From: Chlorobiota bacterium
GTDB taxonomy: Bacteria; Bacteroidota; Ignavibacteria; Kapaibacteriales; UBA2268
Direction of reading: 5' to 3'
Length of the DNA: 64,000 bases
Assembly: GCA_034670025.1 (NCBI GenBank)
Contig: JAXMOE010000001.1
Location: forward strand, 229,889 to 293,888
Shown here: positions 1-64,000 of the stretch, piece by piece
Layout of the letters: the number at the start of each line of letters is the position of its first letter
How positions within the stretch are numbered: position 1 is the first letter of the stretch
Program-made: the position numbers and the translations under genes
Notes under the pieces: generated by a model
Told to the model about the DNA's origin: nothing
What the model saw: the letters and a program-made list of their open reading frames with translations, nothing else
The model's database searches: none

Positions 1-1
1 A

Positions 2-1276
2 GATAAAATTAGCTATGAAAGGAAAACAGATATAACAACCGTTGATTTTTTCTTGAATTTTAATCTTTTTCCTCGTTCACAAATTAATTACTATCTATTT
101 GTTGGTTACTCAGTACTTTCATTCCAAAATGAAGATATAGACAACAGTCCGCTTGATCCAGGTGGTGATAAAATACATTATAGAGATTTTAAAGATCAAG
201 ATGAATTTGATTTTCACTTAGTAGGTGGAATGGGAATAGATTTTTTTATTATTCGTAATCTTTCTTTAGGTGCATTTGCCTCTTATAGATTACTCAATAC
301 TGATATGATTGATGGTTATGCTCAAATCCCGCCAGGTGGTTCTACATCGAATACAGACGGAATAGCTGAAAGTGGGTTGAAGCTGTCCTACTATTTGTTT
401 AATGACAATGATCATGATTCAGATGGTTTGACTAATGAGCAAGAAGCAGCATTAGGTACAAATCCTTATAAGGCTGACACAGATGGAGATGGAATACCAG
501 ATAATTTGGAAATAGAACTGTATGGCTCTGACCCAACAAAAGTTGATAGTGATGGAGATGGAATGACAGACGGGGAAGAAGTTGCAAATTCGTCAAATCC
601 AAATAAAAGTGATTCTGATGGAGATGGAATTAGTGATTATGAAGAGTTAATGCTTTACAATTCTAACCCAAATGAAATTGATTCGGACAAAGATGGTTTG
701 ACTGACATCGAAGAAGTCCAAAAAGGTTCAAACCCAATGAATGGAGATACAGATGGAGATGGAATACCTGATTTGTTAGACAAGTGTCCATCAGTATTCG
801 GAATCAAATTATTAGATGGTTGTCCGCAAACAGAAGCTTTAGTAAAAGAAGTCCAAATTAGAGATACTGTTAGAATACAGTCACCACCTGATACTGTAAT
901 AATAGTCCAAGAAATTGAAAAAATAAAAAAAGGTGATACCTATAAACCAAAGGGTATTCACTTTATAACAGGTAGTGCTGAAATTAGGGTAGAATCAGAA
1001 CTGATATTAGATGATATTACAAATTGGTTAAACAGAAATGAGAGTATTTCAGTTGAAATCCAAGGTCATACCGATAAGGTTGGTAGCGAAAATGCTAATA
1101 TGAAATTATCAAAAGAAAGAGCTGAAGCCGTAATGTATTATCTTATAAAAAATGGTATTTCTCCGACAAGGTTGAAAGCAAAAGGATTTGGGGAAATGAA
1201 ACCTATTGATAATTCTGGAACAGATAAAGGCACTGCAAAAAATAGAAGAATTGAATTTAAGATAATGGAAAATTAA
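2..1276 (+). CDS. OmpA-family outer membrane protein with thrombospondin type-3 (DxDxDG) calcium-binding repeats; 5' end outside window
   Basis: Reading frame is open from position 2 with no stop before the listed Met at 53. Repeated DSDGDGxxD/DTDGDGIPD motifs. C-terminal OmpA peptidoglycan-binding signature (NRRIEF). Confidence 0.8.
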   Translation, partial: DKISYERKTDITTVDFFLNFNLFPRSQINYYLFVGYSVLSFQNEDIDNSPLDPGGDKIHYRDFKDQDEFDFHLVGGMGIDFFIIRNLSLGAFASYRLLNTDMIDGYAQIPPGGSTSNTDGIAESGLKLSYYLFNDNDHDSDGLTNEQEAALGTNPYKADTDGDGIPDNLEIELYGSDPTKVDSDGDGMTDGEEVANSSNPNKSDSDGDGISDYEELMLYNSNPNEIDSDKDGLTDIEEVQKGSNPMNGDTDGDGIPDLLDKCPSVFGIKLLDGCPQTEALVKEVQIRDTVRIQSPPDTVIIVQEIEKIKKGDTYKPKGIHFITGSAEIRVESELILDDITNWLNRNESISVEIQGHTDKVGSENANMKLSKERAEAVMYYLIKNGISPTRLKAKGFGEMKPIDNSGTDKGTAKNRRIEFKIMEN

Positions 1277-1288
1277 TAAGGTAAAAAA

Positions 1289-1319
1289 ATAGGAGATTTT
1301 TTATTAATCTCCTATTTTG
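1289..1319. terminator. bidirectional intrinsic terminator between OmpA-like gene and hslO
   Basis: Stem ATAGGAGATT / AATCTCCTAT with an A-run before and a T-run after. Confidence 0.6.
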
Positions 1320-1321
1320 AT

Positions 1322-2230
1322 TTAATTGCTATTAGCTAATGTAATTTCTTTTAGCTTCAAAAAGTCTTCTTCTTCCAACTCATATTTACTGTTGCAATAT
1401 TGGCAAATCAACTCATTTTCGTTGTTTACTTCCATTTCAGTAATTACTTTATTTGAAAAAGTCATTAAGCTACTTATAAATTTCTCTTTCGAACATCTAC
1501 AATAAAAATCAACTTGAGTTGAATCCATCACTTTATAATCAAAAGGTAATATTTCAGAGATAATTTCTTCTGGCATTTTGTCCTGAGCTAAAAGCTCCGA
1601 AAATCTGTTTAAGTTTTCAAGATTATTTACAACTTCCTTCAAATCTTCTTCTGTTGCACCAGGAAGAGCTTGTATCATTATGCCACCAGAATTTGTAATA
1701 TTACCATCATTATCAATGGCAACATCAAGAATTACGGAAGTGGGTATCTGTTCTGATTGAGTAAAGTAGTAAGCAATGTCAGTAGATATATCTCCTTTGA
1801 CAATCTCTATTATTCCTTGAGTTGGTTCTGCCTTGTTATAAAGTACCTTGTTAACTTTCAGCAAACCTAAGCCAATGAAATCTGCATTTTCTACTGAAGC
1901 TACATCTATATTTTCATCTTGAACAGCATAACCTCTTACTTCACCTACTTTTAGTGCTTCAGCAAATATTTTTTTTACAAAACCATTACTATTAGTTTCC
2001 AAAGAGACTCTTTCTTCTCCCTTTAGGGTAGAAGCAATCATAGAAGTGGCAGAAAGCAGTTTTGCTAATAAAGATGCAGGAACAAAACCTAATTCATGTT
2101 TTCTTTGTGCAGCTATAGCAGTATTAGTATTTTTAATTGCAATAGCACGAATTTGTTTGTCATTTGCCAATACTCTTACGACTCTATCTCTGAGTTTCAA
2201 CTCTCTTTTTATATCTTCTGCTGTTTTCAT
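1322..2230 (-). CDS. hslO: Hsp33 redox-regulated chaperone
   Basis: 302 aa. C-terminal zinc centre CRC...CQYC (CxC...CxxC). Hsp33-like N-terminal domain. Confidence 0.85.
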   Translation of the reverse strand: MKTAEDIKRELKLRDRVVRVLANDKQIRAIAIKNTNTAIAAQRKHELGFVPASLLAKLLSATSMIASTLKGEERVSLETNSNGFVKKIFAEALKVGEVRGYAVQDENIDVASVENADFIGLGLLKVNKVLYNKAEPTQGIIEIVKGDISTDIAYYFTQSEQIPTSVILDVAIDNDGNITNSGGIMIQALPGATEEDLKEVVNNLENLNRFSELLAQDKMPEEIISEILPFDYKVMDSTQVDFYCRCSKEKFISSLMTFSNKVITEMEVNNENELICQYCNSKYELEEEDFLKLKEITLANSN

Positions 2231-3390
2231 TTGAATGCCGGAATACCTGTAATATGTTGACCTAAAATTAGGGTGTGTATATCGTGAGTTCCTTCGTACG
2301 TATAAACAGATTCCAAATTGTTTGCGTGTCTCATGATTGGGTATTCACTCAATATTCCATTAGCGCCATGTATTTCTCTAGCTATTCTGGCTGAATCCAA
2401 TGCCATTTTAACATTGTTTCTTTTAGCAAATGATATATGTTCGGGTTTGAAATCTCCAGATTCCATTAATCGTCCTACTCTGTGTGCAATTAGCTGAGCT
2501 TTAGAAATTTCATCAAACATCCAGACCAATTTATCTTGAACTAATTGAAATCCACCGATTGGTTTGTCAAACTGTATTCTTGATTTTGCATAGTTAATTG
2601 ATGATTCATACACTTGCATAGCCGCTCCAATTGTCCCATAGGCAATACCAAATCTAGCTTGAGTAAGACAGCTAAGTGGTCCTTTTAGTCCATTGATGTC
2701 TAATCTGTTTGAATCTGGTACTTCTACATCTTGAAAAATTAATTCAGATGTAACTGATGCACGGAGCGAATGTTTATTTTTCATTTCAGGAGCAGAAAAC
2801 CCTTTCATTCCCTTTTCTACTATAAAGCCAGTAACTCTACCATCAAATTTTGCCCAAACAACAGCAACATCAGCTAATGAACCATTAGTGATCCACATCT
2901 TTGCCCCATTTAGCAAATATCCGCCATCTATTTTTTTTGCATTAGTTAACATTCCTGATGGGTTTGAACCGTGGTCTGGTTCAGTTAATCCAAAACAACC
3001 TATTGCTTCACCAGTTGCTAATTTGGGTAACCATTCTTGTTTCTTTTCTTCAGTAGCGTAAGCTTCAATTGGGTACATTACCAAAGAATTTTGAACAGAT
3101 GCAAATGAGCGGAGTCCACTATCACCACGTTCTAATTCTTGCATAGCCAAGCCATAAGTAGTGTAGTTTGCACCTGCACCACCATATTTTTCGGCTGTTT
3201 TAATTCCAAACATACCCAAATCACCTAACTTCTGAACCATATCCATAGGGAATGTTCCATCCATGTAGTGTTTTTCGATAATTGGCATTACTTCATCGTC
3301 CACAAACTCACGTACAGTTTGTCTAACCATTAACTCTTCAGAGCTATATAGCTCATCAATTCTAAAAAAATCTGTTCCTTGAAATGACAT
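2227..3390 (-). CDS. acyl-CoA dehydrogenase (glutaryl-CoA dehydrogenase-like)
   Basis: FGLTEPDHGSNP and WITNG motifs typical of ACAD-fold enzymes. 387 aa. Confidence 0.85.
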   Translation of the reverse strand: MSFQGTDFFRIDELYSSEELMVRQTVREFVDDEVMPIIEKHYMDGTFPMDMVQKLGDLGMFGIKTAEKYGGAGANYTTYGLAMQELERGDSGLRSFASVQNSLVMYPIEAYATEEKKQEWLPKLATGEAIGCFGLTEPDHGSNPSGMLTNAKKIDGGYLLNGAKMWITNGSLADVAVVWAKFDGRVTGFIVEKGMKGFSAPEMKNKHSLRASVTSELIFQDVEVPDSNRLDINGLKGPLSCLTQARFGIAYGTIGAAMQVYESSINYAKSRIQFDKPIGGFQLVQDKLVWMFDEISKAQLIAHRVGRLMESGDFKPEHISFAKRNNVKMALDSARIAREIHGANGILSEYPIMRHANNLESVYTYEGTHDIHTLILGQHITGIPAFK

Positions 3391-3541
3391 TTATTTTCTC
3401 TTTTAATTAGTATTTTTACAAACATAACGAAAAAATAGTAAATGAATTTCAATATAATGAGCTAATTACATTGTTCGTTATATAAATTTTCGTATTTTTG
3501 TAATACATTGTTGGGCCAAAGAGCCCATTTTTTATTTATTA

Positions 3542-5077
3542 ATGGTAATTCGAGAAATGGCAAGAAAAAAAGCCAAACATACAATTGATAAGAAAATGAT
3601 CATAGAAGCTTTTGCTGATATGGCCAAAACTAAGAATATTGATAGAGACCTATTGCAAGGTGTATTGGAAGAGACGTTGTCCATGATAGTGCGTAAAAAG
3701 TACGGAATGGAAGCAAATTTTGATATTATCGTAAATATGCAACAAGGTGATATAGAAATTTATATGATGCGTGATGTAGTGGAAGAGGTGGAAGATCCAG
3801 AATTAGAAATAAGTATGGAACAAGCTAATTTGCACGCGCAAGAGGGTGAAGAATATGAGCCAGGCGAAGAGTTTATCGAAGAGATTACTCTTGATAATTT
3901 GGCTGATAACTTTGGTAGAAGACTAATTGCCTTAGCTTCTCAAAACCTAAATCAGAAAATTAGAGATATTGAAAAAGACCAAATTTATAACGAATACGTT
4001 AATAAAATTGGTGATATAATTATTGGTGAAATTTATCAAGTAAGAAGAAACGACATTCTTGTTCTGCACAATAAGGTGGAAGTAAGAATGCCGAGAGATG
4101 AACAAATTCATGGTGAATCTTACAGATATAAGAAAAATCAAACTATCAAAGCTGTAATAAAGGACGTTAGACGTTCTTCTCATGGTGGTCACCCTGATAT
4201 TATTATCTCTCGTGCTTCCAAAGAATACTTATCTAGATTATTTGAGGTAGAAATACCAGAAATATATGACGGAATTATTCAGATTAAGGCAATTGAAAGA
4301 GAAGCTGGTGAAAGATCAAAAGTAGCAGTAATGTCATTTGATGACAGGGTTGACCCAGTTGGTGCCTGTGTTGGGATGAAAGGTATTAGGATTCACTCAA
4401 TAGTAAGAGAACTGAATAACGAAAATATCGATTTGATTGAGTGGTCGGACAACGACGCAGAGTACATCAAACGTGCACTTTCACCTGCTAAGATTAAGGA
4501 AGTCCAAATTGACGAAGAGACTAGAACTGCTAGTATTGTAGTTCCTGATGATCAAGTTAGTTTTGCTATAGGTAAGAGTGGTCAGAACGTTAGATTAGCA
4601 TCTAAAATTACTGGTTATAATATTACCCTCATCAAAGAAGGCGGCGAGGACATTGACCTTGATGAATTTAAAGTTGAATTTGGTGAAGAGTTATATGAAG
4701 AGTTAGTATCTATGAAAATAGAGACTGCTAGAGAATTCTTAGAAACTGCACCAGAAGAGTTACTCGAAATTGAAGAAATGAGCAAAGAAATGCTTTTAGA
4801 GCTTAGACAGATAATTCTTATTGAATTTGATGAAAGAGAAAGTAAAGATATGATTGCACGAATTCAAAATGCTCAGATTGGTTATATCAAAGAAGAAGAG
4901 TCTGAAATTAAAGTTGATGATGTAGTTGAATCTGCTGTCGAAACTGAGACCGAGACTGTTGTTGAAACAGAAACTACAGAAGAGTCGTCAGAAACTGAAG
5001 AAGTAGCTGAAAAAGTAGTTACTCCAGAAGAGACAACATCGCCAGAAGAAGAAAGTTCTTCGACTGACGAAAAATAG
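3542..5077 (+). CDS. nusA: transcription termination/antitermination factor NusA
   Basis: N-terminal NusA domain, S1 and KH regions, acidic C-terminal tail. True start may be the internal Met near 3596. Directly upstream of infB. Confidence 0.9.
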   Translation: MVIREMARKKAKHTIDKKMIIEAFADMAKTKNIDRDLLQGVLEETLSMIVRKKYGMEANFDIIVNMQQGDIEIYMMRDVVEEVEDPELEISMEQANLHAQEGEEYEPGEEFIEEITLDNLADNFGRRLIALASQNLNQKIRDIEKDQIYNEYVNKIGDIIIGEIYQVRRNDILVLHNKVEVRMPRDEQIHGESYRYKKNQTIKAVIKDVRRSSHGGHPDIIISRASKEYLSRLFEVEIPEIYDGIIQIKAIEREAGERSKVAVMSFDDRVDPVGACVGMKGIRIHSIVRELNNENIDLIEWSDNDAEYIKRALSPAKIKEVQIDEETRTASIVVPDDQVSFAIGKSGQNVRLASKITGYNITLIKEGGEDIDLDEFKVEFGEELYEELVSMKIETAREFLETAPEELLEIEEMSKEMLLELRQIILIEFDERESKDMIARIQNAQIGYIKEEESEIKVDDVVESAVETETETVVETETTEESSETEEVAEKVVTPEETTSPEEESSSTDEK

Positions 5078-5151
5078 TATTTGTATTATCTGTTTTGTTA
5101 ATAAGATAATAGATTAAGAAAAAGAATTAGAATTAAATAAAGCACGAATTT

Positions 5152-7809
5152 ATGGCTGTGAAAAAAATTAGATTATTTAAGATTGCTTCCGAAATTAATA
5201 TCGGAAAAGAGACTATTGTCGAGTATTTGCAATCTAAAGGGCACGATATCCAAAACAAACCAACTTCTATTTTGACGGAAGAGATGGTGGATGCTGTGCA
5301 CGATAAATTCAAAAAGGAAATGCAAGCAGCCGAAAGTCAAAGAAAAAAAATAAAGAAGCATAAAGATATTCGCGAAGAGACTAAACAATTAGTTGAAGAT
5401 AGAAAGAAAGAGCGTGAAGATCAAAAACAGGCTGAAGAAGAGAAAGTAGCAAAAGTAGAAGAAGAAGCTCAGCAAAATGAAGAAGCTGAAGCTGAGACAG
5501 TTGAAACTAAAACTGAGTCTTCTGAGATTTTAGAAACGGAAGAAGAAGTTGCTGAAACTGTAGCTGAAGAAAGTTCAGTAGAAAAAGAAGATAGTAGCCA
5601 ACCCGAACCTGAAGTTGAAAAAGCTGTTGAGCCAAATGCTGAAAAAGCTAAGAAGGAAGAAAGCAAACCAAAAGCTGTCAAAGAAGAAGCCGCTGATGAG
5701 ATAAAGGGGTTAAAAGTTGTTGGCAAAATTGAAATTAAAACTGAACCAAAACGCAAGAAAAGTAGAAAGAAAAAAACTGATGAAGGTTCGGATAGCAATA
5801 AGAAGAAAAGAAAACCACGCGAAATTAATATTAGTGCTTCTGCTAACAAAGACTCTAAGAAGCCAAGTTCTAGAAGAAAGAAAAAGTCGATAAGAGATTC
5901 GATATCAGAAGAAGATGTTCAGAAGGCAATCAAGAAAACGCTTGCTGGAATGGAAGATTCGAGTGGTAGTGCAAGACAAAAAACTAGATCGAAGAAAAAA
6001 ACTGAAAGACAAGAAAAAGAACAAGTCGCAGAAGAACAAAGAGCAATAGAAGCTCAGACTCTGAAACTTACGGAATACGTAACAACTTCCGATTTGAGTG
6101 AACAGATGGGAATTGACCTCAATGAAGTAATAGTTAAATGTATGGAACTTGGGTTGATGGTAACAATCAACCAAAGATTGGATAAAGATACTATTACTGT
6201 AATTGCGGATGATTATGGCTTTGAAGTAGAATTCGTTGATGAACAAACTTTAGAAGCAATTGAAGATATTCCAGACAAAGAAGAAGATTTGAAACCACGC
6301 CCACCAATTGTAACAATTATGGGTCACGTTGATCACGGTAAAACTTCACTTCTTGATTATATAAGAAGCGCAAATGTTGTAGCTGGTGAGTCAGGTGGAA
6401 TTACTCAGCACATTGGTGCTTATATGGTTGAGTCGGAAAATAAGAAAAGAGTAACATTCTTAGATACTCCTGGTCACGAGGCATTTACTGCTATGCGTGC
6501 CAGAGGTGCTCAAGTTACAGATATAGTTGTGCTTGTTGTAGCTGCTGACGATGATGTGATGCCTCAGACTAAAGAGGCAATTTCTCATGCAAAAGCTGCT
6601 GACGTACCGATTGTAGTAGCTATAAACAAAATGGATAAGCCAGCTGCAAACCCAGATAGAGTAATGCAACAGCTTTCTGAAGAAGGAGTATTGGTTGAAG
6701 ATTGGGGTGGTAAATACCAAACTGCCAAAATTTCAGCTAAGACTGGTGATGGTATTGATTCATTGCTGGAGAAAATTTCATTAGAAGCAGAGCTGTTAGA
6801 TCTTAAAGCAAATCCTGATAGGGTTGCTCGTGGTACTGTTGTTGAAGCACACTTAGACAAAGGTTTAGGACCTGTGGCTACAGTAGTAGTTCAAAAAGGT
6901 ACACTTAAGCAGGGTGATTCGTTTATCGCTGGTACAGTATGGGGTAGAGTTAGGGCTATGTTTGACGAAAGAGACAAGAATGTAAATGACATTGGTCCTT
7001 CGCAACCAGTTAAATTAATCGGTTTCAATAGTCTTCCTTCTGCAGGCGATGTGTTTATGGTTGTAAACTCTGATACGGAAGCAAGAAATGTTGCATCAGA
7101 AAGAAATGCTCTGAAAAGAGAGCAAGAAATGCGTCAGGTTAGACATACTACTTTAGATGATATATCGAACCAAATTCAGATTGGTGGTGTTGAGATATTG
7201 AACATAATATTGAAAGCTGATGTTTCTGGTTCTTTGGAAGCACTTTCTGACTCATTACAAAAGCTTTCGAGAAATGAAGTAAGGATTAATATCCTTCACA
7301 AAGGTGTTGGTGCTGTAACTGAAAACGATGTAAATTTAGCAATAGCATCTGGTGCTATCGTTATTGGTTTCCACGTTAATGTGCCTCCTGCAATTGAAAT
7401 ACTTGCGAAAGATGAAGATGTAGAAATTAGAAATTATGATATTATTTATGATTGTATAAATGATATTACTCAAGCGTTAGAAGGTATGCTTAAACCAGAA
7501 TTTAAGGAAGAAGTTACTGCTAATGTTGAAGTAAGACAAATGTTCAAAATTAGTAGAATGGGTACTATTGCTGGTTCTTACGTTCTCGATGGTAAGATTT
7601 CTAAATCAGACAATGTCAGAGTATTGAGAAATGGATTACCTGTATTTGATGGTAAAATTAAATCTCTGAAACGTGAGAAAGATGATGTAAGAGAAGTTAA
7701 GTCTAAGTTTGAGTGTGGTATAATGCTCGAAGGATTTAATGATTATATCATTGGTGATATTTTGGAAGCTTATAAGGAAGTAGAAGTAAAACGTAAATTT
7801 AAAGATTAA
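5152..7809 (+). CDS. infB: translation initiation factor IF-2
   Basis: Low-complexity K/E-rich N-terminus. G-domain GHVDHGKTSLLD, DTPGHEAF, NKMD. Confidence 0.97.
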   Translation: MAVKKIRLFKIASEINIGKETIVEYLQSKGHDIQNKPTSILTEEMVDAVHDKFKKEMQAAESQRKKIKKHKDIREETKQLVEDRKKEREDQKQAEEEKVAKVEEEAQQNEEAEAETVETKTESSEILETEEEVAETVAEESSVEKEDSSQPEPEVEKAVEPNAEKAKKEESKPKAVKEEAADEIKGLKVVGKIEIKTEPKRKKSRKKKTDEGSDSNKKKRKPREINISASANKDSKKPSSRRKKKSIRDSISEEDVQKAIKKTLAGMEDSSGSARQKTRSKKKTERQEKEQVAEEQRAIEAQTLKLTEYVTTSDLSEQMGIDLNEVIVKCMELGLMVTINQRLDKDTITVIADDYGFEVEFVDEQTLEAIEDIPDKEEDLKPRPPIVTIMGHVDHGKTSLLDYIRSANVVAGESGGITQHIGAYMVESENKKRVTFLDTPGHEAFTAMRARGAQVTDIVVLVVAADDDVMPQTKEAISHAKAADVPIVVAINKMDKPAANPDRVMQQLSEEGVLVEDWGGKYQTAKISAKTGDGIDSLLEKISLEAELLDLKANPDRVARGTVVEAHLDKGLGPVATVVVQKGTLKQGDSFIAGTVWGRVRAMFDERDKNVNDIGPSQPVKLIGFNSLPSAGDVFMVVNSDTEARNVASERNALKREQEMRQVRHTTLDDISNQIQIGGVEILNIILKADVSGSLEALSDSLQKLSRNEVRINILHKGVGAVTENDVNLAIASGAIVIGFHVNVPPAIEILAKDEDVEIRNYDIIYDCINDITQALEGMLKPEFKEEVTANVEVRQMFKISRMGTIAGSYVLDGKISKSDNVRVLRNGLPVFDGKIKSLKREKDDVREVKSKFECGIMLEGFNDYIIGDILEAYKEVEVKRKFKD

Positions 7810-7811
7810 TC

Positions 7812-8153
7812 ATGTCACTAAGAACAGAAAAAGTAGCTAGTTTGATCAAAGAAATTGTTTCAAAACCAATTTCTGATTTAGCTATTCAAAATAAAGCAGG
7901 TATGGGAACAGTTACATCTGTGAATGTCGCACCTGATTTACAGTTGGTTAAGATTAACATTAGCTGTTTTGCTGGTAAAACTACTCCCGAGGATTTTGTG
8001 AAATTCTTAGACAATAATAAATATATTATAAAGGATTTGATTGCCAAAGAAGCAAATTTGAGATTTGTTCCAGAAGTCAAATTCTACTTAGATGACACAT
8101 TAGACCAAATGGATAAAATACAGAATATTTTAGATAAGAGTAGAAAATCATAG
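7812..8153 (+). CDS. rbfA: ribosome-binding factor A
   Basis: 113 aa, RbfA-like N-terminus (RTEKVASLIKEIVS). Lies immediately downstream of infB. Confidence 0.9.
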   Translation: MSLRTEKVASLIKEIVSKPISDLAIQNKAGMGTVTSVNVAPDLQLVKINISCFAGKTTPEDFVKFLDNNKYIIKDLIAKEANLRFVPEVKFYLDDTLDQMDKIQNILDKSRKS

Positions 8154-8882
8154 ATGCTGTTCATAAAGAAAGACACTAAGATTAGTAAAGAAGAAATTCA
8201 GAAAGAAGCCCAAGAAAATGGGCTTTTTTTATATATAGATAAAGAGCAAGATTGGACTTCACACGACGTAGTAGCTAAGTTGAGAGGTATGCTCAAGATT
8301 AAGAAAATAGGGCACTCTGGAACTTTAGACCCTATGGCAACTGGGCTTCTGATTATAGCAGTTGGCAGGGGAGCAACAAAGCAAATATCCTCACTCCAAG
8401 CTATGAGCAAAGAATATGTGGCTACTATGAAAATTGGGGCAACCACTAAAACTGATGACGCTGAGGCTGAAGAAATGAATATTACAGATATAGGTAATGT
8501 TTCTGATGAAGATGTGAATGAAGCATTCAAAAATATGCAAGGTAAAATCAGTCAAACTCCTCCCATTTATTCTGCCAAAAAGATAAAAGGTCAGAAACTT
8601 TATCAATTGGCTCGCAAGAATATTGAAGTTGAAATAGAGCCCGTAGAAGTGGAATTATACATAAATGAGGTCACTAAAATTGATTTCCCGTTTATTGATT
8701 TCGATGTACATTGCTCCAAAGGTACTTACATAAGAGCAATAGCACGCGATATTGGGAAAGATTTAGGTGTGGGTGGATATCTCACTGGTTTAAGACGCAC
8801 ATTGATTGAACAACACAGCGTAGAGGATGCTCTTACTTTAACAGAATTACAAACAATGCTTGATGAAAATGAAAGTATATAG
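8154..8882 (+). CDS. truB: tRNA pseudouridine(55) synthase TruB
   Basis: GHSGTLDPMATGLL catalytic motif. Operon position. Confidence 0.92.
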   Translation: MLFIKKDTKISKEEIQKEAQENGLFLYIDKEQDWTSHDVVAKLRGMLKIKKIGHSGTLDPMATGLLIIAVGRGATKQISSLQAMSKEYVATMKIGATTKTDDAEAEEMNITDIGNVSDEDVNEAFKNMQGKISQTPPIYSAKKIKGQKLYQLARKNIEVEIEPVEVELYINEVTKIDFPFIDFDVHCSKGTYIRAIARDIGKDLGVGGYLTGLRRTLIEQHSVEDALTLTELQTMLDENESI

Positions 8883-9810
8883 AGATTTTGATAATATAGA
8901 TTTCAATCAGAATACCGTACTTACTATTGGTACTTTCGACGGTGTTCACAGAGGTCACAAGACCGTTCTTAATAGGTTGAATGAAATTGCTCATGAGAAT
9001 GACTTGCGTTCGGTAGTAATGACTATGGATCCGCATCCTCAGATAGTTTTGCAAAAGAGTGGCAGAAAGCCAATTTCTCTACTTACTAATATTAATGAAC
9101 GAGTGTCTGAGTTCAGGAAAGCTGAGATTGATGCCTGTGTAGTTATGACTTTCTCTTATGAGTTTTCACAAATACCGGCCGAGGAATTTATACGTGATTA
9201 TTTGGTAAAAAAAGTAGGGCTTAAGAAAATACTAATCGGGTATGACCACATGTTTGGAAAGGACAGAGATGGTGACCAATCACTTTTGGAAAAGTTAGGT
9301 GAGGAATTAGGCTTCACAGTAGAACGATTAGAGCCAATGCAAGATGATGACGTAATTATATCAAGTACAAAAATTAGAAAAGCTCTTATAAAAGGTGAGA
9401 TTGAACAAGCCAATGAAATGCTAGGATATGAATACAAACTGCAAGGTACAGTTGTTCATGGTGACAATAGAGGTAAGGATTTAGGATTTCCCACTGCCAA
9501 TATACTACCTCCAAACATAAGTAAACTTGTTCCTGGCAATGGTGTATATATAGTTTCTGCAGAAATTAACGGAAAGAGTTATTATGGAATGACGAATGTA
9601 GGAACAAGACCTACTTTCCACGATGCGGATGCAAGAAATATAGAAGTACACTTCCTTGATTTAGATAAAGATTTGTATGATAGAGAAATCACAATTCAGT
9701 TTTTGAAGTTTATTCGTAACGAAAAAAAGTTCAATGGGGCAGATGAATTGGTTACTCAAATCAATAAAGATAAGCAAATAGCAATAAAGTACATAAACAG
9801 TTTAAAATAA
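8860..9810 (+). CDS. ribF: bifunctional riboflavin kinase / FAD synthetase
   Basis: GTFDGVHRGH nucleotidyltransferase motif and a C-terminal riboflavin kinase domain. Overlaps truB by 23 nt. Confidence 0.92.
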   Translation: MMKMKVYRDFDNIDFNQNTVLTIGTFDGVHRGHKTVLNRLNEIAHENDLRSVVMTMDPHPQIVLQKSGRKPISLLTNINERVSEFRKAEIDACVVMTFSYEFSQIPAEEFIRDYLVKKVGLKKILIGYDHMFGKDRDGDQSLLEKLGEELGFTVERLEPMQDDDVIISSTKIRKALIKGEIEQANEMLGYEYKLQGTVVHGDNRGKDLGFPTANILPPNISKLVPGNGVYIVSAEINGKSYYGMTNVGTRPTFHDADARNIEVHFLDLDKDLYDREITIQFLKFIRNEKKFNGADELVTQINKDKQIAIKYINSLK

Positions 9811-9880
9811 ATTTTATATAATCAAATTAAATACTTAATTTTGTGTTTATTATAAAATCGGAAATCGGAGAGTTTAGAGT

Positions 9881-10147
9881 ATGGTTACTCAAGAAACAAA
9901 AGCAATGATTGTTAAAAAGTATGGTGATTCACCAACTGATTCTGGAAAGCCAGAAGTACAGGTTGCTTTATTAACAGCACGTATCATTGATTTAACAGAA
10001 CATATTAAAGTTAATAAGAAAGACGTTCACTCTAGAAGAGGACTAATCAGCTTAGTAAACAAGAGAAGAACTCTGCTGAACTATCTTTCGAACAAAGATA
10101 TTACAAGATATCGTACTATCATTGGCGAATTGAATCTAAGAAAATAA
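9881..10147 (+). CDS. rpsO: 30S ribosomal protein S15
   Basis: 88 aa, classic S15 sequence ([21 protein letters not shown]...). Confidence 0.95.
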
Positions 10148-10154
10148 TATTACA

Positions 10155-10182
10155 AGAAAACGGCCTCAAAGCCGTTTTCTTG
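10155..10182 (+). terminator. rpsO intrinsic terminator
   Basis: GAAAACGGC-ctcaaa-GCCGTTTTC hairpin followed by a T-rich tract. Confidence 0.75.
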
Positions 10183-10201
10183 TATAATGATAATATTACT
10201 T

Positions 10202-10304
10202 GCAGGTCATGTATATGAATACTCTGAATTTAGTAAAGCGTTCCTATTTGGTGGGAATTCTTTCTTAAGTTCAGAACTCGACATATACCGCCTGCTTTTT
10301 TTTA
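10202..10304 (+). promoter_or_regulatory. pnp leader: long imperfect hairpin (GCAGG...CCTGC) followed by a T8 run, 22 nt upstream of the pnp start codon
   Basis: Extended inverted repeat at 10202-10295, then TTTTTTTT at 10296-10303. Resembles the autoregulatory/attenuator hairpin known in the pnp leaders of other bacteria. Confidence 0.45.
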
Positions 10305-10326
10305 ATTAAATAATAGGTGTTTAATA

Positions 10327-12552
10327 ATGTCTTTGAACAACCCAATAACAGTTTCGGCCGAAATAGATGGCCAAACGTACACTTTAGAAACAGGTCGTTT
10401 CGCAAAATTTGCTAATGGTAATGTGATGATAAGTTGTGGTGACACAATGGTATTAGTCAATGCTATTGCATCTTCAAGAGAAATGGACGTAGATTTCTTA
10501 CCTCTAATGGTTGACTATCGCGAAAAAATGTATTCTTCAGGTAAAATACCTGGTGGATTTTTGAAGCGTGAAAGTCGTCCTTCTACTAAAGAAACTTTAG
10601 TTTCTCGTTTGATTGACAGACCATTAAGACCACTATTCCCAAAAGATTGGAGATACGACACTCAATTAATAGCTTGGGTAGTATCTGCTGAACCTGAAAT
10701 TGACCCTGAGAACATATCTGCTACTGGAGCTTCTGCAGCTCTTATGGTTTCAGATATTCCATTTAATGGTCCAGTATCGGAAGTTAGAGTAGCAAAAATA
10801 GATGGTAAACTGTCGATTAACCCTACTCCTGAGCAATTAGAAGTAGCTGATATTGATTACACTATTGCTGGTACTGACGAATCTATAATGATGGTAGAAG
10901 GTGAGAGTAATGAGATTAGTGAAGAAGAATTCTTAGAAGTTCTTGACTATGCTCACGAAAGAATTAAAGAGTTCAACAATCTTCAAAAAGAATTACAGAA
11001 GTTAGTTAACAAAGAAAAAATTGAAGTAGTTGAGAAGGAAATTCCTTCTGAAATATTCGACACTGTTAAAGAAGCTGTTTCTGAAAAAGTTAATGAGTAC
11101 GTAAACACTGTGACTACTAAGTCAGAAAGAAGTGCTACGAGAAATAAACTTAGTGATGAAGCAGTAGAAGCTGTGGAAGCAAAATTTGCTGACAACGATG
11201 AATACGGTGATAAATTAGTTAAGTATGCTAATAGTTCATTCTCAAAATTAGAGAAAGAACTAATGAGAGAAATGATTATCAAAGATGGTAAGCGTTTGGA
11301 CGGCAGATCTTTGACGGATGTAAGACCAATAGAAACTGAAATTGGTGTGTTACCAAGAGCTCACGGTTCTGCTCTTTTCACAAGAGGCGAGACTCAGAGT
11401 TTGACTTCAGTTACTTTGGGTACTGAACGTGATGAGCAAATGATTGATGGTTTGTTACCAAAACATTTCACTAACTTCTATTTGCACTATAACTTCCCAC
11501 CATTTAGCGTTGGGGAAACTGGTAGATATACTGGTTCTGGTAGAAGAGAAATTGGTCACGGTAACTTAGCAGAAAGAGCGATTAAGAAATTGATGCCAAG
11601 CAGCGAAGAGTTTCCTTACACAATAAGAATTGTTTCTGAGATATTAGAATCAAATGGTTCTTCATCTATGGCAACAGTTTGTGCTGGCTCTATGGCACTA
11701 ATGCACGCTGCTGTTCCTTTGAAAAAGCCAGTTGCAGGTATTGCAATGGGTTTAATCAAAGAAGGTGATGATGTTGCTATATTGACTGACATTCTTGGTG
11801 ACGAGGATTTCTTAGGCGATATGGACTTCAAGGTTGCTGGCTCTAAAGATGGTATCACTGCTTGTCAGATGGATATTAAGATTGCTGGTCTTTCAGTAGA
11901 TATTATGAAAAAAGCACTTAGCCAAGCTAAGGATGCAAGATTACATATTCTTGATGAGATGGATAAAACTATTACTGATAAGAATGAAGAACTTTCAGTT
12001 TATGCTCCAAGATTCACTACTTTACAAGTAGAGAAAGATGAGATTGGTGCTGTTATCGGTTCTGGTGGAGAAACTATCAGAGAAATTAGTAAAGAAAGTG
12101 AAGCAGAAATCAACATCAATGATGATGGTATTGTCACTATTTCTACTAATAACGATGAGAACGCTAAGAAAGCACTGGATATGATTAAGAAGATACTTGA
12201 GAAACCAGAAGAAGGTAAAGTTTATACTGGTATCGTAGATTCAGTAAGAGAAGGCCTGGGTGCTATCGTTGAATTTATGCCTAAGAAGAAAGGTCTTGTT
12301 CATATTTCTGAAATACAGTGGGAAAGAACTGAAAAAGTTGAAGACCACTTAGAAGAAGGGCAAGAAATCGAGGTTAAATTACTTGAAGCTACTAGAGATG
12401 GCAAATTCAAATTGAGTATGAGAGCTCTTCTTGAAAAGCCAGAGGGCTTTGTTGAAAGACCAAGAAGAACTGGCGGCGGTGGACGTGGCGGAGATCGTAG
12501 AAGAGACAGCCGCGACAACAGGGATAGAGGAAACAGGAACAATAGAGACTAA
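10327..12552 (+). CDS. pnp: polynucleotide phosphorylase
   Basis: Two RNase PH domains, KH and S1. C-terminal RG/RD-rich tail (RPRRTGGGGRGGDRRRDSRDNRDRGNRNNRD). Confidence 0.97.
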   Translation: MSLNNPITVSAEIDGQTYTLETGRFAKFANGNVMISCGDTMVLVNAIASSREMDVDFLPLMVDYREKMYSSGKIPGGFLKRESRPSTKETLVSRLIDRPLRPLFPKDWRYDTQLIAWVVSAEPEIDPENISATGASAALMVSDIPFNGPVSEVRVAKIDGKLSINPTPEQLEVADIDYTIAGTDESIMMVEGESNEISEEEFLEVLDYAHERIKEFNNLQKELQKLVNKEKIEVVEKEIPSEIFDTVKEAVSEKVNEYVNTVTTKSERSATRNKLSDEAVEAVEAKFADNDEYGDKLVKYANSSFSKLEKELMREMIIKDGKRLDGRSLTDVRPIETEIGVLPRAHGSALFTRGETQSLTSVTLGTERDEQMIDGLLPKHFTNFYLHYNFPPFSVGETGRYTGSGRREIGHGNLAERAIKKLMPSSEEFPYTIRIVSEILESNGSSSMATVCAGSMALMHAAVPLKKPVAGIAMGLIKEGDDVAILTDILGDEDFLGDMDFKVAGSKDGITACQMDIKIAGLSVDIMKKALSQAKDARLHILDEMDKTITDKNEELSVYAPRFTTLQVEKDEIGAVIGSGGETIREISKESEAEININDDGIVTISTNNDENAKKALDMIKKILEKPEEGKVYTGIVDSVREGLGAIVEFMPKKKGLVHISEIQWERTEKVEDHLEEGQEIEVKLLEATRDGKFKLSMRALLEKPEGFVERPRRTGGGGRGGDRRRDSRDNRDRGNRNNRD

Positions 12553-12579
12553 TTAGTAACTATTTGTTTATATTTTTAC

Positions 12580-12615
12580 AGGGATACTTAATTTATTTAA
12601 GTATCCCTTTTTTTA
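12580..12615. terminator. bidirectional intrinsic terminator (pnp / convergent DUF62 gene)
   Basis: Perfect 12-bp stem AGGGATACTTAA / TTAAGTATCCCT with a 5-nt loop and a T7 run. The stop codon of the minus-strand gene sits in the loop. Confidence 0.85.
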
Positions 12616-13369
12616 TTAATCTCACACTATCTCCAATACTTAATTTCATTCTATTATTTGTGTTATCATTCTTCATCCCTATTTCAATTGTGTTAAAACT
12701 ACCTGGGTAAGCAAATACAGTATTTTCGTTAGCTTCAGAGTAACTATCTGATGTATTCACTACTGTTCGATTACTAACTTCTAAGCTTTTGAGATTACCC
12801 AAATGACTATTCTCTATGTTAGTCACTATATTACCAAAGCTATCAATGTGAACTATTAGTCCCAGCACTTCACCTGACTTTTCAATTGCTTTGATACTAA
12901 GATATTTTAGATCCTTTTGTAATATTTCTTCTTCAATGACATTAGTATTATCTTTTGATAATTCCGCAGCAGAATATGTTATTAAATCCTCTGAATATTC
13001 TTTCCCTATATCTAAAATAGCAGATTTTAATTTATAAATCTGAGTGCTTCCACTGATGATTGGGGAGAGCAGACCATTGTCAGGAGCGATAAAATATTGA
13101 TTGTTATTTTTAGCAATTATAATATTCTTTTCTGTATTAATTTCAGGATCAACTAAACAGCAGAAAACCGAGTCATCTGCAAATTTTATGTAAGATTTGG
13201 AAAGTAAAAAAGCTGCGTTAACTATGTTTTGTTTCTCAACATTATGGTATAAATCTATATAATTTTTACTTTTTGTAATCTTATGAATCAATCCTTTGAC
13301 TAGCCCAATGTATATGCTTTCATTTCCGTAATCTGAAAGTAGAACTATTTGTCTCATATTTCGTATCAT
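12593..13369 (-). CDS. SAM hydroxide adenosyltransferase family protein (DUF62; chlorinase/fluorinase-like fold)
   Basis: LLSDYG...YIGLVKG...VFCCLVDPE...IAPDNGLL matches the DUF62 signature (SalL/FlA family). Confidence 0.75.
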   Translation of the reverse strand: MIRNMRQIVLLSDYGNESIYIGLVKGLIHKITKSKNYIDLYHNVEKQNIVNAAFLLSKSYIKFADDSVFCCLVDPEINTEKNIIIAKNNNQYFIAPDNGLLSPIISGSTQIYKLKSAILDIGKEYSEDLITYSAAELSKDNTNVIEEEILQKDLKYLSIKAIEKSGEVLGLIVHIDSFGNIVTNIENSHLGNLKSLEVSNRTVVNTSDSYSEANENTVFAYPGSFNTIEIGMKNDNTNNRMKLSIGDSVRLIKKGILK

Positions 13370-13413
13370 TAATTAGTACTTGTTGATTTATAATATAAAG
13401 AAAAGGTTTCAAA

Positions 13414-14097
13414 ATGAAAATCGGTGTTTTACTTTCGGGTTCTGGTGTATATGATGGTTCAGAAATACAAGAGGCAGTTTTTACATTATTAGCAATAGAG
13501 CAAAATGGGGCAGAGGCAGTGTGTTTTGCACCAGATAAGGAACAAGCACATGTAATAAACCACATTACTGGTGAAGAAATGGAAGGGCAATCCCGAAATG
13601 TTTTAGAAGAGTCAGCAAGAATAGCAAGAGGAAATGTCAAGTCTATTAATAAAACATCGATTGATGATTTTGATGCGTTAGTAATTCCAGGTGGATTCGG
13701 AGCCGCAAAAAACTTAAATGAGTGGGCTTTCAAAGGGCCTGACGGTGACATTGACAACGCTGTAAAAATGATAATAACTGATATGGTTAGGGCAAAAAAA
13801 CCAGTTGCAGCACTTTGTATGGGGCCCACTGTTGTTGCCAAAGCTCTGCAAGGTTCAGGAATTGGGACTAAACTTACAGTTGGTACAGACAAGGAAAATT
13901 CACCTTATGAAATTAAAGAAATAAGTGATGGTATGGAGTCATTGGGAGCAATGGCGGTTATGAAATCAGTTCGTGAAATTTGTGTTGATGAAGAGAATAA
14001 AATTGTTACTTCTCCTTGCTATATGATGGAAGCAAGCATAGAGGAAGTAAGGAAAAATGTTAAAGATACGGTTGATAAATTAATATCAATGGTTTAG
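13414..14097 (+). CDS. ElbB-like DJ-1/PfpI family protein
   Basis: MKIGVLLSGSGVYDGSEIQEAV... with conserved Cys in the ALCMGP context. 227 aa. Confidence 0.8.
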   Translation: MKIGVLLSGSGVYDGSEIQEAVFTLLAIEQNGAEAVCFAPDKEQAHVINHITGEEMEGQSRNVLEESARIARGNVKSINKTSIDDFDALVIPGGFGAAKNLNEWAFKGPDGDIDNAVKMIITDMVRAKKPVAALCMGPTVVAKALQGSGIGTKLTVGTDKENSPYEIKEISDGMESLGAMAVMKSVREICVDEENKIVTSPCYMMEASIEEVRKNVKDTVDKLISMV

Positions 14098-14100
14098 TAA

Positions 14101-16494
14101 TTAATTAGGTACTATTTGTGTTTTAAGCTCAAAATCAATATTTGGTTTTGGGCTTATACTCAATTTTAAATAACCACCATTGAGCCAAAGTTGTACCTGA
14201 TCACCATAATTAGGACTCATTGGGTCTCCTGAGTTCCCACCCGGGAAAATCATAAATACCAAACTATCGGACATATCAGTGATGAACCTCATAGAAGCAG
14301 AAATCAAAACATCGTTTGGTTTGTTGTAATTCATACCTGTGTTAAATAAAGTAGTATTATCTCCACCTAATCCTAATGGTTTTAAGCTGACGGCTGGTGA
14401 CATAAATTCATTATCGCTGAAGTAATGCTTCAACTTTAGCTGATGAACTTTACCGTAAGGCAGATTGCTAATTCCATCTATTCCATATTTATCTATTAGT
14501 TTGGAAATTGCTTTTCTGAATGCACGAACTATAATTATTTCTTTGTTCTCTATCTTTTCCGTTTCTACATTATTGAATAATGGGTGATTTTTCATTTCCA
14601 ATATTTCTAACATTAGTCTATCGGGGAAGTTTGATAGAAAAACATAATTATTGAATATTTCAGTACCTAATTCATCTTCTATTGTTTCTGCAACTAATTC
14701 ACGTTTGAAATAATTATATATCAATGGTGCATTTATATCTTTAGATAAAATGTTGTTCCATCGTGTTAGTTTATCTAATGCTTTGACCTCGTTACCATTC
14801 AATTTAGATTTTATTTTGTCTAATACTGGGAGTGTTAGTTTTTTGAATTTAAATGAATAAGGGGAAAGGTTATCTAATTGCATAAATTCAGAGTCTCGGA
14901 TAGTACTATTATCATTATTGCTTAGCATTTGTTTTATCCTCATAGCTCTTGAGTTTGGTTCCCAATTATTACTAATAAACTGATTGTACGAAAAGTAATT
15001 ATTGTTAGCCGAAAATACAAAGCCATCTTTTTGATTCACAACTTTCTCGCCCAATCCAATCAAGCTTTTTGTTCCTTCCCATCTGTATTCTTTTTCCCAA
15101 TGCGGGTTAAACACATTAGGATTTGTTTTATTCCGAATTGGAATATTCCCAGTTGGTAATCGTGCTATAGTGCCGCCCTTGTCAGCGTAGTGAAATGTTA
15201 GAGCAGGTGCGTTCCATTGCTTCAGAGCGTCTTTAAATTCATTATAATTTGTAGCTTTATTTACATTATACAAAGAAAGAATTTCATCAGATACAAGCTT
15301 GCTGGTCCAATCAAAGCAAATATCGTATTTATCAAAGAATGAATCATTAGTCGAATCATTGTTCCATATATGATTGTTAGATAAGACAGAGGACATCTCC
15401 GTTGCTCTTCTGTAGTACTGATGAGCTTCTTTATCTTTAATCTTAATTGTATCTCTGATGAATGTAAACTCTGTTTCTTCGCCGTCAGTTTTTACATAGT
15501 AATCATCATTTTTACCTTTTTTTACTAAGTACAAATCACAAACATCTGCCATTACATTAGTAATACCCCAAGTAATATCATCATTTCTGCCAACAATGCA
15601 TAGGGGAATGCCAGGAATACTATATCCAACTACGTTAATCTCATCGGATGTTATGTGCATCTGATACCATCGGGGGGGTATGCTAATTGGTAAGTGAGGG
15701 TCGTTAGCTAATATAGAATTTATACTATCGTTTTTTTTATAGTTTATTGCCCATGAGTTACTGCCAGTAGTTCCAAATCCAAAATCATTAATCATGCTTG
15801 CTACAAAGCTTGTGTCAAATTCAGGTAATTCTGCATCGGATATATTAATATTACTATTAGAGCCAGGTATAAAATAATTAGCTCTATTTTTTCCTAATTT
15901 CTGTGCTATTTGAGATAAAGCAAAGTCTGACCAAAAGCTAAAGCTCATTTCAAATGCGACTAATTTTGAAATTAATAGGCTATGATAAGGAGTCCAAGTT
16001 TCTGGGTAATAGTCAAGTGCTCCAAATTCAAATTGGAGTGCAGATTTGTTTTCTTTTACAAATGTATTAATTCCATCTGAATATCTCTGTAAGATACTGA
16101 TAGACTTTTCTGAAAGTGAATCTAATGATACCCTTGCATGCTTTTGCATATCAATAGACCTAAAGAATAAGTCTTGTTTGAAAGTTCTTTGCCCAAAAAT
16201 CTCAGAAAGACGACCTTCGGCTGCACGTCTCATTACATCCATTTGCCAAAGTCTATCTTTGGCATGGTAATAACCAATAGCAAAATATAAGTCATCTTCG
16301 CTGTTGGTTACTATGTGTGGAATACCATTAAAATTTTCATATACATTAATTTCATTTTTAATTGAATTAGTAGATACTTGATGAAAATCATCGAATATAC
16401 TTACTTTAGTAATCCAAAAAGAGAATATAATAATGGAAAATGATAATATTACAAAAGCAATAATTGTAGCTGGTATTTTTCTGAGATATGGCAA
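14101..16494 (-). CDS. penicillin acylase family Ntn-hydrolase (acylase/amidase)
   Basis: 797 aa, N-terminal membrane/signal segment. GSNSWAI is the beta-subunit N-terminal Ser-nucleophile motif of penicillin/AHL acylases. Confidence 0.8.
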   Translation of the reverse strand: MPYLRKIPATIIAFVILSFSIIIFSFWITKVSIFDDFHQVSTNSIKNEINVYENFNGIPHIVTNSEDDLYFAIGYYHAKDRLWQMDVMRRAAEGRLSEIFGQRTFKQDLFFRSIDMQKHARVSLDSLSEKSISILQRYSDGINTFVKENKSALQFEFGALDYYPETWTPYHSLLISKLVAFEMSFSFWSDFALSQIAQKLGKNRANYFIPGSNSNINISDAELPEFDTSFVASMINDFGFGTTGSNSWAINYKKNDSINSILANDPHLPISIPPRWYQMHITSDEINVVGYSIPGIPLCIVGRNDDITWGITNVMADVCDLYLVKKGKNDDYYVKTDGEETEFTFIRDTIKIKDKEAHQYYRRATEMSSVLSNNHIWNNDSTNDSFFDKYDICFDWTSKLVSDEILSLYNVNKATNYNEFKDALKQWNAPALTFHYADKGGTIARLPTGNIPIRNKTNPNVFNPHWEKEYRWEGTKSLIGLGEKVVNQKDGFVFSANNNYFSYNQFISNNWEPNSRAMRIKQMLSNNDNSTIRDSEFMQLDNLSPYSFKFKKLTLPVLDKIKSKLNGNEVKALDKLTRWNNILSKDINAPLIYNYFKRELVAETIEDELGTEIFNNYVFLSNFPDRLMLEILEMKNHPLFNNVETEKIENKEIIIVRAFRKAISKLIDKYGIDGISNLPYGKVHQLKLKHYFSDNEFMSPAVSLKPLGLGGDNTTLFNTGMNYNKPNDVLISASMRFITDMSDSLVFMIFPGGNSGDPMSPNYGDQVQLWLNGGYLKLSISPKPNIDFELKTQIVPN

Positions 16495-17511
16495 TTAGAA
16501 CCATCCATTAGATTTATACCAATCGTAAGTCTCTTTGAATCCTGCTTCTAAACTATGCTTTTGTTCGTAGCCAAAATCTTTCTTTGCTTTTTCAACTGAA
16601 CAAGTCCAATATTTTTGGATAAAATCTATGCTTTTCTCCGAATCAAATACAGGAGGATTTCCAGTAATTCTACCAATTAAGCCATTTACATTACCCATAA
16701 TCTTAACAATTGAGTGAGGGATTCTTAATTTTAAAATTTTATCTTTACCTGCTGATTTAGCCATTGCATTGATAATTGTAGTCCAATCATAGTAATTCTC
16801 TGAGCCAATGAAATAAGTTTCATTTACTGTATTGTCAGAAAATGCGGCATCAACAATTCCTCTACACAAATCCATTGAACTTATAATACTAACATACTTA
16901 TCGTCAAATCCGATTAGGGTGCCTATTCCTTTTTCAGCAGCTTTGAACATTGGCATAGTTGCAGAATCACGTGGCCCATAGACTGCTGGTGGTCTAACAA
17001 TTGTATAAGGAATTATTCCATTTTCAGCAATAATATAGTCTTCTGCCATTTTTTTACTTTTTCCATAAGAAGTAAGAGGGTTCATCTCACACAATTCGTC
17101 TGAGACTTCTTCCAAAGATTTAGAAGGACCAACAGCAGTTTGACTAGATACATGTAGAAATCTTTTAAGTTTAGGCGCATGTTTTTTGGCTGCCTCATAT
17201 AAGTTTTTTGTACCAGACAGATTTGCTCTTACAAAGTCTTCCATTGATTTCGCGGCAGTAAGGCCAGCTGAATGAATAATTACATCAACACCTTCAACTA
17301 TTTTCTCTAATGTTTGTATATCTGATAGCGAAGCCTCGACTAATTCAAAGCCCTTGTTTTCTACCCATCGTAAGTTGCTCGTTTTTCGTACTATACACAC
17401 AACTTCGTGTCCGCGTTCTTTTAGTATATCTGCTATATGACTACCTAAAAATCCAGTTGCACCTGTTACTAATACCCTCATATTACCTCTATCCAAATTA
17501 TTTTTGTACAA
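16495..17511 (-). CDS. NAD-dependent epimerase/dehydratase (SDR family)
   Basis: MRVLVTGATGFLGSHI Rossmann motif. The true start may be the internal Met at MRVLVTG. Confidence 0.85.
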   Translation of the reverse strand: MYKNNLDRGNMRVLVTGATGFLGSHIADILKERGHEVVCIVRKTSNLRWVENKGFELVEASLSDIQTLEKIVEGVDVIIHSAGLTAAKSMEDFVRANLSGTKNLYEAAKKHAPKLKRFLHVSSQTAVGPSKSLEEVSDELCEMNPLTSYGKSKKMAEDYIIAENGIIPYTIVRPPAVYGPRDSATMPMFKAAEKGIGTLIGFDDKYVSIISSMDLCRGIVDAAFSDNTVNETYFIGSENYYDWTTIINAMAKSAGKDKILKLRIPHSIVKIMGNVNGLIGRITGNPPVFDSEKSIDFIQKYWTCSVEKAKKDFGYEQKHSLEAGFKETYDWYKSNGWF

Positions 17512-17646
17512 AATTAGTTGTTTTATTTGAGTTGATTGTAAACATTGGATAAATTGCCAAGAATAAATGTTAAATCCAACATAACAAGTAGGTTACATTC
17601 AAATCAAGAAAGTGTTGTGTAAGAAACGTGCTAAAACATTGTAAAT

Positions 17647-18777
17647 TCAAAAGTTTTTCTTATTAAATTCTATTACTTCTTCAATTTCCTCTGCACTCAT
17701 TTTATTGATATAATGTTTTGATTGAGTTTGTATTGTATGACCAATTAATGAACGTACAACATTATCATTTAGAGTATAATCATTCATCATTTCATTTTCA
17801 ACTAACTTTCTTATTGCATGAAATTTTACTTCTTCTACGTTTTTTATTCCTAACATTTTCCTATAGTTATTAATATGCACTCCCATAATTCTTGACGTTT
17901 GGAGATTAAGCAAATTACTACTCTTAGAAAAACTCTTTTCATTAAACTCTAAGGCTTCTTTTAATAATGGTTCTAATTCAGGTCTAATGGAATAAGGGAA
18001 CTCTCTCCATGTATTATTTTTTCCGTCAATTAATAGTTTTTTAGGTTTGATGTGCCAAGGTTGCATCTTATATACTTCCCCAATCCGCATTCCTGTTATA
18101 CCAATAACTCTTAATACAAAATAAAGTTTAGTTGCTGACATTTTACTTTTGGGCTTACTACAATTGTCAATGTATTTACTTAACTCATGAACATATTTAT
18201 TTAGTTGATTCCTTGAACAAATTGTGAATTTGAATTTAGCTTTTTTAATTTTAATCCAAGGTTTAACAGGATTTGTTGTAATAATGTCAGATTCAATCCC
18301 AAATTTGAATATGGATCTCAATCGCTGAATAGAGGTGTTTATAGTTAAGTCCGAATAATTTTCTATCTCCTTCATTTCAAGAGCTCTTCTATTGACAAAT
18401 TTCGTGATTTCAACCATGTTGTCTAAATAAAAGTCATTATTATCGACAATCCTTTTGATAGAATTAAGAAAAGTTTCTTTAGTATTATCTTGTATGTGCT
18501 GAAACTTTAACTCTTTATATAGCAGAAACAGCTCAGAAAACTTATCAACTCTATTAGTATTAAATCCATTCTCACGATTGTAATATTCGCGAACTCTTTT
18601 ATCTAAGACTTGTATAGCAAAATCTTTGTTAGTTTTCTTCCAAGGTAAGTTCTTTATTGATTTCCTGTCACCAAATACATAGGTGTGGACATATCCATCC
18701 CTCTCAAAACAATAGACACCTTTTCTGTGATCAGGGTGATCCCATCGTCTTCCTTTCTTTTTTCTAGTCTTTCCCAT
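17647..18777 (-). CDS. tyrosine-type site-specific integrase
   Basis: 376 aa. C-terminal catalytic region (R...HAIRK...LIGHT...KHYI) typical of the phage integrase family, with an N-terminal SAM-like domain. Confidence 0.85.
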   Translation of the reverse strand: MGKTRKKKGRRWDHPDHRKGVYCFERDGYVHTYVFGDRKSIKNLPWKKTNKDFAIQVLDKRVREYYNRENGFNTNRVDKFSELFLLYKELKFQHIQDNTKETFLNSIKRIVDNNDFYLDNMVEITKFVNRRALEMKEIENYSDLTINTSIQRLRSIFKFGIESDIITTNPVKPWIKIKKAKFKFTICSRNQLNKYVHELSKYIDNCSKPKSKMSATKLYFVLRVIGITGMRIGEVYKMQPWHIKPKKLLIDGKNNTWREFPYSIRPELEPLLKEALEFNEKSFSKSSNLLNLQTSRIMGVHINNYRKMLGIKNVEEVKFHAIRKLVENEMMNDYTLNDNVVRSLIGHTIQTQSKHYINKMSAEEIEEVIEFNKKNF

Positions 18778-19174
18778 GGTTAGTTCTTTCTTTCAATTTT
18801 TCAGCAAATAATATTATAAATTCGTGTGACTCTTTCTCTTTTATTCGGGAGTTATCGGCTGTAAAAAAAGATAGTAATGTATTCAGTGTATCAGGGAACC
18901 AGTTGAAATCATTCAATAATTCTGGCATAGCAAAATGCCTCTCGATATATGAGAGAGTTGGGAATATAATAGAGCTATCTATCTTGCATTCCTCTAGAGT
19001 ATATAGTTCAAGTTGACAGAATTTATAGAATTTGTCAGCGTGTTCAAAAAGTGATGAGTACTCTATCAACACCTGATCAACATCCTTATCAGTGTTTGAC
19101 AGTACAATTCTTTCAGCAATTCTTAAACATCGAACTCTGAGTCTAATATTAATTTTGTTTTCTGACTGGAGCAA
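18764..19174 (-). CDS. hypothetical protein (between repressor and integrase, overlapping both)
   Basis: 136-aa ORF. The 14-nt and 26-nt overlaps suggest a co-transcribed leftward lysogeny operon. Confidence 0.45.
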   Translation of the reverse strand: MLQSENKINIRLRVRCLRIAERIVLSNTDKDVDQVLIEYSSLFEHADKFYKFCQLELYTLEECKIDSSIIFPTLSYIERHFAMPELLNDFNWFPDTLNTLLSFFTADNSRIKEKESHEFIILFAEKLKERTNHGKD

Positions 19175-19895
19175 AATCTTTAATCACTTTTTTAACAATA
19201 CCAAATATCTTAAAATCTTCTAAGTCACCAAGCTCTATATCTTCAGCATTCTTCGAATCTGACTTTAATAGGATGCTTCCATCCTTTTGATGACACAAGT
19301 GTTTCACAATTGGCATTCCATTTAAGGACCCCACAATTGTACAATCATAACTTGGTTTGCTGTTATAGACTTCAAATATAATTATATCACCCGAAGTCAG
19401 ACCAGCATCTTCCATTGAGTCACCATTTACATAGATTGCATCGTGTGAATCTTCATCTATATTCATACCTAAAGCTAACGGCATATATGTAGTTGGCAAA
19501 TCATTCAAATCAGTTAACGTCCCAGTCGCTGCACTTGCACTCATAATATGCAACTTAATATTTGCGAGCATCCCTTGAAATTGTTTTGGAACTCTATACA
19601 ACTCATCTTTCTTATCTGCAATGTAATCCTCATTTTTCTCTTTAGTCTTAATAGAACTTTTGCTAAGAGCCTCTTTATTAAATGGCTCACCTATTCCGTG
19701 TAAGTACCATTCAATATTAATGCCAGTTTCAGCCAATCTCCTTAATGCCGATTTGTTCTGATAAACTCTATCAGTATTAATGTATGTGTTTATAGTACCA
19801 GGTGAGACGCCTAGTATCTTTGCAAAAACAGTAGGGCTATGATAATGTTCATCAATGAAATCTCTTAGCCTTGATTGTGGTGTATCGCTCATCAT
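19149..19895 (-). CDS. CI/LexA-like phage repressor (N-terminal HTH plus C-terminal S24 peptidase domain)
   Basis: HTH (VFAKILGVSPGTINTYI). S24 signature (VNGDSMEDAGLTSGDIIIFE) with a downstream Lys. Divergent from the rightward early genes. Confidence 0.8.
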   Translation of the reverse strand: MMSDTPQSRLRDFIDEHYHSPTVFAKILGVSPGTINTYINTDRVYQNKSALRRLAETGINIEWYLHGIGEPFNKEALSKSSIKTKEKNEDYIADKKDELYRVPKQFQGMLANIKLHIMSASAATGTLTDLNDLPTTYMPLALGMNIDEDSHDAIYVNGDSMEDAGLTSGDIIIFEVYNSKPSYDCTIVGSLNGMPIVKHLCHQKDGSILLKSDSKNAEDIELGDLEDFKIFGIVKKVIKDFAPVRKQN

Positions 19896-19904
19896 TTACT
19901 CAAT

Positions 19905-20005
19905 TATTTAAGAAAAATATGAAAAATATTAAGAAAAGATTTGTTGTTCTTAAATAATTTATTAAATTCGTAAAGACAGAATAAGAATAAATAAGAAAAA
20001 CATAA
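19905..20005. promoter_or_regulatory. divergent lysogeny-switch control region with iterated TTAAGAA/TTCTTAA half-sites (operator array A)
   Basis: ATTATTTAAGAA at 19906-19917 is the exact reverse complement of TTCTTAAATAAT at 19948-19959. Extra TAAGAA copies at 19927, 19982 and 19992. Lies between the repressor gene and the first rightward ORF. Confidence 0.6.
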
Positions 20006-20030
20006 TCATTCACAATTAGAGGTCATACAA

Positions 20031-20252
20031 ATGCCAGCATATATAATCAAATCAGTTTCCATGGATAAAGATGCTTTTGATTACATCTGTGATGTGGTAG
20101 ATGGTAAAGATAAAGCTAGAAAAGACTTTTCAAAAGCTTTTAACTACACTATGCACAAACACATTGCAATGGAAAAAGAAATCATTGAACTTCGTAAGAA
20201 ACTATTACTGCAATCTGACGACCAGTCAGAAGTGAACTTAAGAAAAAATTAA
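20031..20252 (+). CDS. hypothetical early protein (Cro position)
   Basis: 73-aa ORF, the first rightward gene after the switch region. No recognisable HTH. Confidence 0.45.
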   Translation: MPAYIIKSVSMDKDAFDYICDVVDGKDKARKDFSKAFNYTMHKHIAMEKEIIELRKKLLLQSDDQSEVNLRKN

Positions 20253-20335
20253 GAAAATGCAAAGTAAAAAAACGAAGCATTTTAAGAACGGATAAGAAAG
20301 AGTTTAAGAATATATGAATATTGAAATAAGAAAAA
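20236..20335. promoter_or_regulatory. TTAAGAA repeat array (six copies in about 100 bp)
   Basis: (T)TAAGAA at 20238, 20249, 20282, 20293, 20304 and 20327, far above the chance expectation for this composition. Confidence 0.5.
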
Positions 20336-20520
20336 CGGAACGAAAGCAAAGAGCTATTAGACTTAATGATGCCGAAAAGGCTGACTTGCACACGGTAGCC
20401 AAGTCAATATTGGATTTAACGGAATCAGAAGCAGTAGCGATGATATTCACAGCAATAGCAGAAGAGTATCGAAAGAATAAAGACTCAGAAGAGATTAACA
20501 TAAAAATAAAAAAGGGATAG
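20314..20520 (+). CDS. hypothetical small protein
   Basis: 68 aa, co-directional with the early operon. An antisense ORF 20304..20564 also exists. Confidence 0.35.
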   Translation: MNIEIRKTERKQRAIRLNDAEKADLHTVAKSILDLTESEAVAMIFTAIAEEYRKNKDSEEINIKIKKG

Positions 20521-20601
20521 CTTTTGTAAGCTACCCCAAAGAGTTGCAATGAGTGGACGCTCATTTGCCATGTAAATTCACAACAAATATAAGGAGAAGT
20601 T

Positions 20602-20883
20602 ATGGAACTTCAAAATTATTTCCCCAGAGACGACATTAGAAGGAAAGCCGAAGATGTTGCAAAGTACATAGTAGAAGAGGTAAGACCTGACGAGAGGGAC
20701 GAGGCACTCTATTCAATTTTCTTAGAAGTAGAAAATGAATTGAGAAAAAAAGGAGATACATTCTCCTCTCAATTCACTTGTTCTGAACTTCTCGAAAAAC
20801 TATTTACAAAATCAAGAGACGGTCGCTATTTGGTAGCAGTTAAAGACGGCAGTTCAGTAAAACTACTAAGTCAAAATGCCTGA
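20602..20883 (+). CDS. hypothetical early protein
   Basis: 93-aa ORF in the early operon. Confidence 0.45.
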   Translation: MELQNYFPRDDIRRKAEDVAKYIVEEVRPDERDEALYSIFLEVENELRKKGDTFSSQFTCSELLEKLFTKSRDGRYLVAVKDGSSVKLLSQNA

Positions 20884-21145
20884 GATAATAGACAAATACA
20901 GACTTATGAGTATCACAGAAGCCTCAAAGGCCTTTAAGATATGTCGTGAGGAATTAACAAAATGTTTCCATAGAGGTCTCAAATACCAAAAGGTTGGTAC
21001 AAGGAAAAAAGTGTGCTGGCAGTGGTGGATTGACTACATGGAATCTGAAAATAATAATCAGCCAAAATCAAAACCTAAAAAAAGTAAGAAAAGTGGAATG
21101 TTCAAAATGGATAAGTCCACACGAGAATCAATTTATTCACTATAA
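20876..21145 (+). CDS. hypothetical protein, possible HTH/excisionase-like DNA-binding protein
   Basis: MSITEASKAFKICREELTK resembles HTH_17/AlpA-like helices. Basic C-terminus. Confidence 0.35.
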   Translation: MPEIIDKYRLMSITEASKAFKICREELTKCFHRGLKYQKVGTRKKVCWQWWIDYMESENNNQPKSKPKKSKKSGMFKMDKSTRESIYSL

Positions 21146-21159
21146 AGGAAATAAAAATT

Positions 21160-22188
21160 ATGCCATTAAATATAATAAAATCGAACGAAGAAATTAAAAT
21201 AAGTAGAGTAGTAGGATTAATCTACGGCTTTCCAGGGAGTGGTAAAACATCCACAGCAAACACATCTAATAATCCTGTCACACTTGACTTTGACAACGGT
21301 TCTCACCGTTCAGGATTTAGGAAAGACGTAATGCGTATAGATAGATGGGAAGACATCCAGTCAAATATGAAGTCATTTTTTAATGCAATAGAGACTTACG
21401 ACACAGTAGTTATTGATACAATCTCTACATGCTTAGATTATATAGGAGAATACTTAGTTAGAAATGACCCAAAACTCGGGAACAATAAACTAAGATATTA
21501 TGGAGCATTGAAAGATACATTTGGAAAGTTTGTACAGGCACTCAAAACAAACGGTAAAGATTTAATCTTTATTGCTCAAGTAAAAGAGAAAGAAGAAAAT
21601 GGTGTATCGGTAAAGAGACCTGATATAACTGGTGGTTCTTATGACATTGTTACTTCACTTTGTGACTTCATTGGCTACCAATACTATAAGGACAAAATCA
21701 GAGAATTAGATTTTGACCCAACTGAAGAATACATTGGTAAAAACCCTATGAGTTTCGATAAAGTAGATTTACCTAACTATGCTACTGAACCTGACTTTTT
21801 CTCACATAGAATAGAAGAAATTAAAGATAGGCTAGGGAATATCTCTCAAGAGCAAAAGGAAGCAGCAGACACGGTTAAAAATATAATATTGGAAATCAAA
21901 TCAGTTAAGACTGTAGATGATCTGAATACTGTTGTTAGTGATATCAAGAATGCTGGCCATCCAAAGCCGATTATTTCTCAAATTAAAAAATCAATATCTG
22001 ATAAGATGAATGAGATAGGTGCAAAACTCAATAAAGAATCTAATCTGTATGAGTTGGTTGAGGCTGATGCTAAAAAACCTACAAAAGCTAAAGAGAAAAA
22101 AGCACCAGAGCCAAGAGCCGAACATGCCGAAGAGGAAGTGCCTGCTAAGACGAATGAGACTAAGAAAGAAGAGGAGTCAGTATTTTGA
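21160..22188 (+). CDS. phage P-loop ATPase (Sak4/RecA-like AAA-family), K/E-rich C-terminal tail
   Basis: Walker A GFPGSGKTS near the N-terminus. 342 aa. Confidence 0.5.
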   Translation: MPLNIIKSNEEIKISRVVGLIYGFPGSGKTSTANTSNNPVTLDFDNGSHRSGFRKDVMRIDRWEDIQSNMKSFFNAIETYDTVVIDTISTCLDYIGEYLVRNDPKLGNNKLRYYGALKDTFGKFVQALKTNGKDLIFIAQVKEKEENGVSVKRPDITGGSYDIVTSLCDFIGYQYYKDKIRELDFDPTEEYIGKNPMSFDKVDLPNYATEPDFFSHRIEEIKDRLGNISQEQKEAADTVKNIILEIKSVKTVDDLNTVVSDIKNAGHPKPIISQIKKSISDKMNEIGAKLNKESNLYELVEADAKKPTKAKEKKAPEPRAEHAEEEVPAKTNETKKEEESVF

Positions 22189-22841
22189 TAAAGGTATCAG
22201 TATCAACACTCGACACATTTAATAAATATATCAATGGACATACCAATAGAGCAGGCAATTTAATGTACCCTGACGTAGAGAGTTTCCTTGAATATTTAGA
22301 TAGCGATTATGTATCTACTGCCAAAATGCAATATGGAACTGCTGTAGATGCAATCATTGAAAATCCTGATAAGTATTGGAATGCAAGGACTCGGGAATAT
22401 ATATATGATGGGATAGTAGTTCCTGAGGAATACATTTCTAAGATAACACCATTCTTTGATTATAACTTTCCATTTCAAGTAAGTGGTAAAACAGAATTTA
22501 AGATTGGCGACACAACGGTTATTCTTTCAGCAAGAGCAGACCAATTGCACGGACTTGACACAGTAGAATTTAAGACAGTCTGGAATGGTTATTCCTATGA
22601 AAAGTATGATAAATCAGTTCAATGGAAGTGCTACAACTTAATTTATGACACCCCTAGAGTGAGGTATGTAGTAGCTGATTCTAAAGTTAATTCAGGTGGA
22701 GATATAAAGCTTAAGAGTGTATATCAATTTTATCTCTATCGAGAATCAACACATTACTTAGAGATTAGCTCACTTTTATCACAGTTAGTTGACTTCCTAA
22801 TAACCCACAATCGAATCGAAAAAATGGAGAAAGCAGTATGA
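22185..22841 (+). CDS. hypothetical protein, possible PD-(D/E)XK-type nuclease
   Basis: ...SARADQL...VEFKT... arrangement compatible with a D...ExK motif. Located next to the ATPase as in Sak4 plus exonuclease modules. Confidence 0.3.
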   Translation: MIKVSVSTLDTFNKYINGHTNRAGNLMYPDVESFLEYLDSDYVSTAKMQYGTAVDAIIENPDKYWNARTREYIYDGIVVPEEYISKITPFFDYNFPFQVSGKTEFKIGDTTVILSARADQLHGLDTVEFKTVWNGYSYEKYDKSVQWKCYNLIYDTPRVRYVVADSKVNSGGDIKLKSVYQFYLYRESTHYLEISSLLSQLVDFLITHNRIEKMEKAV

Positions 22842-23131
22842 CAACATCAAACATTACAGAAGACCATAAATTCTTTCTTGTCACTTTTGGATGTGTTGCA
22901 TGCCCCGGTGCACAATACAGGGTAAGATATGGGAAAGTACAAACAGAGGTAGGGGATTATTTAGATATAAGACCTTATGACGAACCGAATAGAATATTCA
23001 GGATAAGAAAAAAAGATGCTTATGACACTTTGGACGAAGCGAAACATAAAGCATTATCATTAATAGAATCTAATACAGTAACGGCTAAATCAGTATTAGA
23101 CTCATCAGTACAATTATTAAAATTTAATTAA
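22838..23131 (+). CDS. hypothetical protein
   Basis: 97-aa ORF with 4-nt coupling overlaps to its neighbours. Confidence 0.4.
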   Translation: MTTSNITEDHKFFLVTFGCVACPGAQYRVRYGKVQTEVGDYLDIRPYDEPNRIFRIRKKDAYDTLDEAKHKALSLIESNTVTAKSVLDSSVQLLKFN

Positions 23132-23143
23132 GGAGAAATAGCC

Positions 23144-24421
23144 ATGCAAATTCAAAAAATTAACATTCGTTCCGTTTTAGGAATAGAAGAATTCGAACTA
23201 TTCCCAAACAAGGTAAATAAAATATCTGGTAAGAATGGGAAAGGAAAGACATCAATAATAGAAGCTATCAAAACCGCCCTCGGTGGTGGTAATGATGCTG
23301 AGTTAATTCACAAGGGAGAAGACGAGGGAGAGATAGTCATCATATTTGACAATAATATGCATCTGAAAAGGAGAATCCGTGGACCCAAAGCAGGTATATT
23401 CGAACTCCATGATTCAGATGGAAGAGAAATCAAATCACCTCAAAAACAACTAAACAAACTCTACGATGCTATAGCTGTTAATCCTGTAGAGTTTATCAAT
23501 GTAAAAGATAAGGAGAGAGTAGAATTATTACTCGAAGCACTTCCAGTTGACTTAAACTTAGAAGAATTGTTATCTTATATAATCAGTGAGATTGATTTAC
23601 TAGGAACAGCTAAGGATAAGCGTGAGAGCTTGCAAGATGTTTATGAAAGGAAATACACAAACGCACTTGAATTTATTGATGATATTCTGAAAGAATTATC
23701 TGACGAAAGGAGATATTTAAAGCGTTCACTAGACCAAGCAAAAGCAACAATAGAACCACTCTCACAATCAATAGTGGAGTTGGATATAGATGAGGATGAG
23801 GTCAAAGAAGAGATTGCACAAATCAATGAAAAACTTGAAAAAGCATCAGATCAATTCAATAGAAACTTATCTGAAATCCAAGAAGAGTATGATAAAGCAG
23901 TTGAAAAATTACGTGATAAAAAAGAAAAGTCAACAGACGAGCTTAAAGACAGATATAGCAACTTTAAGAGTGAGAAAACCAATGCAAGAACTTCCTTGCA
24001 GGAGAAGTTAGATACTTCGGCCGCACTCTTAAAAACAAAAGAAGAGCTAGAGAATCAAAAGAACAAAGCTAAGACTTTAGAAAAACAATGGGATGACCAA
24101 CAGACCTCTATTCAGAACTTAAGAGATTACAAATCCACTCTACTAAAATCAATACCAATTGATGGATTAGAACTCAACGACGGAGTAATATATAGAGGTG
24201 GAGTGCCTTATTCCAAACTAAATAAAGCACAACAGTTAGAAATAGCAATTGAGGTTGCTAAGCTTAGAACCAAAGACATCGGTGTTATATGTGTAGATGG
24301 AATTGAAATACTTGACTCCGACAGTCAAAAATTACTATTCGAGAAGTTTGAAAACTCTGGACTACAATTCTTCCTAACAGAAGTATCAGATAATGAAGAA
24401 TTAGAAATAACAACGGATTGA
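23144..24421 (+). CDS. SMC/SbcC/RecF-like ATPase (AAA_23-type), recombination/replication
   Basis: N-terminal Walker A GKNGKGKTS, long coiled-coil middle, C-terminal Walker B/D-loop (VICVDGIEILD). Confidence 0.55.
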   Translation: MQIQKINIRSVLGIEEFELFPNKVNKISGKNGKGKTSIIEAIKTALGGGNDAELIHKGEDEGEIVIIFDNNMHLKRRIRGPKAGIFELHDSDGREIKSPQKQLNKLYDAIAVNPVEFINVKDKERVELLLEALPVDLNLEELLSYIISEIDLLGTAKDKRESLQDVYERKYTNALEFIDDILKELSDERRYLKRSLDQAKATIEPLSQSIVELDIDEDEVKEEIAQINEKLEKASDQFNRNLSEIQEEYDKAVEKLRDKKEKSTDELKDRYSNFKSEKTNARTSLQEKLDTSAALLKTKEELENQKNKAKTLEKQWDDQQTSIQNLRDYKSTLLKSIPIDGLELNDGVIYRGGVPYSKLNKAQQLEIAIEVAKLRTKDIGVICVDGIEILDSDSQKLLFEKFENSGLQFFLTEVSDNEELEITTD

Positions 24422-24430
24422 GGAAGGATA

Positions 24431-24682
24431 ATGGCATTTATAAATATTGACATTAACATTGATGAATACATAGATGAAGTTTCTGATGACTCACTCCTAA
24501 GGGAAGTGAAGCGAAGAAATAAGCAAGCTAATAGTTTATTTAACAGACTTGATGAAGATACTGAATTTCCTATTAAAATAAATGGTATGGATGATGAGAT
24601 AAAGAAAGATATTCTCATAAAGTGGCTTGGTGAAAATTTCAAAAGATTATCTATAACTGAATTTGAACAAAAATTTAATTGA
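24431..24682 (+). CDS. hypothetical protein
   Basis: 83-aa ORF. Confidence 0.35.
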   Translation: MAFINIDINIDEYIDEVSDDSLLREVKRRNKQANSLFNRLDEDTEFPIKINGMDDEIKKDILIKWLGENFKRLSITEFEQKFN

Positions 24683-24693
24683 GATAGATCTAT

Positions 24694-25659
24694 ATGAAAC
24701 TACGTAAATACCAAGAGGATGTAAAGTCCAAGATACGAGAATCGTTCCGAAAGGGCAATCAGAGTGTAATGCTCCAATTGCCCACAGGAGCAGGGAAGAC
24801 GGTATCGTTTGTGAACATAGCAAAAGATGTTATTGACAATGGGAAAAAGGTATTGATACTGGTCCACCGATTAGAATTAATTAATCAAACATTTGATAAA
24901 TGTCTTAGACATCATATGCAAGTTTCTGTCATTCATTCATCACATGTTTATAAGAAATACTGTCCACTACAAATTGCATCAGTAGCAACATTAGCGAATA
25001 GAGTTAGAGGTAAGAAGTCCAAAACACTTCCTGAAAATGTAGATTTAATTATAATAGATGAAGCTCATCACGCAACTGCAAACAGTTGGAGAGATATTCT
25101 TAAGTTCTATCCTGAGGCAAAAGTGTTAGGAGTAACTGCCACACCTATTCGAGCAAATGGTGAAGGCTTTGAAGATTTATTTGATGAATTGATTGTTGGT
25201 GTAACTCCAAAATATCTAATCGAAAACGGATATTTAGCTAAGCCAAGACTGTTTGTTAATCCATTGAGGTTCGACCTTTCACAAGTTAAAGTGAAGTCAA
25301 CAGGAGATTATAACGAAAGGGATTTGGTAAATAGCTATGAGCAGTCAACCACTTACGGAGACCTTATAAAAACATGGAGAGACAAAGCACTCGATATGAA
25401 AACGGTTGTGTTTGGAATTAACATTGACCATGTTAAGAAAATTGTCGAAGCATTTAATGAAGAGGGAATACCTGCAGTCCACTTGTCATCTGACTTTGAT
25501 ACTAGAACAAGGAATAGAGTAATCAAAGACTTCATAGTAAAGGATAGCTACCAGTACGGTGATATGACCGAAGACGAGAAAGCGGAATTAGATGCTACAT
25601 TCTACATTCTCACAAACGAACTGTTGAACCTCAATCAAGCAATGGAGGTAAAGCAATGA
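24694..25659 (+). CDS. SF2 DEAD/DEAH-box helicase domain protein
   Basis: Motif I LPTGAGKT, motif II IIIDEAHH, motif III TATP. Confidence 0.65.
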   Translation: MKLRKYQEDVKSKIRESFRKGNQSVMLQLPTGAGKTVSFVNIAKDVIDNGKKVLILVHRLELINQTFDKCLRHHMQVSVIHSSHVYKKYCPLQIASVATLANRVRGKKSKTLPENVDLIIIDEAHHATANSWRDILKFYPEAKVLGVTATPIRANGEGFEDLFDELIVGVTPKYLIENGYLAKPRLFVNPLRFDLSQVKVKSTGDYNERDLVNSYEQSTTYGDLIKTWRDKALDMKTVVFGINIDHVKKIVEAFNEEGIPAVHLSSDFDTRTRNRVIKDFIVKDSYQYGDMTEDEKAELDATFYILTNELLNLNQAMEVKQ

Positions 25660-26006
25660 AAAACAAAGAGAAACAAGAGCTACTTGAGAAAATAGACTCT
25701 TTAACAAACAACAACACTGCACTACAATTTGCATACACCGAGCTAAAAGCAAAGTATGATAAAGTTGCTTGGGTGAATGGAGCAACCAAATTTGTTTCCT
25801 TCCTAGAGTATTCTAAGCTAGAAGCTAAATACCACAAAGAATGTTTTAAAAACAGAAAACAAGAAAAGTCCATAGTCAGATTAGAAAGTGCAGAAAAAAT
25901 ACTTAAGAATAGGAATGAGAAACTAGAACAATTGATTCATGAGCTAAGAGGATATAAAGGCCCAATAGTTCTTGATAGAACTCATTCATACAGCCAAGAA
26001 GAATAA
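25656..26006 (+). CDS. hypothetical coiled-coil protein
   Basis: 116-aa ORF overlapping the helicase stop. Confidence 0.4.
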   Translation: MKNKEKQELLEKIDSLTNNNTALQFAYTELKAKYDKVAWVNGATKFVSFLEYSKLEAKYHKECFKNRKQEKSIVRLESAEKILKNRNEKLEQLIHELRGYKGPIVLDRTHSYSQEE

Positions 26007-26010
26007 TACA

Positions 26011-26056
26011 GCAGACTTAATCTCTCTCATTTCAGGATACACTGCTAACACCCTGC
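26011..26056. repeat. direct repeat copy 1 (about 45 bp; partner at 36511-36556)
   Basis: GCAG..TCTCTCTCATTT..CAGGAT.ACAC.GCTAACA shared with 36511-36556 at roughly 85% identity. Confidence 0.55.
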
Positions 26057-26082
26057 TGATTTACGTCAGTGGGGTTTTTTTT
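26051..26082 (+). terminator. intrinsic terminator ending the early operon
   Basis: CCCTGCTGA / TCAGTGGGG stem (with G-U wobbles) and a T8 run. Confidence 0.6.
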
Positions 26083-26162
26083 AGGAAAGTAGAAACAGAC
26101 AATAAAGAACTATAATTATTAAATGATATTCTTGTTACACTTTAAGATGTTGAATAAAAAAT

Positions 26163-26184
26163 TCTTAAATTTGTTTCTAAATTA
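26163..26184 (+). promoter_or_regulatory. third copy of the TTCTTAAAT-N7-TAAATT motif, 30 bp upstream of the OMP moron gene
   Basis: TTCTTAAATTTGTTTCTAAATT versus A TTCTTAAATAATTTATTAAATT and B TTCTTAAATTATTTACTAAATT. Confidence 0.45.
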
Positions 26185-26213
26185 TAATATTATTAATTAA
26201 TCTTTGAGTTAAA

Positions 26214-26840
26214 ATGAAAAAATCAGTATTACTGTTATTTTTAGGACTATTCATATCTGGTTCTACTTTATGTGCAAAATTCGACTTAGGAGCCTTAAAT
26301 GGTATTCATATGACTGATGCTGAATTTGAACCAAGTAGACCACTATCAAAGACTCTTTATGCTATTCCTCAGTTTGGATTATTTGCTAAATATAGTTTGA
26401 ATCATAACTTAAGTATTCAATCATCACCTTCAATTACGTCGAAGAAAATCGTTGCAAATCAAATTATAAATATTGAACTAACATCTGAGTTTATCGAAAT
26501 TCCAATCCTATTAAGCTATGAATTTGATTTTGGACTGTTTAGGCCTTATGTTTTTGTTGGCCCTAATATTGGAATAATTGTAAACCCGAAATCAACTACA
26601 TACTTTAATGGTAAAGTGGAAGAAGATATTAGTGAAGATGTAGCAGATATTGAATATGCAATTAAAGGTGGTCTAGGCTTAGAACTTGAATTTGAAACTT
26701 TTTCGTTCTTCGGACAAGCATATCTGAACTATGGTCTAAATGACTTATATACACCGCCAAGTGGTATCACTTTCCCAGAAGATGTTTACTTAAGAACATA
26801 TGGTATTCAAGCGGGAATTTCATTCCCTCTTCTTAAATAA
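26214..26840 (+). CDS. small outer-membrane beta-barrel protein (OmpX/Ail/Lom-like), signal peptide
   Basis: N-terminal signal peptide, alternating amphipathic beta-strands, aromatic-rich C-terminus. 208 aa. Confidence 0.6.
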   Translation: MKKSVLLLFLGLFISGSTLCAKFDLGALNGIHMTDAEFEPSRPLSKTLYAIPQFGLFAKYSLNHNLSIQSSPSITSKKIVANQIINIELTSEFIEIPILLSYEFDFGLFRPYVFVGPNIGIIVNPKSTTYFNGKVEEDISEDVADIEYAIKGGLGLELEFETFSFFGQAYLNYGLNDLYTPPSGITFPEDVYLRTYGIQAGISFPLLK

Positions 26841-26867
26841 TTTAGAATCAAAATTATCTCCTTTCAA

Positions 26868-26896
26868 GCCCTGCTTTTTAAGTGGGGTTTTTTTTA
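26868..26896 (+). terminator. intrinsic terminator after the OMP gene
   Basis: CCCTGCT-ttttta-AGTGGGG stem and a T8 run. Confidence 0.5.
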
Positions 26897-26950
26897 TACC
26901 GAAAAATAGTCTGATTGCCCATTGAACTATAAGTTCAGTGAGCCCCTAAA

Positions 26951-27568
26951 ATGCTTACATATTTGCTAAAGATTTATATTGGGAGTAAGTTGCTATATGT
27001 TAAACTATTACTCCAAGGAGGAGTTATGAGAAGGTTCTGTTTAAAAATGTTTGTTCTATTCATTCTTATGGGTCTACAAACTGTAATTGCTAAGGAAAAA
27101 ATTGACGACCCATTTGATTTAGATGAAATTATAAAAATAATCAATATTAGCTTAGATAAAGTTTCTGAAGAAGTTGATTTAGTAAAAGCTGAGATTGTTT
27201 TATCTAGAAGTTTTTCAGATAAGTTTAATGGTGGTTTTAGTTTCTTTTGGTCATCAAAAAAAGACTGGCAAGAAGATAACAACTCCACTTTAACTTTTAC
27301 ATATGAACCCAGTAGTACAAAAGGTGGACAAAAGAATCTTTCAGACAACCTTAATAGATCTGTATTAAATGCAGTTGGGCTTTGGAAAAAATCTAAATTA
27401 AAAATTGATGGGTTAAAGAATACTTATTATACGGTAGATGTGAAGTTTATGCTTAGTGAAGATGCTAAACATGGGCTTAACCTAGAGCTTTTTGGTGTTG
27501 AATTAGCTGCCTCTGATAACAGTATTGTAAAATCCTCCCACTCTGTGAAATTAACATTCAAGAAGTAA
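26951..27568 (+). CDS. hypothetical secreted protein (likely true start at MRRF... near 27026, with signal peptide)
   Basis: Signal-peptide-like MRRFCLKMFVLFILMGLQTVIA. Confidence 0.5.
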   Translation: MLTYLLKIYIGSKLLYVKLLLQGGVMRRFCLKMFVLFILMGLQTVIAKEKIDDPFDLDEIIKIINISLDKVSEEVDLVKAEIVLSRSFSDKFNGGFSFFWSSKKDWQEDNNSTLTFTYEPSSTKGGQKNLSDNLNRSVLNAVGLWKKSKLKIDGLKNTYYTVDVKFMLSEDAKHGLNLELFGVELAASDNSIVKSSHSVKLTFKK

Positions 27569-27657
27569 ATAATTAATACCACTATTCGGTTATACTAGAA
27601 TAGAAATATTTCAACCGTGATTAGTAATTCTAATAAACACATAAACAAGGAGCAAAT

Positions 27658-28749
27658 GTGGACATCGTAAAAATGAAAAAATTATTTAACAAAATTCTTG
27701 AATCTACATATGGGATAACAGAATGGAATCCTGGGAATTTATTTGTATTCGAGGGAAAAGAAGTTCCAAAAGATATGAACGGATTCGAAACACTCAGTGA
27801 TCAATTTCAATCAGACGCTTCTCTTCAACAAAAATGCTTTACAAGTAATATAGAAGTGAGTACAGCAGGAAAACTCTTTACAGTAAGCACTTATGTAATA
27901 CAAGTAAAGTGGTATGAATTAATGGCGGGGTATGCAGTTTATAGACCAGTCAGATGGTTTAGCATAAATATTGTTTTTGATGAAGAGACAAATATTATTC
28001 CAAAATCAAGCACTATCAAGATGTATGAAGATGGGAAGGAGGTAGAAGATATGAAAATACCTTTGCCTCCTCTCCCAGGGGTTTTAGGTAACGCTATTGA
28101 GATAGCAAGTTGGGGAGCTGAGTTTATAGAATGGATAAAAGAGTATTTACCAGATGATTGGGGGGCACTAGGTCTTGCTGTTAGTGAAATAGCTGAGATA
28201 ATTAGTATGGCAATAAGTACTGCAGACTCTATTCTTGATGGAGAAACTAATTTAGAATTACTTATAGAAAATAGTCTTTTAATGTCCACTACACTCTCTA
28301 CAACATATAATTTTGAACCTGACGGAGCTCACGGTTATTGCTACATAGACAAATGGAATGAAAAAGGAGAAGATGCTCGGATATATCAGCCTAGGATAAT
28401 TGCAGGTGCAGCTAGCTGGACTATGTTGTTAAAGACTGATAGAATGAGATCTTGGGTCTATAATGATGACCACTTGATTTTATCTATTACTGGTGATTAC
28501 AAAGGGAATATACTCGGAGTCATGGCATCATGGAAGTTCGTTGATGAAGATCCAGAGGAAGGCGAATTTTCAAAATCTACAGAAGAGGAGGGACAGAATT
28601 GTTTAGATGTGTGGCAAGCAGAAGTTAGGAACTATTTGGGAAGCCCTGTCCCAAAAGAATTTACTCAGTGGTATGTAGAAACAGTTCTACGTCCTTGGTT
28701 AGATACAATATATTCACTAGGTATAAAAGAACCTGATAATCCAAAATAG
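27658..28749 (+). CDS. hypothetical protein (363 aa)
   Basis: Long ORF with no recognisable motif. Confidence 0.5.
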   Translation: MDIVKMKKLFNKILESTYGITEWNPGNLFVFEGKEVPKDMNGFETLSDQFQSDASLQQKCFTSNIEVSTAGKLFTVSTYVIQVKWYELMAGYAVYRPVRWFSINIVFDEETNIIPKSSTIKMYEDGKEVEDMKIPLPPLPGVLGNAIEIASWGAEFIEWIKEYLPDDWGALGLAVSEIAEIISMAISTADSILDGETNLELLIENSLLMSTTLSTTYNFEPDGAHGYCYIDKWNEKGEDARIYQPRIIAGAASWTMLLKTDRMRSWVYNDDHLILSITGDYKGNILGVMASWKFVDEDPEEGEFSKSTEEEGQNCLDVWQAEVRNYLGSPVPKEFTQWYVETVLRPWLDTIYSLGIKEPDNPK

Positions 28750-28772
28750 ACATTTGATTATTATTAAATAAC

Positions 28773-28806
28773 CCTACTAGCCTTTTTTTGGTTAGTGGGG
28801 TTTTTT
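28773..28806 (+). terminator. intrinsic terminator after the moron cassette
   Basis: CCCTACTAGCC / GGTTAGTGGGG stem and a T6 run. Confidence 0.55.
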
Positions 28807-28856
28807 ATTGTTTCTACTATACCCTTCCTCTATCAATCCAATACTCAAACATATTT

Positions 28857-28960
28857 TTTAAGAAAATAATAAGAAAAACCTTGTTATTCTTAAATTATTT
28901 ACTAAATTAGTAAGAACAAATAAGACGGAATAAGAAAATCAATATGAAAAATAAGAAAGA
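28857..28960. promoter_or_regulatory. operator/promoter array B: second copy of the switch-region module with iterated TAAGAA half-sites
   Basis: 28870-28940 aligns at about 80% identity with 19930-20001. TAAGAA copies at 28859, 28871, 28911, 28930 and 28950. Confidence 0.55.
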
Positions 28961-29090
28961 GAGTTTGGATTTAGACAAGTTTGATTTGGGAATTGAGCTC
29001 CGAAAGCTTCAAAGGTCATTGTTATTATCTGACTTAATAATGCCATTAGTGTTAATTGTTCTTGTTCTTATTGGGTATCATTTGATATGA
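28944..29090 (+). CDS. small hydrophobic protein (48 aa), not in the ORF track
   Basis: ATG immediately after array B. The C-terminal hydrophobic stretch LIMPLVLIVLVLIGY looks transmembrane. Its stop overlaps the next ATG (ATGA), suggesting translational coupling. Confidence 0.35.
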   Translation: MKNKKESLDLDKFDLGIELRKLQRSLLLSDLIMPLVLIVLVLIGYHLI

Positions 29091-29575
29091 TGAAGATAAA
29101 TGATTTCTCAAAGAAGTATGATTATCCAATCAGGGCAATCCGATATTTCTTAGAAACCAAGTTGACAAAAGGAAAACATTTCTACGTCAGAGGAGGTAGG
29201 TTAGTTTTACCTGAAAAGACTCAGGAGTTAATTCACAATAGATTTAAAGCACGTAGAGATTACCCAATTTCTTACAGACGGATTAATAATGAGTTCGGAT
29301 ATATAATTGAAGAGTTGAAAGACTTCACTATCGAAAACCAAGACTACATAATGGTCGGTAAGCTCTATCACTTCTCAAATGAGGGATATAGTAAAGTAGT
29401 TCGATACAGTCAGGGCGAGAGGTTTAAGGAAACCCCCAAGAGAATAACTGAAACAATTCCCTCGGTAGGAGTAACAAGGATGAACAACTTCTCCGAAATG
29501 ACAAAAAGGGAAAAAGAACATTGGGCTGACAATGTTAGACTAACGAAAGAAGCAAGAGAGTTAATATTCAAATAG
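29087..29575 (+). CDS. hypothetical protein
   Basis: 162-aa ORF. Confidence 0.45.
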   Translation: MMKINDFSKKYDYPIRAIRYFLETKLTKGKHFYVRGGRLVLPEKTQELIHNRFKARRDYPISYRRINNEFGYIIEELKDFTIENQDYIMVGKLYHFSNEGYSKVVRYSQGERFKETPKRITETIPSVGVTRMNNFSEMTKREKEHWADNVRLTKEARELIFK

Positions 29576-29584
29576 AGGAATTAA

Positions 29585-30013
29585 ATGGCATCAGAGTTAA
29601 TACCAAACATCACACGAGACCAGATAGTAAGAGCTGGACTGGACATTGTAATAGTATCAGGAAAGAATAACAGCAGTTTTAATGTTGGAGACAAACTCTA
29701 TTTGAGAGCATCAAACGGAGCAAAGCCACAGGAGAAGGTATTCAACGAGATGGCAGAGAATGATGAATATGACGAATACAACAGGGATGATAATGAGGAT
29801 GTATTCGCCACAATCGAGAAAGTGACAAAGTTTCAAGTATCTACTTACAACAAAGAGAAAAAGCAGTATGATATATTCATCAATGATGTTTATTTATCCC
29901 TAACAAAACAGCAAACATTCTTAAGCGAGCAAGGATTTACAGTAGATGCATTCTTAGACAGATTTGGTAAGAGTGGTATGTTCAACGGTTATCTAATCAA
30001 ATTTGCATTATGA
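29585..30013 (+). CDS. hypothetical protein
   Basis: 142-aa ORF. Confidence 0.45.
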   Translation: MASELIPNITRDQIVRAGLDIVIVSGKNNSSFNVGDKLYLRASNGAKPQEKVFNEMAENDEYDEYNRDDNEDVFATIEKVTKFQVSTYNKEKKQYDIFINDVYLSLTKQQTFLSEQGFTVDAFLDRFGKSGMFNGYLIKFAL

Positions 30014-30312
30014 AGTTAGACATTTCAAATAAGATTTCTGAAAAAATAGAACTATCGGATTTAAGTTCTGATCTGCAGTATTTAGCAGAAGTGATTGGGC
30101 TTGATTTGGTAAGGAAGTTAATAGTTCAAATGGGTGGTACAGGAAATCCAATTTATATTCCTGACACCTCTTCCTTTGACAAAGCAATACATAAAATGGT
30201 GGAAGATGACTTCCCCGGAAAGCATTTAAGAGATATTTCCTATGACACAGGAATATCATTAAGAAGATTAAAGAGTATCAATAAAAAATATAAGAAAGAA
30301 CACAGTTCGTAA
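30010..30312 (+). CDS. Mor/C-family phage transcriptional activator
   Basis: LAEVIGLDLVRKLIVQMGGTGNPIYIP (GG..iYIP motif) and a C-terminal HTH (RDISYDTGISLRRL). About 100 aa. Confidence 0.5.
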   Translation: MKLDISNKISEKIELSDLSSDLQYLAEVIGLDLVRKLIVQMGGTGNPIYIPDTSSFDKAIHKMVEDDFPGKHLRDISYDTGISLRRLKSINKKYKKEHSS

Positions 30313-30355
30313 AACAACTCTAAAACGGACTGTAGCAAGGTGTTGGAATGCACCT

Positions 30356-30658
30356 ATGTCCATCAGGGGAATTCCATCTCTCTCAAAGACGATTCCCCTG
30401 TATTATAAAAATACAGGAATAGAAATGAATGATGAACAATTACAAGAGTTAATTAGTGAAAAGTCTGACAAGCTCATAGCTAAACTGGAATGGCATGATA
30501 CACTCGATGTACAGAATGCAGTAAGGAAGGCATACAAGCAAGGGTTTAAGGATGGTGTAGATTATACCCATGAAAGCCAAAAGGCTATGGTTAAGGAAGA
30601 AGTTAAGCCCAAGACGAGTAAGAGTAAGAAGACAAGTAAAACTAAGAAGAAGAAATAA
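30356..30658 (+). CDS. hypothetical basic protein
   Basis: 100-aa ORF with a Lys-rich C-terminus. Confidence 0.4.
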   Translation: MSIRGIPSLSKTIPLYYKNTGIEMNDEQLQELISEKSDKLIAKLEWHDTLDVQNAVRKAYKQGFKDGVDYTHESQKAMVKEEVKPKTSKSKKTSKTKKKK

Positions 30659-30890
30659 CGGCACTGGTAGCACAGTTATCCCATATAGTAATAGTTGCTG
30701 TGCTACTGGATGTCGGTTTTAATTAAAAACCATACTCAAATGAGTGAAGAATACACAAGAAGGGCAGGTAATGCTGGGGGTGAACTTAATGCACCCTAAG
30801 CCCCCATAGTTGGGTATGGTAATATTTAACAGCAAAGGTAGTACGGACTCCATATAGAAATTAAATGTTGATAACAATATACATTATACA

Positions 30891-30928
30891 AGTGGGGGTT
30901 TATTGTTTAGTTCCCCCACTGTTTTTTA
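30891..30928 (+). terminator. intrinsic terminator
   Basis: AGTGGGGG / CCCCCACT stem with a 14-nt loop, followed by GTTTTTT. Confidence 0.6.
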
Positions 30929-30952
30929 AAACAAAGAAATAGGAAATAGAAA

Positions 30953-31414
30953 ATGAGTGAAGAGAAAGTAAGAGAATACCCATACATCGGAGTACATCCC
31001 AAAGGTATGTGGGTACTATTCAGTAAAAAGAATACTGGTGTACTGTTAAATGATTGTACTGATGTAGACGAAGAGTTGAAGGCAACGACAGAGTCAAAGA
31101 AGTGGATAGAAGAAGAATTTACTTTAGCTGACTTACCTACAGTAGATGAGGAAGTGTTAGAACAACTAAATTCCGACAATGAGATAATTGTTAAAGACGA
31201 TGCAAGAGATTGGATATATGCACCATTCAAATTTGTAGCGGGCGGTTCAGCCAAAGGAGTTGAATTAACAACCTACGCACTGCAAACAGACAAAGGTACA
31301 ACGGTCTTAACTGTAGCCAAAAACACAGAATCAGGAAAGCTATCTACAAGCATTGTGTTTATTCCAGAAGCAAGGATTATAACACATGATGACGGTACTA
31401 AGTCAATCAAATAG
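30953..31414 (+). CDS. hypothetical protein
   Basis: 153-aa ORF. Confidence 0.45.
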   Translation: MSEEKVREYPYIGVHPKGMWVLFSKKNTGVLLNDCTDVDEELKATTESKKWIEEEFTLADLPTVDEEVLEQLNSDNEIIVKDDARDWIYAPFKFVAGGSAKGVELTTYALQTDKGTTVLTVAKNTESGKLSTSIVFIPEARIITHDDGTKSIK

Positions 31415-31420
31415 AATTTT

Positions 31421-31493
31421 AATCCACCCTTGTTCGCTCATGCGACCTTTCCCCCAGGAACTAAAAGCATATTCCTCTGACAAGGGTGGGATT
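31421..31493. repeat. inverted repeat AATCCACCCTTG / CAAGGGTGGGATT with a 48-nt loop
   Basis: 12/13-bp near-perfect stem immediately after the stop codon at 31414, at the left edge of the AT-rich island. Confidence 0.45.
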
Positions 31494-31737
31494 GATAAAA
31501 GAATTCAACTTTTCGTTATAATATAGAGCCTACAGTATCTGACATTTAAACCTCTAAACATCCAAAAAAACAAAAGCTTTAAGTGTTGCTCTAAAAGTTC
31601 AACGAGCCAATTAAATAAAGCAAATCTTGTAAATAGTTTTATTTTTACATAATTTAATCTGTTAAACGTAAACTAACAGTTTACAACCGTATAAAATTAT
31701 TGTTTAATTTGACTAATAATCATTACGTGGAGTTTAG

Positions 31738-32520
31738 ATGAGTTTAAAAAAGTTCATTAATTATGAATATACTTTAAGACCCAAAAATCTTGCAAATGTT
31801 ATTGATTCGCATATGGATCATATTTATGAAGGCTTTCTACAAAGATCTATATTGTCTTTAAATGGAATGGGAACCGATAAATTTAAGATTACTGTCAAGA
31901 TAATGGATGATAATATTTACGCAATTAGAATAAGACGTAAATATCAAAAAGGAAGCATAGAAAGTTCTATAATTATATTCAATTTAAACCCTGGCTCAAA
32001 CACTATTTCTATTAGTAAGAGCGAAGATTTTTTAACTAATGGTATCTTATTAAGAGTAGTCATAGTCTTGTTGAGTAAAAAACTAAATAAGAATGGATTA
32101 AAAATAGAGACAAGAGAAATAAAAATTACTAAAGACTTTTGGGAAATAGTAAAAGGCAAAGAGGACAGGATAAAAGAATTAAAGTTTGAATATAAAAGTG
32201 CAAATCTAAAAGGATCCTCAAAAGCAATTCCAACAAAATTAAGAATGTTATTCGAAATGCTTGGAGATAATTCAAATAGCATATCAATGAACGCTCCAAG
32301 GGGCTTCACTTTAAAAAGTGTTAATAAATTCAATAAAATATTAAATCCACTTGTTACTTTTTCTAAAACTTCAAACTCAAATATTCTTATTAAATTTATT
32401 GATGAAAAAAAGTTCTATAACACTTCAAAGAATTATTCAGTTACTATTTATGATAATTTCAATTTTGATAAAATTGGTGATGATACAGAATCAAATTTTA
32501 ATTTAGAAATTCTATCTTAA
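31738..32520 (+). CDS. hypothetical protein, AT-rich orphan (260 aa)
   Basis: N/K/I-rich composition unlike the flanking phage genes. Isolated between a 320-bp AT-rich leader and a terminator. Confidence 0.5.
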   Translation: MSLKKFINYEYTLRPKNLANVIDSHMDHIYEGFLQRSILSLNGMGTDKFKITVKIMDDNIYAIRIRRKYQKGSIESSIIIFNLNPGSNTISISKSEDFLTNGILLRVVIVLLSKKLNKNGLKIETREIKITKDFWEIVKGKEDRIKELKFEYKSANLKGSSKAIPTKLRMLFEMLGDNSNSISMNAPRGFTLKSVNKFNKILNPLVTFSKTSNSNILIKFIDEKKFYNTSKNYSVTIYDNFNFDKIGDDTESNFNLEILS

Positions 32521-32596
32521 AATTCTATTTAGATAAATATTATTTTTAATTTTGTATTCGAATCTGGCTCAACAGGCAGATTTAGAATGTAGTAAT

Positions 32597-32628
32597 TAGG
32601 AACACATGTAAATGTGTTCCTAATTTTT
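32597..32628. terminator. bidirectional intrinsic terminator
   Basis: AGGAACACAT-gtaa-ATGTGTTCCT perfect 10-bp stem with a T-run after. Confidence 0.7.
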
Positions 32629-32644
32629 CAACTACAATACTACA

Positions 32645-33391
32645 CTAGTCACAACATGATTCAATAGAATATAACTCGAGAACTTCATCTTGAGAAAGAA
32701 CTTTGTTAAAAAATGCAATGTCATCAATAGATCCATTAAAATACTTTCCAATTATTATATCACCACCATTAACTGGATTAATAACTTCTTGAGTTATACT
32801 AGTCTGTGTATCCATTAGTTTACCATTTTGATAGAGTGACATTGTTTTAATATCGAAGTCACATGTTGCAACTACGTGATACCATTGATTTAGCGAATTT
32901 TGATCAGAGTTGTCCCAAACAGAATGCATGTTATTAAAAAAGGTTACTTTATTTATATCATATACACCTAATGACATTACTCTATTTGTAGCAGGAGTTT
33001 TATTGTCTTTGTCACCTCTAGCAACTAGGACTTCATATTGTCCTTGATTATTGATAGTATGTTTATACCAAAGAGAAATAGAGTACTTTCTCAACCCATT
33101 TAAAAAATTAGGAGACGTCATGTACAGATAGTTTGGAGAAGTATCGCTAAATTTATAAGCACAATTTTCTCCACCCTCTCTACCTTCAGTTGGTTCCGCA
33201 TTGTTCTCATTAGTTAAATCATTACTAGACTTAAAATCCTCTATACTGGAATTACTAAAAGGGTAGTAGGCAATCAAATTATCTTCTAAAGAAGCTGGAA
33301 TACAAACTTTATTAGTTGGGTCAGTTCCATTATCTTCTTTCTTGCATGAGAAAGCTAGAAGTAGTATTATAGTTAGAAAAAAATATTTCAT
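32645..33391 (-). CDS. lipoprotein with LamG-like (concanavalin A-like lectin) domain
   Basis: Lipobox LLAFSC after the signal peptide. LWYKH...WYHVVATCD...LYQNGKL...FNGSIDDIAFFNKVLSQDEV is a LamG jelly-roll signature. Confidence 0.65.
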   Translation of the reverse strand: MKYFFLTIILLLAFSCKKEDNGTDPTNKVCIPASLEDNLIAYYPFSNSSIEDFKSSNDLTNENNAEPTEGREGGENCAYKFSDTSPNYLYMTSPNFLNGLRKYSISLWYKHTINNQGQYEVLVARGDKDNKTPATNRVMSLGVYDINKVTFFNNMHSVWDNSDQNSLNQWYHVVATCDFDIKTMSLYQNGKLMDTQTSITQEVINPVNGGDIIIGKYFNGSIDDIAFFNKVLSQDEVLELYSIESCCD

Positions 33392-33590
33392 TTGAATCCT
33401 TCATGTATGTTAAAAAATGTATTAGAATAAACACAAAACTAGTAGTTTAGTTACATTTTATATCGAGTTTATAAATCTGATAACTTCTCTTTATGTTTAC
33501 TAAATACGTCCGACTGCATCGCTCCCTTATTAAAAGCTCATAAATTCTTAAAATATTGATATACTTTACTTTAAAATCTGATAGAAGTTA

Positions 33591-35579
33591 TTAAGACTTT
33601 ACTACTTCTTTCAGCACTTCACTTAAGTCCATTAAAGTAAAAGGTTTGGGGATAAAGTGTGTTAGTCCAATCTTATTCAAATCTGATATGTCTTTACTCT
33701 CGGTAAAACCAGAAGTAACAATTATATTTATTTCACTATTTAGCTCTTTCAGCTTTTTATAGCATTCTTTACCGTTCATTTGTGGCATAATCATATCTAG
33801 AATAACTAGGTCAATTTCATCAGATTTACTTTTAAATAACTCAATTCCTTTTATCCCATCTTCAGCAAGTAATACTTTAAACCCTAGCTTTTCTAAAAGT
33901 ATTTTTGTCGTTACTCTGATTATTTCTTCATCATCTATTACTAGAATGGTTTGATTTCCAGCTATTAATTCATTATTGTTATTTACTTCACTATCTAATT
34001 TAGCATTCTCAGATAAAGGTAATAGTACATTGAATGTAGTACCTATGTTTAATTCACTATATACAACTATCTCACCACAATGCTCCTTAACAGCCCCTTG
34101 CACTGATGACAACCCTAAACCTGTACCTTTACCTCTTTGCTTAGTTGTAAAAAAGGGATCGAATACTTTTTTAGCTACTTCTTTTGTCATGCCGTGGCCT
34201 GTGTCATTGATAGAGATAAGAACATAATGACCTGGCTCAACGTTTAAATATGAATGTTCTAAATCTTGCTTAGAATAAAATTTAGACTTTGTTGCAATGC
34301 TCAATGTGCCTCCATTTGGCATCGCGTCAAAAGCATTAATAAAAAGGTTAATAAAAATGTTCTGTATTTGAGATTTATCCCCTTTTATAATGAAATCATT
34401 ATCTGAAACTTTAAAATCAAAAATTATATTTTTATTAATTCGACTAGAAACTAATTCAAGAGAAACGTTGATTTCATCAATCAAATTTAATTCTATAGAT
34501 TGGAACTTACCTTTTCTTGAGTAATCAAGTAATTTTTTAATTAATTCTGCGGCTCTATTACTCGCATTTTCTATGATACCTAAAGCTTTCAATGAATGTT
34601 TATTAAGACCTTCATCGTACTTCATTAATTCAACAGAATTAAGAATACCAGTTAGAACATTATTAAAATCGTGAGCAACTCCTCCTGCTAACAATCCAAC
34701 CGCTTCCATTTTCACTTTTTGAGCTAACTGTGCCTCAATTTCTTTCCTCTTTGTTATATTGTTTATCTTAATAATAACATCATGTTTAACATCCGCCTCC
34801 ATTGGAAAAACTTTTACTTCATAAAAATTTAGTTTATTATTCTTTGTAGCCTGTTCTTCGAATGAAAAAGTAGTATTGTTTTTTATACATTCTTGGATTC
34901 TAATTTTATGATCTTTTAATAAATCAAAATAATTGAATAAATATTTTCCTAAAACTTCTTTATCGTCATTTTTTGTTAATAATCTTCTACCAAACTTGTT
35001 TATTAATGTAATTTCAAATTGGTCATTAATCCCAATTAATGTCGATGGCATTGAATTAATTACACCTTCTAAATACATAGTTAATCTTTCCACTTCGTTT
35101 TGATTCTTAAGTTCTTCTGTTACATCTCTTAAAACTGCAAAGCTCATTCTTTCATTTAACAGTATTGCGGATAGTTTCATATTTAATATTTTACCAGATT
35201 TATGAATAAATTCATAGTCAACTTCATCTAGGTACTTTTGTTCATAAAAAAGTGGTAATATTTCACTAATAGCTTTTTCTTTACTTTTTGTTGTTAAAAA
35301 ATCAGTAGATTTCTTACCAATAACCTCATGTTGTTCGTATCCTAGACCCTTTAACCAATAGTCACTAACATCAATTATATGACCCGACTCATTTATTGAA
35401 TGAAAAATTGCAGGGATTTTCTTCAACACATCAAATTGTTTAGAATTTTCTACACTAGAACATTCATCAAGCTCATTTGATAAAATTTCAAAAACAGTTT
35501 TTGAAATAGCTTCGTCGTCAAAAAGAATTTTAATCTTTTCCTTAAAAGTATTTATTGTTCCGTTGTCCATAATTCTCAA
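33591..35579 (-). CDS. hybrid sensor histidine kinase/response regulator with PAS domains
   Basis: H-box AHDFNNVL, ATPase N/G boxes (DTGHGM, GTGLGL), C-terminal receiver (LVIDDEEIIR...DLVILDMIMP). Confidence 0.85.
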   Translation of the reverse strand: MRIMDNGTINTFKEKIKILFDDEAISKTVFEILSNELDECSSVENSKQFDVLKKIPAIFHSINESGHIIDVSDYWLKGLGYEQHEVIGKKSTDFLTTKSKEKAISEILPLFYEQKYLDEVDYEFIHKSGKILNMKLSAILLNERMSFAVLRDVTEELKNQNEVERLTMYLEGVINSMPSTLIGINDQFEITLINKFGRRLLTKNDDKEVLGKYLFNYFDLLKDHKIRIQECIKNNTTFSFEEQATKNNKLNFYEVKVFPMEADVKHDVIIKINNITKRKEIEAQLAQKVKMEAVGLLAGGVAHDFNNVLTGILNSVELMKYDEGLNKHSLKALGIIENASNRAAELIKKLLDYSRKGKFQSIELNLIDEINVSLELVSSRINKNIIFDFKVSDNDFIIKGDKSQIQNIFINLFINAFDAMPNGGTLSIATKSKFYSKQDLEHSYLNVEPGHYVLISINDTGHGMTKEVAKKVFDPFFTTKQRGKGTGLGLSSVQGAVKEHCGEIVVYSELNIGTTFNVLLPLSENAKLDSEVNNNNELIAGNQTILVIDDEEIIRVTTKILLEKLGFKVLLAEDGIKGIELFKSKSDEIDLVILDMIMPQMNGKECYKKLKELNSEINIIVTSGFTESKDISDLNKIGLTHFIPKPFTLMDLSEVLKEVVKS

Positions 35580-35681
35580 TTTGTTTTAATAATACTCATT
35601 ATCCATAAAAAAATAATTATTCTGTTTCATTACTGCTGGTTTGTAATAGATACTTGTGAAAAGAGCTCTCTACCACTTACC

Positions 35682-35906
35682 CTATCTCTCATAGTCGTGA
35701 CAAACTTTTCCAGAGCAAAGCCAATCTGTCGAGAATCCTTGTTTAAATAGTCTTAAACTAATTTTTTGTAGATCATTGTCGTTGTTTAGATATTTATTTA
35801 GTGACTGATGCGAAATACCAATCTTCATAGCAAATTCAGATTTAGTTAGCCTTGTAATACTAAATAATTTAGTAAATCTAGAAAGTATATCTCTGTCGTT
35901 CTTCAA
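35682..35906 (-). CDS. XRE-family HTH DNA-binding protein
   Basis: LTKSEFAMKIGISHQSLNKYL is a helix-turn-helix. Confidence 0.5.
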   Translation of the reverse strand: MKNDRDILSRFTKLFSITRLTKSEFAMKIGISHQSLNKYLNNDNDLQKISLRLFKQGFSTDWLCSGKVCHDYER

Positions 35907-36106
35907 AATTTAAATAAAAATAATTAACGTAAAAGTTCAGTGAGCTAAGATAATGATATTTTTTGGATATATTTATTGGCGTAAAAGTTCAATGAGGATA
36001 CTTTTTTTTATTTCTATTTTTAAACCATTAAAAATTCTATAAAATTTGGTAACAAAATGACAATTATCTAAAATTATTTTAAAAATGTGCTTATTTAGAG
36101 GTTTAG

Positions 36107-36304
36107 ATGAAAAGAGAAGAAATTTGCAAAATATTAAATAGAATTGATGAAACTAGTAGTATTGACTTAAATGATGATCTTGAATATAAATTTTACAAAG
36201 TCTATAACGGTTTGCTTTTTATAGAAACATTTCCATTAACAAAAAACCATAGTAGTATATTAAGACTCACTAACAGAGGTAAAGAATTAATTAGGCATAA
36301 CTAA
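36107..36304 (+). CDS. hypothetical small protein
   Basis: 65-aa ORF in an AT-rich region. Confidence 0.25.
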   Translation: MKREEICKILNRIDETSSIDLNDDLEYKFYKVYNGLLFIETFPLTKNHSSILRLTNRGKELIRHN

Positions 36305-36510
36305 GCATATTGAACAGGAGTAGTTATGTCAACAATAAGCATTACTAATTATATTTTTGATTTTTTTAAAGCCCAACGATATTATGTGATAATAAATAGG
36401 CTGTTCTTTAAAATAGAAATTTAACTCTGTTCCGATAAGTATATCAGATATAGGAGTTATAATTGATATATATTCAAATAACACGAGCAAGCCTACTAAT
36501 ATGCATCATA

Positions 36511-36556
36511 GCAGTGCCCATCTCTCTCATTTATCAGGATTACACCGCTAACATAC
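36511..36556. repeat. direct repeat copy 2 (partner of 26011-26056)
   Basis: See copy 1. Confidence 0.55.
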
Positions 36557-36661
36557 TTTCAACTTGCTCTGTTCTAAAACAACTCTTGTAGCACAGCAAA
36601 GTTAAATAAAACGAGATTATAATTCAAGATATTTGTCAATATCTATTCAGTTAGCTATATT

Positions 36662-37198
36662 GTGTTTCTACTTAACTACTATGGGAAATCAAACTTGAAA
36701 ACTTTACTATTAATTTTATCTACTGTAATACTTCTTTCATGCTCCAATGATGACAAATCGACTACTGAACCTACTGTCCAAGGTAATCTTTACTGTTCAG
36801 ATGTTGACATTATGCCTGACGGCTTAGAAGACACTTACGTAAGAATAGTTGGTGTGCTGCCGAACCCAGATGGTGATGATGACTATAATGAACAGTTTAG
36901 AGTGAAGTCATTCTTACTAGATAGTAATGTTGATATTGGGAGTTACTATATTCTTGATGATGAGGATGTAAGATGGGATCTCGATGAGTTGGAGTCCTCT
37001 ATTGATTACATTGAGACTGATAATTGTAGAACGATAACTTACACCTCTGACAAAGTAGCTCAACTACTTAATTCTGGTGATGTGATTTATCTTTATAATA
37101 AGGATGAAGTTCTCATTCAGACTGTTTCTTTTGGGGCTGTTGGGTCTGGGGAGTGGGTGGATTTCTTTTATAATTATTCAGTGATTCCGGGTGCATAA
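36662..37198 (+). CDS. lipoprotein, possibly lamin-tail-domain (LTD)-like
   Basis: Lipobox ILLSCSNDD. YVRIVGVLPNP...GSYYILDDED pattern resembles LTD (EFVEL-N-P...DLSGW-L). Confidence 0.4.
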   Translation: MFLLNYYGKSNLKTLLLILSTVILLSCSNDDKSTTEPTVQGNLYCSDVDIMPDGLEDTYVRIVGVLPNPDGDDDYNEQFRVKSFLLDSNVDIGSYYILDDEDVRWDLDELESSIDYIETDNCRTITYTSDKVAQLLNSGDVIYLYNKDEVLIQTVSFGAVGSGEWVDFFYNYSVIPGA

Positions 37199-37213
37199 AT
37201 TAAGAGGTTTAAA

Positions 37214-37438
37214 ATGAGAAATATAAGTAAAGAAAATCTAGTTAAATATTTGAAAGAGATTGACGAGAAAGGTCAATTTGCAGCTGACACTATAGAGAAA
37301 AGAGTGTTTTTAAATACAGGGTTCAAGTATTTTAACAGTAAAGACTTTGAAAAATCAACAGCTTTTCATGGTGCTGAATACCAAGGGGGATTGTCTTTAA
37401 CGGAATATGGTAAAAGTATATTAGAAGAAAGTGATTAA
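37214..37438 (+). CDS. hypothetical protein (first gene of a three-gene AT-rich operon)
   Basis: 74-aa ORF, 15 bp after the lipoprotein gene. Confidence 0.4.
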   Translation: MRNISKENLVKYLKEIDEKGQFAADTIEKRVFLNTGFKYFNSKDFEKSTAFHGAEYQGGLSLTEYGKSILEESD

Positions 37439-37453
37439 ACCTAGTTAGATTTT

Positions 37454-37936
37454 ATGATGTTAACTGATAAAAATGTTGAAACCCTATTAAATTCTCCTAA
37501 AAAATTAAACTTATTTTTTGAGGATTTATTTCAAAAACCCAAGCAAAAATTCGGTCACACTGAATTTGAATTTGATTTTTTTGATGAAAGTGATATTAAG
37601 TTTGGTTTAAAGCTAAGAATTAATAATTCAAATAAATCAAATTTTTCAGCTATTTTAGGCTTTTATTCAGATGGTAATAATTATAATATTCTTACTAGAT
37701 ATAATGGTAATTCTCATTGGCATAAAAACTTACTACACAATTCACCTGATTTCAAAGATTTTCACATTCATATCGTCAAAGAAGAATATGTACAAAGCCC
37801 CAAAATACGTAGAAATGAAAGTTATGCAGAACCTACCGATAGATATGACAATTTTAGATCTGCTACTATTTGTTTAATTAAGGATTGTAATATAACTTTG
37901 AAAGGTGAAATCGAACCAGAACTATTTAATGAGTAA
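37454..37936 (+). CDS. hypothetical protein (160 aa), His-rich motifs HWHKN / HIHIV
   Basis: ORF overlapped at its 3' end by the next gene. Confidence 0.45.
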   Translation: MMLTDKNVETLLNSPKKLNLFFEDLFQKPKQKFGHTEFEFDFFDESDIKFGLKLRINNSNKSNFSAILGFYSDGNNYNILTRYNGNSHWHKNLLHNSPDFKDFHIHIVKEEYVQSPKIRRNESYAEPTDRYDNFRSATICLIKDCNITLKGEIEPELFNE

Positions 37937-38729
37937 AAGTCTTAACATATTAAAATCTATAAGAGAAAATATTTCATCTGAAATTGAGATTATAAGTGAT
38001 GGCGTAGATAGCTATGAAGTCATTACTCCGTTCTATTTTGATGATGGGGATATGTATACTATTAGACTTGAAAAGTCAACCTTTAATAACTGGTATTTCA
38101 CTGACGAAGGAAATACATTTATGCGATTAAGCTACGAAATGGATGTAAATAATCTGACTAAAGAAGGTAGAAGATTTGAAATTGTTAATTCAGTTGTTAA
38201 TTCACTAGATATTCAAAACTCTGATGGAGAATTAATATCAAATGTACAAAATGAGGAATATGGTAAATCATTATATAATTTGATTCAATGTATAACTAGA
38301 ATTAATGACATATCTTTTTTAAGTAGAGAGAATGTTAAATCTACTTTTATTGAAGATTTTAAATCTTTTATTAATAGTGAACTTAAGGATAAACACTTTG
38401 AATTTGATCATCATATACCTAAATATGATATTGGAAAGAAGTACCCTGTTGACTGCATGATAAACAGTGTCCCCAATAAGAAACCTCTTTTTCTTTTTGC
38501 AATAAATAGTGATAGTAAATGTAAAGATGTTACTATAAATATTCTTCAATATCAAAAGTGGGACATTGCTTTTAAACCAATTGCAATATTCGAAGACCAA
38601 ACTAATATCAGTAGAAACGTGCTTGCTAGATTCTCTGATGTTGGCGAAAAACAATATTCGAGCCTGTATTCAAACAAGGAAGGTTTAGCGAAACAATTTA
38701 AAGAATTTTATAACATTCAAAATTTTTAA
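37905..38729 (+). CDS. hypothetical protein (274 aa)
   Basis: ORF with a 32-nt overlap onto the preceding gene, consistent with an operon. Confidence 0.45.
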   Translation: MKSNQNYLMSKSLNILKSIRENISSEIEIISDGVDSYEVITPFYFDDGDMYTIRLEKSTFNNWYFTDEGNTFMRLSYEMDVNNLTKEGRRFEIVNSVVNSLDIQNSDGELISNVQNEEYGKSLYNLIQCITRINDISFLSRENVKSTFIEDFKSFINSELKDKHFEFDHHIPKYDIGKKYPVDCMINSVPNKKPLFLFAINSDSKCKDVTINILQYQKWDIAFKPIAIFEDQTNISRNVLARFSDVGEKQYSSLYSNKEGLAKQFKEFYNIQNF

Positions 38730-38920
38730 TTTTATGGTTCTTTAAACCATATAAAACCATCACATTAATTGCCATCTTTTTTGAACGATTATTACATTTT
38801 AAATCTCACAATAATTTGTAAATAATTTTCCAAGAACCACTCCATTTATTGCAACCCTTACCTACTAACCTCCAAAATCGGTAAATCTTACAAACTTATT
38901 CTCATTCTTTAATTTTACCC

Positions 38921-38962
38921 TATAAAAAAAAAGCCCAACTATAAAAGTCAGGCTTTAGAATT
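38921..38962 (-). terminator. probable intrinsic terminator for the minus-strand repeat-protein gene
   Basis: AAAGCC...GGCTTT stem followed (on the minus strand) by a T9 run. Confidence 0.4.
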
Positions 38963-38978
38963 AAAATCTAATTAAAAT

Positions 38979-40874
38979 TTACATTACAACTAAAGTTACC
39001 AATCCTGTTCCATCTAAAGTATTAGTCCCTGTACTTGTTGGATTATTTTGTATCTGTATTTTAAGTGTACCAGCAGTATTTGTAACAATAGTACCTATAA
39101 ATCTATAAGGCGTAGATAAAACAGAAGAATTTAAATCTTCAAAATTAGTTGCATCATAGCCAAAATCTCCATCAAAAAAACCAGAAGTAAAAGTACCAGT
39201 GTAGTTAATCCTAGTGTCAATTTTCCCAGATCCAGTTTCATTAACTTGGAAATAGCCAAAAAGTTGATATACGGTATTTGCAGCTAAAGTGAATTCAATT
39301 CCTGTATCTTGATATGTACTACTTAACGTTAAACTGTTAGGTGTATCAGTAGATGCTGTAGCTCCACCACCACCACCTGCAACTGTAGCCCAGCTTAAAT
39401 TAGTTCCATCAGTTGTTAAATATCTACCAGAATTACCTGATTGTGACGGTAAATTACCTTGCTTTCCATCTAACTGAGTTTGTACATTTGAAGTTACAGA
39501 ATTAATAAATTGAAGCTCAGTGCTTGTTACCGAACCGTCTGCTAATTTTGTTGCATCTATTGCAGCACCTGCTTTTATGTCTGAATTTTCAATATTTGTG
39601 ATAGTGTTATTATCTGCATCTATTGATTTATTTGTTAAAGTCTGTGTATCTGTACTACCAACTACGTCTCCCGTTGGTACTGCTTTAACTGCAGTTACTG
39701 CACTAGTTCCATTTCCCTGTAGAAAATTACCAGTTGCTAAAGTTGTTGCTCCTGTACCACCATTTGTAACTGACAAAGTTCCACTTACTGAGTTAGCATC
39801 TCCTAATGGCAATGAACCATAAACAGCAGCTGTTCCTGCTGTGCCACTTGAAAGTAATACTTGATTAGCAGTTGCTGAAGAGTTTACTTCTAAGTTAGTA
39901 GCATTTGATAAGATAGTGCTAGACCCACCTGCGTTTAATGTATTTGTAGCAAAAGATAAACCATTACCAGCTGTTATAGTTGCTTGTTTGCCGTCTAGTT
40001 GTGTTTGTACGTTTGAGGTTGTTGAATTAATATACTGAAGTTCAGTACTTGTTACAGATCCATCAGCTAACTTAGTCGCATCAATTCCAGCATTGGATTT
40101 AATATCTGCATTCTCAATATTAGTTATTGAGTTATTATCTGCATCTATTGATTTATTTGTTAAAGTCTGTGTTGCTGTTGTACCCACTAAATCCCCTGTA
40201 GGTAAACCAGTTGTGGCAGATAATAGACCTGAAGAATTTGCAGATACAATTCTATTGCCTGTGCCTGTTAGAGAACTTACAGTAACATTTGTGGGTGTCA
40301 ACGATAATGCATCTGTACTATTTACACTAATTACACCTGTATTTGCACTATAACTTAGCTCCATTTCTGTATTATTCAATTCTCCATTGTCTGGACCTAT
40401 GTGTAGGGTGCTACCGCCTACATAAACATCATCCCATCTGTTATCATCTGCTCCAATAGTACCGTTAAGTGTTTGTGGGTTAAAATTACCACTATTGTCT
40501 AACACCGTCGCTTCAGCCTGTATTAATATTAACTGGTCATATCTTTTTTGAGAAAATAATGTACCATTTACATAAATATCTAATAATGTAAATGTATTGA
40601 TTACAGAAGCATTAATTCCTGACCAGTCGCCTGTAGACCCACCCGCTGGGTAATCGTTTACGTTAACTATTACTATTCCATTATCGTTTGGTGCTAGACT
40701 GAAAGTCTCCCCTCTAAATAACAATGTATTACTGGTATAGTCTTTTAGTTCAATATAAACGTTCTGTGCAGCTGTGTTATTAGTGTAATAAGCTACTTTA
40801 GATGGCTCTAATCCATAAGATGTCAAAGAGCAAATAAGTAAGATTAGAACAGTTATAAGTTTGAATTGATTCAT
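38979..40874 (-). CDS. secreted tail-fibre-like repeat protein with signal peptide and two tandem ~140-aa repeats
   Basis: Signal peptide MNQFKLITVLILLICSLTSYG. Repeated block ...TQTLTNKSIDADNN(S/T)ITNIEN(A/S)DIK...IDATKLADGSVTSTELQ(Y/F)IN...NVQTQLDGKQ. G/T/S/N-rich. Confidence 0.6.
   Translation of the reverse strand: MNQFKLITVLILLICSLTSYGLEPSKVAYYTNNTAAQNVYIELKDYTSNTLLFRGETFSLAPNDNGIVIVNVNDYPAGGSTGDWSGINASVINTFTLLDIYVNGTLFSQKRYDQLILIQAEATVLDNSGNFNPQTLNGTIGADDNRWDDVYVGGSTLHIGPDNGELNNTEMELSYSANTGVISVNSTDALSLTPTNVTVSSLTGTGNRIVSANSSGLLSATTGLPTGDLVGTTATQTLTNKSIDADNNSITNIENADIKSNAGIDATKLADGSVTSTELQYINSTTSNVQTQLDGKQATITAGNGLSFATNTLNAGGSSTILSNATNLEVNSSATANQVLLSSGTAGTAAVYGSLPLGDANSVSGTLSVTNGGTGATTLATGNFLQGNGTSAVTAVKAVPTGDVVGSTDTQTLTNKSIDADNNTITNIENSDIKAGAAIDATKLADGSVTSTELQFINSVTSNVQTQLDGKQGNLPSQSGNSGRYLTTDGTNLSWATVAGGGGGATASTDTPNSLTLSSTYQDTGIEFTLAANTVYQLFGYFQVNETGSGKIDTRINYTGTFTSGFFDGDFGYDATNFEDLNSSVLSTPYRFIGTIVTNTAGTLKIQIQNNPTSTGTNTLDGTGLVTLVVM
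39470..40250. repeat. intragenic tandem DNA repeat (two ~260-bp copies about 520 bp apart)
   Basis: 40-bp identical core TATTATCTGCATCTATTGATTTATTTGTTAAAGTCTGTGT at 39613-39652 and 40131-40170, with about 75% identity in the flanks. Confidence 0.7.
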
Positions 40875-41040
40875 TCAATTTACCTCTATTAATTAAATTA
40901 TGATTTGTTTATTGATGCAATTTATAATTATTATTTTAAGCAAACAATAATAATGAAGTCCTGTTAATAATACCTATTACTGGCTATATTAAAATCAACT
41001 ATTATTTTTTCATTGTCATTTCTGGTCTGTTTTTATGATT

Positions 41041-41051
41041 CCCCCCCCCCC
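41041..41051. repeat. C11 homopolymeric tract (G11 on the minus strand)
   Basis: Eleven consecutive C in an otherwise AT-rich genome, about 170 bp upstream of the minus-strand repeat-protein gene start (40874). Confidence 0.9.
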
Positions 41052-41067
41052 GTGCAAAATTATTACA

Positions 41068-41847
41068 TTAGTTTCCTAATACATTCTTTGCTTTTATCGA
41101 TTCAATTTTATTCATAATTAAGTCAAAATCAGCTTCATTCTTAATCTGACTCCATTCAGAGATAAGTAAATCATATTCATTTGAAGTAGTATAGGGTTTA
41201 ATATAAGCCATATTCTTATTGAACTCCCTAATGTCAAATGAAATCGCAGCGTCTATATAAAAATTGACTAACATAAATAATATTAACACTAAGCTTGGTA
41301 AAGAGAATTTAATGATTGATCTTGCTGATTGAATTTTAAAATTAGTTAACAGATTTTCTATAACTTTTTTATCAGACTCAATTTCATTTTGAATCTTTTC
41401 TATTTCTTTGCTAATATTTTCAGGGTCTACTTTAGAGGGTTTTTCCTTGCTGGAATCGTCTATGCTTGCCAATAGCACTTCTGTTCTCGATTCTAGTTTT
41501 ATATTTTCATGCAACAAATTTTTGATAAGCTCAACTTTTCTATCTTTAGTGTTTTCTAAGTTATCTATGAAGAGTGCTAAAATCATAGATAGTGCAACTA
41601 TCATTAGTATACTAGTGGTTCGACTGAACATATAAAGATCTTGACTAGAGACTCGTTTATAGTAATGTTGAATAAAACTATCACTAATATCCATTAATAT
41701 ATTAACGACGTAAGGACCAATAATTGATAGTACCCACAATATTCCTGCTGTAAGTAAGGTAATAAACAAGCTGTATGCTATTTTTTTCATAGTAAATAAT
41801 TCTTTCCAAGATGTGTCCTTGTTTGTCATCCTATATCTCCTTGTCAT
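41068..41847 (-). CDS. hypothetical integral membrane protein with central coiled-coil
   Basis: Hydrophobic segments at both ends and a charged coiled-coil middle. Confidence 0.5.
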   Translation of the reverse strand: MTRRYRMTNKDTSWKELFTMKKIAYSLFITLLTAGILWVLSIIGPYVVNILMDISDSFIQHYYKRVSSQDLYMFSRTTSILMIVALSMILALFIDNLENTKDRKVELIKNLLHENIKLESRTEVLLASIDDSSKEKPSKVDPENISKEIEKIQNEIESDKKVIENLLTNFKIQSARSIIKFSLPSLVLILFMLVNFYIDAAISFDIREFNKNMAYIKPYTTSNEYDLLISEWSQIKNEADFDLIMNKIESIKAKNVLGN

Positions 41848-41933
41848 GTTTAATTAATGATATCCAATTTATAAATTATATTTATAAACATAGAATATTC
41901 CAATGTCAAAATAAACTATTTTTTAACAAGTTT

Positions 41934-42482
41934 TCAAAACAACTGACTCTCAATTTCCTCAATTATCTCTATTATATCGTCATCAGTTAGAGTAAGAAAC
42001 GGTGAAGCAGGCACGTCCATTTCACGTGTGTGTGCCTTAACTTCATATTCTTTCCCTGCTTTTGTTTTCCTCAAGTGCTGAACTACACTAACCTTACCTT
42101 GAAACCCAAAGTTGTGAGCAGCCCCATAAGGAGAAGTCATTTTGATAGATATTTGGTCTTTCCCATAAGGAGTAACATTTACAGAATCACGCATATTTGC
42201 AGATCGATCCAAAGTCCTTTTTAGCGGATTTATCCCTCTACGTTTATAGTCTTTTATAGTACTCTTTGCTAGTGGTTTCCATCTACTATTACCACCTGAG
42301 AACAAATCTACAGAGCTTGAACTGCCATCCCATCTTCCATAGCTAGAAAAGTTCTTGTCTATTGCTGACTCTATTATTTCAGCAATAGTTCCAAGCAAGG
42401 GAGTGATGTTTGAATACTTCTTTTGCACTTCGGCATAAACAGCATTCATTTTGTCAATTAATTCTTTCCTTTCTAAGTCCAT
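41934..42482 (-). CDS. phage virion morphogenesis protein (Mu G-like position/size)
   Basis: 182 aa, immediately downstream of the F-like gene as in the Mu head module. Confidence 0.45.
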   Translation of the reverse strand: MDLERKELIDKMNAVYAEVQKKYSNITPLLGTIAEIIESAIDKNFSSYGRWDGSSSSVDLFSGGNSRWKPLAKSTIKDYKRRGINPLKRTLDRSANMRDSVNVTPYGKDQISIKMTSPYGAAHNFGFQGKVSVVQHLRKTKAGKEYEVKAHTREMDVPASPFLTLTDDDIIEIIEEIESQLF

Positions 42483-43837
42483 TACAAAATCTCATTTAGT
42501 GTTATAATTAATTGTTCAATCTCGTCTTCTACCTTTACAACCTTGAATAATTTATTCCTTCCAATTATTCTATTACTATCATTCTCTGACAGATCACTAA
42601 TATCTACAGCGTTTTTACTATTATATTTCAGTACTAAGTTACCAGATCCTTGACTATCTGAACCAATAATATAATTTCGCTCTTCAATAACTTCATCAAC
42701 AGAATACTTCTTTTTCAACTTACTAAATTCAGAAGGTGCTACGGACTTAGTTTGATATATGTAACCATTTCTGCCAGTAGGAGATTTAACAGCTTTATCA
42801 ATAGCAGTATCAAGAACCTTTTTATATCCAGTTAATATTTTCCCAGAGCTACCACCTGCAGACTTTAACATCTCTTGCATCTTTTCTGTTGTAATTGCAT
42901 TCAGAGAAGACTTTTCTTCTTTAGATAGGTTCTTGTGTGCATTCCGCTTTGTCTTATCTCCTGCTGTCTTCTCCATTGACGATTTGAGTATTGTAGAACG
43001 TTTGGCATTGCTCAAATCCTTTTTTGTGTATTTTGTCTTTGATTTTAATAGCTCTCTTGCCTGTTCCCTCAATTCTCTGGAATACTTCTTCATGTCTTTT
43101 TCAAAGTCCGTGCCTCTAGGGTCAAACTTATCCATTGCATCCAAATCTATCTGAGGAACATTCTTGTCTAGCTTCAAGTCTTTCAATGCTTGACCTACAG
43201 ATTCTACTTTACCACCCATGTTCTTTAATTGCCTTTCTGATAATGACCTCATACGGCAATGACAACCAAATCCATTAGGTGGATATATCCGATGAATCTC
43301 AGGGTCATCAGCTCTAAATATCTTACCTTCTAACTTTTCATGAGTCTTCCTCTTCGTATCCCTTTCTTTTTGCATATAAAGCAAATAAGGTCTGGACTTA
43401 CTCGCTTTCATTTGTTGCTTAAACCTTGCCTGCTGTTGTGCTACCCTGATATTGGTTCGGAGAATTAAGTTTAATCTACTTTCAGAACCTAACTGAATTG
43501 TTTTCATTTCTCCAGTCTTTGGGTCTTTGATTGTCTGCTTCCCCCACCAACCTTTTTTTTGAAGTATCGGTATTAATCCCTCTTTGAACTCCTTAACGGA
43601 TTTCCCAGAGGATTTGAAGTCTTCTATTGCCTTGAAAATATCATCAAGCAAATCTAATTGAGAAACCTTTGCAACTGTGAACGCTTTGGCGTGAGCTTCA
43701 CCGCTAATAGAATCATATCTATCAGTGATGAGCTTACTCTCGCCTTTCTTCCTCAGTGCATCAAGTCCTTTGTCAGCACCTTTGTCTCCGACTTTCTTTA
43801 GTGCATCTGCTAATGTATTTGATAATAGCTTAGGCAT
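42482..43837 (-). CDS. phage head morphogenesis protein (Mu F / SPP1 gp7 family)
   Basis: Conserved ...RADDPEIHRIYPPNGFGCHCRMRS (NCRC motif) and a basic C-terminal half. Confidence 0.7.
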   Translation of the reverse strand: MPKLLSNTLADALKKVGDKGADKGLDALRKKGESKLITDRYDSISGEAHAKAFTVAKVSQLDLLDDIFKAIEDFKSSGKSVKEFKEGLIPILQKKGWWGKQTIKDPKTGEMKTIQLGSESRLNLILRTNIRVAQQQARFKQQMKASKSRPYLLYMQKERDTKRKTHEKLEGKIFRADDPEIHRIYPPNGFGCHCRMRSLSERQLKNMGGKVESVGQALKDLKLDKNVPQIDLDAMDKFDPRGTDFEKDMKKYSRELREQARELLKSKTKYTKKDLSNAKRSTILKSSMEKTAGDKTKRNAHKNLSKEEKSSLNAITTEKMQEMLKSAGGSSGKILTGYKKVLDTAIDKAVKSPTGRNGYIYQTKSVAPSEFSKLKKKYSVDEVIEERNYIIGSDSQGSGNLVLKYNSKNAVDISDLSENDSNRIIGRNKLFKVVKVEDEIEQLIITLNEIL

Positions 43838-45276
43838 TATATTTCCTCTGACACCTGTGTAACAGCAATCATATCAGATATTAATTCCTCTAATTCAGTT
43901 GTGTCAAGGTTTGCATTTACTTCTAAAATACTCTCTTTAATCTCTTCAAATGATTTACCTTTGTTAATCATATTAATGATTGGCTCTACAGTTTTCTGGA
44001 ATTTATCAGCTATTGTGTCTTCTATTTCACTCTGTGCTGAGAAGTTGTTCATAGGTCCAGTTGGTGGAGCGGTCTCCACATTTGATATTTCAAATTCTGA
44101 ATCTTGAAGAGAGTAAGTCTTCTTGATATACTCTTTAGTAAATTCAACCCCTAACCCTTTCAATATTGTATCAGTTTCAGCCTGTGCTTTTATTTCGGAA
44201 GTCTGACCTTTAGCAATTAATTTATAAACAGGGATTTCAGCTTCTTCAACCTTCCCAAAATTTATATGTACCATTTTAGTAATAATATCATTCATATTCC
44301 CAACTACAAGTTTTGCATCTGAGTCTCGAATGATATTTATAGATTGAGTAATCTGTTCTCTGTTTCCCAAAGCTCCTGCAACACTATCTACAGCCGATGA
44401 ATGTGATAAAATAGCTTTAGCAATCTGTTTATCACATACCTCTATGAATCCTTTATATATCTCACTCGAAGATGAGTCATTTCCTTTTATTACAAGAACA
44501 TCATCAGTACCAGGTATTGCACCTGTTCCATCTTGGAATAGTCCATCTAATGCAGAAGTCATTTCGTTAACTTCTTCCTTAGAAGCACTGTAGCTTTCAT
44601 CTTTAGCATTTTTACCAACTAACCCTAACAAGTGTATCATACCATATTTCTCAACAAACTTTGCAAAGAATTTAAGACCTGCCTTTTTAAACATAACGGG
44701 CCAATAACATTTTTTGAAAACAGCATTTCCATAAGGGTTTAAATATGTTGGATAGTTCTGAACTACGGTAAACTTCTGTTTGGAAAGTATTTTACCTTCT
44801 GCTCCGTGCCCTTTCCCTAAAAATCTTAGTCTGTTATTTGTGTCGAATGTAAACCAATGAGGAGGCTTCCCAACAGCACTCGAAATGTATTTATATCCAT
44901 TAGCATCTTCGAGCCAAATTAATTCCATTACAGAGTAACCATAGGCAATAGCATCAAGCATCTCACCAATGGTTTTTTCCATATCCCATTTCTTGATTAC
45001 ATTATTGACAAATTGGAATATATCATCTCTGGTCTTACTTGGATCAAGTTCCCAATCCATTGATTTTACATTATCCTTCCTTAACTGCAAAGCTGCGGAA
45101 ACTTGGTCGTCAATATCCAAGTCATAATATGCAGATAAATTTCTGTTTAAATTCTTTAATACTATATCTGGATTTGGCAACGAACCAAAAATAGAGCTGT
45201 ACGCATTCATATCTTTTGCCTCAGCATCAACTCCAAATATCTCTTTTGCTAATAATTCTTTATTTATATCACCCAT
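43837..45276 (-). CDS. phage portal protein (Mu gp29/DUF935-like)
   Basis: 479 aa, between the large terminase and the F-like gene. Acidic C-terminus. Confidence 0.6.
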   Translation of the reverse strand: MGDINKELLAKEIFGVDAEAKDMNAYSSIFGSLPNPDIVLKNLNRNLSAYYDLDIDDQVSAALQLRKDNVKSMDWELDPSKTRDDIFQFVNNVIKKWDMEKTIGEMLDAIAYGYSVMELIWLEDANGYKYISSAVGKPPHWFTFDTNNRLRFLGKGHGAEGKILSKQKFTVVQNYPTYLNPYGNAVFKKCYWPVMFKKAGLKFFAKFVEKYGMIHLLGLVGKNAKDESYSASKEEVNEMTSALDGLFQDGTGAIPGTDDVLVIKGNDSSSSEIYKGFIEVCDKQIAKAILSHSSAVDSVAGALGNREQITQSINIIRDSDAKLVVGNMNDIITKMVHINFGKVEEAEIPVYKLIAKGQTSEIKAQAETDTILKGLGVEFTKEYIKKTYSLQDSEFEISNVETAPPTGPMNNFSAQSEIEDTIADKFQKTVEPIINMINKGKSFEEIKESILEVNANLDTTELEELISDMIAVTQVSEEI

Positions 45277-46712
45277 TACATGAACCCTTCAGTTATTGAT
45301 TTTTTATTTGTCTTTTTAGGAGAACTGTAGCGTTTAGCCCCTTTGTTCATAGTCTTAATTATCTTCATTAATATTTGTATTGCAATTGAGTATACATCTA
45401 CTTGGTCGTCGTGCTTACCACTTGGAAACCTTGCCAACTCATTAATAAAATCAGTATTCCAACTCATACCTTTAGGCAGATAAACAATTTTATTTTCTAG
45501 TGGGCTTGATACCATATTAGCTCTAACTACCTTGTTCATTGTTTTAACAGACTTTATAGGTATACGGTACTGGTATGGTAAAACTTGTAGTAAAGACTGA
45601 CCACTCCCTGCATCCTCTACATACAATTTATCTGGTTCCCAATAATTGTATAACCTGACAGCATTTTTCTCCAAATTATTAAAGTCAATTTTCTTTCTAA
45701 ATACATCTAATAAATAATAGTGATGCTCATCAATACCAATTGTTAAGCACACAGAAAAATCGTTCGTCTCACTTTCTTTAAAAGCTGTATCCCATACCTG
45801 AATGACGAAGTCTAAGCCCTTTCTCTTTACAACTGGCTTTTCATTATAGTATTGCCAATTGCTTGGGTCAAAGATAATTGAGTTTGTAAGAACTGGCTTT
45901 TGTTGGTATAGTGAAGTGAAGAAACTACCTTGAACTTCTTTCTGCTCTTCTATATACTCTTCATCAAATCTTTGTGGCCACAAAACATCACCTTTCTTTC
46001 TCCCTAAAACATCATCCTCTTCTGCAATAGCAGGAAAGTTTACTACCTCCCAACTATCAGGGTATGTTTCTTGCAAATAGCCTGCAATGTCATCATAATG
46101 CCATCTGGTCATTACAACTATCACAATCCCATTCGGAGATAATCTGGAAAAAGCTGTCGATGCAAACCAATTCTTCATTGACTCCCTGTAAGTAGGGGAA
46201 AAAGCTTCTTCGTGATTCTTAATCAAGTCATCAATTATAAGTAAATCAGCTCCCTTACCAGTAATAGACCCTTTCCAACCGTGAGCTTCCACACCGCCAC
46301 TATGTCTTGATATTTCCCAACTTGATTTTGACTTAGTGCTTTTACTTACATCTAAACCAAATAGATTTTTACCGTGTTCTAAGAACAAATCTCTAGTCCA
46401 ACCGCCATACTTATTAGCAAGGTCAGATGAGTGCATAGTAATAAATACCTTTTTATTCGGATTATTACCCAAATACCAAACAGGAAAATACCTACAAATC
46501 AATTCTGATTTTCCGTGTCTCGGGGGCATATTTATAATTATACGTCTCTTTTTTTTTGCGACTGCATCCAATAGTATATTATTCACATAAAGCAAATGTT
46601 TTGCTAAATGGTACTTCCCACCTGACATATAATAAGCCATAGAGATAGGAGTACCAGTAGCAAATTCAACACTATTAGTCACGGATTTCGTCAAGATTCT
46701 GTTTGCCCTCAA
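45276..46712 (-). CDS. phage terminase large subunit
   Basis: N-terminal ATPase (PRHGKSE Walker A-like). C-terminal RNaseH-like nuclease region (VEDAGSGQSL). Confidence 0.65.
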   Translation of the reverse strand: MRANRILTKSVTNSVEFATGTPISMAYYMSGGKYHLAKHLLYVNNILLDAVAKKKRRIIINMPPRHGKSELICRYFPVWYLGNNPNKKVFITMHSSDLANKYGGWTRDLFLEHGKNLFGLDVSKSTKSKSSWEISRHSGGVEAHGWKGSITGKGADLLIIDDLIKNHEEAFSPTYRESMKNWFASTAFSRLSPNGIVIVVMTRWHYDDIAGYLQETYPDSWEVVNFPAIAEEDDVLGRKKGDVLWPQRFDEEYIEEQKEVQGSFFTSLYQQKPVLTNSIIFDPSNWQYYNEKPVVKRKGLDFVIQVWDTAFKESETNDFSVCLTIGIDEHHYYLLDVFRKKIDFNNLEKNAVRLYNYWEPDKLYVEDAGSGQSLLQVLPYQYRIPIKSVKTMNKVVRANMVSSPLENKIVYLPKGMSWNTDFINELARFPSGKHDDQVDVYSIAIQILMKIIKTMNKGAKRYSSPKKTNKKSITEGFM

Positions 46713-47376
46713 CTTCTTTTAAAATCTTATTGAAGTGTTCTCTCATCTTATCACTTTCTGCTATCACATTCCCTATTCGTTTCTTAGCTTCTTCGTCTTC
46801 ACCAAATCTATTTTCAATAATCTCACCTGCTAAACCGAGAATATTTCTCTCTGTATTAATTAGGTTAATCATGTGTTTCGATGAATCTTTTGTCATCTCA
46901 AATAACTCAGCAACTGTAAGGTCTTCTAGTTCTTTTAAATTATACTTCATATTACCAGCTTCATCAGTAGTGTACAGCTTCTTGTGCAAAGCCAATTTCG
47001 CTAATGAAATTAACTTCTGATATGATTGCAACTCTAATAAATGAGATTTTTCCCTAGACTCCAATGCTTTTTTCTTGGCTTCCATTGTTGCTTCAAGTTC
47101 AATTTTTTGAAGCTCAACAACCCGTTCTTTCCATTGATATTTATCCCTCCAAACATATAAGTGCTGTTTGGATTTAAGGCCCAGTTTATCCTTAACCATG
47201 TCCATATTCCGCTTAGGTCCTAAATCTCTAAATATTTCCCAAGCTTGATATGCCTTATCAGATTCATCTTCCAATCTAAGCAATACGCTATTATCTTTTA
47301 TCATCGGGTCCCCATGCTTTACTGAAACTATGGTCTTTGATAATCTTTTCTTTTGGAATACCTTCCGAAATTCCAA
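46675..47376 (-). CDS. putative terminase small subunit / DNA-binding packaging protein (start uncertain)
   Basis: Directly upstream of and overlapping the terminase large subunit gene. Listed start overlaps the upstream gene by 86 nt; an internal Met is the likely start. Confidence 0.35.
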   Translation of the reverse strand: MEFRKVFQKKRLSKTIVSVKHGDPMIKDNSVLLRLEDESDKAYQAWEIFRDLGPKRNMDMVKDKLGLKSKQHLYVWRDKYQWKERVVELQKIELEATMEAKKKALESREKSHLLELQSYQKLISLAKLALHKKLYTTDEAGNMKYNLKELEDLTVAELFEMTKDSSKHMINLINTERNILGLAGEIIENRFGEDEEAKKRIGNVIAESDKMREHFNKILKEVEGKQNLDEIRD

Positions 47377-47806
47377 GCTTTACAACTTCCTCTTCTTCCA
47401 TTTGAAGTCTTCTCATTATTTCTTGTACCGGAACACCGCCTTTTATCATATCCCCAACAATCTTTGACATCTTAAAAACACCGTGAGTTCCTTTGGCTCT
47501 GTTGTGCCTAATGGTACTCATCTGCTGTGAAGTTAAATCTGTAGGGTTCGTAGTTGTAACAGGAATCTTACCACCATCCCTTTCTTTTATTCTCTTATCG
47601 TCCGATGCAAGCCAACGGTGATAACCATCAACAATCGTATTATCATTATTTTTTACTATTGGTTGAGTCCATCCGTCTTCCAGAATTGAAATTACTAATA
47701 GTTCAAAATCATATTTGGTCATAGAGTTTGGGTTGTAATTGTTTGGGTTTAATGTGTCTCGATCTACCCATTCAATATTATCTATTGGTTGTTTGAAATT
47801 ACTCAT
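47291..47806 (-). CDS. ParB-like nuclease domain protein (IbrB-like)
   Basis: DGYHRW motif of the ParB/Srx fold. 4-nt ATGA overlap with the upstream PAPS-reductase-like gene. Confidence 0.65.
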   Translation of the reverse strand: MSNFKQPIDNIEWVDRDTLNPNNYNPNSMTKYDFELLVISILEDGWTQPIVKNNDNTIVDGYHRWLASDDKRIKERDGGKIPVTTTNPTDLTSQQMSTIRHNRAKGTHGVFKMSKIVGDMIKGGVPVQEIMRRLQMEEEEVVKLGISEGIPKEKIIKDHSFSKAWGPDDKR

Positions 47807-48939
47807 TCTGTTACCTCAGGTTTCTTACCTTTCTTAAATTTCATTGTAGCTGACTTACGTTTTTTAAAGTCCCCTCTAATAGCACAGTCACATAAGAACT
47901 TCCAACTACAACCAGTCTCGTGATGCGGTTTGCTATCTGGGATTTTGTCATTAGTGTCCTTGTAGTGTAGTCTGATAGAGTCATTTATACCTTTCTGAAC
48001 TATTGACTTGTAAGGCTCTTCATATCCAGTCATTATTACCTCATAGTAATCTTCCCATTTGTCGTAAGCAGGAGGTAATACTTTTCCTGTATATAATCCA
48101 ACATTCGAGTACCTAAGGGCAGTTCTCGCTCCTCTTACTCTATCTTGCATCTTCCCCCAAAGTGCGTGGTCTATTAATTGGTATTCTCCAATCCCCCGAA
48201 GTGGCTCTTCACCAAAAGCATTACTTACTCTTTGTTTCAAGAACCTATTATGATAACCTGGTATCTTATCCAAAGCATCGTAATATCTATTATAATCCCA
48301 ATTGAATTTTTGAATCCCAGACCAAACATCTTCACTAGTCCAATCATAGACAGGGTGAGCTATATGAATATTCCCATATCGATGTGCAATGTAATTATCT
48401 GACTTCTTTCTAAGGACAGCCATTCTTCTTCTTAAACTTTCCTGAGCTCTAATTCCAGTTAGAAAGCAAACATTACCATTGAAGTCCTGATACATCTCAT
48501 CACAGAATTGTGGCATTGTTAGACCAGGTTTAAATCTTCTATGAGTTGTGATTGCATTTTCTGGCATATCTCTACACCATAACGGTTTCTTAGATGGTTC
48601 CCAAGGATACCACCACGGCTCATTATTACTACAAGCGTTTCTATGCTTAACAGGAATGCAATACCATTTGAAATCAATATCAGGATTGTTGGATATTCTT
48701 TCTACATACTCAATAGTCTGACTTGTAATTGCTTCTTCATCAATATATACAACCTCTAAGGGCAACTGCTTAAGCTCTTTTGCAACGACAAGAGCAAGGT
48801 TTAACACAACCGTAGAATCTTTTCCACCAGAAAAAGATACTACTACCTTGTCAAATCTATTGAAGCAATCTCTTATTCTTAGCCTTGATTCATCTAATAC
48901 ATTGGTTGTATAGACGATTTGCTTATGTGATAAACCCAT
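47803..48939 (-). CDS. PAPS reductase-like PP-loop ATPase (IbrA/DUF3440-like)
   Basis: PP-loop VVSFSGGKDSTV. C-terminal Cys cluster (CSWKFLCDC). Confidence 0.65.
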   Translation of the reverse strand: MGLSHKQIVYTTNVLDESRLRIRDCFNRFDKVVVSFSGGKDSTVVLNLALVVAKELKQLPLEVVYIDEEAITSQTIEYVERISNNPDIDFKWYCIPVKHRNACSNNEPWWYPWEPSKKPLWCRDMPENAITTHRRFKPGLTMPQFCDEMYQDFNGNVCFLTGIRAQESLRRRMAVLRKKSDNYIAHRYGNIHIAHPVYDWTSEDVWSGIQKFNWDYNRYYDALDKIPGYHNRFLKQRVSNAFGEEPLRGIGEYQLIDHALWGKMQDRVRGARTALRYSNVGLYTGKVLPPAYDKWEDYYEVIMTGYEEPYKSIVQKGINDSIRLHYKDTNDKIPDSKPHHETGCSWKFLCDCAIRGDFKKRKSATMKFKKGKKPEVTE

Positions 48940-49811
48940 TATCCTACCTCATCTAAAAATTGTTTAGCAGTTGTTATAAGTGTAGATGCAAATTCAACAG
49001 TCTTTGGCTCAAATTCATATATCTCAGCCCAAGTATGTTTAAATGTGTTGTCTTTAATATCTTGCGAATGTCTTTTACGTCTAGCCCAAGGGTGAGTGCC
49101 TAAATAGAATGGTCTTTTCAAGTTATAAAAAGGGGGCAACTCCAAATTGTAATAATGTATCAAAGCCAAAACTTCTTCATGCGACCAATCAGAAATAGGA
49201 GAGTATCTTGTTATTCCTTTAGCGTTAGTGTAAATATTACTACCACCTGTACCAACATAATTATTGTCCGCCGTCCTTCTTCCCAAAAGGATAATATCTA
49301 ATTCATATTCTTTAAAGTAAATATCCTGTGCTCTTTGTTGCACTTGTCTATACCATATAGAACCGTACTTAGAGTTATCAGGGAAAAGCATTTCAGGATG
49401 ATTAGATAACCATTCTAAGTCTTGTCCAGTGTTGATTATCGAAATATCCATTGGGGAATTAGAATTCAGCCAATCCAAAAAGAATGAATACTCAAGATTA
49501 GTCAAGCCAATCATAGATTTTTTAATACCAACAATATCAGTTATGTACTTCAATGTAATTGAGTCTTTCCCACCGCTCCAAGCAATGGCTACGTTCTTAT
49601 CATGAACAATTCTTATCATTTCATTTGCAGTTTCTTCAATTCTCCTATCAATATGGTCTTTGCTAACAAACTCTTGAGGGTTGTTGAACACCGCTAAGAA
49701 TTTATCTCTTTCGTCTTGTGACTTCAATTGGGCTTTCCTTGGTAATACTTTTCTATTCATATCACACCGTCCTAATGTCTTTAAGGTTCTTAGCAGATAC
49801 ACCATTGACAA
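48939..49811 (-). CDS. PAPS reductase-like PP-loop ATPase (second copy)
   Basis: PP-loop IAWSGGKDSIT. Confidence 0.6.
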   Translation of the reverse strand: MSMVYLLRTLKTLGRCDMNRKVLPRKAQLKSQDERDKFLAVFNNPQEFVSKDHIDRRIEETANEMIRIVHDKNVAIAWSGGKDSITLKYITDIVGIKKSMIGLTNLEYSFFLDWLNSNSPMDISIINTGQDLEWLSNHPEMLFPDNSKYGSIWYRQVQQRAQDIYFKEYELDIILLGRRTADNNYVGTGGSNIYTNAKGITRYSPISDWSHEEVLALIHYYNLELPPFYNLKRPFYLGTHPWARRKRHSQDIKDNTFKHTWAEIYEFEPKTVEFASTLITTAKQFLDEVG

Positions 49812-50508
49812 TAGTTCTATTAATCATTGGGTGCTCTTCATCTACTGGACCATAGTCCGATGTCGGATGAAAAGCAACTACTCTCATTTCGTCAGTTGTA
49901 GTCTCAAAAGAGTGCGTACCAGTCAATGCGTATATTCCACCTTGTTGTTTTTTCTTCCCCTCTTCGTGAATGATAAATACCTGCCCTGGTACTAAATCAA
50001 TCTTTCCCCATGGTGTGATGCACTTACCTTTTCCGCTCACTATCATACCAACTCTTTTGTCAGGATGGGTATGTTGTGTCTGTGATATTCCTTTTGGGAA
50101 GTATAAAAGATTAAAACAAGGATTTCCTTTCATTACTGGTGGTATCAAAAGTGAATCTGTGCAACCATCAATATATTTTAATCTCCCTTTGTGTTCTAAC
50201 TTTCCACCTATGTGGAAGAAGCCATTGTATTTTATACTCTGTATAACTATACCATTTCCACCGATTACTTCTACCTTATTAGGTACGGAAGCGTACATTT
50301 CGGACTTCAATGTAAATTCTCCTTCCTCTGTTTTAATCAAAGCTTCTCCGCTGTGATTAAATATAAAGAAAGTGTCTCCCTCCGATTCTAATGCTAACGG
50401 TTTGCTCTCAACATAACCGAATAGTTTCGTAGGGTTCTTATTGTCTGAATCATTAAACAGTAATTCTGTTTTTGTTAATTCAAACGGACTGTAGCTTGGA
50501 TTCATCAT
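49762..50508 (-). CDS. cupin-fold protein
   Basis: HTHPD...G metal-site-like motif and beta-rich composition. 248 aa. Confidence 0.45.
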   Translation of the reverse strand: MMNPSYSPFELTKTELLFNDSDNKNPTKLFGYVESKPLALESEGDTFFIFNHSGEALIKTEEGEFTLKSEMYASVPNKVEVIGGNGIVIQSIKYNGFFHIGGKLEHKGRLKYIDGCTDSLLIPPVMKGNPCFNLLYFPKGISQTQHTHPDKRVGMIVSGKGKCITPWGKIDLVPGQVFIIHEEGKKKQQGGIYALTGTHSFETTTDEMRVVAFHPTSDYGPVDEEHPMINRTIVNGVSAKNLKDIRTV

Positions 50509-51169
50509 AATGCTCCATAATTTTAATTAAACATTCAGGAGTGCTATTGGAATTGATAACACTCTTTGCTCTATTTATAATATCTGTAATTTTTGCTCTG
50601 TCTTTTTCTTTCATCAAACAACTGAAAAGTACATTGTCATCCTCAGTAATTTTTAATTTGTTTTCCTTATCCTTGTCATCGGGGTAGCTTTTCTCGACTT
50701 CATCAGGGAAGTTCATATCTGGGACATCAACTTCTTTTGATAGTTCAATCATTGATTTATCGACTGTATCCATATCATTCATCTTCTGGAATATTGCCAA
50801 ATGATCTTCATTATTTCCTAGCTCTACTATCTCTGTAGGGGAAAATAGTTTTGCCAATTTTTCTTCATTCCACTTCCCTGCAATATTTTGATTTAGTCTA
50901 TAATTCAGTCTTTTGAACTGCTCGTAGTTTAGCTTTTTGGTCGATCTCTTGATGTCAACTTCCTTGTCTCCGAGCTCAATTAGACATTCTAAAGTTTTGT
51001 GACCACCACAAATTGTATAGTTTTTATTCGTGACTATCACACCTGCAAACCCAAATTCATTGAAGCTTTCCTTCAAGTATTTGACGTTTTCTTCATCCGT
51101 ATCTCGTGGATTGTCTTTCCACGGTTTGAGCTTTTCTATACTAACTCTTTCCGTTACCCACTTAATCAT
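50480..51169 (-). CDS. ParB-like nuclease domain protein (second IbrB-like)
   Basis: KLKPWKDNPR (ParB box II NPR) and a GGH motif. Confidence 0.65.
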   Translation of the reverse strand: MIKWVTERVSIEKLKPWKDNPRDTDEENVKYLKESFNEFGFAGVIVTNKNYTICGGHKTLECLIELGDKEVDIKRSTKKLNYEQFKRLNYRLNQNIAGKWNEEKLAKLFSPTEIVELGNNEDHLAIFQKMNDMDTVDKSMIELSKEVDVPDMNFPDEVEKSYPDDKDKENKLKITEDDNVLFSCLMKEKDRAKITDIINRAKSVINSNSTPECLIKIMEHYDESKLQSV

Positions 51170-51344
51170 ATCTCACCTTTTATTTTATGAACTGTAGCAA
51201 TAGTTAGCAATTTAATAATCAATGTTCGCAAACCTCTTTGTTGTCAGCGTTGCAAACTGCAAAGCAGACAGCATTGCTATTGTGTTGGCAGTCTTTATTG
51301 TGGCGTGGAGTGGCTATATCTGAAATTGCATATATCAAATAATA

Positions 51345-52445
51345 ATGGATTACAATATGTGGATTACAGTATTTAAAGCAGGAACTCATAAAAACAACGC
51401 TGGTGTAGAGCAAGAATACACAGAAGCGGATTTACATGAGATTGCGAATACATACAATAATCAGCCTGTTAATGATAAGCATACAGCTCCTTTAGTACCA
51501 GGAGACCATGAGAAGATTCATTTCTCCGATGGTGAATTGATGATTAAACCAAGTATGGGTTGGGTAGAAAAGTTAAAAGTGGATGGGCAAAATCTACTTG
51601 CTAAGATTGACCCAACAGCGAAATTTACAGAAGCTGTCAAAGGTAAGTATTACCAGAAACTCTCAATATCTGTAAAGGCTAATAAGCTATTAGACCACAT
51701 TGCTTTGCTCGGCTCAGTAAAGCCTGCACTTAAAGGTTTACCTGATATGCAATCCTCTTTTACTATGAATGTAAAAGATTTAAGTGATGTCGATTCTTAT
51801 GAATTTTCAGCCGAAGAGCCTGCTTCACCGAAGAAAGAAGAGCCAAAACCTAAAGATAATTACGAAGAACCAAAACCAAATTTAAACAATAACCAAACAG
51901 GTGAAATAATGTTAATGACATTAGATACAGTAAAAATGATTGAATGGGTGAAAGCTGAATTCGGTGATGAAACAGCTACAAAAATGCAAGAAAAACTTCC
52001 AGAATTCAAAGGTAAGGAAGAAGAGCCGAAAGAAGGAGAAGAACCTAAGCCAGCCGAAGAGCCAAAGCCACAAGGTGATTTCTCCGAGAAGAGCAACAAA
52101 GAGTTGACAGCAATGCAAAACAAAATTGATGCTTTAGAAGCTAAAAACAGAATGCACGAATTTAGTGAGTTCCATGGGACTACTAATGTACCAGTTGGTT
52201 TAAAAGCTACTGCACTCAACGTGTTGGAAATAGCTCACAACGCTGAAACTTCTAACTTCTCAGTTCAGGATGAGAACGGCAAGGATAATACTCCTACTGC
52301 AGTCGTGAAGTCATTTATGAAAGCGTGGCCAGAATCGGTTAAGCTTGGAGAAAGTGAAGATGTCAACGGTTCTAATTTCTCTGAACCTGGTAAAGCGGAA
52401 GAAATTTCTTCTGCGACTGAATCTTTTAACAAGAAAAGAAAATAA
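51345..52445 (+). CDS. putative prohead protease/scaffold protein (Mu gpI-like position)
   Basis: 366 aa. C-terminal PK/E-rich scaffold-like repeats (EEPKPK...). Precedes the decoration-like and capsid genes. Confidence 0.4.
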   Translation: MDYNMWITVFKAGTHKNNAGVEQEYTEADLHEIANTYNNQPVNDKHTAPLVPGDHEKIHFSDGELMIKPSMGWVEKLKVDGQNLLAKIDPTAKFTEAVKGKYYQKLSISVKANKLLDHIALLGSVKPALKGLPDMQSSFTMNVKDLSDVDSYEFSAEEPASPKKEEPKPKDNYEEPKPNLNNNQTGEIMLMTLDTVKMIEWVKAEFGDETATKMQEKLPEFKGKEEEPKEGEEPKPAEEPKPQGDFSEKSNKELTAMQNKIDALEAKNRMHEFSEFHGTTNVPVGLKATALNVLEIAHNAETSNFSVQDENGKDNTPTAVVKSFMKAWPESVKLGESEDVNGSNFSEPGKAEEISSATESFNKKRK

Positions 52446-52478
52446 AATAAAAATTAATTTTTAAATGGAGGTCTCATT

Positions 52479-52850
52479 ATGGGACAAAATGATTTAGGTG
52501 TATCTCAAGTAGATTCACAATCAATAGAAGACATTATAGCTGGAGACGAACTCACTCCTATTAGTGTTCCTGCTGTTTTAACAGCAGGAACTACTTATAA
52601 GAGAGGGCAAGTTTTAGCACTTAATTCAAGTACAAATAAGTATGTGAAATTTGATGCTGACGGCTCTAATGGAACTGATAAGATTGACGGCATTTCAGTT
52701 GAAGATGTTGACGCTTCTTCTGCTGACGTAAAATCAACTGCATACATTATCGGAATATTCAATAAAGCTGCCTTAGTAACTGCTGAAACATTCTCAGCAG
52801 GAGTTCACAACTCAAACGGTTTAATCATTATTAAGGAGCTAGAAGACTAA
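52479..52850 (+). CDS. putative head decoration protein
   Basis: 123 aa, between the scaffold and major capsid genes (lambda D position). Confidence 0.35.
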   Translation: MGQNDLGVSQVDSQSIEDIIAGDELTPISVPAVLTAGTTYKRGQVLALNSSTNKYVKFDADGSNGTDKIDGISVEDVDASSADVKSTAYIIGIFNKAALVTAETFSAGVHNSNGLIIIKELED

Positions 52851-52851
52851 G

Positions 52852-53910
52852 ATGGCTATAAGTTTATATGATTCACGATCGTTGACCGCAGCAGTCAACA
52901 AAATTATCCCATTAAATACTCAACTATTTCAATTGTTGGGTTTCAAGAATGAAGTGCATAGCACAGATTTCATTGATTGGGAAGTAATTTCAGATGAAAG
53001 AAGAATTGCTCAATTCGTTGCTCGTGATGCTTCCGAGGCAAAACCAGTAAGCAAGAGCAGTAGAACAGTTAACTCCATTAGAATCCCAAGAACTTGGGAG
53101 AAAATGGTTTTCACAGCACAGCAACTTAAAGACATCAACGAGCTTGGTAATCTTTATGGAGCTTCTGCTAAAGAAAAAGACGATGCAGTCAACGAAAGAA
53201 TACTTGAAGAAGTTGATAGACTTCATGCAAGAGCTGTTAGAAGAAGATTGCAGATGTTGGCATCTACACTGGATACTGGCAAAATTGTAATTGATCAAGA
53301 CGATTATCAAGCGACAATTGAATCAGGTATGGTTACAAATACACTTGCCAATGGCGGTCACATTGTTGACGTTTCTGGCTCTGTGGATTGGTCATCTTCT
53401 ACCTCTTCAATCGACACACTTGTTCACCAAATGAGACAAACAATGTCCAAACGTGGTAAGCAAGCGAAAGTATGTATTATGGGAACAGAAGCTTCTGTTG
53501 GCTTTATGGCTAATGAGAAAGTTAGAAAAGTGTTAGACAATAACAATGTCCAAGCAGGTAGATTAAGTTTGAACTCTGCACAAGATTCATCTTTAATACC
53601 AATTGGTTCATTCTACGGTATTGACTTCTACGAGTTCTCAGAAGAATACAAGAACGACGCAGGGAACATTGTACCAATGATTGGCTCGAAGAAAGCAATT
53701 TTTGTTGACCCATCATCAGACAACAAGATTCATACTGCTCCTGTTCATAGAATTGAAGGTACTTCATTTGTTTCAAATCAAGCTGAATACTTCATTGATT
53801 CTTATGTAGAGAAGAAACAAACATTGACTTGGGAATTAGAACAAAAAGCTATTCCACAAATCAAAGATGTTGACTCTGTACTATCACTAACGGTAGTATC
53901 TGGAAGTTAA
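52852..53910 (+). CDS. phage major capsid protein (lambda E / Mu T-like)
   Basis: 352 aa, immediately after the decoration-like gene. Synteny protease/scaffold, decoration, capsid. Confidence 0.6.
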   Translation: MAISLYDSRSLTAAVNKIIPLNTQLFQLLGFKNEVHSTDFIDWEVISDERRIAQFVARDASEAKPVSKSSRTVNSIRIPRTWEKMVFTAQQLKDINELGNLYGASAKEKDDAVNERILEEVDRLHARAVRRRLQMLASTLDTGKIVIDQDDYQATIESGMVTNTLANGGHIVDVSGSVDWSSSTSSIDTLVHQMRQTMSKRGKQAKVCIMGTEASVGFMANEKVRKVLDNNNVQAGRLSLNSAQDSSLIPIGSFYGIDFYEFSEEYKNDAGNIVPMIGSKKAIFVDPSSDNKIHTAPVHRIEGTSFVSNQAEYFIDSYVEKKQTLTWELEQKAIPQIKDVDSVLSLTVVSGS

Positions 53911-53913
53911 TCA

Positions 53914-54345
53914 ATGTTTTGTACTGTTAACGATATCAAAACTCCTGAGGGCTTCTTAACTGAAGAAGTCCTCGCGGAGTTAACAACTGAAAAAGGTGAA
54001 GCTATTCAAGTCAGAAATGACAGGGTAGAAACACTAATAGTTGACAGAACGGCATTTATCAATAACCACTTAAGAGATAGGTATTCACTTCCAATTCAGA
54101 GTAACGAGACAATAACTAAGATTTGTGTCAAATTAGTTACCTACGATTTGAAGAAGATGAGATTAGGAACAAGGTTGAAAGCACCTTACAACAGTTTTGA
54201 AAAGGAAGCAATATCTGAGCTGAATGAGATTAAGAAAGGTTCTGTTCAATTAGATGTAGAGACTAGCAGTTCAAGACCACCTTATTCAATAGTGAAAAAC
54301 AAGAAAAGAGAATTTACAGACGAGTTACTAGGTAAAATGCCATGA
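53914..54345 (+). CDS. hypothetical head-tail joining/completion protein
   Basis: 143-aa ORF after the capsid gene. Confidence 0.35.
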   Translation: MFCTVNDIKTPEGFLTEEVLAELTTEKGEAIQVRNDRVETLIVDRTAFINNHLRDRYSLPIQSNETITKICVKLVTYDLKKMRLGTRLKAPYNSFEKEAISELNEIKKGSVQLDVETSSSRPPYSIVKNKKREFTDELLGKMP

Positions 54346-54773
54346 CAGATGAAAACGCACTTGTAGAAAAGATTATAGAGAAACTCGATGCAGAGATTAA
54401 TCCAGTGATTAGCTCTGTTAAGCAAAACAACTATAAGGTTGAAGCTTTTCCAGAAAAGCCAACGGTATATGAGCTTAATCATCCGAATGGTGCTGTATTA
54501 GTCAGAATGGGTAACTATAGACCAAGTCTTTTAAACGGTAACAAGCAAAGTGATTTTACTGATGTTGTAATAACTCTATTAGCGAATGGACTCAAAGGAG
54601 ATATAGGAGTGTATTCGCTAACAGAGATTACACGAACAGCAATGGAATCTGTATTCCATGGTGGTGGTAGGTTCTATATTACAGGAGCTACACCCCCAGA
54701 CATTTTCCAAGACGATATATGGACTAGGGATTTAACTTTTACTCTCCCTGGTGTTCATATAGTAGGTATGTGA
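54342..54773 (+). CDS. hypothetical head-tail joining/completion protein
   Basis: 143-aa ORF, overlaps the upstream gene by 4 nt. Confidence 0.35.
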   Translation: MTDENALVEKIIEKLDAEINPVISSVKQNNYKVEAFPEKPTVYELNHPNGAVLVRMGNYRPSLLNGNKQSDFTDVVITLLANGLKGDIGVYSLTEITRTAMESVFHGGGRFYITGATPPDIFQDDIWTRDLTFTLPGVHIVGM

Positions 54774-55540
54774 TTGTGTTAGAGTCAGGGCTATTAAAAG
54801 AAATAGTAATATTCTTAACTGCCTTAATCGGACTTGTTGTCGCTATAATGGGTGTTTGGAAGCTTCATAAAGAATATAAGATACGAAGTGAAGAACGGAA
54901 TAGGAAACTTGAAGAAGAGCAGAGAAAACGAAAGCGAAAGGAATTAGAAGAAGCTGAAAAAATTAGATATCAGCTTGAAGTTGAAAGGCGAAGAGTTGCC
55001 GCCTTAGAATTTAAAATAGCTTTATATGAAGCCGCCTATTTCAAAGATTTGAATAGGCAGGAATTAGAAAAACTAAAGCTCGAAATTCATGCACCTCGTG
55101 TTCTTTTACTTAGTACAGCAAATGGTGGTGGTTTGCCTAATCCATCTGGACCATTATATATAACGGCAATTGATGAAGCTCCTGATTCTGATATGCCATC
55201 AGTGCTTGAGCGTATTCAAGGTGTTAGGACTGATAAGCATTATGAGAAATTGATAATGCAGTTAATTGACAATGGCTTTGTGGAGGTTAAAACCTCCGAA
55301 CTGCCCGATTGTGTACTAAGAGATTATTACTTAAGTGATGGGATAGAGTACGCTATAGTATTTGCTGTAGCACCTTTATCGGACAAGTTTGTGTATTTGA
55401 GTGTAGCGTGGACTATTGATATGAGTAATGAGTTTGAAATGTTCAAATCATTCATCAGGGCTAGAGCAACTAACATTGAGCACAATTTGAATAAAAATTT
55501 AGTGGTTGGTCAACCAGATAAGGAAGAAAAAGATGTATAA
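54770..55540 (+). CDS. membrane-anchored coiled-coil protein (possible lysis-associated protein)
   Basis: N-terminal TM helix (IVIFLTALIGLVVAIMGVW), charged coiled-coil, globular C-terminus. Overlaps the M15 peptidase gene. Confidence 0.4.
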   Translation: MIVLESGLLKEIVIFLTALIGLVVAIMGVWKLHKEYKIRSEERNRKLEEEQRKRKRKELEEAEKIRYQLEVERRRVAALEFKIALYEAAYFKDLNRQELEKLKLEIHAPRVLLLSTANGGGLPNPSGPLYITAIDEAPDSDMPSVLERIQGVRTDKHYEKLIMQLIDNGFVEVKTSELPDCVLRDYYLSDGIEYAIVFAVAPLSDKFVYLSVAWTIDMSNEFEMFKSFIRARATNIEHNLNKNLVVGQPDKEEKDV

Positions 55541-55943
55541 ATATTCTGAAAGAAGTAGAAAAAATTACAACGAATTGCACCCTGATTTGCAGTTGATTTT
55601 AGACCATGCAATAAAGGTGGTAGATCATTCTGTAATTGAAGGACACAGACCAATTGAAGAGCAACTAATTGCATTCAATGAGGGCAATAGTAAAGTGAGG
55701 CGTGGGAAGCATAATGAACTCCCATCACTGGCAGTTGACGTGCAACCTTATCCACTATCTTCTAATAAAAGAGAAAAACGAGAGCAGTTCTATTGGTTGT
55801 GTGGTATTCTATATGGAATCGGTAAAGCTCTTTATGCAGAAGGGAAAATCACACACGATGTGAGATTTGGTGGAGATTGGGATAAAGATGGTGACATAAC
55901 AGATAATGGATTTGATGACTTATACCATTTAGAATTGATATGA
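55506..55943 (+). CDS. peptidase M15 family endolysin (L-alanyl-D-glutamate peptidase-like)
   Basis: H...KHNELPSLAVDV resembles the zinc-binding H/D residues of the VanY/M15 fold. 145 aa. Confidence 0.6.
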   Translation: MVNQIRKKKMYKYSERSRKNYNELHPDLQLILDHAIKVVDHSVIEGHRPIEEQLIAFNEGNSKVRRGKHNELPSLAVDVQPYPLSSNKREKREQFYWLCGILYGIGKALYAEGKITHDVRFGGDWDKDGDITDNGFDDLYHLELI

Positions 55944-56569
55944 TACAAATAAGCACAGCAAAAATAGTCAAACAAAAATTTAATTTAAAAAGAGGTTTTA
56001 CAATGCCAACAGCAATACAGAAGTTAGAAAACAAGTACGGAATAGACAGTCTATTAGCAATCAATAATGAAACAGAAAACATTGTCAAAGTAATAATTGA
56101 GAAGCTCTCCGATGGTTTTCAGCTTACAGATGGTTTCGCAGCATTCTCATTAATCTCACCCTTGAAAACAGTGGGTGATAATTGGGCTCAGGCAAAGTTA
56201 GAATACAGTGATTTAATTCCAACTGAAACAGCTACTGTTTTATCAGACCTTACAGAAAGAGGTCTAAAATTAGCAGGACTAGATTTAAACGATACTGGCA
56301 AGCGTGGTATTGATGACTTGATGATAGTCCTTACTTACGTTGCTGACCTATATGATTTAATCAATGACAAATTAGCAGACGGTTACCAACCAAAGGACTT
56401 AGAATCAACCCCTGAGGTAGCTCACATTATGGTGAAAATCTTTGGTCACTTAGAAGCTGTTACTCTTGACGTAAAAGACTTGAGCGGAAGAGAATACTCA
56501 GAAGCAGTTCACTACTTAGCTTTGAGAATACATAGTGCATTAGCAAAACCGAGATTGCAAAGTGCCTAA
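55940..56569 (+). CDS. hypothetical structural protein
   Basis: 209-aa ORF. Confidence 0.4.
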   Translation: MIQISTAKIVKQKFNLKRGFTMPTAIQKLENKYGIDSLLAINNETENIVKVIIEKLSDGFQLTDGFAAFSLISPLKTVGDNWAQAKLEYSDLIPTETATVLSDLTERGLKLAGLDLNDTGKRGIDDLMIVLTYVADLYDLINDKLADGYQPKDLESTPEVAHIMVKIFGHLEAVTLDVKDLSGREYSEAVHYLALRIHSALAKPRLQSA

Positions 56570-56807
56570 GTGGTTAAACATAATATGGGTACTCCTGCCT
56601 AAAAAGTACATTGGACGATTAGTCTTAGATGGTTTGATGTACTTAGCATTGCAAACTGAAACAAAAATTGATGATGAATTTTTAATGAATGTAGAAAAAT
56701 GGCTAATCAAAGAAGGTATTTTAGACCCCAAGACGGTGGAGACTATCAAAACGAAGCATCAAAAGGGTATAAAGAAAACAAAGATTTCGACGACCGACCA
56801 GACGTAG
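56562..56807 (+). CDS. hypothetical small protein; overlaps a -1 frame ORF (56699..56947)
   Basis: 81-aa ORF. The overlapping 82-aa ORF starts inside it. Confidence 0.3.
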   Translation: MPKWLNIIWVLLPKKYIGRLVLDGLMYLALQTETKIDDEFLMNVEKWLIKEGILDPKTVETIKTKHQKGIKKTKISTTDQT

Positions 56808-56915
56808 GTCAAAAAGGCATAACAATCAAATGGTCTTGGATTAAGGAACTATATAATTTCCTAATACAAGGTAAGAAAAACAGAATTGAAAGACACAGAA
56901 AAAGGGTAGAGAAAA

Positions 56916-58220
56916 ATGGGAATACAGACGTTTCCAGAGAAAAATAGTAATAATGTTAGCGGTGCTTCAGGCGGTCTCCAAGGTACTTGGAACGCTTCAA
57001 CAAACGCACCTGCATTAGCAAATACTGATACAGGTAAAACTGGTGTAATGTATCAAGTTAGTGTTGGTGGAACTGTTGATTTTGGAGCTGGTAATATAAC
57101 ATTTGAAGCTAAAGATATTGTTGTGAATAATGGTGTTATCTGGGACAAGATAGATGCTACAGATGCAGTCCACAGTGTAAATGGGAATACTGGTGCTGTT
57201 AATTTAGATGCTGATGATATTGATGATACTTCGACTACAAAGAAGTTTACAACTACTACTGAAAAAAGTAAACTATCGGGCATTGCAGAAAATGCAACTG
57301 CAAACCCGAATGCCTTTGATAAAACATCTGACAATACCGATGACTTAACTGAAGGTGCATCTAATAAGTTTTTGTCAACAGCTGTTCAAAATCAAATTTC
57401 AAGTTTAGAATTGCAATCCGCTAATCAATTTGTTAGTGTTTGGAAAACTGATAACACAGGTTTTTCAAATGATGACCAAATAAAGCTACCTCTAATATCA
57501 GATGGTAACTACGACTTTTTAGTAGACTGGGGAGACGGTTCACAAGATAGAATTACAAGCTGGAATCAAGCTGAAGGAACTCACACATATTCCAGTATTG
57601 GAACATATACAGTAACCATAAGTGGAGAATGTGACGGTTGGGAGTTTGGTAATTCAGGAGCAAAAGATTTACAGAAAATTATTGAAATCAAGAATTGTGG
57701 ATGTCTGAATGTAAGTACTGACTTAGCATTTTATGGATGTAAAAAATTGATTTTTACCTCAAATGATGAACTAAAAGTTGTAGGGCTGACTAATGCAGGT
57801 GCAATGTTTAGACTTTGTGAGTTGACTGAAAAAGTTCCATACTTTGATTTTAGTAACATCACATCAGCACGATATATGATGTATGAGTGCAAAGCTCTAA
57901 CAAGTGTACCTTTTTACAATACAAGTTCCTTAGCAGATGCTACAGCAATGTTGGAACGTACTTATATGCTAACAGAAATCCCATTGTTTAATTTTAGTGC
58001 GTTGACAAATGGTACTAACTTCCTAAAGTCAACAGGAGCGAATGCTGGTGGTTTCTCGACACAAAACTATTCAGACTTATTAATTTATTGGGATACTCTT
58101 TCTCTTCAGAATGGTGTAAATATGTATGTCAATTCAGAATATAACAGTGACGGATCTACAGCTAAATCTAATATAGTATCAAATCATAGTTGGAACTTCA
58201 CAGATGCAGGATTAGAATAA
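56916..58220 (+). CDS. tail fibre protein with BspA-type leucine-rich repeat C-terminal domain
   Basis: N-terminal NLDADDIDDTSTTKKFTTTTEKSKLSGIAENATAN tail-fibre signature. C-terminal repeats (GCLNVSTDLAFYGCKKL..., FSNITSARYMMYECKALTSVP) of the BspA/DUF285 type. Confidence 0.5.
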   Translation: MGIQTFPEKNSNNVSGASGGLQGTWNASTNAPALANTDTGKTGVMYQVSVGGTVDFGAGNITFEAKDIVVNNGVIWDKIDATDAVHSVNGNTGAVNLDADDIDDTSTTKKFTTTTEKSKLSGIAENATANPNAFDKTSDNTDDLTEGASNKFLSTAVQNQISSLELQSANQFVSVWKTDNTGFSNDDQIKLPLISDGNYDFLVDWGDGSQDRITSWNQAEGTHTYSSIGTYTVTISGECDGWEFGNSGAKDLQKIIEIKNCGCLNVSTDLAFYGCKKLIFTSNDELKVVGLTNAGAMFRLCELTEKVPYFDFSNITSARYMMYECKALTSVPFYNTSSLADATAMLERTYMLTEIPLFNFSALTNGTNFLKSTGANAGGFSTQNYSDLLIYWDTLSLQNGVNMYVNSEYNSDGSTAKSNIVSNHSWNFTDAGLE

Positions 58221-58687
58221 TGAATACTATTAAAGCAAAAGAAAAAACCTATTGGATATTAGACGATAAACACGGCATACTTGAAAAAGGGCAAGAGTTA
58301 GCGAGTAAAACAAAGCCGTTTTCAACCACTAATAAAAACGAATGGCTAAAAAAGTTAGGTGTTAGTTCTGAAAAAGAATTAGAGGACAACGAAGCAAGTG
58401 AGTTAGAAGATTATAAAATTCAGAGTTTAAAAGATAGATTGATTGACAAAGTCAAGAGCGTAGTATCAAAGCGACTTTCAGCTACTGATTACATGGTAAT
58501 AAGACACTTAGGACAAAAAGCATTAACAGACAAAGGTAAATTAGCAAAGACTAAACTATCCGATACCGAATATGATAACTTAGAACTTGTAAGAGAAGCA
58601 TTAAGAGATTGGAGCAACGAAAAAGAAGCTGAAATTAACAGCAAAACAAAGATTGAAGAATTAAAGAAAATTAAAGTGGAATACTAA
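58190..58687 (+). CDS. hypothetical protein
   Basis: 165-aa ORF. Confidence 0.4.
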   Translation: MELHRCRIRIMNTIKAKEKTYWILDDKHGILEKGQELASKTKPFSTTNKNEWLKKLGVSSEKELEDNEASELEDYKIQSLKDRLIDKVKSVVSKRLSATDYMVIRHLGQKALTDKGKLAKTKLSDTEYDNLELVREALRDWSNEKEAEINSKTKIEELKKIKVEY

Positions 58688-58688
58688 A

Positions 58689-59063
58689 ATGTTAGAATTT
58701 GATTTAAGTGAGGCAATACCAACAGCAGAGTGGAATAGCTACGGTACATTCTCAAAGAGAAGTCCAAAGCTCACTTCTCTCCAAATCCAATGGCACGGAT
58801 TAGCAGGAACACTCAATGGAACTTTGCAGTTAGAAATATCAAATAAGGTATCAAGAGGTAGCGGTGAAGAAGACGAGTTTGTCACTCAAATCCCATTGAA
58901 AGATGAAAATGGAGACCCATTGACATTGGATTCAGCAAGCAATAAAGATAATTGCAAGATAGTAATGATAGAAGTACCACACGCAGGATGGAGACTAATA
59001 GTTGACAAAGGTGGTATTACAGCAGGAACATTAAAAGCATTAATGATAGAACCAAGTGAGTAA
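58689..59063 (+). CDS. hypothetical protein
   Basis: 124-aa ORF. Confidence 0.4.
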   Translation: MLEFDLSEAIPTAEWNSYGTFSKRSPKLTSLQIQWHGLAGTLNGTLQLEISNKVSRGSGEEDEFVTQIPLKDENGDPLTLDSASNKDNCKIVMIEVPHAGWRLIVDKGGITAGTLKALMIEPSE

Positions 59064-60312
59064 CACAAGATACATAAAGGGAGTTGATGTTTCTTCTACT
59101 GATGTAGAGGATGAAGTATTGATTCCATTTAATAGTTTGGGTGGGGCAACTCCACGTAACCAACTGTTAAACTCAAATTTCGATATTTGGCAAAGGTGTT
59201 CAAGTAGAATTAGTATCACTAATAGAAGTAGAACAGATGACGTTGCAACTGTAGTAACTGAATTTGAACACGGGTACGACACAGGAGATAGAGTTCAAAT
59301 ATCGCACATGAGTGACACCGAATACAACCAAACTGATGTGTTAGTAACAGTCGTTGACGAAACAACATTTACTTATGAATGTGCAGGTGTGGACGAGTCA
59401 ACAACAGCTGAGTCTACAGGGCATACAACGTTACTGACAAGGTTGTCATTAACAGTTGAAGATCAAGCTTTTATAGCCGATAGGTGGGTTGGATTAGTTA
59501 GTTCAGGTCAATTAATAGTTAGTTATGACGATGGAGTCAATATAGAACAAACTAACACCGCTTATTCAGGTTTAGTACAGGTGATTCCGAGTAGGTATAG
59601 AACAGGTTCTACATTCTCAATATCGTTAAAAGCCAAAGCAAGTACAGGAACTCCGAAAGTTAGAATTGCATTATTAGAATGGGACGGCACAACAGATAAT
59701 ATTGATTTCACAGTAGTTGACACTTGGAGTTCAGACCCTACATTAGAGACTGATTGGAGCTATGCGGGGAAAAGCGACCAAGTAACGATGACATCGAGTT
59801 ATCAAACTATAAGCAAAGAGAATATAACAGCGACTGGAAATAATATTGCTTTTGTTGTATTCACAGAGAATGTTGGAGATACTGGGAAACTACAAATCAA
59901 AGAATGTCAACTTATTGAAGGTGATTCTATTGCAGACTATGTAAGCCCGATAGTTGAATTAGAAATAAACGAATGTAGAAAATTCTACCAAAAAAGTTAT
60001 GAATACAGCACACCTGCAGGAGTAATTTCTGAAAAAGGGAAGCTGGAATTAGCAACATCATTTGGTGTATCAAACGGCAATATAGTCGGAACTGTTTTTA
60101 TTGATAGAATGTACAGACAGCACTCAGTTACTTTCTATAGCTCCCAAGAGCCACCAGAAGAGAACCATTGGGTAGTGTCAACAGGAGTAAATGTAGATAT
60201 AACTGCCTCTAATGAGGGTGAAGGTAGCTTTGCTATTGTAAACGATAGTGGCTTTTCTATATCAACTTCCAGTTTAGGTGGACATTACGTTTGTGAAATT
60301 GACTCTATATAA
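59056..60312 (+). CDS. hypothetical tail/receptor-binding protein
   Basis: 418-aa ORF. Confidence 0.45.
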   Translation: MSNTRYIKGVDVSSTDVEDEVLIPFNSLGGATPRNQLLNSNFDIWQRCSSRISITNRSRTDDVATVVTEFEHGYDTGDRVQISHMSDTEYNQTDVLVTVVDETTFTYECAGVDESTTAESTGHTTLLTRLSLTVEDQAFIADRWVGLVSSGQLIVSYDDGVNIEQTNTAYSGLVQVIPSRYRTGSTFSISLKAKASTGTPKVRIALLEWDGTTDNIDFTVVDTWSSDPTLETDWSYAGKSDQVTMTSSYQTISKENITATGNNIAFVVFTENVGDTGKLQIKECQLIEGDSIADYVSPIVELEINECRKFYQKSYEYSTPAGVISEKGKLELATSFGVSNGNIVGTVFIDRMYRQHSVTFYSSQEPPEENHWVVSTGVNVDITASNEGEGSFAIVNDSGFSISTSSLGGHYVCEIDSI

Positions 60313-60358
60313 AATAGAAATACAAATTACTTAAAATTAATTAAAAGAGGTAGCTAAA

Positions 60359-61330
60359 ATGGCTCAACAAATAGCAGCAAAAAGAACATTAGTATCAGGT
60401 ATTCCAGCGGCATGGTTGCTTGGTGTAATATTCAATTCATTCAGCGGAAAAGTAGGAACTGGTGGTATTGACGACACAGTTACAACTATCCCATTGTCAG
60501 ACGATTCAGGTATATTAAAAGATGGCTCTACAATCCAAATAGGTTCGGAGCAAATAACAGTTGGAGCTTATGATTCTGACAACAATCAACTAACAGGATG
60601 TACGCGTGGTGCAAACAGTACTACTGCGGCCGCACACTCAGTTGGTGATGGTATTGTTGTTCTTTCAGGTGGTGTCCAGATAGCGGAAGCTGACTTTAAC
60701 ACAGATGAATCAAATGATTATCCGCGTTTTGGGTTTGATAACTTAGGTAAAGGCTCAGATTTCACAGCATTCTTACCATCTAATGCGGAATCAGGTGGTG
60801 GAGAGAATGTAGAAATAACATTAGCGGATAATACAATAATGTCACACCCTAAAAATAGTAAGAAATACAAGTTAACAGATGGAACTGAAATCACATCTGT
60901 TGAAAGTGATTCTAACAATACCAACTTAGGTAAAGTGAAATTAGTGGTAACTGGTGGTGATGTAGAATCAGCAACACTAACAGCTTTTGAGAAAAAGTTA
61001 ATTGATATTCCGAACCAAGTATTCCTGATTGCTGTTCCAAGAGGTTGGAATGCAAATTCAGAAGGTACAACTGTTGATGGTTGGGTATATATGACGGCAA
61101 AAAGAAGCACAGATTACACAGGTGTCCAAGATACTGGCGATGTTACTTTAGAATTCAATTCTTACAAGTTACCCGGAACAGAAGCTGAACATCAGTCAGC
61201 ATTTACTGGCATTTCTTGGGGTGCATTGACAACTACTGGTTTGAAGCAAAACTTCACTCCACCAACATTGACTAATGATGAAGCAACGAAATTAGGAAAA
61301 GGCGAAATTGTGCTAAAGGCAGCAGCATAA
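60359..61330 (+). CDS. hypothetical tail protein
   Basis: 323-aa ORF, G/T/S-rich. Confidence 0.45.
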   Translation: MAQQIAAKRTLVSGIPAAWLLGVIFNSFSGKVGTGGIDDTVTTIPLSDDSGILKDGSTIQIGSEQITVGAYDSDNNQLTGCTRGANSTTAAAHSVGDGIVVLSGGVQIAEADFNTDESNDYPRFGFDNLGKGSDFTAFLPSNAESGGGENVEITLADNTIMSHPKNSKKYKLTDGTEITSVESDSNNTNLGKVKLVVTGGDVESATLTAFEKKLIDIPNQVFLIAVPRGWNANSEGTTVDGWVYMTAKRSTDYTGVQDTGDVTLEFNSYKLPGTEAEHQSAFTGISWGALTTTGLKQNFTPPTLTNDEATKLGKGEIVLKAAA

Positions 61331-61414
61331 TAAGGAAGTATAGCTCCTAGCTCAATCCAGATAGCAGGCAGAAATTATAAACCCTGTCTGCTATTTTTAT
61401 ATAAAGGAAATTAG

Positions 61415-63925
61415 ATGATATTTGTCCAAGAAGCCATATACCAAGACCATATTTTCGGTAAGCAAGTTGTAAGATTTGTTGTTGCCGATCAATATGATAA
61501 TCTTTTCAAAACCGATGCTCAAATAGTGTCGGATTTGGGTATTAGTAGTGAGAATTTCAGAACAAGTATTTTTAACTTAGGAAATACTAAAGAGTCTTTG
61601 AAAAAAGAAGAAGGTTCTTTTTCAATGAGTGAGCTTGGGTTTAAGGTTACTACATCTGCAATTCAAACTACTACTGATAAAAGAGCTTTTTATTTCTGCC
61701 TCCATGCCAATAACTTTAGAAAGCATAGATATTGTGCAACCTTCCTTTATACTTTAGGTTCTACATTCGATGAATCAGATAGAACCTTTACAGGTAAAAT
61801 TACCTCTACAATTTCAGGGAGTGAACACGATTGGATAGGGGCATTGCCTTGGGATTCAGAAATTGATGCTGATATGGAAGTTGATTTCAAAGCATTGCAA
61901 TTTGATTTATCGGTTATGTCGCAATGTTTTTTAGACAAGCCTATCTTATTACCAGATGGGACGGAAACGGATTCTATCTATGACAGACTAACAGAAATAG
62001 ACGGTGGGGACGGAGACATTGAGAGTAACTTCAAGCACAAGCCTTGTTATATTCACCAAATAGGGGATGATGACTTTATAATGTACACAACTCCAATGGG
62101 AACTATCTACGATACTCTAATGATGCTCTTAGATAAGACATCTGAAGTTCTAACCGAAATGATTGGGACGACATTCTCATTTAGTATAGCGGAAACAGAT
62201 TTAGGGTTCAGCGTTGGGACTGCTTATTATGAATTAGAGAGTAAATTCTATGTGAAAAATGTTAAAACAGATGGTACTCTTAGAAAGGTATTCATAGCAC
62301 CACCTGAATCATTAAATTATAAATACAATGCTTATATCAATAGTTCACTATTGAAGCCTGTCTTCGGAACTGGTACAGATATTCACACAGATCACGCTAC
62401 TATGCCTGAAGCTTACAGATTCCAAGAGCCCAATTCATTCCTTGCTACTGGTAACATCACCTCTCTTTTAGCTGAGATTGCTCGCTCATTGGGTTGTGTA
62501 GTCATAACTAGGTTTAATTCGGGAACTGAAATAGAAATTGAATTTGTATCCAAAAACTCACTTTCAATTTCATCTAACGTTTATATGGTAGGGGTCAACA
62601 GTTCCAGTTTCGACTCCTCATCTATTGCACTAGAAAACAGTACTAAATATTACGCTGAAGCAAATAGGTTAATACTAGAAGGTGGCCCCGACTCAGAAGT
62701 TGCTGGTGATGAAAGGAACACTTATAAATACCAACTATTTGATAAAAGTTCTCCTGACTACTATGAAAACTTCACCCCGACACCTGCATTATATGATTTC
62801 AAAAATAATATCAAAACAGACTCATTAGTTGAATATAAGAGATTATTGCTATCTACCTCTTGGTCTATACTTCAGCAAAGGGCCGTAGGCAAGAGTGTTA
62901 CTTCAATTCCTATCAATATCGGGGTTCTTTCTTTCACTCCATATCATAATATTCCATATTCCGAATATTACTCTCCTAGTGAATTCAGTAATAGGGGACA
63001 TCGGAATTACCTACATTCGGGTATATACGTCAAGACTACCCCACAAGATATTCTTCAGAGTACTCTACTTGGTGGCTCAACTGAAGTATGGGCTCCTGCT
63101 ACTAATATTGTAATTAATAGGAGCGGTGATAATCTTCGATATGAAACTCTATCTGACTACATTACAAGCCTTACAGCTAGTGATAAGTTATACTATGAGA
63201 ATACGCGTAAGGTTACTACTCCATCTTGGAACGGATTCTCGGCTAACTCAGATGGTAGTAGTCCAATTTGGGAAAATTTAAAGATTGGTAAAAAGATACC
63301 ACTAAAAATTAAAACTTTAGAATATGATTCTGTTGAAGATGAGTGGAATGAGGTTTGGTCTCCTGTTTCAACTTGGTCGATAGTTAGTATTGAGCGTTCA
63401 ATGAACAAACCTGAAACTGTAATAGAGTTAGTTGACGAATCTATATCAAGTATCTATGGTAATTATGATTCAGGCAAAGGAACATCACAAGTACAAGGGA
63501 CAGTTAATGAAAGTCCATTAAGAAATGGTACTGTTGGTGGAGAAATAAGTGATACTTGGATATTCGAATGTAATGAGACGATTAAAGCTGACTATGCTAT
63601 TGCACTACGAGATGATGGCAAGATAGAAAAATTCCAACCTCTAAAGAGTGAACACTACAATAAGTTTATAGGAATAGCAAAAGAAGACGGAATCAATGGT
63701 AATGTAATTAGAGTTCAAACGGGTGGAATTGTTGTATTAGAAAATTCAACGATCGATGTAAACAAATCTGTATTTGTCAGATATGCAACTGGTACAAATG
63801 CTAACATTTCACAAACAATCTTAGAAAGTAAAACAGTAGATGAGGATATGATATTTAGACTATGTAGGAAGCCACTCAATGATAAAGCATTCAGATTAGA
63901 GCCGGAGTATATGATTTATGGCTAA
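61415..63925 (+). CDS. large tail/baseplate structural protein
   Basis: 836-aa ORF. Confidence 0.5.
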   Translation: MIFVQEAIYQDHIFGKQVVRFVVADQYDNLFKTDAQIVSDLGISSENFRTSIFNLGNTKESLKKEEGSFSMSELGFKVTTSAIQTTTDKRAFYFCLHANNFRKHRYCATFLYTLGSTFDESDRTFTGKITSTISGSEHDWIGALPWDSEIDADMEVDFKALQFDLSVMSQCFLDKPILLPDGTETDSIYDRLTEIDGGDGDIESNFKHKPCYIHQIGDDDFIMYTTPMGTIYDTLMMLLDKTSEVLTEMIGTTFSFSIAETDLGFSVGTAYYELESKFYVKNVKTDGTLRKVFIAPPESLNYKYNAYINSSLLKPVFGTGTDIHTDHATMPEAYRFQEPNSFLATGNITSLLAEIARSLGCVVITRFNSGTEIEIEFVSKNSLSISSNVYMVGVNSSSFDSSSIALENSTKYYAEANRLILEGGPDSEVAGDERNTYKYQLFDKSSPDYYENFTPTPALYDFKNNIKTDSLVEYKRLLLSTSWSILQQRAVGKSVTSIPINIGVLSFTPYHNIPYSEYYSPSEFSNRGHRNYLHSGIYVKTTPQDILQSTLLGGSTEVWAPATNIVINRSGDNLRYETLSDYITSLTASDKLYYENTRKVTTPSWNGFSANSDGSSPIWENLKIGKKIPLKIKTLEYDSVEDEWNEVWSPVSTWSIVSIERSMNKPETVIELVDESISSIYGNYDSGKGTSQVQGTVNESPLRNGTVGGEISDTWIFECNETIKADYAIALRDDGKIEKFQPLKSEHYNKFIGIAKEDGINGNVIRVQTGGIVVLENSTIDVNKSVFVRYATGTNANISQTILESKTVDEDMIFRLCRKPLNDKAFRLEPEYMIYG

Positions 63926-64000
63926 TCACATTTATTTATATTATACCAACTCATATCCACGACCAGATGATGGTGATTTAATTGGTGCTGCACCAGGTGG
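63918..64000 (+). CDS. hypothetical protein, 3' end outside window
   Basis: ATG at 63918 overlapping the preceding stop. Reading frame open to the window edge. Confidence 0.3.
   Translation, partial: MANHIYLYYTNSYPRPDDGDLIGAAPG

Follow-up and report, generated by a model that had tools for sequence, protein, structure and literature searches.

Prophage-encoded lipoproteins that block superinfection are known, namely T5 Llp, Cor and Ltp. Regarding sensing genes, the histidine kinase AgrC is encoded in the agr cassette of phage phiCDHM1 (PMC3901668). More generally, phage morons (PMC3594210) are extra genes lying between conserved modules, absent from close relatives, deviant in composition and set against the flanking operon, and the locus analysed here shares all of these features. 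It lies in a stretch of 64,000 nucleotides, which in its whole length we call the window, and the initial annotation had described it as a prophage segment carrying a PAS hybrid sensor kinase, a LamG lipoprotein and an XRE regulator. The three open reading frames are indeed found on the minus strand between 32645 and 35906. We consider it probable that the kinase is an orphan moron in the accessory island of a single phage, linking a signal in the cytoplasm to a phosphorelay of the host, and that the LamG gene is a separate cassette.

The prophage context is borne out on both sides of the locus. To the left there are a tyrosine integrase (17647..18777, minus strand; Phage_integrase 4.2e-9), which has a 72% amino acid homologue at the end of the related viral contig L010, an S24/LexA-like (CI-type) repressor (19149..19895, minus strand; Peptidase_S24 3.4e-13), with a 71% amino acid homologue in a related UViG, and an early/replication operon (20031..31414, plus strand), whose PHROG and Pfam matches include Sak4-like, SbcC-like, helicase and Mor-like (30010-30312) genes. 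To the right, PHROG matches identify a packaging operon (41934..51169, minus strand) with Neck1, Mu-F-like, portal, TerL and TerS genes, two ParB-like and two PAPS-reductase-like genes, followed by head and tail genes (51345..64000, plus strand) for a protease, a decoration protein, the major capsid protein, an adaptor and tail proteins. The packaging operon shows 77% nucleotide identity to related phages and, within the head and tail genes, the homology with L006 reaches position 56706; among GenBank phages, megablast gave no match to 41-64 kb. The prophage runs on beyond the end of the window (64000), and its right end lies outside it. Within the early operon, the interval of about 25.5-28.8 kb is variable as well and includes an OMP beta-barrel gene.

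The region could in principle be native host DNA, or a host fragment, lying between two separate phage-derived elements, a case that the initial annotation had itself raised. Its genes oppose the early operon and are of bacterial type, and the LamG gene has chromosomal orthologues in the host lineage. However, both flanks are collinear in single related phage genomes: UViG_3300037565_000147, a rebuilt related viral contig of 59 kb, has collinear homologues of 18764-31414, and hence of the early operon, as well as of 41917-52041, and nothing in it matches 31415-41916 except a promoter-like piece of 210 bp. On two contigs of 60,565 bp the related TerL stands at different offsets, which fits the circular permutation of a complete genome. 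Furthermore, in all three prophage-free relatives (L089, L090 and L091) the blastn homology breaks off at 17569, where host homology stops and the attL region begins (17569..17646, no strand; a tRNA was looked for at this left junction and none is present), and none of the genes of the island occurs in these relatives up to 10 kb from the insertion site. Neither a second integrase nor an att-like repeat was found in 30-42.5 kb, no sequenced relative of the host has an orthologue of the kinase, and the GC content of the region is lower than that of the host. An origin as host DNA between two elements is therefore extremely improbable, rejected by the synteny break of the relatives and by the collinear related phage, and the cargo sits in a single prophage, which is one temperate, Mu-head-type phage in a Kapaibacteriaceae/Ignavibacteria-like bacterium (FCB group).

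Within this phage the cargo belongs to an island of 10.5 kb (approximately 31415-41916), placed where the early and packaging operons converge. Neither tblastn nor blastn found a counterpart of 31415-41916 in the rebuilt UViG (positions 1-40658 searched) or in L006-L010, apart from the 210-bp piece, which corresponds to the promoter-like segment 36477-36687 and has 68% identity to L006/L009. The mean gene GC of the island is 29.6% (28.9% in the kinase), versus 34.9% in host genes and 34.4-36.5% in the phage core. The island thus lies inside one phage between conserved modules, is absent from close relatives and deviates in GC, as an accessory island does, and we conclude that it is a low-GC mosaic of independently acquired cassettes, that is, an accessory (moron) region. 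We also considered a nested transposon or integrative element and rejected it, since the flanking repeats are only short, AT-rich and at chance level and there is no integrase or transposase in 31-42 kb.

The first gene of the island encodes a 260-aa protein (31738..32520, plus strand; GC 25%) that is absent from the related phage and has no match in Pfam, PHROG, PADLOC or NCBIfam. After the three genes of the locus there are small accessory ORFs on the plus strand (36107..37438), of 65 aa, 178 aa (a putative lipoprotein) and 74 aa, all taken from the ORF list and none with a family match. A DUF6978 and DUF1828 pair follows (37454..38729, plus strand), whose genes are adjacent with a 32-nt overlap. 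On the minus strand, a secreted fibre-like repeat protein of 631 aa (38979..40874) has an internal 222-nt repeat and a terminator-like hairpin after the gene (38930-38956); its repeats are found in 110 IMG/VR stretches, and a 75% homologue adjoins the LamG gene on the integrative element L003. The last gene, for a 259-aa protein (41068..41847, minus strand), is absent from the related phage and had no match in the family searches. Regarding orientation, the locus had been described as lying opposite to the surrounding phage operons. This is right with respect to the plus-strand early operon and the genes at 36107-38729, but the gene of the 631-aa protein and the packaging operon run in the same direction as the locus.

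The kinase gene (33591..35579, minus strand) encodes a soluble hybrid histidine kinase of 659/662 aa with the architecture PAS-PAS-HisKA(HDFNN)-HATPase_c-REC. Translation probably starts at the ATG at 35570, as in the database copy of 659 aa. The PAS_9, PAS/PAS_4, HisKA, HATPase_c and Response_reg domains all exceed the Pfam cut-offs, and a transmembrane segment was looked for and not found. In the DHp domain (HisKA 3.1e-9), H303 within AHDFNN aligns with the H-box of CckA and is invariant in an alignment of 20 sequences. In the HATPase_c domain (1e-19) the N, G1, F and G2 boxes are present and invariant (N411/N415, D459xGxG, F473-K480 and G485-L490), whereas the receiver domain (Response_reg 8.3e-22) contributes D549/D550, D595, T622 and K645. 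All the catalytic motifs are intact, and the earlier description of a full hybrid kinase with an intact receiver domain can be maintained. A LOV-type photosensor was considered for the first PAS domain and discarded, given that the sequence there is GKKSTDFL and the GxNCRFLQ motif is absent. Six-frame searches of the window, beyond which the prophage extends past 64000, found no further REC, DHp or PAS domain, and Pfam and PHROG scans of the phage ORFs within it gave no Hpt or REC match outside the kinase. Within the 64-kb window the kinase is an orphan, with no partner genes there.

Among 5.8 billion proteins, the closest relatives of the kinase reach at most about 43% identity, and 36% over 90% of the length; the only match above 43% is the kinase itself. 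It is known from a single population (one NCBI contig, two Logan runs), and IMG/VR holds no close relative of it. The nearest relatives are on contigs whose GC content is 39-47%, which differs from the host lineage, and they point to no donor. This bears on the proposal that the locus might be a captured host fragment, which does not suit the kinase but does suit the LamG gene, as far as its ancestry is concerned.

A gene found in a single population might simply be a functionless passenger in a headful-packaging phage that has not yet decayed. We consider this unlikely. The kinase is a singleton, has no partner genes in the 64-kb window and lies in a rapidly turning-over region, all of which would be expected of a passenger. 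Nevertheless, a stop-free ORF of 662 codons in DNA of 29% GC is unexpected in the absence of selection, and every catalytic residue has been kept in three domains. In addition, the GC and GC3 of the kinase are fully ameliorated to the AT-rich background although its nearest relatives are on contigs of 39-47% GC, and this amelioration argues for long maintenance.

The LamG gene (32645..33391, minus strand) encodes a protein of 248 aa with a Laminin_G_3 domain (1.9e-18). Its N-terminus has a hydrophobic signal followed by Cys16 and a K/D/E-rich segment, Cys16 being invariant across 11 family members. The protein is therefore a lipoprotein, as the initial annotation had proposed, and is probably surface-exposed, because the N-terminal segment resembles the pattern that directs export in Bacteroidota. 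Four more Cys positions are conserved in the family, which suggests disulfides. Chromosomal orthologues with 62-68% identity are located beside citrate synthase (gltA-mdh), and for this reason the LamG gene fits a captured host fragment. A copy with 88% amino acid identity is present on the integrative element L003, where it has neither the kinase nor the HTH gene, and the homology with L003 is limited to 32644-33460, which means the gene and 69 bp upstream. These relationships indicate that the LamG gene derives from a lipoprotein family encoded on host-lineage chromosomes and forms a separate cassette. A TPR kinase beside the LamG gene on L003 might have pointed to a recurring pairing of kinase and LamG, but it is related only as a generic ATPase (25% identity over 196 aa), and we dismissed this idea.

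The third open reading frame (35682..35906, minus strand; TTG start, 74 aa) is a possible XRE/434-repressor-like HTH protein. HTH_3 gives 21.5 bits, below the cut-off of 23, the phrog_2328 repressor family matches with 9.7e-6, and the best PDB sequence match is the 434 repressor, with an E-value of about 0.1 over residues 17-66. The AF2 model has 4-5 helices at low confidence (pLDDT 59), and Foldseek returned nothing significant for it. No homologue was found in the large protein database, and on the identical Logan contig L001 gene calling left this ORF out. Thus, of the XRE regulator reported at first, the ORF stands in its position and strand, but the HTH assignment is weak, with HTH_3 under its cut-off and no homologues.

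Between the LamG gene and the convergent ORF 31738-32520 there is a hairpin with a perfect 14-bp stem (32596..32625, no strand), whose fold has a z-score of -5.2, none of 200 shuffles folding equally well. It is a candidate terminator for leftward transcription, its function being putative because no U-run follows it. On the other side, the divergent intergenic region contains two copies, 52 nt apart, of the motif TAAAAGTTCA[AG][CT]GAG (35930..36000, plus strand), with further copies at 31592 and 26928; this motif is a candidate operator or promoter element. A scan for sigma-70 promoters, in which FCB-group promoters were not modelled, gave 60 sites versus 64.9 expected from shuffles.

These signals are relevant to the suggestion that the kinase, the HTH protein and the LamG lipoprotein make up a co-evolved signalling module of the phage, the kinase sensing the state of the host and steering lysis-lysogeny or LamG expression through the HTH protein. 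The role in host behaviour or lysogeny decisions that the initial annotation had considered is speculative. The three genes follow one another on one strand, the kinase and LamG genes are not separated by a hairpin and the strong one comes after LamG, and the HTH gene borders the divergent region with the repeated 15-nt motif, which also occurs upstream of other accessory ORFs. However, the LamG cassette travels on its own, as on L003, without either neighbour, and the HTH protein is without detectable relatives. The latter also has no receiver domain, so its canonical phosphorylation by the kinase would not be possible. For lysogeny there is already a standard switch in the phage, the S24 repressor and integrase, at a distance of 14 kb, and the arrangement is not seen anywhere else. 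For these reasons a three-gene module does not hold up and we regard it as quite unlikely.

Another reading makes the kinase the sensor of an anti-phage defence or superinfection-immunity system of the island, acting with neighbouring effectors. Prophage accessory slots often house defence genes, and 2 kb away the DUF6978 and DUF1828 pair resembles the PADLOC candidate defence system PDC-M24 A/B (PDC-M24B 6.8e-21, PDC-M24A only 0.0079; DUF1828 1.7e-21; phrog_27326 1.4e-19). There is also a weak PD-T4-6 match to the REC part of the kinase (1.4e-4), but it covers the generic receiver domain only and no PADLOC system fits the whole kinase. Moreover, the PDC-M24-like genes form an operon of their own on the opposite strand, and for none of the three proteins of the locus did PADLOC yield a convincing defence assignment. 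This reading is highly improbable.

In the preferred explanation, an orphan moron acting on host signalling, expression of the kinase would come from the prophage, perhaps jointly with the small upstream HTH gene and with readthrough into the LamG gene. Its two PAS domains would bind a cytoplasmic signal, and the kinase would autophosphorylate at His303, from where the phosphoryl group would move to Asp595 of the same protein. Given that no Hpt or response regulator is encoded by the phage in the 64-kb window, the output would have to go to, or act on, a host phosphorelay, the kinase either feeding it or serving as a phosphatase or phosphate sink on it. The kinase would then be a lysogenic-conversion function that changes host signalling, while the LamG lipoprotein, a diverged copy from the host lineage, would most plausibly change the cell surface, for example by superinfection exclusion.

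A more specific alternative is that the kinase reads the metabolic or redox state of the host and signals through a host phosphorelay, or through the HTH protein and the TAAAAGTTCA-NNGAG sites, to accessory genes or to induction. We consider it distinctly doubtful; if true, it would be a two-component input to the lysogeny decision owned by the phage, and we know of no phage sensing system in the host phylum. If the kinase is active in lysogens, a temperate phage would be placing its own sensor in the phosphorelay network of its host, and the kinase would join the short list of phage-borne sensing devices, such as the phiCDHM1 agr genes and the phage quorum-sensing receptors. Apart from this, the locus shows clearly how islands are assembled in the phages of a lineage that has received little study, Kapaibacteria/Ignavibacteria: a host-type lipoprotein and fibre-like genes are common to the phage and an unrelated integrative element, with a candidate defence pair alongside. 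It is a single uncultivated occurrence known from sequence, and its practical weight is modest.

Regarding precedents on viral contigs, CckA-type hybrid kinases occur on 142 IMG/VR stretches, one of them beside a gp5-like spike gene and another 2 kb from a TerL homologue. Therefore, a phage-borne hybrid kinase is rare but not unique, and the label of unusual phage cargo is fair with this precedent in mind. The kinases of IMG/VR and PHROG (phrog_5982, with 1.7e-87, phrog_20458 and phrog_10912) have the same HisKA-HATPase-REC architecture, although all of them are at most 40% identical to the kinase described here. Their contigs have no backbone genes in common with the window save a 29%-identical TerL on L119, and many of the stretches are near contig ends and are possibly host flank. 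The tblastn matches in GenBank phages reach at most 29% identity and many of them fall in wrongly labelled contigs of bacteria (Salmonella, Listeria and E. coli "phage" records), so they are of no use as precedent.

The best PDB match of the kinase is the DHp-CA part of Caulobacter CckA (5IDJ, 2e-37). Both have the identical H-box GGVAHDFNN, the N, G1, F (FDPFFTTK) and G2 boxes, PAS sensor domains before the DHp domain and a C-terminal receiver domain. In contrast to CckA, the kinase described here has no transmembrane segments, is not alphaproteobacterial, its host belonging to the FCB group, and has no visible ChpT/CtrA context; the NCBIfam CckA models, whose cut-off is 1000 bits, give 316 and 270 bits. 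It can thus be assigned to the kinase-core subfamily of CckA, but not as a CckA orthologue.

As for the lipoprotein, it is, like T5 Llp, Cor and Ltp, a small lipoprotein from the accessory region of a temperate phage; it has no sequence relationship to them, its LamG fold comes from a host chromosomal family, and its exclusion role is putative. Compared with the described morons (PMC3594210), the island is a multi-cassette replacement of 10.5 kb and not a single inserted gene, and its own promoter and terminator are candidates. Finally, AgrC of phiCDHM1 (PMC3901668) is a membrane quorum-sensing kinase of another histidine kinase class, carried with agrB/agrD, whereas the kinase here is a soluble hybrid, has PAS domains and a receiver domain and comes without partner genes; in both cases the accessory cargo of a temperate phage includes a sensor histidine kinase of bacterial type.

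The initial annotation described three ORFs as possible phage cargo, and all three lie exactly where it put them, on the minus strand: a LamG lipoprotein gene (32645-33391), a hybrid histidine kinase gene (33591-35579) and a possible HTH gene (35682-35906). Positions 1-17.5 kb of the window are host chromosome, with nusA, infB, truB, ribF, pnp and the genes of a penicillin amidase and an epimerase. Using the epimerase as query and one genome per species, we obtained three relatives, labelled as Chlorobiota and Ignavibacteriota MAGs. In all three the homology to the window ends at 17569, and no phage or island gene was found in their next 10 kb past that point. Right of 17569 the window carries an integrase and an S24 repressor (minus strand), an early operon with Sak4-like, SbcC-like, helicase and Mor-like genes (plus), a packaging operon that extends from Neck1 to ParB, with TerL, portal and Mu-F-like genes among its members (minus), and a head/tail operon (plus) that continues beyond the window end. 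The insertion point is intergenic rather than within a tRNA, immediately upstream of a 152-aa gene and beside the epimerase gene (compare 9451-9909 of the prophage-free relative L089); the right end of the prophage, attR, lies outside the window.

The related viral contig UViG_3300037565_000147 (59.1 kb), whose positions 1-40658 were reconstructed from three overlapping loci, matches the window collinearly in two blocks, 18764-31414 (55-87% aa identity) and 41917-52041 (77% nt identity). Between both blocks it holds 13.6 kb of small ORFs, whose similarity to window 31415-41916 is confined to a 210-bp promoter-like segment. The breakpoint against the host relatives, the phage backbone and the collinearity of both flanks in one related phage together reject the scenario of two elements parted by host DNA; judged by this gene order, the trio is within a single prophage. 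Two further metagenomic contigs (L007 and L008, JGI 3300012855 and 3300013003) are both 60,565 bp long and differ in the offset of a related TerL, which is the pattern expected of circular permutation and suggests that they are assemblies of one complete phage genome. The related phage also lacks anything corresponding to a second variable stretch, on the plus strand of the early operon (25534-28815). Two ORFs of unknown function lie there, along with a gene for an outer-membrane beta-barrel protein (26214-26840, OMP_b-brl_2 at 7e-15). The packaging operon opens (47291-51169, minus strand) with two genes that have ParB-like nuclease domains and two that resemble PAPS reductase, one of the latter with DUF3440 in the related phage. 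These genes are kept in related phages and may constitute a module for DNA modification.

The trio belongs to an accessory island (31415-41916) at the meeting point of the convergent early and packaging operons. Gene GC in the island averages 29.6% (kinase 28.9%), lower than in host genes (34.9%) and in the phage core (34.4-36.5%), and neither an integrase, nor a transposase, nor a convincing terminal repeat marks it as a nested element. The island carries cargo of at least four types: the kinase together with the possible HTH ORF, the LamG gene, a plus-strand group and a 631-aa secreted protein. The plus-strand group (36107-38729) terminates in two overlapping genes, DUF6978 and DUF1828 (37454-38729), which match the PADLOC candidate defence system PDC-M24, with B matched at 6.8e-21 and A only at 0.0079. 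The pair also matches phrog_27326 and phrog_5059, PHROG families of unknown function, and is probably a prophage-borne defence cassette; a rival and improbable reading makes the kinase a defence sensor. The gene of the 631-aa protein (38979-40874, minus strand) has a homologue at 7103-9250 of L003, a different integrative element. Its central repeats, found in 110 IMG/VR stretches, are widespread on viral contigs, and the protein is consistent with a fibre-like one. An internal direct repeat of 222 nt (39458-39679 and 39983-40204, 79% identity) coincides with the end of the identical Logan contig L001.

Counted from its TTG start the kinase has 662 aa; its database entry, which starts at the ATG at 35570, has 659 aa. 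PAS_9, a second PAS/PAS_4, HisKA, HATPase_c and Response_reg are all above the Pfam cut-offs. Among solved structures the DHp-CA core of Caulobacter CckA (5IDJ, 2e-37) comes nearest. The kinase has the same H-box as CckA, GGVAHDFNN, and belongs to the CckA-type HisKA subfamily. It falls short of a CckA equivalog (316 bits, cut-off 1000), and it differs from CckA in having no transmembrane segments and a host that is not an alphaproteobacterium. No window of 19 residues reaches transmembrane hydrophobicity, so that the kinase is predicted to be a soluble cytoplasmic sensor; PAS1 does not contain the LOV cysteine motif. Against the unlikely reading of the kinase as a functionless passenger, it retains its catalytic residues: His303, the N, G1, F and G2 boxes and, in the receiver, D549/D550, D595, T622 and K645 all occur, in columns that are invariant in an alignment of 20 sequences.

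The kinase stands alone in its 90% cluster, with occurrences on the NCBI contig and in two Logan runs. Among 5.8 billion proteins the next best shares 36% identity over 90% of the length, and the top local identity is 43%, across the kinase-receiver half. Three of the nearest relatives belong to chromosomal signalling clusters of an ordinary kind, on contigs with 39-47% GC, whereas the host lineage has 32-35%; therefore, recent capture from the host is without evidence, and the suggestion that the kinase is a recognisable host fragment was not borne out. Its AT-rich composition argues for a long residence in an AT-rich gene pool. Trapped host DNA, a very unlikely rival explanation of the trio, is favoured by the chromosomal orthologues of the LamG gene and opposed by the kinase, which has no orthologue in any sequenced relative.

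The LamG protein (248 aa, Laminin_G_3 at 1.9e-18) has only 14 relatives. Aligned with ten of them, it shows an invariant Cys16 that ends a hydrophobic leader and precedes a Lys/Asp/Glu-rich stretch, which is an exported-lipoprotein signature at the sequence level; cysteines 30, 77 and 246-247 are also invariant. The acidic stretch behind Cys16 resembles the surface-export signal of Bacteroidota. Orthologues of 62-68% identity are chromosomal in Kapaibacterium-like genomes, so that the phage gene descends from a surface lipoprotein of the host lineage. In three loci (L105 and L106, both 10001-10747, and L107, 5789-6535) they keep a conserved position adjoining and upstream of citrate synthase and malate dehydrogenase, and two of the three lie directly behind sprA, a type IX secretion gene.

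A copy 88% identical is found on L003, which is unrelated to this phage and also has an integrase, an HTH_17 protein and a DUF3987 primase-like protein. On this element the 75%-identical homologue of the 631-aa gene is 0.75 kb away; in the window 5.6 kb separate the two genes, with the kinase, the HTH ORF and five plus-strand ORFs between them. DNA homology of the window to L003 is limited to 32644-33460, that is, the LamG gene and 69 bp upstream, and a kinase of this type is missing from L003. A TPR kinase near the L003 copy was discarded as a relative, its similarity going no further than the generic ATPase fold. Thus the LamG gene is shared without the kinase, which speaks against a single lysogeny module of kinase, HTH and LamG: of the earlier interpretation, true cargo of one prophage stands and the three-gene module does not.

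In favour of such a module, which is judged unlikely, is the arrangement of putative transcription signals. The kinase-LamG intergenic stretch has no stable hairpin (z = 0.17) and a perfect 14-bp hairpin lies 3' of LamG (32596-32625; z = -5.2, equalled by none of 200 shuffles), so one leftward transcript might span the HTH, kinase and LamG genes. A sigma-70 promoter scan was uninformative. The HTH ORF (74 aa, TTG start) is the weakest of the trio: HTH_3 scores 21.5 bits, below the cut-off of 23, a PHROG repressor family matches at 1e-5, and among PDB sequences it comes closest to the phage 434 repressor, PezA and HipB (E 0.1-0.7). These weak signals agree with one another in pointing to an HTH. 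The ORF has no gene call on the identical Logan contig, no homologue in the 5.8-billion-protein collection and a low-confidence AlphaFold model (pLDDT 59). The divergent region between it and a 65-aa ORF contains two copies, 52 nt apart, of a 15-nt motif, TAAAAGTTCA[AG][CT]GAG, also found upstream of ORFs 31738 and 26951. The four prophage copies (26928, 31592, 35930 and 35982, plus strand) all precede plus-strand accessory ORFs. The window has five matches, including one with two mismatches in host DNA, versus 1.2 expected by chance, and the related phage contigs examined have none. The motif may be an operator or promoter element; L003 has a single copy.

Searching all six-frame ORFs of the window by phmmer with the receiver, DHp-CA and PAS segments matched the kinase alone, and Pfam/PHROG scans of the phage ORFs gave no Hpt or receiver match; the kinase is therefore a predicted orphan as far as the window shows. 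In the likeliest mechanism it would be expressed from the prophage as a moron, an accessory gene of the phage, bind a cytoplasmic cue through its two PAS domains, autophosphorylate at His303 and pass the phosphoryl group to Asp595. Output might then go through a host Hpt and response regulator, or the kinase might act as a phosphatase or phosphate sink on a host relay. The LamG lipoprotein would most plausibly alter the cell surface, for example in superinfection exclusion, by analogy with other prophage lipoproteins.

This kinase is known from a single occurrence in an uncultivated lineage. As a published precedent for a phage-borne histidine kinase, phage phiCDHM1 carries agrC (PMC3901668). 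PHROGs include several kinase/receiver families, phrog_5982 matching the kinase at 1.7e-87, and a profile-guided scan of about 2.9 million IMG/VR contigs gave 142 stretches of CckA-type kinase. One is internal to a 61-kb contig, adjoining a gp5-like spike gene, and another is 2 kb from a TerL homologue 29% identical to that of this phage, the only backbone gene common to this phage and the kinase-bearing contigs. Many kinase-matching GenBank "phage" records are evidently pieces of bacterial DNA, contigs or fragments (ArcB/NtrB-type genes of Salmonella and E. coli; Listeria; Enterococcus), and therefore counts from that collection would overstate phage carriage. The precedent, the PHROG families and the IMG/VR stretches indicate that kinase cargo on phages is rare but recurrent, and the finding is one of accessory signalling genes on a temperate phage, a kind already known.

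Follow-up and report, generated by a model that had tools for sequence, protein, structure and literature searches.

The AT-rich part of a prophage carried by a Chlorobiota bacterium contains three short, consecutive open reading frames of 74, 160 and 274 amino acids, for which a first-pass annotation had proposed an undescribed three-gene defence or toxin-antitoxin-like system. The locus raises the question of whether these genes belong together, whether they are related to anything already catalogued and what their products could do. The window, as the term is used here, is the whole stretch of 64,000 nucleotides that was analyzed, and all coordinates refer to it unless another contig is named.

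Gene organization of the locus

The features considered in the following sections are:

36662-37198, + strand: lipoprotein gene; signal peptide ending in the lipobox LLSC; first gene of the co-directional run
37214-37438, + strand: g1; 74 amino acids, no assigned function; placed by synteny in the phage/mobile element backbone
37454-37936, + strand: g2; 160 amino acids, histidine-rich, divergent DUF6978 / PDC-M24A-like; upstream partner of the pair
37905-38729, + strand: longest open reading frame of g3; 274 amino acids, GTG start
37929-38729, + strand: g3; 266 amino acids, two domains, ATG start; predicted nuclease effector
37414-38731, no strand assigned: cargo cassette between synteny breakpoints; last ~8 codons of g1, the spacer, g2 and g3
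38732-38930, no strand assigned: right anchor of the cargo slot; conserved, non-coding, ~78% identity to 8340-8550 of contig L084
38930-38956, - strand: terminator-like hairpin, belonging to the convergent gene of a 631-amino acid fibre-like protein

The three open reading frames are present and co-directional, as had been described, and are real genes, since each of g1, g2 and g3 has a database entry with the exact sequence, g3 has numerous homologues, and g1 and g2 showed low dN/dS values (0.10-0.16 and 0.19, respectively) relative to the diverged metagenomic copies in contigs L145 and L084, at dS of ~0.4-1.0. A word-indexed search retrieved 141 homologues of g3 with 38-50% identity, and at least 550 species-representative genomes, drawn from many phyla, contain a relative. 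The family of g2 was found by exhaustive HMMER search, the word-indexed search having returned g2 itself alone.

The start of g3 is almost certainly the ATG at 37929, giving a protein of 266 amino acids, because public gene calls use this codon and the N-termini of the homologues align there. The overlap between the last two genes, previously read as 32 nt, is therefore 8 nt (ATGAGTAA). For the lipoprotein gene, the true start is probably a TTG located ~14 codons inside the open reading frame. The gap between this gene and g1 is 15 nt (37198 to 37214), equal to the gap between g1 and g2, and the co-directional run thus consists of four genes and begins at the lipoprotein gene: the tight, operon-like spacing holds, although it is not limited to three genes.

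On the + strand, the best match to a sigma-70-like site is found at 36633-36661, ahead of the lipoprotein gene. Around the locus, sigma-70-type promoter sites were as frequent as in shuffled sequence, and the transcription unit was therefore delimited from gene spacing alone. Within it, the lipoprotein gene and g1 probably do no more than supply a promoter and read-through transcription to g2 and g3. No boundary repeats above chance were found in this AT-rich sequence; an 18-nt inverted repeat brackets g2, of which an estimated ~1 is expected by chance. Rfam gave no match at the locus, the right anchor at 38732-38930 included.

The variable slot of the prophage and the position of g1

Analysis of the surrounding genes confirmed the prophage location. 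The prophage starts with an integrase (17647-18777) and an adjoining S24 repressor (19149-19895), continues with AAA_24, SMC-like and ResIII helicase genes, and with genes for TerL, a Mu-type portal, Mu F, Mu G and major capsid E, and extends past the end of the window. The atypical composition was also borne out, with a GC content of 0.28 at the locus, and of 0.27-0.29 in the AT-rich accessory region in which the cassette sits, compared to ~0.35 elsewhere. The S24 repressor gene is ~17 kb away from g2 and g3, which instead follow the backbone formed by the lipoprotein gene and g1; the other neighbour of the cassette is the fibre-like gene.

The family of g1 comprises four proteins, with only three relatives of g1 among 5.8 billion clusters, and g1 had no match in Pfam, PADLOC, NCBIfam, PHROG or PDB. 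Searches with g1 and with the right-flank DNA returned no further relatives of the backbone in viral or metagenome contigs. A relationship of g1 to the nearby open reading frame of 65 amino acids at 36107-36304 was considered and rejected, as the two have no similarity despite a similar C-terminal pattern. A homologue of g1 with 86% identity is found in phage- or mobile element-like contigs that encode an S24 repressor, an excisionase-type HTH protein and Prim-Pol/VapE. In these contigs a homologue of the lipoprotein gene is followed by the g1 homologue, with no g2-g3 thereafter, and the g1 homologues in contigs L084-L087 and L144 precede unrelated cargo.

Alignment with L084 located the borders of the exchanged segment. 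The region of the lipoprotein gene and g1 (36749-37413) shares 77% DNA identity with L084 (6543-7200), the homology decays at ~37413, inside the 3' end of g1, and it resumes at 38732, 3 nt past the stop codon of g3, from where 38732-38871 aligns to L084 at 78%. Between these left and right anchors L084 holds two unrelated genes on the minus strand, while in L144, where the g1 homologue is more distant, the slot is occupied by a convergent Fic/DOC gene. The shared flanks and differing content therefore define a cassette of ~37414-38731 and assign g1 and the lipoprotein gene to the backbone. By this comparison of sequences, g1 is a phage or mobile element backbone gene outside the g2-g3 module, and the g2-g3 cassette is accessory cargo in a variable slot of a temperate, Mu-head-type prophage.

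A genuine three-gene system, in which g1 is functional, for instance as a lineage-specific small regulator or adaptor, would agree with the 15-nt spacing between g1 and g2 and with the adjacency of both genes in L145, a short and diverged contig with a similar spacer in which g1 is 88% and g2 81% identical to those of the window. The arrangement in L145, however, probably traces back to a single insertion shared with the window and thus does not represent independent evidence for an association of g1 with g2. In addition, no g1-related gene was found upstream of g2 in any of the 115 other loci carrying the pair, the closest homologues of g1 precede unrelated cargo, and synteny with L084 breaks off within the 3' end of g1. 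We regard this three-gene arrangement as highly improbable.

Linkage and co-divergence of g2 and g3

The pairing of g2 and g3 was evaluated from both sides. With g3 as anchor, an intact g2 homologue lay directly upstream on the same strand in 68 of 82 loci from genomes and metagenomes, and frameshifted, truncated or contig-cut g2 remnants were present in ~8 more, for a total of ~76/82. With g2 as anchor, g3 was directly downstream in 54 of 55 viral contigs, the sole exception being cut by the contig end. The junctions of the two genes usually show an overlap of 1-14 nt or a gap of a few nucleotides. Pairwise divergences of g2 and g3 were strongly correlated (mirror-tree r = 0.90, Mantel p ≤ 0.001), and mean divergence was equal for both proteins (0.59). 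This reciprocal linkage and co-divergence indicate that g2-g3 is a co-inherited unit, and the pair is a conserved, translationally coupled two-gene unit. The co-occurrence of the three genes that the first-pass annotation suggested examining therefore holds for g2 and g3, while g1 does not travel with them.

In ~6-9 of the 82 loci, g3 is alone and intact without an intact g2, so that g2 is not universally required. These loci bear on the possibility, raised earlier, that g2 and g3 make up a toxin-antitoxin or addiction module, in which g3 would be a nuclease toxin and the smaller upstream g2 its antitoxin, or the reverse, and which would stabilise the prophage or mobile element. At nine loci where g2 is missing or truncated to a remnant of ~30 amino acids, g3 retains its family-conserved sites with 0-2 deviations; loss of an essential antitoxin should be lethal, and the persistence of intact g3 thus disfavours this role for g2. 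No HTH, RHH, AbrB or other DNA-binding antitoxin-type domain was detected in g2. Conversely, g2 was never seen without g3 in the 55 g2-anchored loci and is therefore unlikely to be a free-standing toxin. The pair hence departs from type II modules, in which the toxin is not kept intact alone and the antitoxin has a DNA-binding domain, and the toxin-antitoxin interpretation is a poor fit that we consider distinctly unlikely. Since many toxin-antitoxin systems also act in defence, it overlaps in part with the defence function favoured below.

Domain architecture and conserved residues of g3

The remote homology searches and structure predictions that had been recommended for these proteins yielded families for both g2 and g3, in place of the absence of recognisable motifs reported before. 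In g3, DUF1828 (PF08861) was detected at residues 41-133 of the 274-amino acid open reading frame with 76.7 bits (E 1.7e-21), above the gathering threshold of 22 bits. The predicted structure of g3 (pLDDT 90.3) has two domains: an N-terminal DUF1828 domain (~residues 1-135) with a predicted fold like those of type III secretion system (T3SS) chaperones and YbjN, and a C-terminal domain (~residues 138-266) with a predicted PD-(D/E)xK restriction-endonuclease-like fold, in which the alpha-beta-beta-beta-alpha-beta core of that superfamily is found. Sequence-profile searches of the PDB with full-length g3, its C-terminal domain, g2 and g1 returned chance-level matches only.

Conservation of g3 across both clades is concentrated in the N-terminal domain, where P34, D39-G40-D41, D59, T63, M65, Y69, G80, R82, G100, Q120 and D127 are conserved. 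In the nuclease fold, the conserved positions are S138, F140, E/D142-D143, Y172, D175, P186, K197, R199, T202-I203 and R234, and among them E142/D143 (alpha-1), D175 (beta-2) and K197 (after beta-3) are candidate catalytic residues kept across clades; E222 and Q224 are conserved solely within the close clade. A canonical (D/E)xK on beta-3 was not identifiable in g3, with no consistent acid two residues before K197. The pattern of residues is compatible with a PD-(D/E)xK site that would take its second acid from helix alpha-1. The g3 of the window has two deviations at family-conserved positions, both conservative.

The g2 protein

For g2, the match to DUF6978 (PF22398) reached 24.7 bits (E 3.2e-5) and remained below the gathering threshold of 29.6 bits, with an alignment that spans the model over its full length (residues 3-147 versus 1-133 of 133). 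DUF6978 was matched at E ≤ 0.001 by 24 of the 44 aligned relatives of g2. The protein is accordingly best described, as far as profile scores indicate, as a divergent DUF6978 relative rather than a curated member. Conserved residues of g2 are K16, R55, R82, N84, G85, H88, H90, N92, H104, H106 and Y112, and the histidine motifs HWHKN and HIHIV already pointed out in g2 correspond to the most conserved motifs of the family, RYNGxSHxHxN and FHIHxATxRYQ. The fold of g2 was confidently modelled and is compact, without a solved structural relative. The four invariant histidines suggest a candidate metal or ligand site. Two known histidine motifs were rejected for g2: the spacing of R82 and H88 fits an HEPN Rx4-6H motif, but this region is strand and loop, not helix, and an HIT HxHxH motif is contradicted by the presence of only two histidines and the lack of a fold match.

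The g2 of the window departs from the family consensus more than any other of the 105 members, with seven deviations at positions that are at least 85% conserved, and VKEEYV replaces ATxRYQ. These deviations, together with the very AT-rich composition, are what would be expected of a decaying, non-functional remnant. On the other hand, the open reading frames of g2 and g3 are both full length, g2 retains the four core histidines as well as R82, N84, G85, N92 and Y112, and g3 has its conservative deviations only. The VKEEYV motif is identical in L145 despite a dS of ~0.5 and under purifying selection (dN/dS 0.19), and it therefore represents a lineage variant and not decay. A decayed copy is thus very improbable.

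Relationship to PDC-M24 and to other known systems

Comparison with PADLOC models revealed that the pair is not undescribed but already catalogued, there as PDC-M24 and in Pfam as the families given above. The g3 protein matched two PDC-M24B models, PDLC04539 (E 6.8e-21, residues 23-158) and PDLC04540 (E 7.6e-12, residues 37-234), while the matches of g2 to PDC-M24A were weak (PDLC04537, E 0.008; PDLC04538, E 0.085). At E ≤ 0.001, g2 does not match PDC-M24A, nor do 41 of its 44 aligned relatives, the remaining 3/44 giving a match. As PDC-M24A was thus matched by 3/44 and DUF6978 by 24/44, the window carries a divergent clade of the PDC-M24 kind. The order of A followed by B, adjacent and co-directional, is that of the window. 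Common membership in DUF6978 and the same architecture give indirect support to the homology of g2 and PDC-M24A.

[quoted passage not shown] The likeness of the pair to PDC-M24 consists in a small DUF6978-type A protein followed by a B protein of ~255 amino acids with an N-terminal DUF1828, as in g2-g3, and in loci that adjoin or sit within type I restriction-modification loci. It differs in that the g2 of the window belongs to a divergent clade largely missed by the PADLOC A models, and PDC-M24 itself is a prediction. The earlier proposal of a defence system is therefore supported by the independent nomination of the family as a phage-defence candidate, although neither as a three-gene nor as an undescribed system. 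The literature searched contained no function, experiment, mechanism or structure for PDC-M24 and no functional mention of DUF6978 or DUF1828, both of which appeared in unrelated omics lists only; DUF1829 appeared only for DS-6B, the HipA-partner protein of DefensePredictor.

Similarities in architecture to other systems were also found. In Shedu (SduA), a single-protein defence nuclease, a C-terminal PD-(D/E)xK nuclease is controlled by an N-terminal regulatory domain, and g3 likewise joins an N-terminal non-catalytic domain to a C-terminal domain of restriction-endonuclease fold. Unlike Shedu, g3 has no match to the PADLOC Shedu models, carries a T3SS-chaperone-like N-terminus and has a second, obligate partner gene, g2. 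With the type II restriction endonucleases PspGI, NgoMIV, Cfr10I, AgeI and BsaWI, g3 shares 5-14% identity and no profile-level sequence match; it adds DUF1828 and a partner protein, mapping of the catalytic motif gave no canonical site, and the cassette lacks a cognate methyltransferase. Indeed, 37414-38731 holds only g2 and g3 and no methyltransferase, and so is not a restriction-modification system. The N-terminal domain of g3 is 3-12% identical to class I T3SS chaperones (CesT, SicP, SpcU) and YbjN/DUF2170-like proteins, from which it differs by its fusion to a nuclease-fold domain and by the invariant acidic residues DGD, D59 and D127.

Genomic contexts of the pair

The pair also occurs in complete temperate phages. 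Pseudomonas phages 5399, phita81A and 5371 encode a g2 relative of 172 amino acids (hhalign probability 99.8%) and a g3 relative of 258 amino acids, whose genes overlap by 4 nt and lie just downstream of cI on the same strand. In 19 viral contigs, the upstream same-strand neighbour of the pair is a gene for an HTH+S24 (cI-type) repressor. In phage lambda, the region just downstream of the repressor holds genes that are expressed in the lysogen and exclude other phages. The position of the pair in the Pseudomonas phages and the 19 viral contigs, directly downstream of and co-directional with a cI-type repressor, resembles that of RexAB, from which it differs in that neither protein is related to RexA or RexB in sequence or fold and that neither is a membrane protein. 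In bacterial genomes, the pair is often outside any recognisable prophage, and its immediate chromosomal neighbours include, in raw neighbour counts, the endonuclease, methyltransferase and specificity subunits of type I restriction-modification systems as well as mad2 and mad5 of MADS. The methyltransferases seen at other loci belong to surrounding type I or IIG systems.

These contexts allow a second view, namely that the pair serves the phage itself, either as a nuclease for DNA processing or recombination, together with an accessory factor, or in counter-defence or host takeover. Its presence in complete temperate phage genomes and in 55 viral contigs, and the existence of PHROG families for both g2 and g3, are in agreement with such a role. 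Many phage nucleases have restriction-endonuclease-like folds of the PD-(D/E)xK superfamily, so that the fold of g3 also fits. However, the pair sits with cI in the lysogeny module and not in replication or recombination modules, bacterial copies are often found away from recognisable prophages and next to type I restriction-modification or MADS genes, and in a related element the pair is dispensable, being swapped for unrelated cargo. A function in the phage's own cycle is accordingly considered unlikely.

Proposed function of the g2-g3 cassette

The interpretation that we favour, with confidence slightly on the positive side, is that g2-g3 is a defence cassette expressed during lysogeny and based on a nuclease, in which g3 acts as the effector and g2 is its obligate partner. 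It draws on the reciprocal linkage and co-divergence of the two genes, the assignment to PDC-M24 and to the DUF families, the restriction-modification, MADS and cI contexts, the behaviour of the pair as cargo of a slot, and purifying selection. Counterpoints are the lack of a canonical (D/E)xK motif, the most deviant g2 of the family, the failure of the PDC-M24A models and the loci with g3 alone.

We infer from these data an anti-phage function, a nuclease activity of g3, a physical interaction of g2 with g3 and an assignment of the sensing role, as follows. The cassette would most likely shield the lysogen from mobile DNA or from other phages. With the stop codon of g2 and the start codon of g3 overlapping by 8 nt, a single transcript may yield both proteins in coupled amounts. 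As the effector, g3 would cut nucleic acid with its C-terminal restriction-endonuclease-fold domain, by means of the candidate residues E142/D143, D175 and K197, and the DUF1828 domain, where conservation of g3 is strongest, may act as a protein-binding or regulatory module. The g2 protein, as the obligate partner, would sense the trigger or gate the nuclease of g3, possibly through binding of a metal or ligand by the histidine cluster.

A bolder version of this model, which we put forward tentatively and with considerable doubt, is that the pair constitutes a genuine and very widespread two-protein immune system, spread over many phyla and temperate phages and operating by a new principle. 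The histidine cluster of g2 would sense infection or bind a metal or small-molecule signal and thereby license the nuclease of g3, whose T3SS-chaperone-like domain would capture a phage protein or g2, and the lineage of the window would be a distinct specificity variant marked by VKEEYV and kept by purifying selection.

Significance

For the window, the result is mostly clarifying: in place of a novel three-gene system, the locus holds a divergent version of an already catalogued candidate pair and, next to it, a backbone gene unrelated to the pair. Since a large and divergent A-component clade goes undetected by the current PADLOC models, the distribution of the family is under-counted. The present analysis supplies a two-gene unit without a third component, the candidate catalytic residues D143, D175 and K197 of g3, a confidently modelled fold of g2 with four invariant histidines and no solved relative, and evidence from nature for the exchange of the pair as cargo of prophage slots and lysogeny operons. 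Should g2-g3 prove to be a functional defence system, PDC-M24 would thus turn from a database candidate into a mechanistically framed target.

Cargo slot behind g1

The slot that follows the backbone gene g1, occupied by the g2-g3 pair in the window, holds other genes in two related elements with g1 homologues (L084 and L144). The features concerned are as follows.

Window 38732-38930, non-coding stretch directly 3' of g3, approximately 78% conserved with L084 8340-8550
L084 7240-8189, minus strand, pair of genes of 188 and 127 aa, alternative occupant of the slot after g1
L144 371-1096, minus strand, gene with a Fic/DOC domain, alternative occupant of the slot after g1

L084, which carries different cargo, shares the stretch 3' of g3 at this level of conservation. 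An Rfam search returned no match for this stretch, which may anchor recombination at the cargo slot. The 188-aa and 127-aa pair gave no match in a Pfam search and may represent another candidate accessory or defence module.

Other genes of the window prophage

Further genes of the prophage were recorded at the following positions.

32645-33391, minus strand, LamG-domain protein, AT-rich accessory region
33591-35579, minus strand, hybrid PAS-HisKA-HATPase-REC sensor kinase, AT-rich accessory region
38979-40874, minus strand, 631-aa fibre-like protein
47803-49811, minus strand, a PAPS_reduct and DUF3440 protein with a second PAPS_reduct protein, adjoining the terminase genes

The LamG protein and the hybrid sensor kinase (32645-35579) are atypical phage cargo. 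The fibre-like protein showed only a weak PHROG virion-structural match. A segment of about 110 aa is duplicated within it, so that TQTLTNKSIDADNNxITNIEN...QTQLDGKQ is present twice. The PAPS_reduct and DUF3440 protein is presumably IbrA-like, and the two PAPS_reduct proteins may form a module for DNA modification or prophage activation.

Sequence features of g2

At residues 104-114 of g2 (window 37763-37795), the window lineage has FHIHIVKEEYV, whereas the near-universal motif of the family is FHIHxATxRYQ. The same variant is kept identically in g2 of the diverged contig L145, at 81% overall identity to window g2. The gene is also flanked, from its start codon to just past its stop, by the arms of an inverted repeat.

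Window 37446-37463 and 37942-37959, 18-nt inverted repeat, 89% complementary

By our estimate, about one such 18-nt pair is expected by chance in this 2.6 kb of AT-rich sequence.

Genomic context of g3 homologues

Directly downstream of the g3 homologue, and convergent with it, a DUF488 protein (291 aa) was found in three Balneolaceae-type loci.

L002 6949-8554, DUF488 protein and the protein beside it
L003 4066-5814, DUF488 protein and the protein beside it
L011 5135-6010, DUF488 protein

In L002 and L003, a 235-283-aa protein of unknown function lies beside it, and DUF488 was counted near g3 homologues in 4 loci. Solitary g3 homologues, with the conserved positions intact and unrelated genes alongside, occur in L028, L041, L044, L064, L067, and L069; their neighbours include a DUF499 ATPase, a RecQ-like helicase (called by eye), and a Helicase_C-domain protein, SNF2-type in appearance. 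The g3 protein may be able to work without g2 or paired with other partners.

Follow-up and report, generated by a model that had tools for sequence, protein, structure and literature searches.

What does a run of eleven identical G/C bases do between two genes of an AT-rich genome, and does it switch the gene that follows it? A first-pass annotation of this DNA had noted the run upstream of a gene for a secreted fibre-like protein, and had proposed it as a candidate phase-variation switch. We analysed the tract in its window, by which we mean the whole 64-kb stretch of DNA (34.1% GC), and compared it with related loci from other genomes and contigs. Our analysis tentatively favours a modified form of the proposal, in which the slippage-prone tract tunes transcription of the fibre gene from a distance; we assign this reading a probability of roughly 0.38.

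A single long G/C homopolymer in the window

The tract reads t-CCCCCCCCCCC-g on the plus strand (C11). Both neighbouring genes have the minus strand as their coding strand, so that for them the tract is a G11 homopolymer (Table 1). No other C run in the window reaches 6 nt, and among the G runs the longest measure 7 and 6 nt. Under an independent-base model 4e-4 G/C runs of at least 11 nt are expected in 64 kb, and under a first-order Markov model 6e-4. The first-pass annotation was therefore right that eleven consecutive C residues in such DNA are improbable by chance. It was also right to place them in an intergenic region, between the end of the gene at 41068-41847 and the minus-strand start at 40874, with gaps of 16 nt and 166 nt, respectively, and with the last G at 167 nt from the ATG. 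We conclude that the G11:C11 homopolymer is real and lineage-specific.

Reading all three minus-strand frames, we found no open frame across the tract: each stops within 13 codons past it, and the stop codon of the upstream gene precedes it. Being in no reading frame, the tract cannot act as a frame switch, and this candidate was rejected. On the plus strand, the C run is read as a stretch of prolines in a tiny open reading frame at 41036-41080 (MIPPPPCKIITLVS), which lacks a ribosome-binding site and probably arose by chance.

G/C runs of about 8-9 or more slip readily in replication, and frequent slippage is one of the properties required of a simple-sequence-repeat contingency locus. At eleven units, the tract should be hypermutable, gaining and losing units by slipped-strand mispairing at a high rate. 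We found no other simple repeats in the window that would point to an organism using such switches.

Table 1. Features of the window that bear on the G11 tract (window coordinates).
Feature	Position	Strand	Remarks
Integrated prophage	17576..64000	.	Integrase, S24 repressor, early genes, cargo island, Mu-type packaging, capsid and tail genes; continues beyond window end
Low-GC cargo island	32645..41920	.	Inside prophage; LamG-like protein, hybrid histidine kinase, PDC-M24-like pair, fibre gene, membrane-protein gene
Intrinsic terminator past fibre gene	38930..38956	-	First on minus strand downstream of phage packaging operon
Fibre gene, 631-aa secreted fibre-like protein	38979..40874	-	Signal peptide, conserved N-terminal domain, two repeats, TNF/C1q-like beta-sandwich tip
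Intergenic spacer, membrane-protein gene to fibre gene	40875..41067	-	193 nt; tract in non-conserved distal part
Shine-Dalgarno-like AGAGG	40883..40887	-	Last base 8 nt before ATG; kept in L001
Putative core promoter of fibre gene	40919..40947	-	TTGTTT (40947-40942), 17-nt spacer, TAAATT (40924-40919); inside sole upstream block conserved with L001
G11 homopolymer (C11 on plus strand)	41041..41051	-	Sole G/C run of at least 8 in 64-kb window
Orphan gene, 259-aa membrane protein	41068..41847	-	Two hydrophobic segments and charged middle; stop codon 16 nt before tract
Mu-type packaging block	41934-51169	-	G-like, F-like, portal, large and small terminase, ParB, PAPS-reductase-like genes

The tract lies in the cargo island of a prophage

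The first 17.5 kb of the window are host chromosome, with genes for NusA, IF2, PNPase, penicillin amidase and an epimerase. Uncultured Chlorobiota/Ignavibacteria genomes encode proteins with 96-99% identity to this PNPase. At the left prophage junction (17575/17576) the homology to one close relative, L028, ends at window position 17575, and in all three close relatives compared (L027-L029) the site is empty, the epimerase gene being directly followed by the genes for PTS-EIIA and 2-oxoglutarate dehydrogenase. No tRNA gene was found at the junction. The integrase, the S24 repressor and the early genes extend from 17576 to about 32.5 kb, and the capsid, lysis and tail genes occupy the plus strand from the packaging block to the window end. 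The tract is located about 23 kb inside this integrated prophage.

A related viral contig, L018, encodes a G protein that is 84% identical to that of the prophage. It is syntenic with the window only over 41921-48483, the synteny stopping at about 41921, just past the Mu-G-like gene, and it is wholly different beyond the G gene. This difference, together with the low GC content at about 32.6-41.9 kb, identifies the stretch that carries the tract as a cargo island. The membrane-protein gene at its edge is an orphan: among 5.8 billion proteins the sole match of its product was itself, no Pfam, PHROG or PADLOC match was found, and the only NCBIfam profile, PmtD, scored 17 bits, far below its cutoff of 220.

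Several other genes of the prophage deserve mention. An overlapping DUF6978/DUF1828 pair in the island (37454-37936 and 37905-38729, both on the plus strand) matches a candidate defence pair of PADLOC, PDC-M24A (weakly, E 8e-3) and PDC-M24B (E 7e-21), as well as PHROGs without assigned function, and may be an anti-phage system carried as prophage cargo. The 248-aa LamG-like protein (32645-33391, minus strand) is 87.5% identical to one encoded at 6899-7645 of the locus L016, and at both places a fibre-family gene and a histidine kinase gene are found nearby, which hints at a set of linked genes taken by the phage from a host chromosome. Upstream of the terminase genes, two PAPS-reductase-like genes (47803-49811, minus strand) stand between ParB-like nuclease genes (47291-47806 and 50480-51169, minus strand), an arrangement that resembles phage DNA-modification modules.

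The fibre gene appears to be of host type

The fibre protein starts with a signal peptide and a well conserved 200-aa N-terminal domain. It contains two copies of a TQTLTNK...NVQTQLDGKQ unit and coiled-coil helices, the second half of the unit being modelled as a long helix. The C-terminal beta-sandwich is the only confidently modelled part (pLDDT 80-94), the remainder of the model being poor. In its predicted structure this domain is akin to TNF-like lectins, to Chlamydia Pgp3 and to phage fibre or spike tips, and the protein is probably trimeric with a lectin-like tip.

The best match of the fibre protein was either 78% identical over 30% of the query or 74% identical over 79%. Its relatives are encoded by chromosomal genes of Ignavibacteria-like bacteria, some of them with YadA-head repeats or named as beta-strand repeat proteins. 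We found no relatives in viral contigs and no paralogue among the tail genes of the phage, and for these reasons rejected the idea that the fibre gene encodes the phage's own tail fibre. The earlier label, a secreted tail-fibre-like protein, therefore stands in that the protein appears secreted and fibre-like, and fails where it implies a tail fibre of the phage. The description that fits best is a secreted fibre or adhesin of host type that the phage carries as cargo. The signal peptide, the fibre repeats, the relatives with YadA heads and the TNF-like lectin fold all mark it as a surface or host-interaction product.

The tract is far from the likely promoter

Aligned with its counterpart at the nearest orthologous locus, L001, the spacer is conserved over the 93 nt closest to the start codon (alignment score 91.5, as against 41.9 +/- 4.8 for shuffled sequences, none of 300 reaching it). 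The distal 100 nt, which bear the tract, show no conservation (40.5 as against 36.8 +/- 5.1, with 67 of 300 shuffles reaching the score). The conserved block contains the pair TTGTTT-17-TAAATT, which judging by conservation and motif is likely the core promoter of the fibre gene; a TATAA(A/C)TT(G/A) box akin to its TAAATT lies 40-43 nt before the ATG in both L001 and L016. The tract is upstream of this pair, with 93 nt between its end and the -35-like hexamer TTGTTT, which would put it at roughly -129 to -139 relative to the transcription start. No regulator site was identified near it. MAFFT aligned the tract with GATAAGTGTAG of L001, and we rejected positional homology between the two since the distal alignment is no better than that of shuffled sequence.

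No intrinsic terminator was called in 40875-41067, which leaves the tract in a region that can be transcribed or regulatory. Moreover, the first minus-strand terminator after the packaging operon lies past the fibre gene, so that read-through transcripts carrying G11 are possible. The predicted fold of the spacer is about as stable as that of shuffled sequence (z = -0.02), and Rfam gave no match; a terminator, an RNA structure and a known RNA family were accordingly rejected as explanations. Neither a C/U-rich partner segment nor a palindrome was found for G11.

Two kinds of DNA rearrangement were also considered. An invertible-promoter element was rejected, as the only inverted repeats flanking the tract are weak, AT-rich and at chance level, and no recombinase is encoded in the cargo island, the only integrase being that at 17647-18777. 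A mobile-element end or recombination site was rejected as well: the flanks of the tract are repeated nowhere else in the window, and the break in L018 synteny is 870 nt away.

A 22-nt direct repeat (82% identical) occurs at 40915-40936 and 41862-41883, upstream of the fibre and the membrane-protein genes, and TATAAATTG forms part of it. The repeat might represent a promoter duplication or a footprint left when the membrane-protein gene was inserted, but in AT-rich DNA chance may also account for it. With 3 occurrences against 2.5 expected, TATAAATTG was rejected as a general promoter motif.

A second poly-G tract upstream of a fibre paralogue

We compared the upstream regions of ten other loci of the fibre family (L001, L002, L014, L016/17, L019, L020, L021, L022/23, L024 and L025). 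At nine of them no G/C run of 7 or more was found upstream of the family gene, and at one of these, L014, the whole upstream spacer measures 55 nt. The first-pass annotation had placed the tract in a promoter region. This placement is not supported, in view of the 93 nt that separate the tract from the -35-like hexamer, the lack of conservation around it, the shortness of the L014 spacer and the nine tract-free loci.

The exception is L002, a paralogue in a genome of the same genus (Ske_MAG9), which has a G9 run whose last G lies 167 nt from the ATG, the same distance as in the window. In 291 kb of DNA (the window and the fetched loci, some of them overlapping) G11 and this G9 are the only two G/C runs of at least 8, and both are on the coding strand upstream of members of one fibre gene family. 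The sequences between tract and ATG are unrelated in the two loci, and measured against a conserved LEPSK motif the two start codons differ in position by two codons. In L022, the orthologue of L002, the position of the G9 is taken by GGTCTCGC. The absence of each tract from its respective orthologue, L001 for the window and L022 for L002, suggests independent recent gains. The equal distance is an unexplained coincidence, and speaks to a small degree for poly-G tracts being functionally linked to this fibre family.

The G9 may be a structural element of another kind, as it can pair with a C6 five bases away, within a GC-rich cluster of short hairpins. This cluster (L002 5650-5860; L022 about 2750-2880) comprises G9-TAAAT-C6, C5-TTTAACAA-G5 and CCTCCC-TGTTAA-GGGAGG. 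On one side it is bordered by the terminator of a 1451-aa gene and on the other by the fibre paralogue; it is partly kept in a second genome and has no Rfam match.

We were not able to find a second copy of the G11 locus in the protein, viral-contig and Logan collections searched. Exact-protein look-ups for both flanking genes gave no match, and the DNA flanking the tract is absent from viral contigs. An independent Logan contig of 982 bp (L026, from SRR21822735) is 100% identical to window 41790-42771 and ends 739 nt short of the tract.

Possible roles of the tract

Because the tract would lie some 129-139 nt upstream of the transcription start, a switch acting through the -10/-35 spacer is not supported. 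What survives of the proposed surface-protein switch is a tract of slippage-prone length, in an intergenic position upstream of a secreted fibre gene; its promoter placement does not. We propose instead that G11 acts as a distal modulator. Its length would change by slipped-strand mispairing in replication, and this change would shift the core promoter, in distance or in helical phase, relative to an upstream site. Alternatively, the change might act between read-through transcription from the membrane-protein gene and the core promoter. In either case the outcome would be graded rather than on/off expression of the fibre. Several observations favour such a modulator, namely the uniqueness of the tract in a window where about 6e-4 such runs are expected, and the location of both G/C runs of at least 8 in 291 kb upstream of fibre-family genes, at 167 nt from the ATG. 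Secreted fibres with lectin-like domains are a typical class of contingency genes. Against it stand the distance to the -35-like hexamer, the unconserved surroundings, the tract-free state of nine of ten family loci including one with a 55-nt spacer, and the hairpin cluster that contains the L002 G9.

A neutral by-product we consider nearly as likely as the distal modulator. Here the tract would have arisen by recent slippage or illegitimate recombination in the dispensable spacer of a recently acquired, fast-changing prophage cargo, and its length may vary to no effect. Its place in the non-conserved distal spacer, away from the promoter, fits this account, as do its absence from orthologues, the adjoining orphan gene found nowhere else, a region wholly unlike that of the related phage L018, and a window devoid of other repeats of a switch-using organism. 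However, long G/C runs are prone to mutation and, unless selected for, should soon be lost. Moreover, such a run is scarcely expected by chance in a window of this size, and the one other long run in related DNA likewise precedes a gene of the fibre family, again at 167 nt from its ATG. It is improbable that the tract is instead a fixed cis-element whose length does not matter. As such it might bind a protein or help to structure the nucleoid, act as a pause or roadblock for transcription between the two genes, provide a read-through mRNA with a G-rich segment, or form part of a plus-strand promoter. Read-through RNA would indeed carry G11, there being no terminator between the genes, and a plus-strand TTGTCA-15-TATGAT pair at 41013-41039 would start its transcript inside the C run. 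But a 15-nt spacer is unfavourable and AT-rich DNA abounds in such matches, while the ordinary folding of the spacer, the missing Rfam match, the lack of a C/U-rich partner or palindrome and the unrepeated flanks all argue against a fixed element.

Still less probable is an artefact of sequencing or assembly, such as a homopolymer miscall, a chimeric join or a poly-G read tail of two-colour chemistry. Long-read assemblies are liable to errors in homopolymer length, and the count of eleven may be off by one or two. Eleven bases, however, are too short to bridge contigs in k-mer assembly, and the tract is internal to a long contig. Both of its flanks have the same composition, with relatives of both sides in the same lineage and the same metagenome study, and the Logan contig matches the assembly perfectly though it stops before the tract.

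The most far-reaching version of the distal-modulator reading joins all of its parts: a temperate phage of an uncultured Ignavibacteria-like bacterium would carry a host-type adhesive fibre gene whose expression is randomly varied by slippage in a distal poly-G tract. Paralogues in different genomes would have acquired such upstream tracts in separate events (a G11 in the window, a G9 in Ske_MAG9, each at 167 nt from the ATG). This full version we hold to be unlikely.

Comparison with known systems

Should the tract indeed switch or tune the fibre gene, the range of repeat-based contingency would come to include an uncultured lineage from the environment, and the prophage would deliver a stochastically expressed surface structure to its host. 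It would be the first repeat-based contingency locus in the Ignavibacteria-like lineage, as far as the searched literature shows, one belonging to a prophage cargo gene and placed unusually far upstream; we found no paper in that literature linking Ignavibacteria with phase variation. If the tract is inert, it only adds to the number of unstable homopolymers in dispensable spacers.

In Neisseria opc and porA and in the poly-C tract of Bordetella fim genes, a homopolymer is located between the -10 and -35 elements or directly beside them or an activator site. Like these, the window tract is a run of about 10-15 G/C bases that precedes a surface-protein gene; unlike them, it stops well short of the -35-like hexamer.

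Repeat-based contingency loci as such are well known (PMC5084427), and two of them act from outside the promoter core. In N. meningitidis nadA, mapped sites for NadR and IHF flank a TAAA tract at -55 to -85 (PMC2791445), and in H. pylori sabA a T-tract serves as a rheostat, the repeat being upstream of the core promoter (PMC4081817). As in these cases, the window has a simple repeat outside the -10/-35 spacer, upstream of an adhesin gene, where length would alter upstream spacing and give graded expression. Unlike the TAAA and T tracts, however, the window repeat is a G/C homopolymer, and it is a putative modulator at a greater distance than the nadA tract.

Poly-G contingency loci are known from Campylobacter, and contingency loci have also been reported in phage genomes (PMC12633550), with receptor-binding genes of Campylobacter phages as a further case (PMC10877375). 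The window tract shares with them a presumably hypermutable poly-G in low-GC, phage-borne DNA, linked to a protein of fibre or receptor type. Those loci are mostly intragenic and act by frameshift, whereas the window tract is intergenic and its fibre gene is host-type cargo with a signal peptide. At best, the G11 tract is a candidate member of a familiar class, set apart by its unusual host and by how far it lies from the promoter.

Follow-up and report, generated by a model that had tools for sequence, protein, structure and literature searches.

A recurrent ParB/PP-loop gene cassette at the head of a prophage packaging operon, with a possible role in phage DNA modification

Five overlapping, co-directional minus-strand ORFs at positions 47291-51169 of the window, a 64,000-nucleotide stretch of DNA from a Chlorobiota bacterium, form one variant of a widespread and recurrent phage cassette that has four family-level parts and a variable fifth gene. 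The four parts are ParB1, PAPS2, an IbrA-type PP-loop/DUF3440 enzyme and an IbrB-type ParB protein, and the fifth gene in this instance encodes a metal-binding bicupin. We favor, at a probability of roughly 40%, a reading of the sequences and their context in which the cassette would carry out a ParB-guided, ATP-dependent modification of phage DNA and be expressed together with the packaging genes.

Results

The ORF map and profile searches bear out the organization described in the initial annotation, a five-gene minus-strand block with a cupin gene that lies upstream of the terminase genes (Table 1). Directly downstream are terS, terL and the portal gene. The successive junctions from ParB1 to terS overlap or abut by 26 nt, about 1 nt, 1 nt, 4 nt (ibrA/ibrB) and 14 nt (terS and the stop of ibrB), and no terminator-like site was found on the minus strand between 43000 and 52500. 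Translation of the cassette is coupled to that of terS, terL and portal. A short intergenic region parts this minus-strand cassette-plus-packaging operon from a plus-strand head-gene operon; a promoter scan of the region, possibly ill-suited to this host, gave no more than chance-level results. Translation of PAPS2 most likely begins at the ATG at 49760 (273 aa) rather than at the TTG at 49811, and that of the cupin at 50505, based on the gene calls of an identical contig and on comparison with a related locus (L001). The element is a prophage, with host genes at 1-17.5 kb and an integrase gene at 17647-18777.

Table 1. Features of the cassette and the adjoining packaging genes (window coordinates).
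Feature	Position	Strand	Description
Portal protein (Mu-type)	43837..45276	-	Portal_Mu 8e-69
Large terminase subunit, terL	45276..46682	-	Terminase_6N 2.6e-16 and 6C 1.2e-13 (Pfam); gene call on identical contig
Small terminase subunit, terS	46675..47304	-	209 aa; phrog_6299 5.7e-12; gene call on identical contig
IbrB-type ParB_N protein	47291..47806	-	171 aa; C-terminal helical (HTH-like) tail
IbrA-type PP-loop enzyme	47803..48939	-	378 aa; PAPS_reduct domain and helical DUF3440
PAPS2	48939..49760	-	273 aa; stand-alone PP-loop ATP-pyrophosphatase, PAPS_reduct family
Bicupin	49762..50505	-	247 aa
ParB1	50480..51169	-	229 aa; ParB/Srx-fold
Divergent intergenic region	51170..51344	.	ORF map and sequence; presumed promoter region

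Searches with Pfam and PHROG profiles uphold the domain assignments made at the outset. Specifically, IbrA matches PAPS_reduct at 60 bits (cut-off 22.5; 4e-16), DUF3440 at 30.1 bits (cut-off 25; 4.8e-7) and phrog_2302 at 1.6e-82, and aligns with the annotated IbrA of Escherichia phage PhiR5_2 at 29.6% identity over 98% of its length. IbrB matches phrog_2159 (1.8e-60) and an annotated phage IbrB (38% identity, E=2e-33), and its Pfam ParB_N score of 20.5 bits lies under the 26.3 cut-off. The conserved residues of IbrB are D60, G61, H63 and R64, within the expected DGYHRW motif (47612-47629), and R100, N102 and R103; its C-terminal tail reads as HTH-like. Judged by domain architecture and by an adjacent, co-directional ParB_N protein with the DGxHR/RxNRxxGxH signature, the window pair is of the IbrA/IbrB type.

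PAPS2 scores 23.2 bits against PAPS_reduct, barely over the cut-off of 22.5, and matches phrog_424 at 2e-16; nearly all of its homologues (at least 811) carry PF01507. ParB1 has no Pfam match and hits PHROG ParB families at 1e-18 to 1e-20, among them phrog_498, the ParB domain of ParB-DNA methyltransferase fusions (9.8e-20), and phrog_620 (1.5e-18), as well as the N-terminal region of the PADLOC MTase_II model (7e-10). The anticipated NPR box is present and conserved (51104-51112). However, a motif alignment reveals that this clade has GGHK(T) at the GxxR motif (GGHK at 50996-51007), where the rest of the family has GGHxR, and NTP binding by ParB1 is therefore uncertain. Both ParB proteins are assigned to the ParB/Srx superfamily, IbrB by its conserved DGYHR and ParB1 by its PHROG matches and NPR box. 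A role in chromosome or plasmid partition is rejected for them: no ParA-like gene adjoins the cassette in the ORF map or profile searches, and the sequence between 46000 and 52000 shows no conspicuous parS- or pac-like repeat.

The initial annotation had treated the block as a doubled IbrAB-like set. That description holds for one pair, the IbrA/IbrB-type proteins, but the second ParB and PP-loop proteins belong to other families. Indeed, ParB1 can hardly be aligned with IbrB (E=0.017), or PAPS2 with IbrA (E=0.005), and by profile the four fall into four separate PHROG families. The ParB/PP-loop combination is an old, recurrent module and not a local doubling.

The SGGKDS motif, noted earlier in both PP-loop proteins (48814-48834 in IbrA and 49560-49577 in PAPS2), is invariant across both families. 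IbrA proteins usually have four cysteines, C94, C103 and two at positions 239 and 256 in the numbering of the window protein. In this clade C94 and C103 are kept, the cysteines at 239 and 256 are lost, and C344, C350 and C352 occur instead, such that the other two cysteines appear to have moved to the C-terminus rather than to have disappeared. The cysteine cluster pointed out previously is therefore real, lying in the sequence CSWKFLCDC close to the C-terminus of the 378-aa protein, but it is clade-specific and not a family motif. PAPS2 has no conserved cysteine, and therefore lacks the catalytic thiol of CysH.

CysH identity is rejected by scores of 22.6 bits versus a cut-off of 165.1 (TIGR00434), 23.6 versus 254.2 (TIGR02057) and 19.2 versus 235.3 (TIGR02055), and direct reading of IbrA reveals no C-terminal motif of the ECGLH type. 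DndC identity is likewise rejected (TIGR03183, 29.2 bits versus 290.4), and with all of these models far under their cut-offs the DndC-like Fe-S motif considered earlier is not supported. The only matches of IbrA in the PADLOC defense library, to BrxP (2.7e-11), DndC (2e-9) and SspD (1.6e-4), are partial and at the level of the fold. This likeness is weak, and mostly limited to the common PP-loop fold.

IbrA and IbrB follow the cupin in 72 of 74 IMG/VR loci, with the same order and strand in 70. Of 69 viral loci, 61 have a ParB1 orthologue ahead of the cupin, and PAPS2 was found in 18 of the viral cupin loci. At least 49 of 56 viral loci have a TerL gene as the first large downstream ORF, and the TerL proteins next to the cassette span at least three non-overlapping Pfam families, lambda gpA-type included. 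Very abundant gut phages carry phrog_424, phrog_620, phrog_2302 and phrog_2159 ahead of terS/terL, with a Na+/solute symporter gene replacing the cupin directly upstream of PAPS2. A class-II glutamine amidotransferase directly follows PAPS2 in four related loci, recognized by Pfam in L059 and L069 and by sequence in L083 and L090, and in L043 a DNA methyltransferase gene (phrog_757, 5.8e-57) is inserted within the cassette.

Among cultured phages, mycobacteriophage Yinz and Arthrobacter phage Kovu have a ParB/PAPS-reductase/ParB trio ahead of the terminase, and carriers of the trio include virulent phages. These actinophages (Yinz representing cluster B mycobacteriophages) share with the window the order ParB-like, IbrA-type, IbrB-type and terminase, and their IbrB counterparts are 39-41% identical to the window protein, whereas in place of the cupin and PAPS2 Yinz has two small unknown ORFs and Kovu has an acetyltransferase. 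The 50,697 GenBank phage records contain only one PAPS2 relative and no cupin homologue. In some cultured phages IbrA/IbrB are located away from the terminase: PhiR5_2 has the pair beside an antirepressor, S. thermophilus phage CHPC1062 has it in its lysogeny region, and in a Microcystis phage it adjoins recombination genes.

The cupin is a bicupin of the cupin superfamily, made up of two double-stranded beta-helix barrels, one of which carries a His-rich metal site. Its invariant histidines H146, H148 and H199 are the probable ligands of a 3-His metal site, and C116, C131 and C163 are also invariant. In bacterial loci the cupin has an adenylating-enzyme neighbor in 39 of 77 cases, and some of these loci have an NRPS and a stand-alone AMP-binding enzyme adjoining. 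AsnB-like amidotransferases (GATase plus PP-loop) lie beside the cupin in 17 bacterial loci from several phyla, and a PP-loop protein does so in 15 Bacteroidota loci.

Discussion

The modification that we favor could proceed in four steps. The two ParB/Srx proteins would bind phage DNA, possibly nicking it or clamping it in an NTP-dependent manner, and recruit the PP-loop enzymes. IbrA would then use ATP to adenylate the DNA, either at a base carbonyl or at a backbone or terminal phosphate, and its putative cysteine-ligated metal site would aid delivery of the incoming group. PAPS2 and the cupin may make or activate this group from a small molecule, a task that a glutamine amidotransferase or a solute importer would serve in other phages. 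Because expression of the cassette is proposed to accompany that of the packaging genes, all packaged genomes would carry the mark, with protection against host restriction as the likely benefit.

We take the invariance of SGGKDS and the conservation of C94 and C103 as evidence that catalysis matters. A connection to DNA modification is suggested by the best matches of ParB1, which are ParB domains fused to DNA methyltransferases, by the defense-library matches of IbrA, all of which are to phosphorothioation enzymes, and by the DNA methyltransferase gene inserted in L043. The overlapping gene arrangement, the conserved synteny and the small-molecule accessory genes of related loci are further points in its favor. 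The DNA-modification or packaging-linked chemistry suggested by the initial annotation is plausible, with greater support from context than before. Against DNA modification are the weakness of the likeness to DndC, BrxP and SspD, the reported role of IbrA/IbrB as activators of eib genes, the GGHK(T) motif of ParB1, the phages in which IbrA/IbrB are off the terminase, and the bacterial NRPS and AsnB-like homes of the cupin, which point to small-molecule rather than DNA chemistry. Moreover, no transglycosylase, nucleotide-precursor pathway or sulfur donor of the DndA/IscS type is present.

Known systems resemble parts of this arrangement. The IbrA/IbrB pair of E. coli prophage islands and YbdN/YbdM of K-12 likewise consist of a PAPS_reduct plus DUF3440 protein followed by an overlapping small ParB_N protein, and annotated phage IbrA and IbrB can be aligned with the window proteins along essentially their entire length. 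Here, however, the pair is one component of a five-gene cassette that also includes another ParB, another PP-loop protein and a bicupin and is joined to a packaging operon, with no eib-type target gene in view. In ParB-DNA methyltransferase fusions (phrog_498; the B. cereus ParB-methylase), a ParB domain serves a DNA-modifying enzyme, the same logic as proposed here, but in the window ParB is a separate protein and its neighbors are PP-loop ATP-pyrophosphatases rather than SAM methyltransferases. One such fusion has nicking activity (PMC5512222).

In phosphorothioation systems (DndC with DndB, SspD, and BrxP of BREX type 4), a PAPS-reductase-family PP-loop ATP-pyrophosphatase acts on DNA beside a ParB-superfamily protein, as exemplified by DndB, beside which DndC works (PMC10853773). 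These systems involve cysteine-ligated metal sites, such as the one that IbrA may have. The cysteine pattern differs, with four cysteines, or two plus three here, and PAPS2 has none that is conserved. The cassette also lies in the late operon of a phage and not in a host defense island, and DndA is lacking. Neither DndD, DndE, SspB or SspC, nor PglZ, BrxC or BrxL, nor a cysteine desulfurase is encoded in or beside the block or among the prophage ORFs scanned. A system of the DndC/SspD/BrxP type is rejected, given no family-level match and no partner genes at the block.

Glutamine-dependent PP-loop amidotransferases, of the AsnB type or the phage Gat-QueC of the 7-deazaguanine pathway, adenylate and then aminate their substrates. 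The glutamine amidotransferase that follows PAPS2 in some phages and the AsnB-like neighbors of the bacterial cupin recall this chemistry, but the window has no amidotransferase, and PAPS2 is of the PAPS_reduct family, not Asn_synthase/QueC. The annotated ORFs of the window include no DpdA/TGT or preQ0 genes.

If catalysis matters, then what of the activator role attributed to IbrA and IbrB? These proteins, both of them required, were reportedly discovered as activators of prophage eib genes by Sandt et al. in 2002, to our knowledge the only experimental report on the family; consistent with the initial annotation, the literature searched establishes no function for such pairs. Some ParB-like CTPases, such as VirB, are anti-silencers. 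The cassette could accordingly be a gene-expression switch, perhaps acting through relief of nucleoid-protein silencing and tuned by the extra genes, although we consider this unlikely. It would fit the homology to annotated IbrA and IbrB, the prophage nature of the element and the position at the head of the packaging operon beside a divergent regulatory region. In E. coli, the homologous ybdNM genes form a repressed operon under YbdO, whose own gene, ybdO (citR), is regulated by H-NS (PMC9068703). However, catalytic PP-loop motifs and putative metal-ligand cysteines are strictly conserved in two enzyme families, and the recurrent accessories are a cupin, an amidotransferase, a symporter and a methyltransferase, a combination that is hard to reconcile with a pure regulator. 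The trio also occurs in virulent phages, and activation could itself follow from DNA modification.

It is decidedly unlikely that the PP-loop enzymes and cupin act off the DNA to build or convert a metabolite, such as an amidated or conjugated amino-acid-like compound or a modified nucleotide, for host takeover or counter-defense, with the ParB/Srx proteins as NTPases or regulators. The adenylating enzymes beside the cupin in natural-product-like bacterial clusters, the amidotransferase paired with PAPS2 and the phage-borne symporter of gut phages would all suit such a function, and ParB/Srx proteins can have nucleotidase activity (PMC5512222). Yet the most constant partners are two ParB-type proteins, one with an HTH-like tail and one of the methyltransferase-fused type, and off-DNA chemistry offers no obvious reason for the fixed pre-terminase position.

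HNH proteins assist packaging in some cos phages, and the ParB-like proteins might similarly recognize or nick a packaging start for the terminase, supported by the PP-loop enzyme. ParB domains are capable of nicking DNA (PMC5512222), and the cassette is immediately upstream of, co-directional with and overlapping the terminase genes, an adjacency that recurs with several TerL types and in cultured actinophages. Nevertheless, we find a packaging accessory improbable. The association is independent of terminase family, and therefore no single packaging mechanism would need the cassette, which is also absent from most phages with these terminase types. Several cultured phages have IbrA/IbrB elsewhere, E. 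coli K-12 retains ybdNM without a phage (PMC9068703), the region has no evident parS- or pac-like repeat, and packaging offers no role for a cupin, amidotransferase or transporter. Finally, although the Pfam family name, common annotation and published treatment of phage homologues (PMC6145125; bioRxiv 10.1101/2021.07.29.453957) suggest CysH-like auxiliary metabolic genes that boost host sulfate reduction, the motifs and scores described above effectively refute this reading, which is also at odds with the ATP-type SGGKDS loop that both proteins keep and with a constant linkage to ParB proteins and terminase rather than to cys genes.

A more specific form of the DNA-modification reading, which we offer tentatively and regard as rather doubtful, is a previously undescribed route in which ParB-loaded PP-loop enzymes would adenylate a base or phosphate on replicated phage DNA and a sulfur or nitrogen group would replace the AMP. 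Supply of this group, by synthesis or import, would fall to a helper that differs between lineages, the bicupin in this prophage and a glutamine amidotransferase or symporter elsewhere. If true, this route would also account for E. coli IbrAB and YbdNM and for the ParB/PAPS-reductase/ParB genes that hundreds of cultured actinophages carry.

A five-gene cassette adjoins the packaging genes of a prophage

Five co-directional open reading frames (ORFs) occupy nucleotides 47291-51169 on the minus strand of the window, as the initial annotation had proposed, and terS, terL and a portal gene come next on the same strand. Each cassette gene overlaps or abuts the next (by 26, about 1, 1 and 4 nucleotides), and the gene for the IbrB-like protein overlaps terS by 14 nucleotides. 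A search of the minus strand from 43000 to 52500 for terminator-like sites found none, and thus the cassette and the packaging genes look to form one transcript, which would start at 51170-51344, a divergent intergenic region that the head genes leave in the opposite direction. Scans around the block for parS-like or pac-like repeats, promoters and terminators gave nothing above chance. The start of PAPS2 was placed at an ATG (49760) rather than at the TTG (49811) of the ORF list, since it is the start called on an identical contig and also that of the homologue in L001, a viral locus closely related to the window.

Coordinates of cassette and associated features (window positions unless a locus is named)
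Feature	Coordinates	Strand	Remarks
ParB1, 229 aa	50480-51169	minus	ORF
Cupin, 247/248 aa	49762-50505/50508	minus	ORF
PAPS2, 273 aa	48939-49760	minus	Start as in gene calls and L001 homologue
IbrA-like, 378 aa	47803-48939	minus	ORF
IbrB-like, 171 aa	47291-47806	minus	ORF
terS	46675-47304	minus	Directly after IbrB
terL	45276-46682	minus	Terminase_6N/6C
Portal, Mu-type	43837-45276	minus	After terL
Phage integrase	17647-18777	minus	Borders bacterial chromosome
WSGGIDST protein, L106 (Bacteroidota)	5848-6942		One of 15 loci altogether
WSGGIDST protein, L124 (Bacteroidota)	5931-7004		One of 15 loci altogether

Bacterial chromosome makes up the first 17.5 kb of the window, with genes for a TSP3/OmpA protein, hsp33, acyl-CoA dehydrogenase, nusA, infB, ribF, pnp, penicillin amidase and others. 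Because these housekeeping genes give way to an integrase gene and then to phage replication and recombination genes, the block sits in a prophage, which makes up the remainder of the window and has its left junction near 17.5-19 kb. The nearest IMG/VR relatives are contigs of 59-62 kb, and a DNA-level similarity search against known phages gave no match.

Two other regions of the prophage are recorded here as separate observations. A 207-nucleotide imperfect direct repeat (39458-39664 and 39983-40189, 80% identity) lies within a 631-amino-acid minus-strand ORF (38979-40874) that has no PHROG match, and probably represents a domain repeated within a structural or receptor-binding protein. A 662-amino-acid protein (33591-35579, minus strand), encoded where G+C content is low (28-29%), matches several PHROG families without assigned function (phrog_5982 at 1.7e-87) as well as the kinase-annotated phrog_10912 (2.2e-32).

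The cassette recurs ahead of the terminase genes

A search of IMG/VR with the cupin alignment yielded 302 stretches encoding a relative, from which 80 loci were retained, and cassette genes were counted by tblastn using the window proteins and two diverged sets as queries. Both IbrA and IbrB are found in 72 of the 74 cupin loci with enough downstream sequence, and in 70 of these 72 the cupin, IbrA and IbrB genes follow in that order on a single strand. ParB1 lies upstream of the cupin in 61 of 69 loci, and PAPS2 is located between the cupin and IbrA in 18. The large terminase is the first ORF of at least 330 amino acids after IbrB in at least 49 of 56 loci. Since these terminases fall into several Pfam families (Terminase_6N, 27; lambda-type GpA, 15; Terminase_3, 13, which may overlap the Terminase_6N matches; TerL_ATPase, 7), the position before the terminase is kept regardless of terminase type.

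Gut Caudoviricetes and Lachnospiraceae prophages are extremely rich in relatives of PAPS2, and a single cluster is indexed in 713 blocks of the collection. The gut-phage gene order is Na+/solute symporter, PAPS2, a ParB1-type protein (phrog_620, 6e-43), IbrA, IbrB, terS, terL and portal; thus the same four families are present as in the window, with the cupin absent.

Pairs of the IbrA/IbrB type are common: 223 GenBank phage records have an IbrA-like and 225 an IbrB-like gene, database clusters number more than 1,100, and Escherichia coli K-12 has the ybdNM pair. The core trio ahead of the terminase is already annotated in known phages, as demonstrated by mycobacteriophage Yinz (gp1 ParB, gp4 "PAPS reductase-like", gp5 ParB, gp6 terminase) and Arthrobacter phage Kovu (ParB, PAPS reductase, ParB, acetyltransferase, terS, terL). 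Among 50,697 GenBank phage records there is no homologue of the cupin and one of PAPS2, carried by an unannotated gut contig that encodes PAPS2, ParB and IbrA. The novelty of the locus is the extension of this trio by the cupin and PAPS2. The block is real and beyond chance: an IbrAB-type ParB/PP-loop module before the terminase, to which a bicupin and another PP-loop enzyme are added.

Four protein families without local doubling

The domains ascribed to the PP-loop proteins in the initial annotation are borne out by Pfam. The IbrA-like protein exceeds the cut-offs for both PAPS_reduct (60 bits) and DUF3440 (30 bits), matches phrog_2302 at 1.6e-82, and aligns over 98% of its length to IbrA of Escherichia phage PhiR5_2. 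PAPS2 reaches 23.2 bits for PAPS_reduct against a cut-off of 22.5 and matches phrog_424 at 2e-16; nearly all of its at least 811 homologues carry PF01507. The ParB assignments hold through PHROG families but not through Pfam. Specifically, the IbrB-like protein scores under the Pfam cut-off for ParB_N, yet matches phrog_2159 at 1.8e-60 and shares 38% identity (E=2e-33) with the protein annotated as IbrB in PhiR5_2. ParB1 has no match in a Pfam search; in PHROG it finds ParB families (1e-18 to 1e-20), with the ParB module of ParB-DNA-methyltransferase fusions as top match (phrog_498; PADLOC MTase_II at 7e-10).

The same annotation described the block as duplicated pairs, which the comparisons contradict. 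ParB1 and IbrB (E=0.017), like PAPS2 and IbrA (E=0.005), are barely alignable, and they fall into separate PHROG families (phrog_620, 2159, 424 and 2302), so that a recent or local duplication was rejected. Judged by sequence, these are four separate, old families.

Two PP-loop enzymes with different cysteine complements

The SGGKDS motif is invariant in both the IbrA and PAPS2 families. The PAPS2 family has no conserved cysteine, which excludes both a thiol-dependent PAPS reductase and a persulfide-type sulfurtransferase. An amidotransferase partner in some phages suggests chemistry in which adenylation is followed by amination.

Among IbrA relatives, C94 is kept in 93-100% and C103 in 75-97%, and most have further cysteines at the columns of window residues S239 and I256. 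In the clade of the window these two are absent, and C344, C350 and C352 are present instead. The cysteine cluster noticed earlier in one PP-loop protein thus exists but is clade-specific, and a C-terminal CxxxxxCxC was rejected as a conserved Fe-S motif of the family. This pattern looks like a relocation of metal ligands, which would favour a genuine metal site (Fe-S or Zn) over chance cysteines.

A DndC-like identity did not hold up: the DndC model, like those for CysH, PAPS reductase and APS reductase, scores about ten-fold under its cut-off. Both CysH-type sulfur metabolism and true DndC membership were rejected on these scores and the motifs, and PADLOC matches to BrxP, DndC and SspD are partial only. 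In the predicted IbrA model (pLDDT 83), the N-terminal domain alone matches PAPS/APS reductases, CysD, FMN adenylyltransferase and TtuA, and no fold match was obtained for the DUF3440 part. Among the fold-search results are generic PAPS reductase, CysD and FMN-adenylyltransferase folds, and sequence searches of the PDB with IbrA and PAPS2 gave only marginal or generic matches.

A conserved bicupin that accompanies adenylating enzymes

The cupin family (at least 999 matches) shows unusual conservation, with members from different phyla about 50% identical. It has three invariant histidines and three invariant cysteines, and its invariant segments include GRLKYIDGCTDS, QTxHTHP and AxHPxSDxGP...HPMINRT. 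Fold searches return generic bicupins, and PDB sequence searches gave only marginal or generic matches.

Five of 80 genome loci are prophage cassettes of the window type; the other 75, together with two NRPS loci, make up 77 non-phage loci. An adenylate-forming enzyme adjoins the cupin in 39 of the 77. NRPS and stand-alone AMP-binding proteins occur in seven loci (Pseudomonas syringae, Corallococcus and others), and an AsnB-like GATase plus Asn_synthase protein in 17 (Acidobacteriota, Myxococcales, Verrucomicrobiota, Bacteroidota and Proteobacteria). In 15 Bacteroidota loci, a 356-395-amino-acid protein with an invariant WSGGIDST PP-loop is always encoded immediately upstream of the cupin and overlaps it, preceded by a 152-224-amino-acid unknown protein. 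This family lacks a Pfam match, has only marginal or generic PDB sequence matches, and aligns with the PAPS2 family in hhalign at E=1.2e-4 (probability 55%). With the cupin it seems to form a PP-loop/cupin operon not described before.

The cupin is also the first gene of a co-directional, possibly biosynthetic cluster that occurs in Pyrinomonadaceae, Myxococcales, Verrucomicrobiota and others (6992-12109 in L113, 7001-11869 in L136 and 6941-10561 in L169, all bacterial loci). Besides an AsnB-like amidotransferase, this cluster encodes three unknown proteins, one of them membrane-like, about 326-331 amino acids long and opening with a zinc ribbon. The Maricaulis-type context, with divergent NeuB/AAA genes, was uninformative. 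The recurrent pairing with an adenylating enzyme fits the place of the cupin beside IbrA and PAPS2, and makes it an uncharacterized, very conserved bicupin partner of such enzymes in bacterial biosynthetic clusters.

Helper genes vary among relatives

Between PAPS2 and IbrA, four loci carry a class-II glutamine amidotransferase (N-terminal MCGIWG; GATase_6/7), called by Pfam in L059 and L069 and by sequence reading in L083 and L090. Other cassettes include an additional PAPS_reduct protein (L053), a DNA methyltransferase (phrog_757; L043) or a PD-(D/E)XK nuclease (L081 and L089). In very abundant human-gut phages and Lachnospiraceae prophages (L180 3617-8086, L183 and L179), a gene for a 460-amino-acid Na+/solute symporter (phrog_20720) overlaps PAPS2 from upstream; such a phage-borne importer suggests an external small molecule as substrate.

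Two inserted proteins have no match in Pfam, NCBIfam or PHROG. Six viral loci (L055, 8916-9413; L056, L065, L074, L086 and L091) have a conserved protein of about 165 amino acids inserted between IbrA and IbrB, with FPHxYTTR and EYWEMGRP among its common segments. The closest relatives of the window carry a 166-amino-acid Cys-rich ORF between the cupin and PAPS2 (L001, 6704-7204, with CPSAGCGFRCC plus further cysteines; L002-L004 and L018-L020) that the window lacks. The TTG-extended 5′ end of PAPS2 (49761-49811) resembles the start of this gene but need not be a remnant of it, as it also overlaps the cupin 3′ end in another frame.

Discussion

The exchangeable helper genes (cupin, amidotransferase, importer, methyltransferase) suggest group-transfer chemistry. 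The most economical reading, to which we assign a probability of roughly 40%, is a ParB-guided, ATP-dependent nucleic-acid modification module expressed with the packaging genes. This reading draws on the ParB domain type of ParB1, which is the one fused to DNA methyltransferases, the methyltransferase inserted in one cassette variant, the strict conservation of catalytic motifs, and the fusion of the operon with terS and terL. It draws also on a likeness to the DndC/DndB system, in which a PAPS-reductase-family enzyme is likewise paired with a ParB-superfamily protein (PMC10853773, PMC12839542). The helpers (cupin, PAPS2 with or without the amidotransferase, importer, acetyltransferase) would then supply or activate the transferred group.

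The annotated role as a "co-activator of prophage gene expression" is unlikely, although it may coexist with modification. Small-molecule or nucleotide chemistry unconnected with DNA, to be weighed with the symporter on one side and the methyltransferase-associated ParB domain on the other, seems quite unlikely. A packaging-accessory role, which the conserved place before the terminase would suit, is improbable. A sulfur-assimilation auxiliary metabolic gene (AMG) is effectively refuted by the CysH-type scores and motifs.

IbrA/IbrB-type pairs have gone over twenty years without a mechanism and are habitually misannotated as genes of sulfur metabolism or regulators of virulence. Phage PAPS-reductase homologues have been named sulfur AMGs (PMC6145125; bioRxiv 10.1101/2021.07.29.453957) or said to "deserve further investigation" (PMC11437467), Flavobacterium phage IbrAB figure as possible virulence factors whose function is unknown (PMC4541368), and ybdNM is known only as a YbdO-repressed operon (PMC9068703). 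In our literature search, work on phage IbrAB-like modules, DUF3440 or ybdNM did not go beyond regulation and annotation, and no functional study came up.

At the locus described here, the IbrA/IbrB pair belongs to a bigger modular cassette that is linked to the packaging operon. The pattern of helpers turns a vague annotation into testable hypotheses, and cultured mycobacteriophages and E. coli already offer systems in which to test them. Should DNA prove to be the target, the cassette would represent a new class of phage genome modification, with a bearing on restriction evasion, host range in phage therapy and enzymatic DNA labelling.
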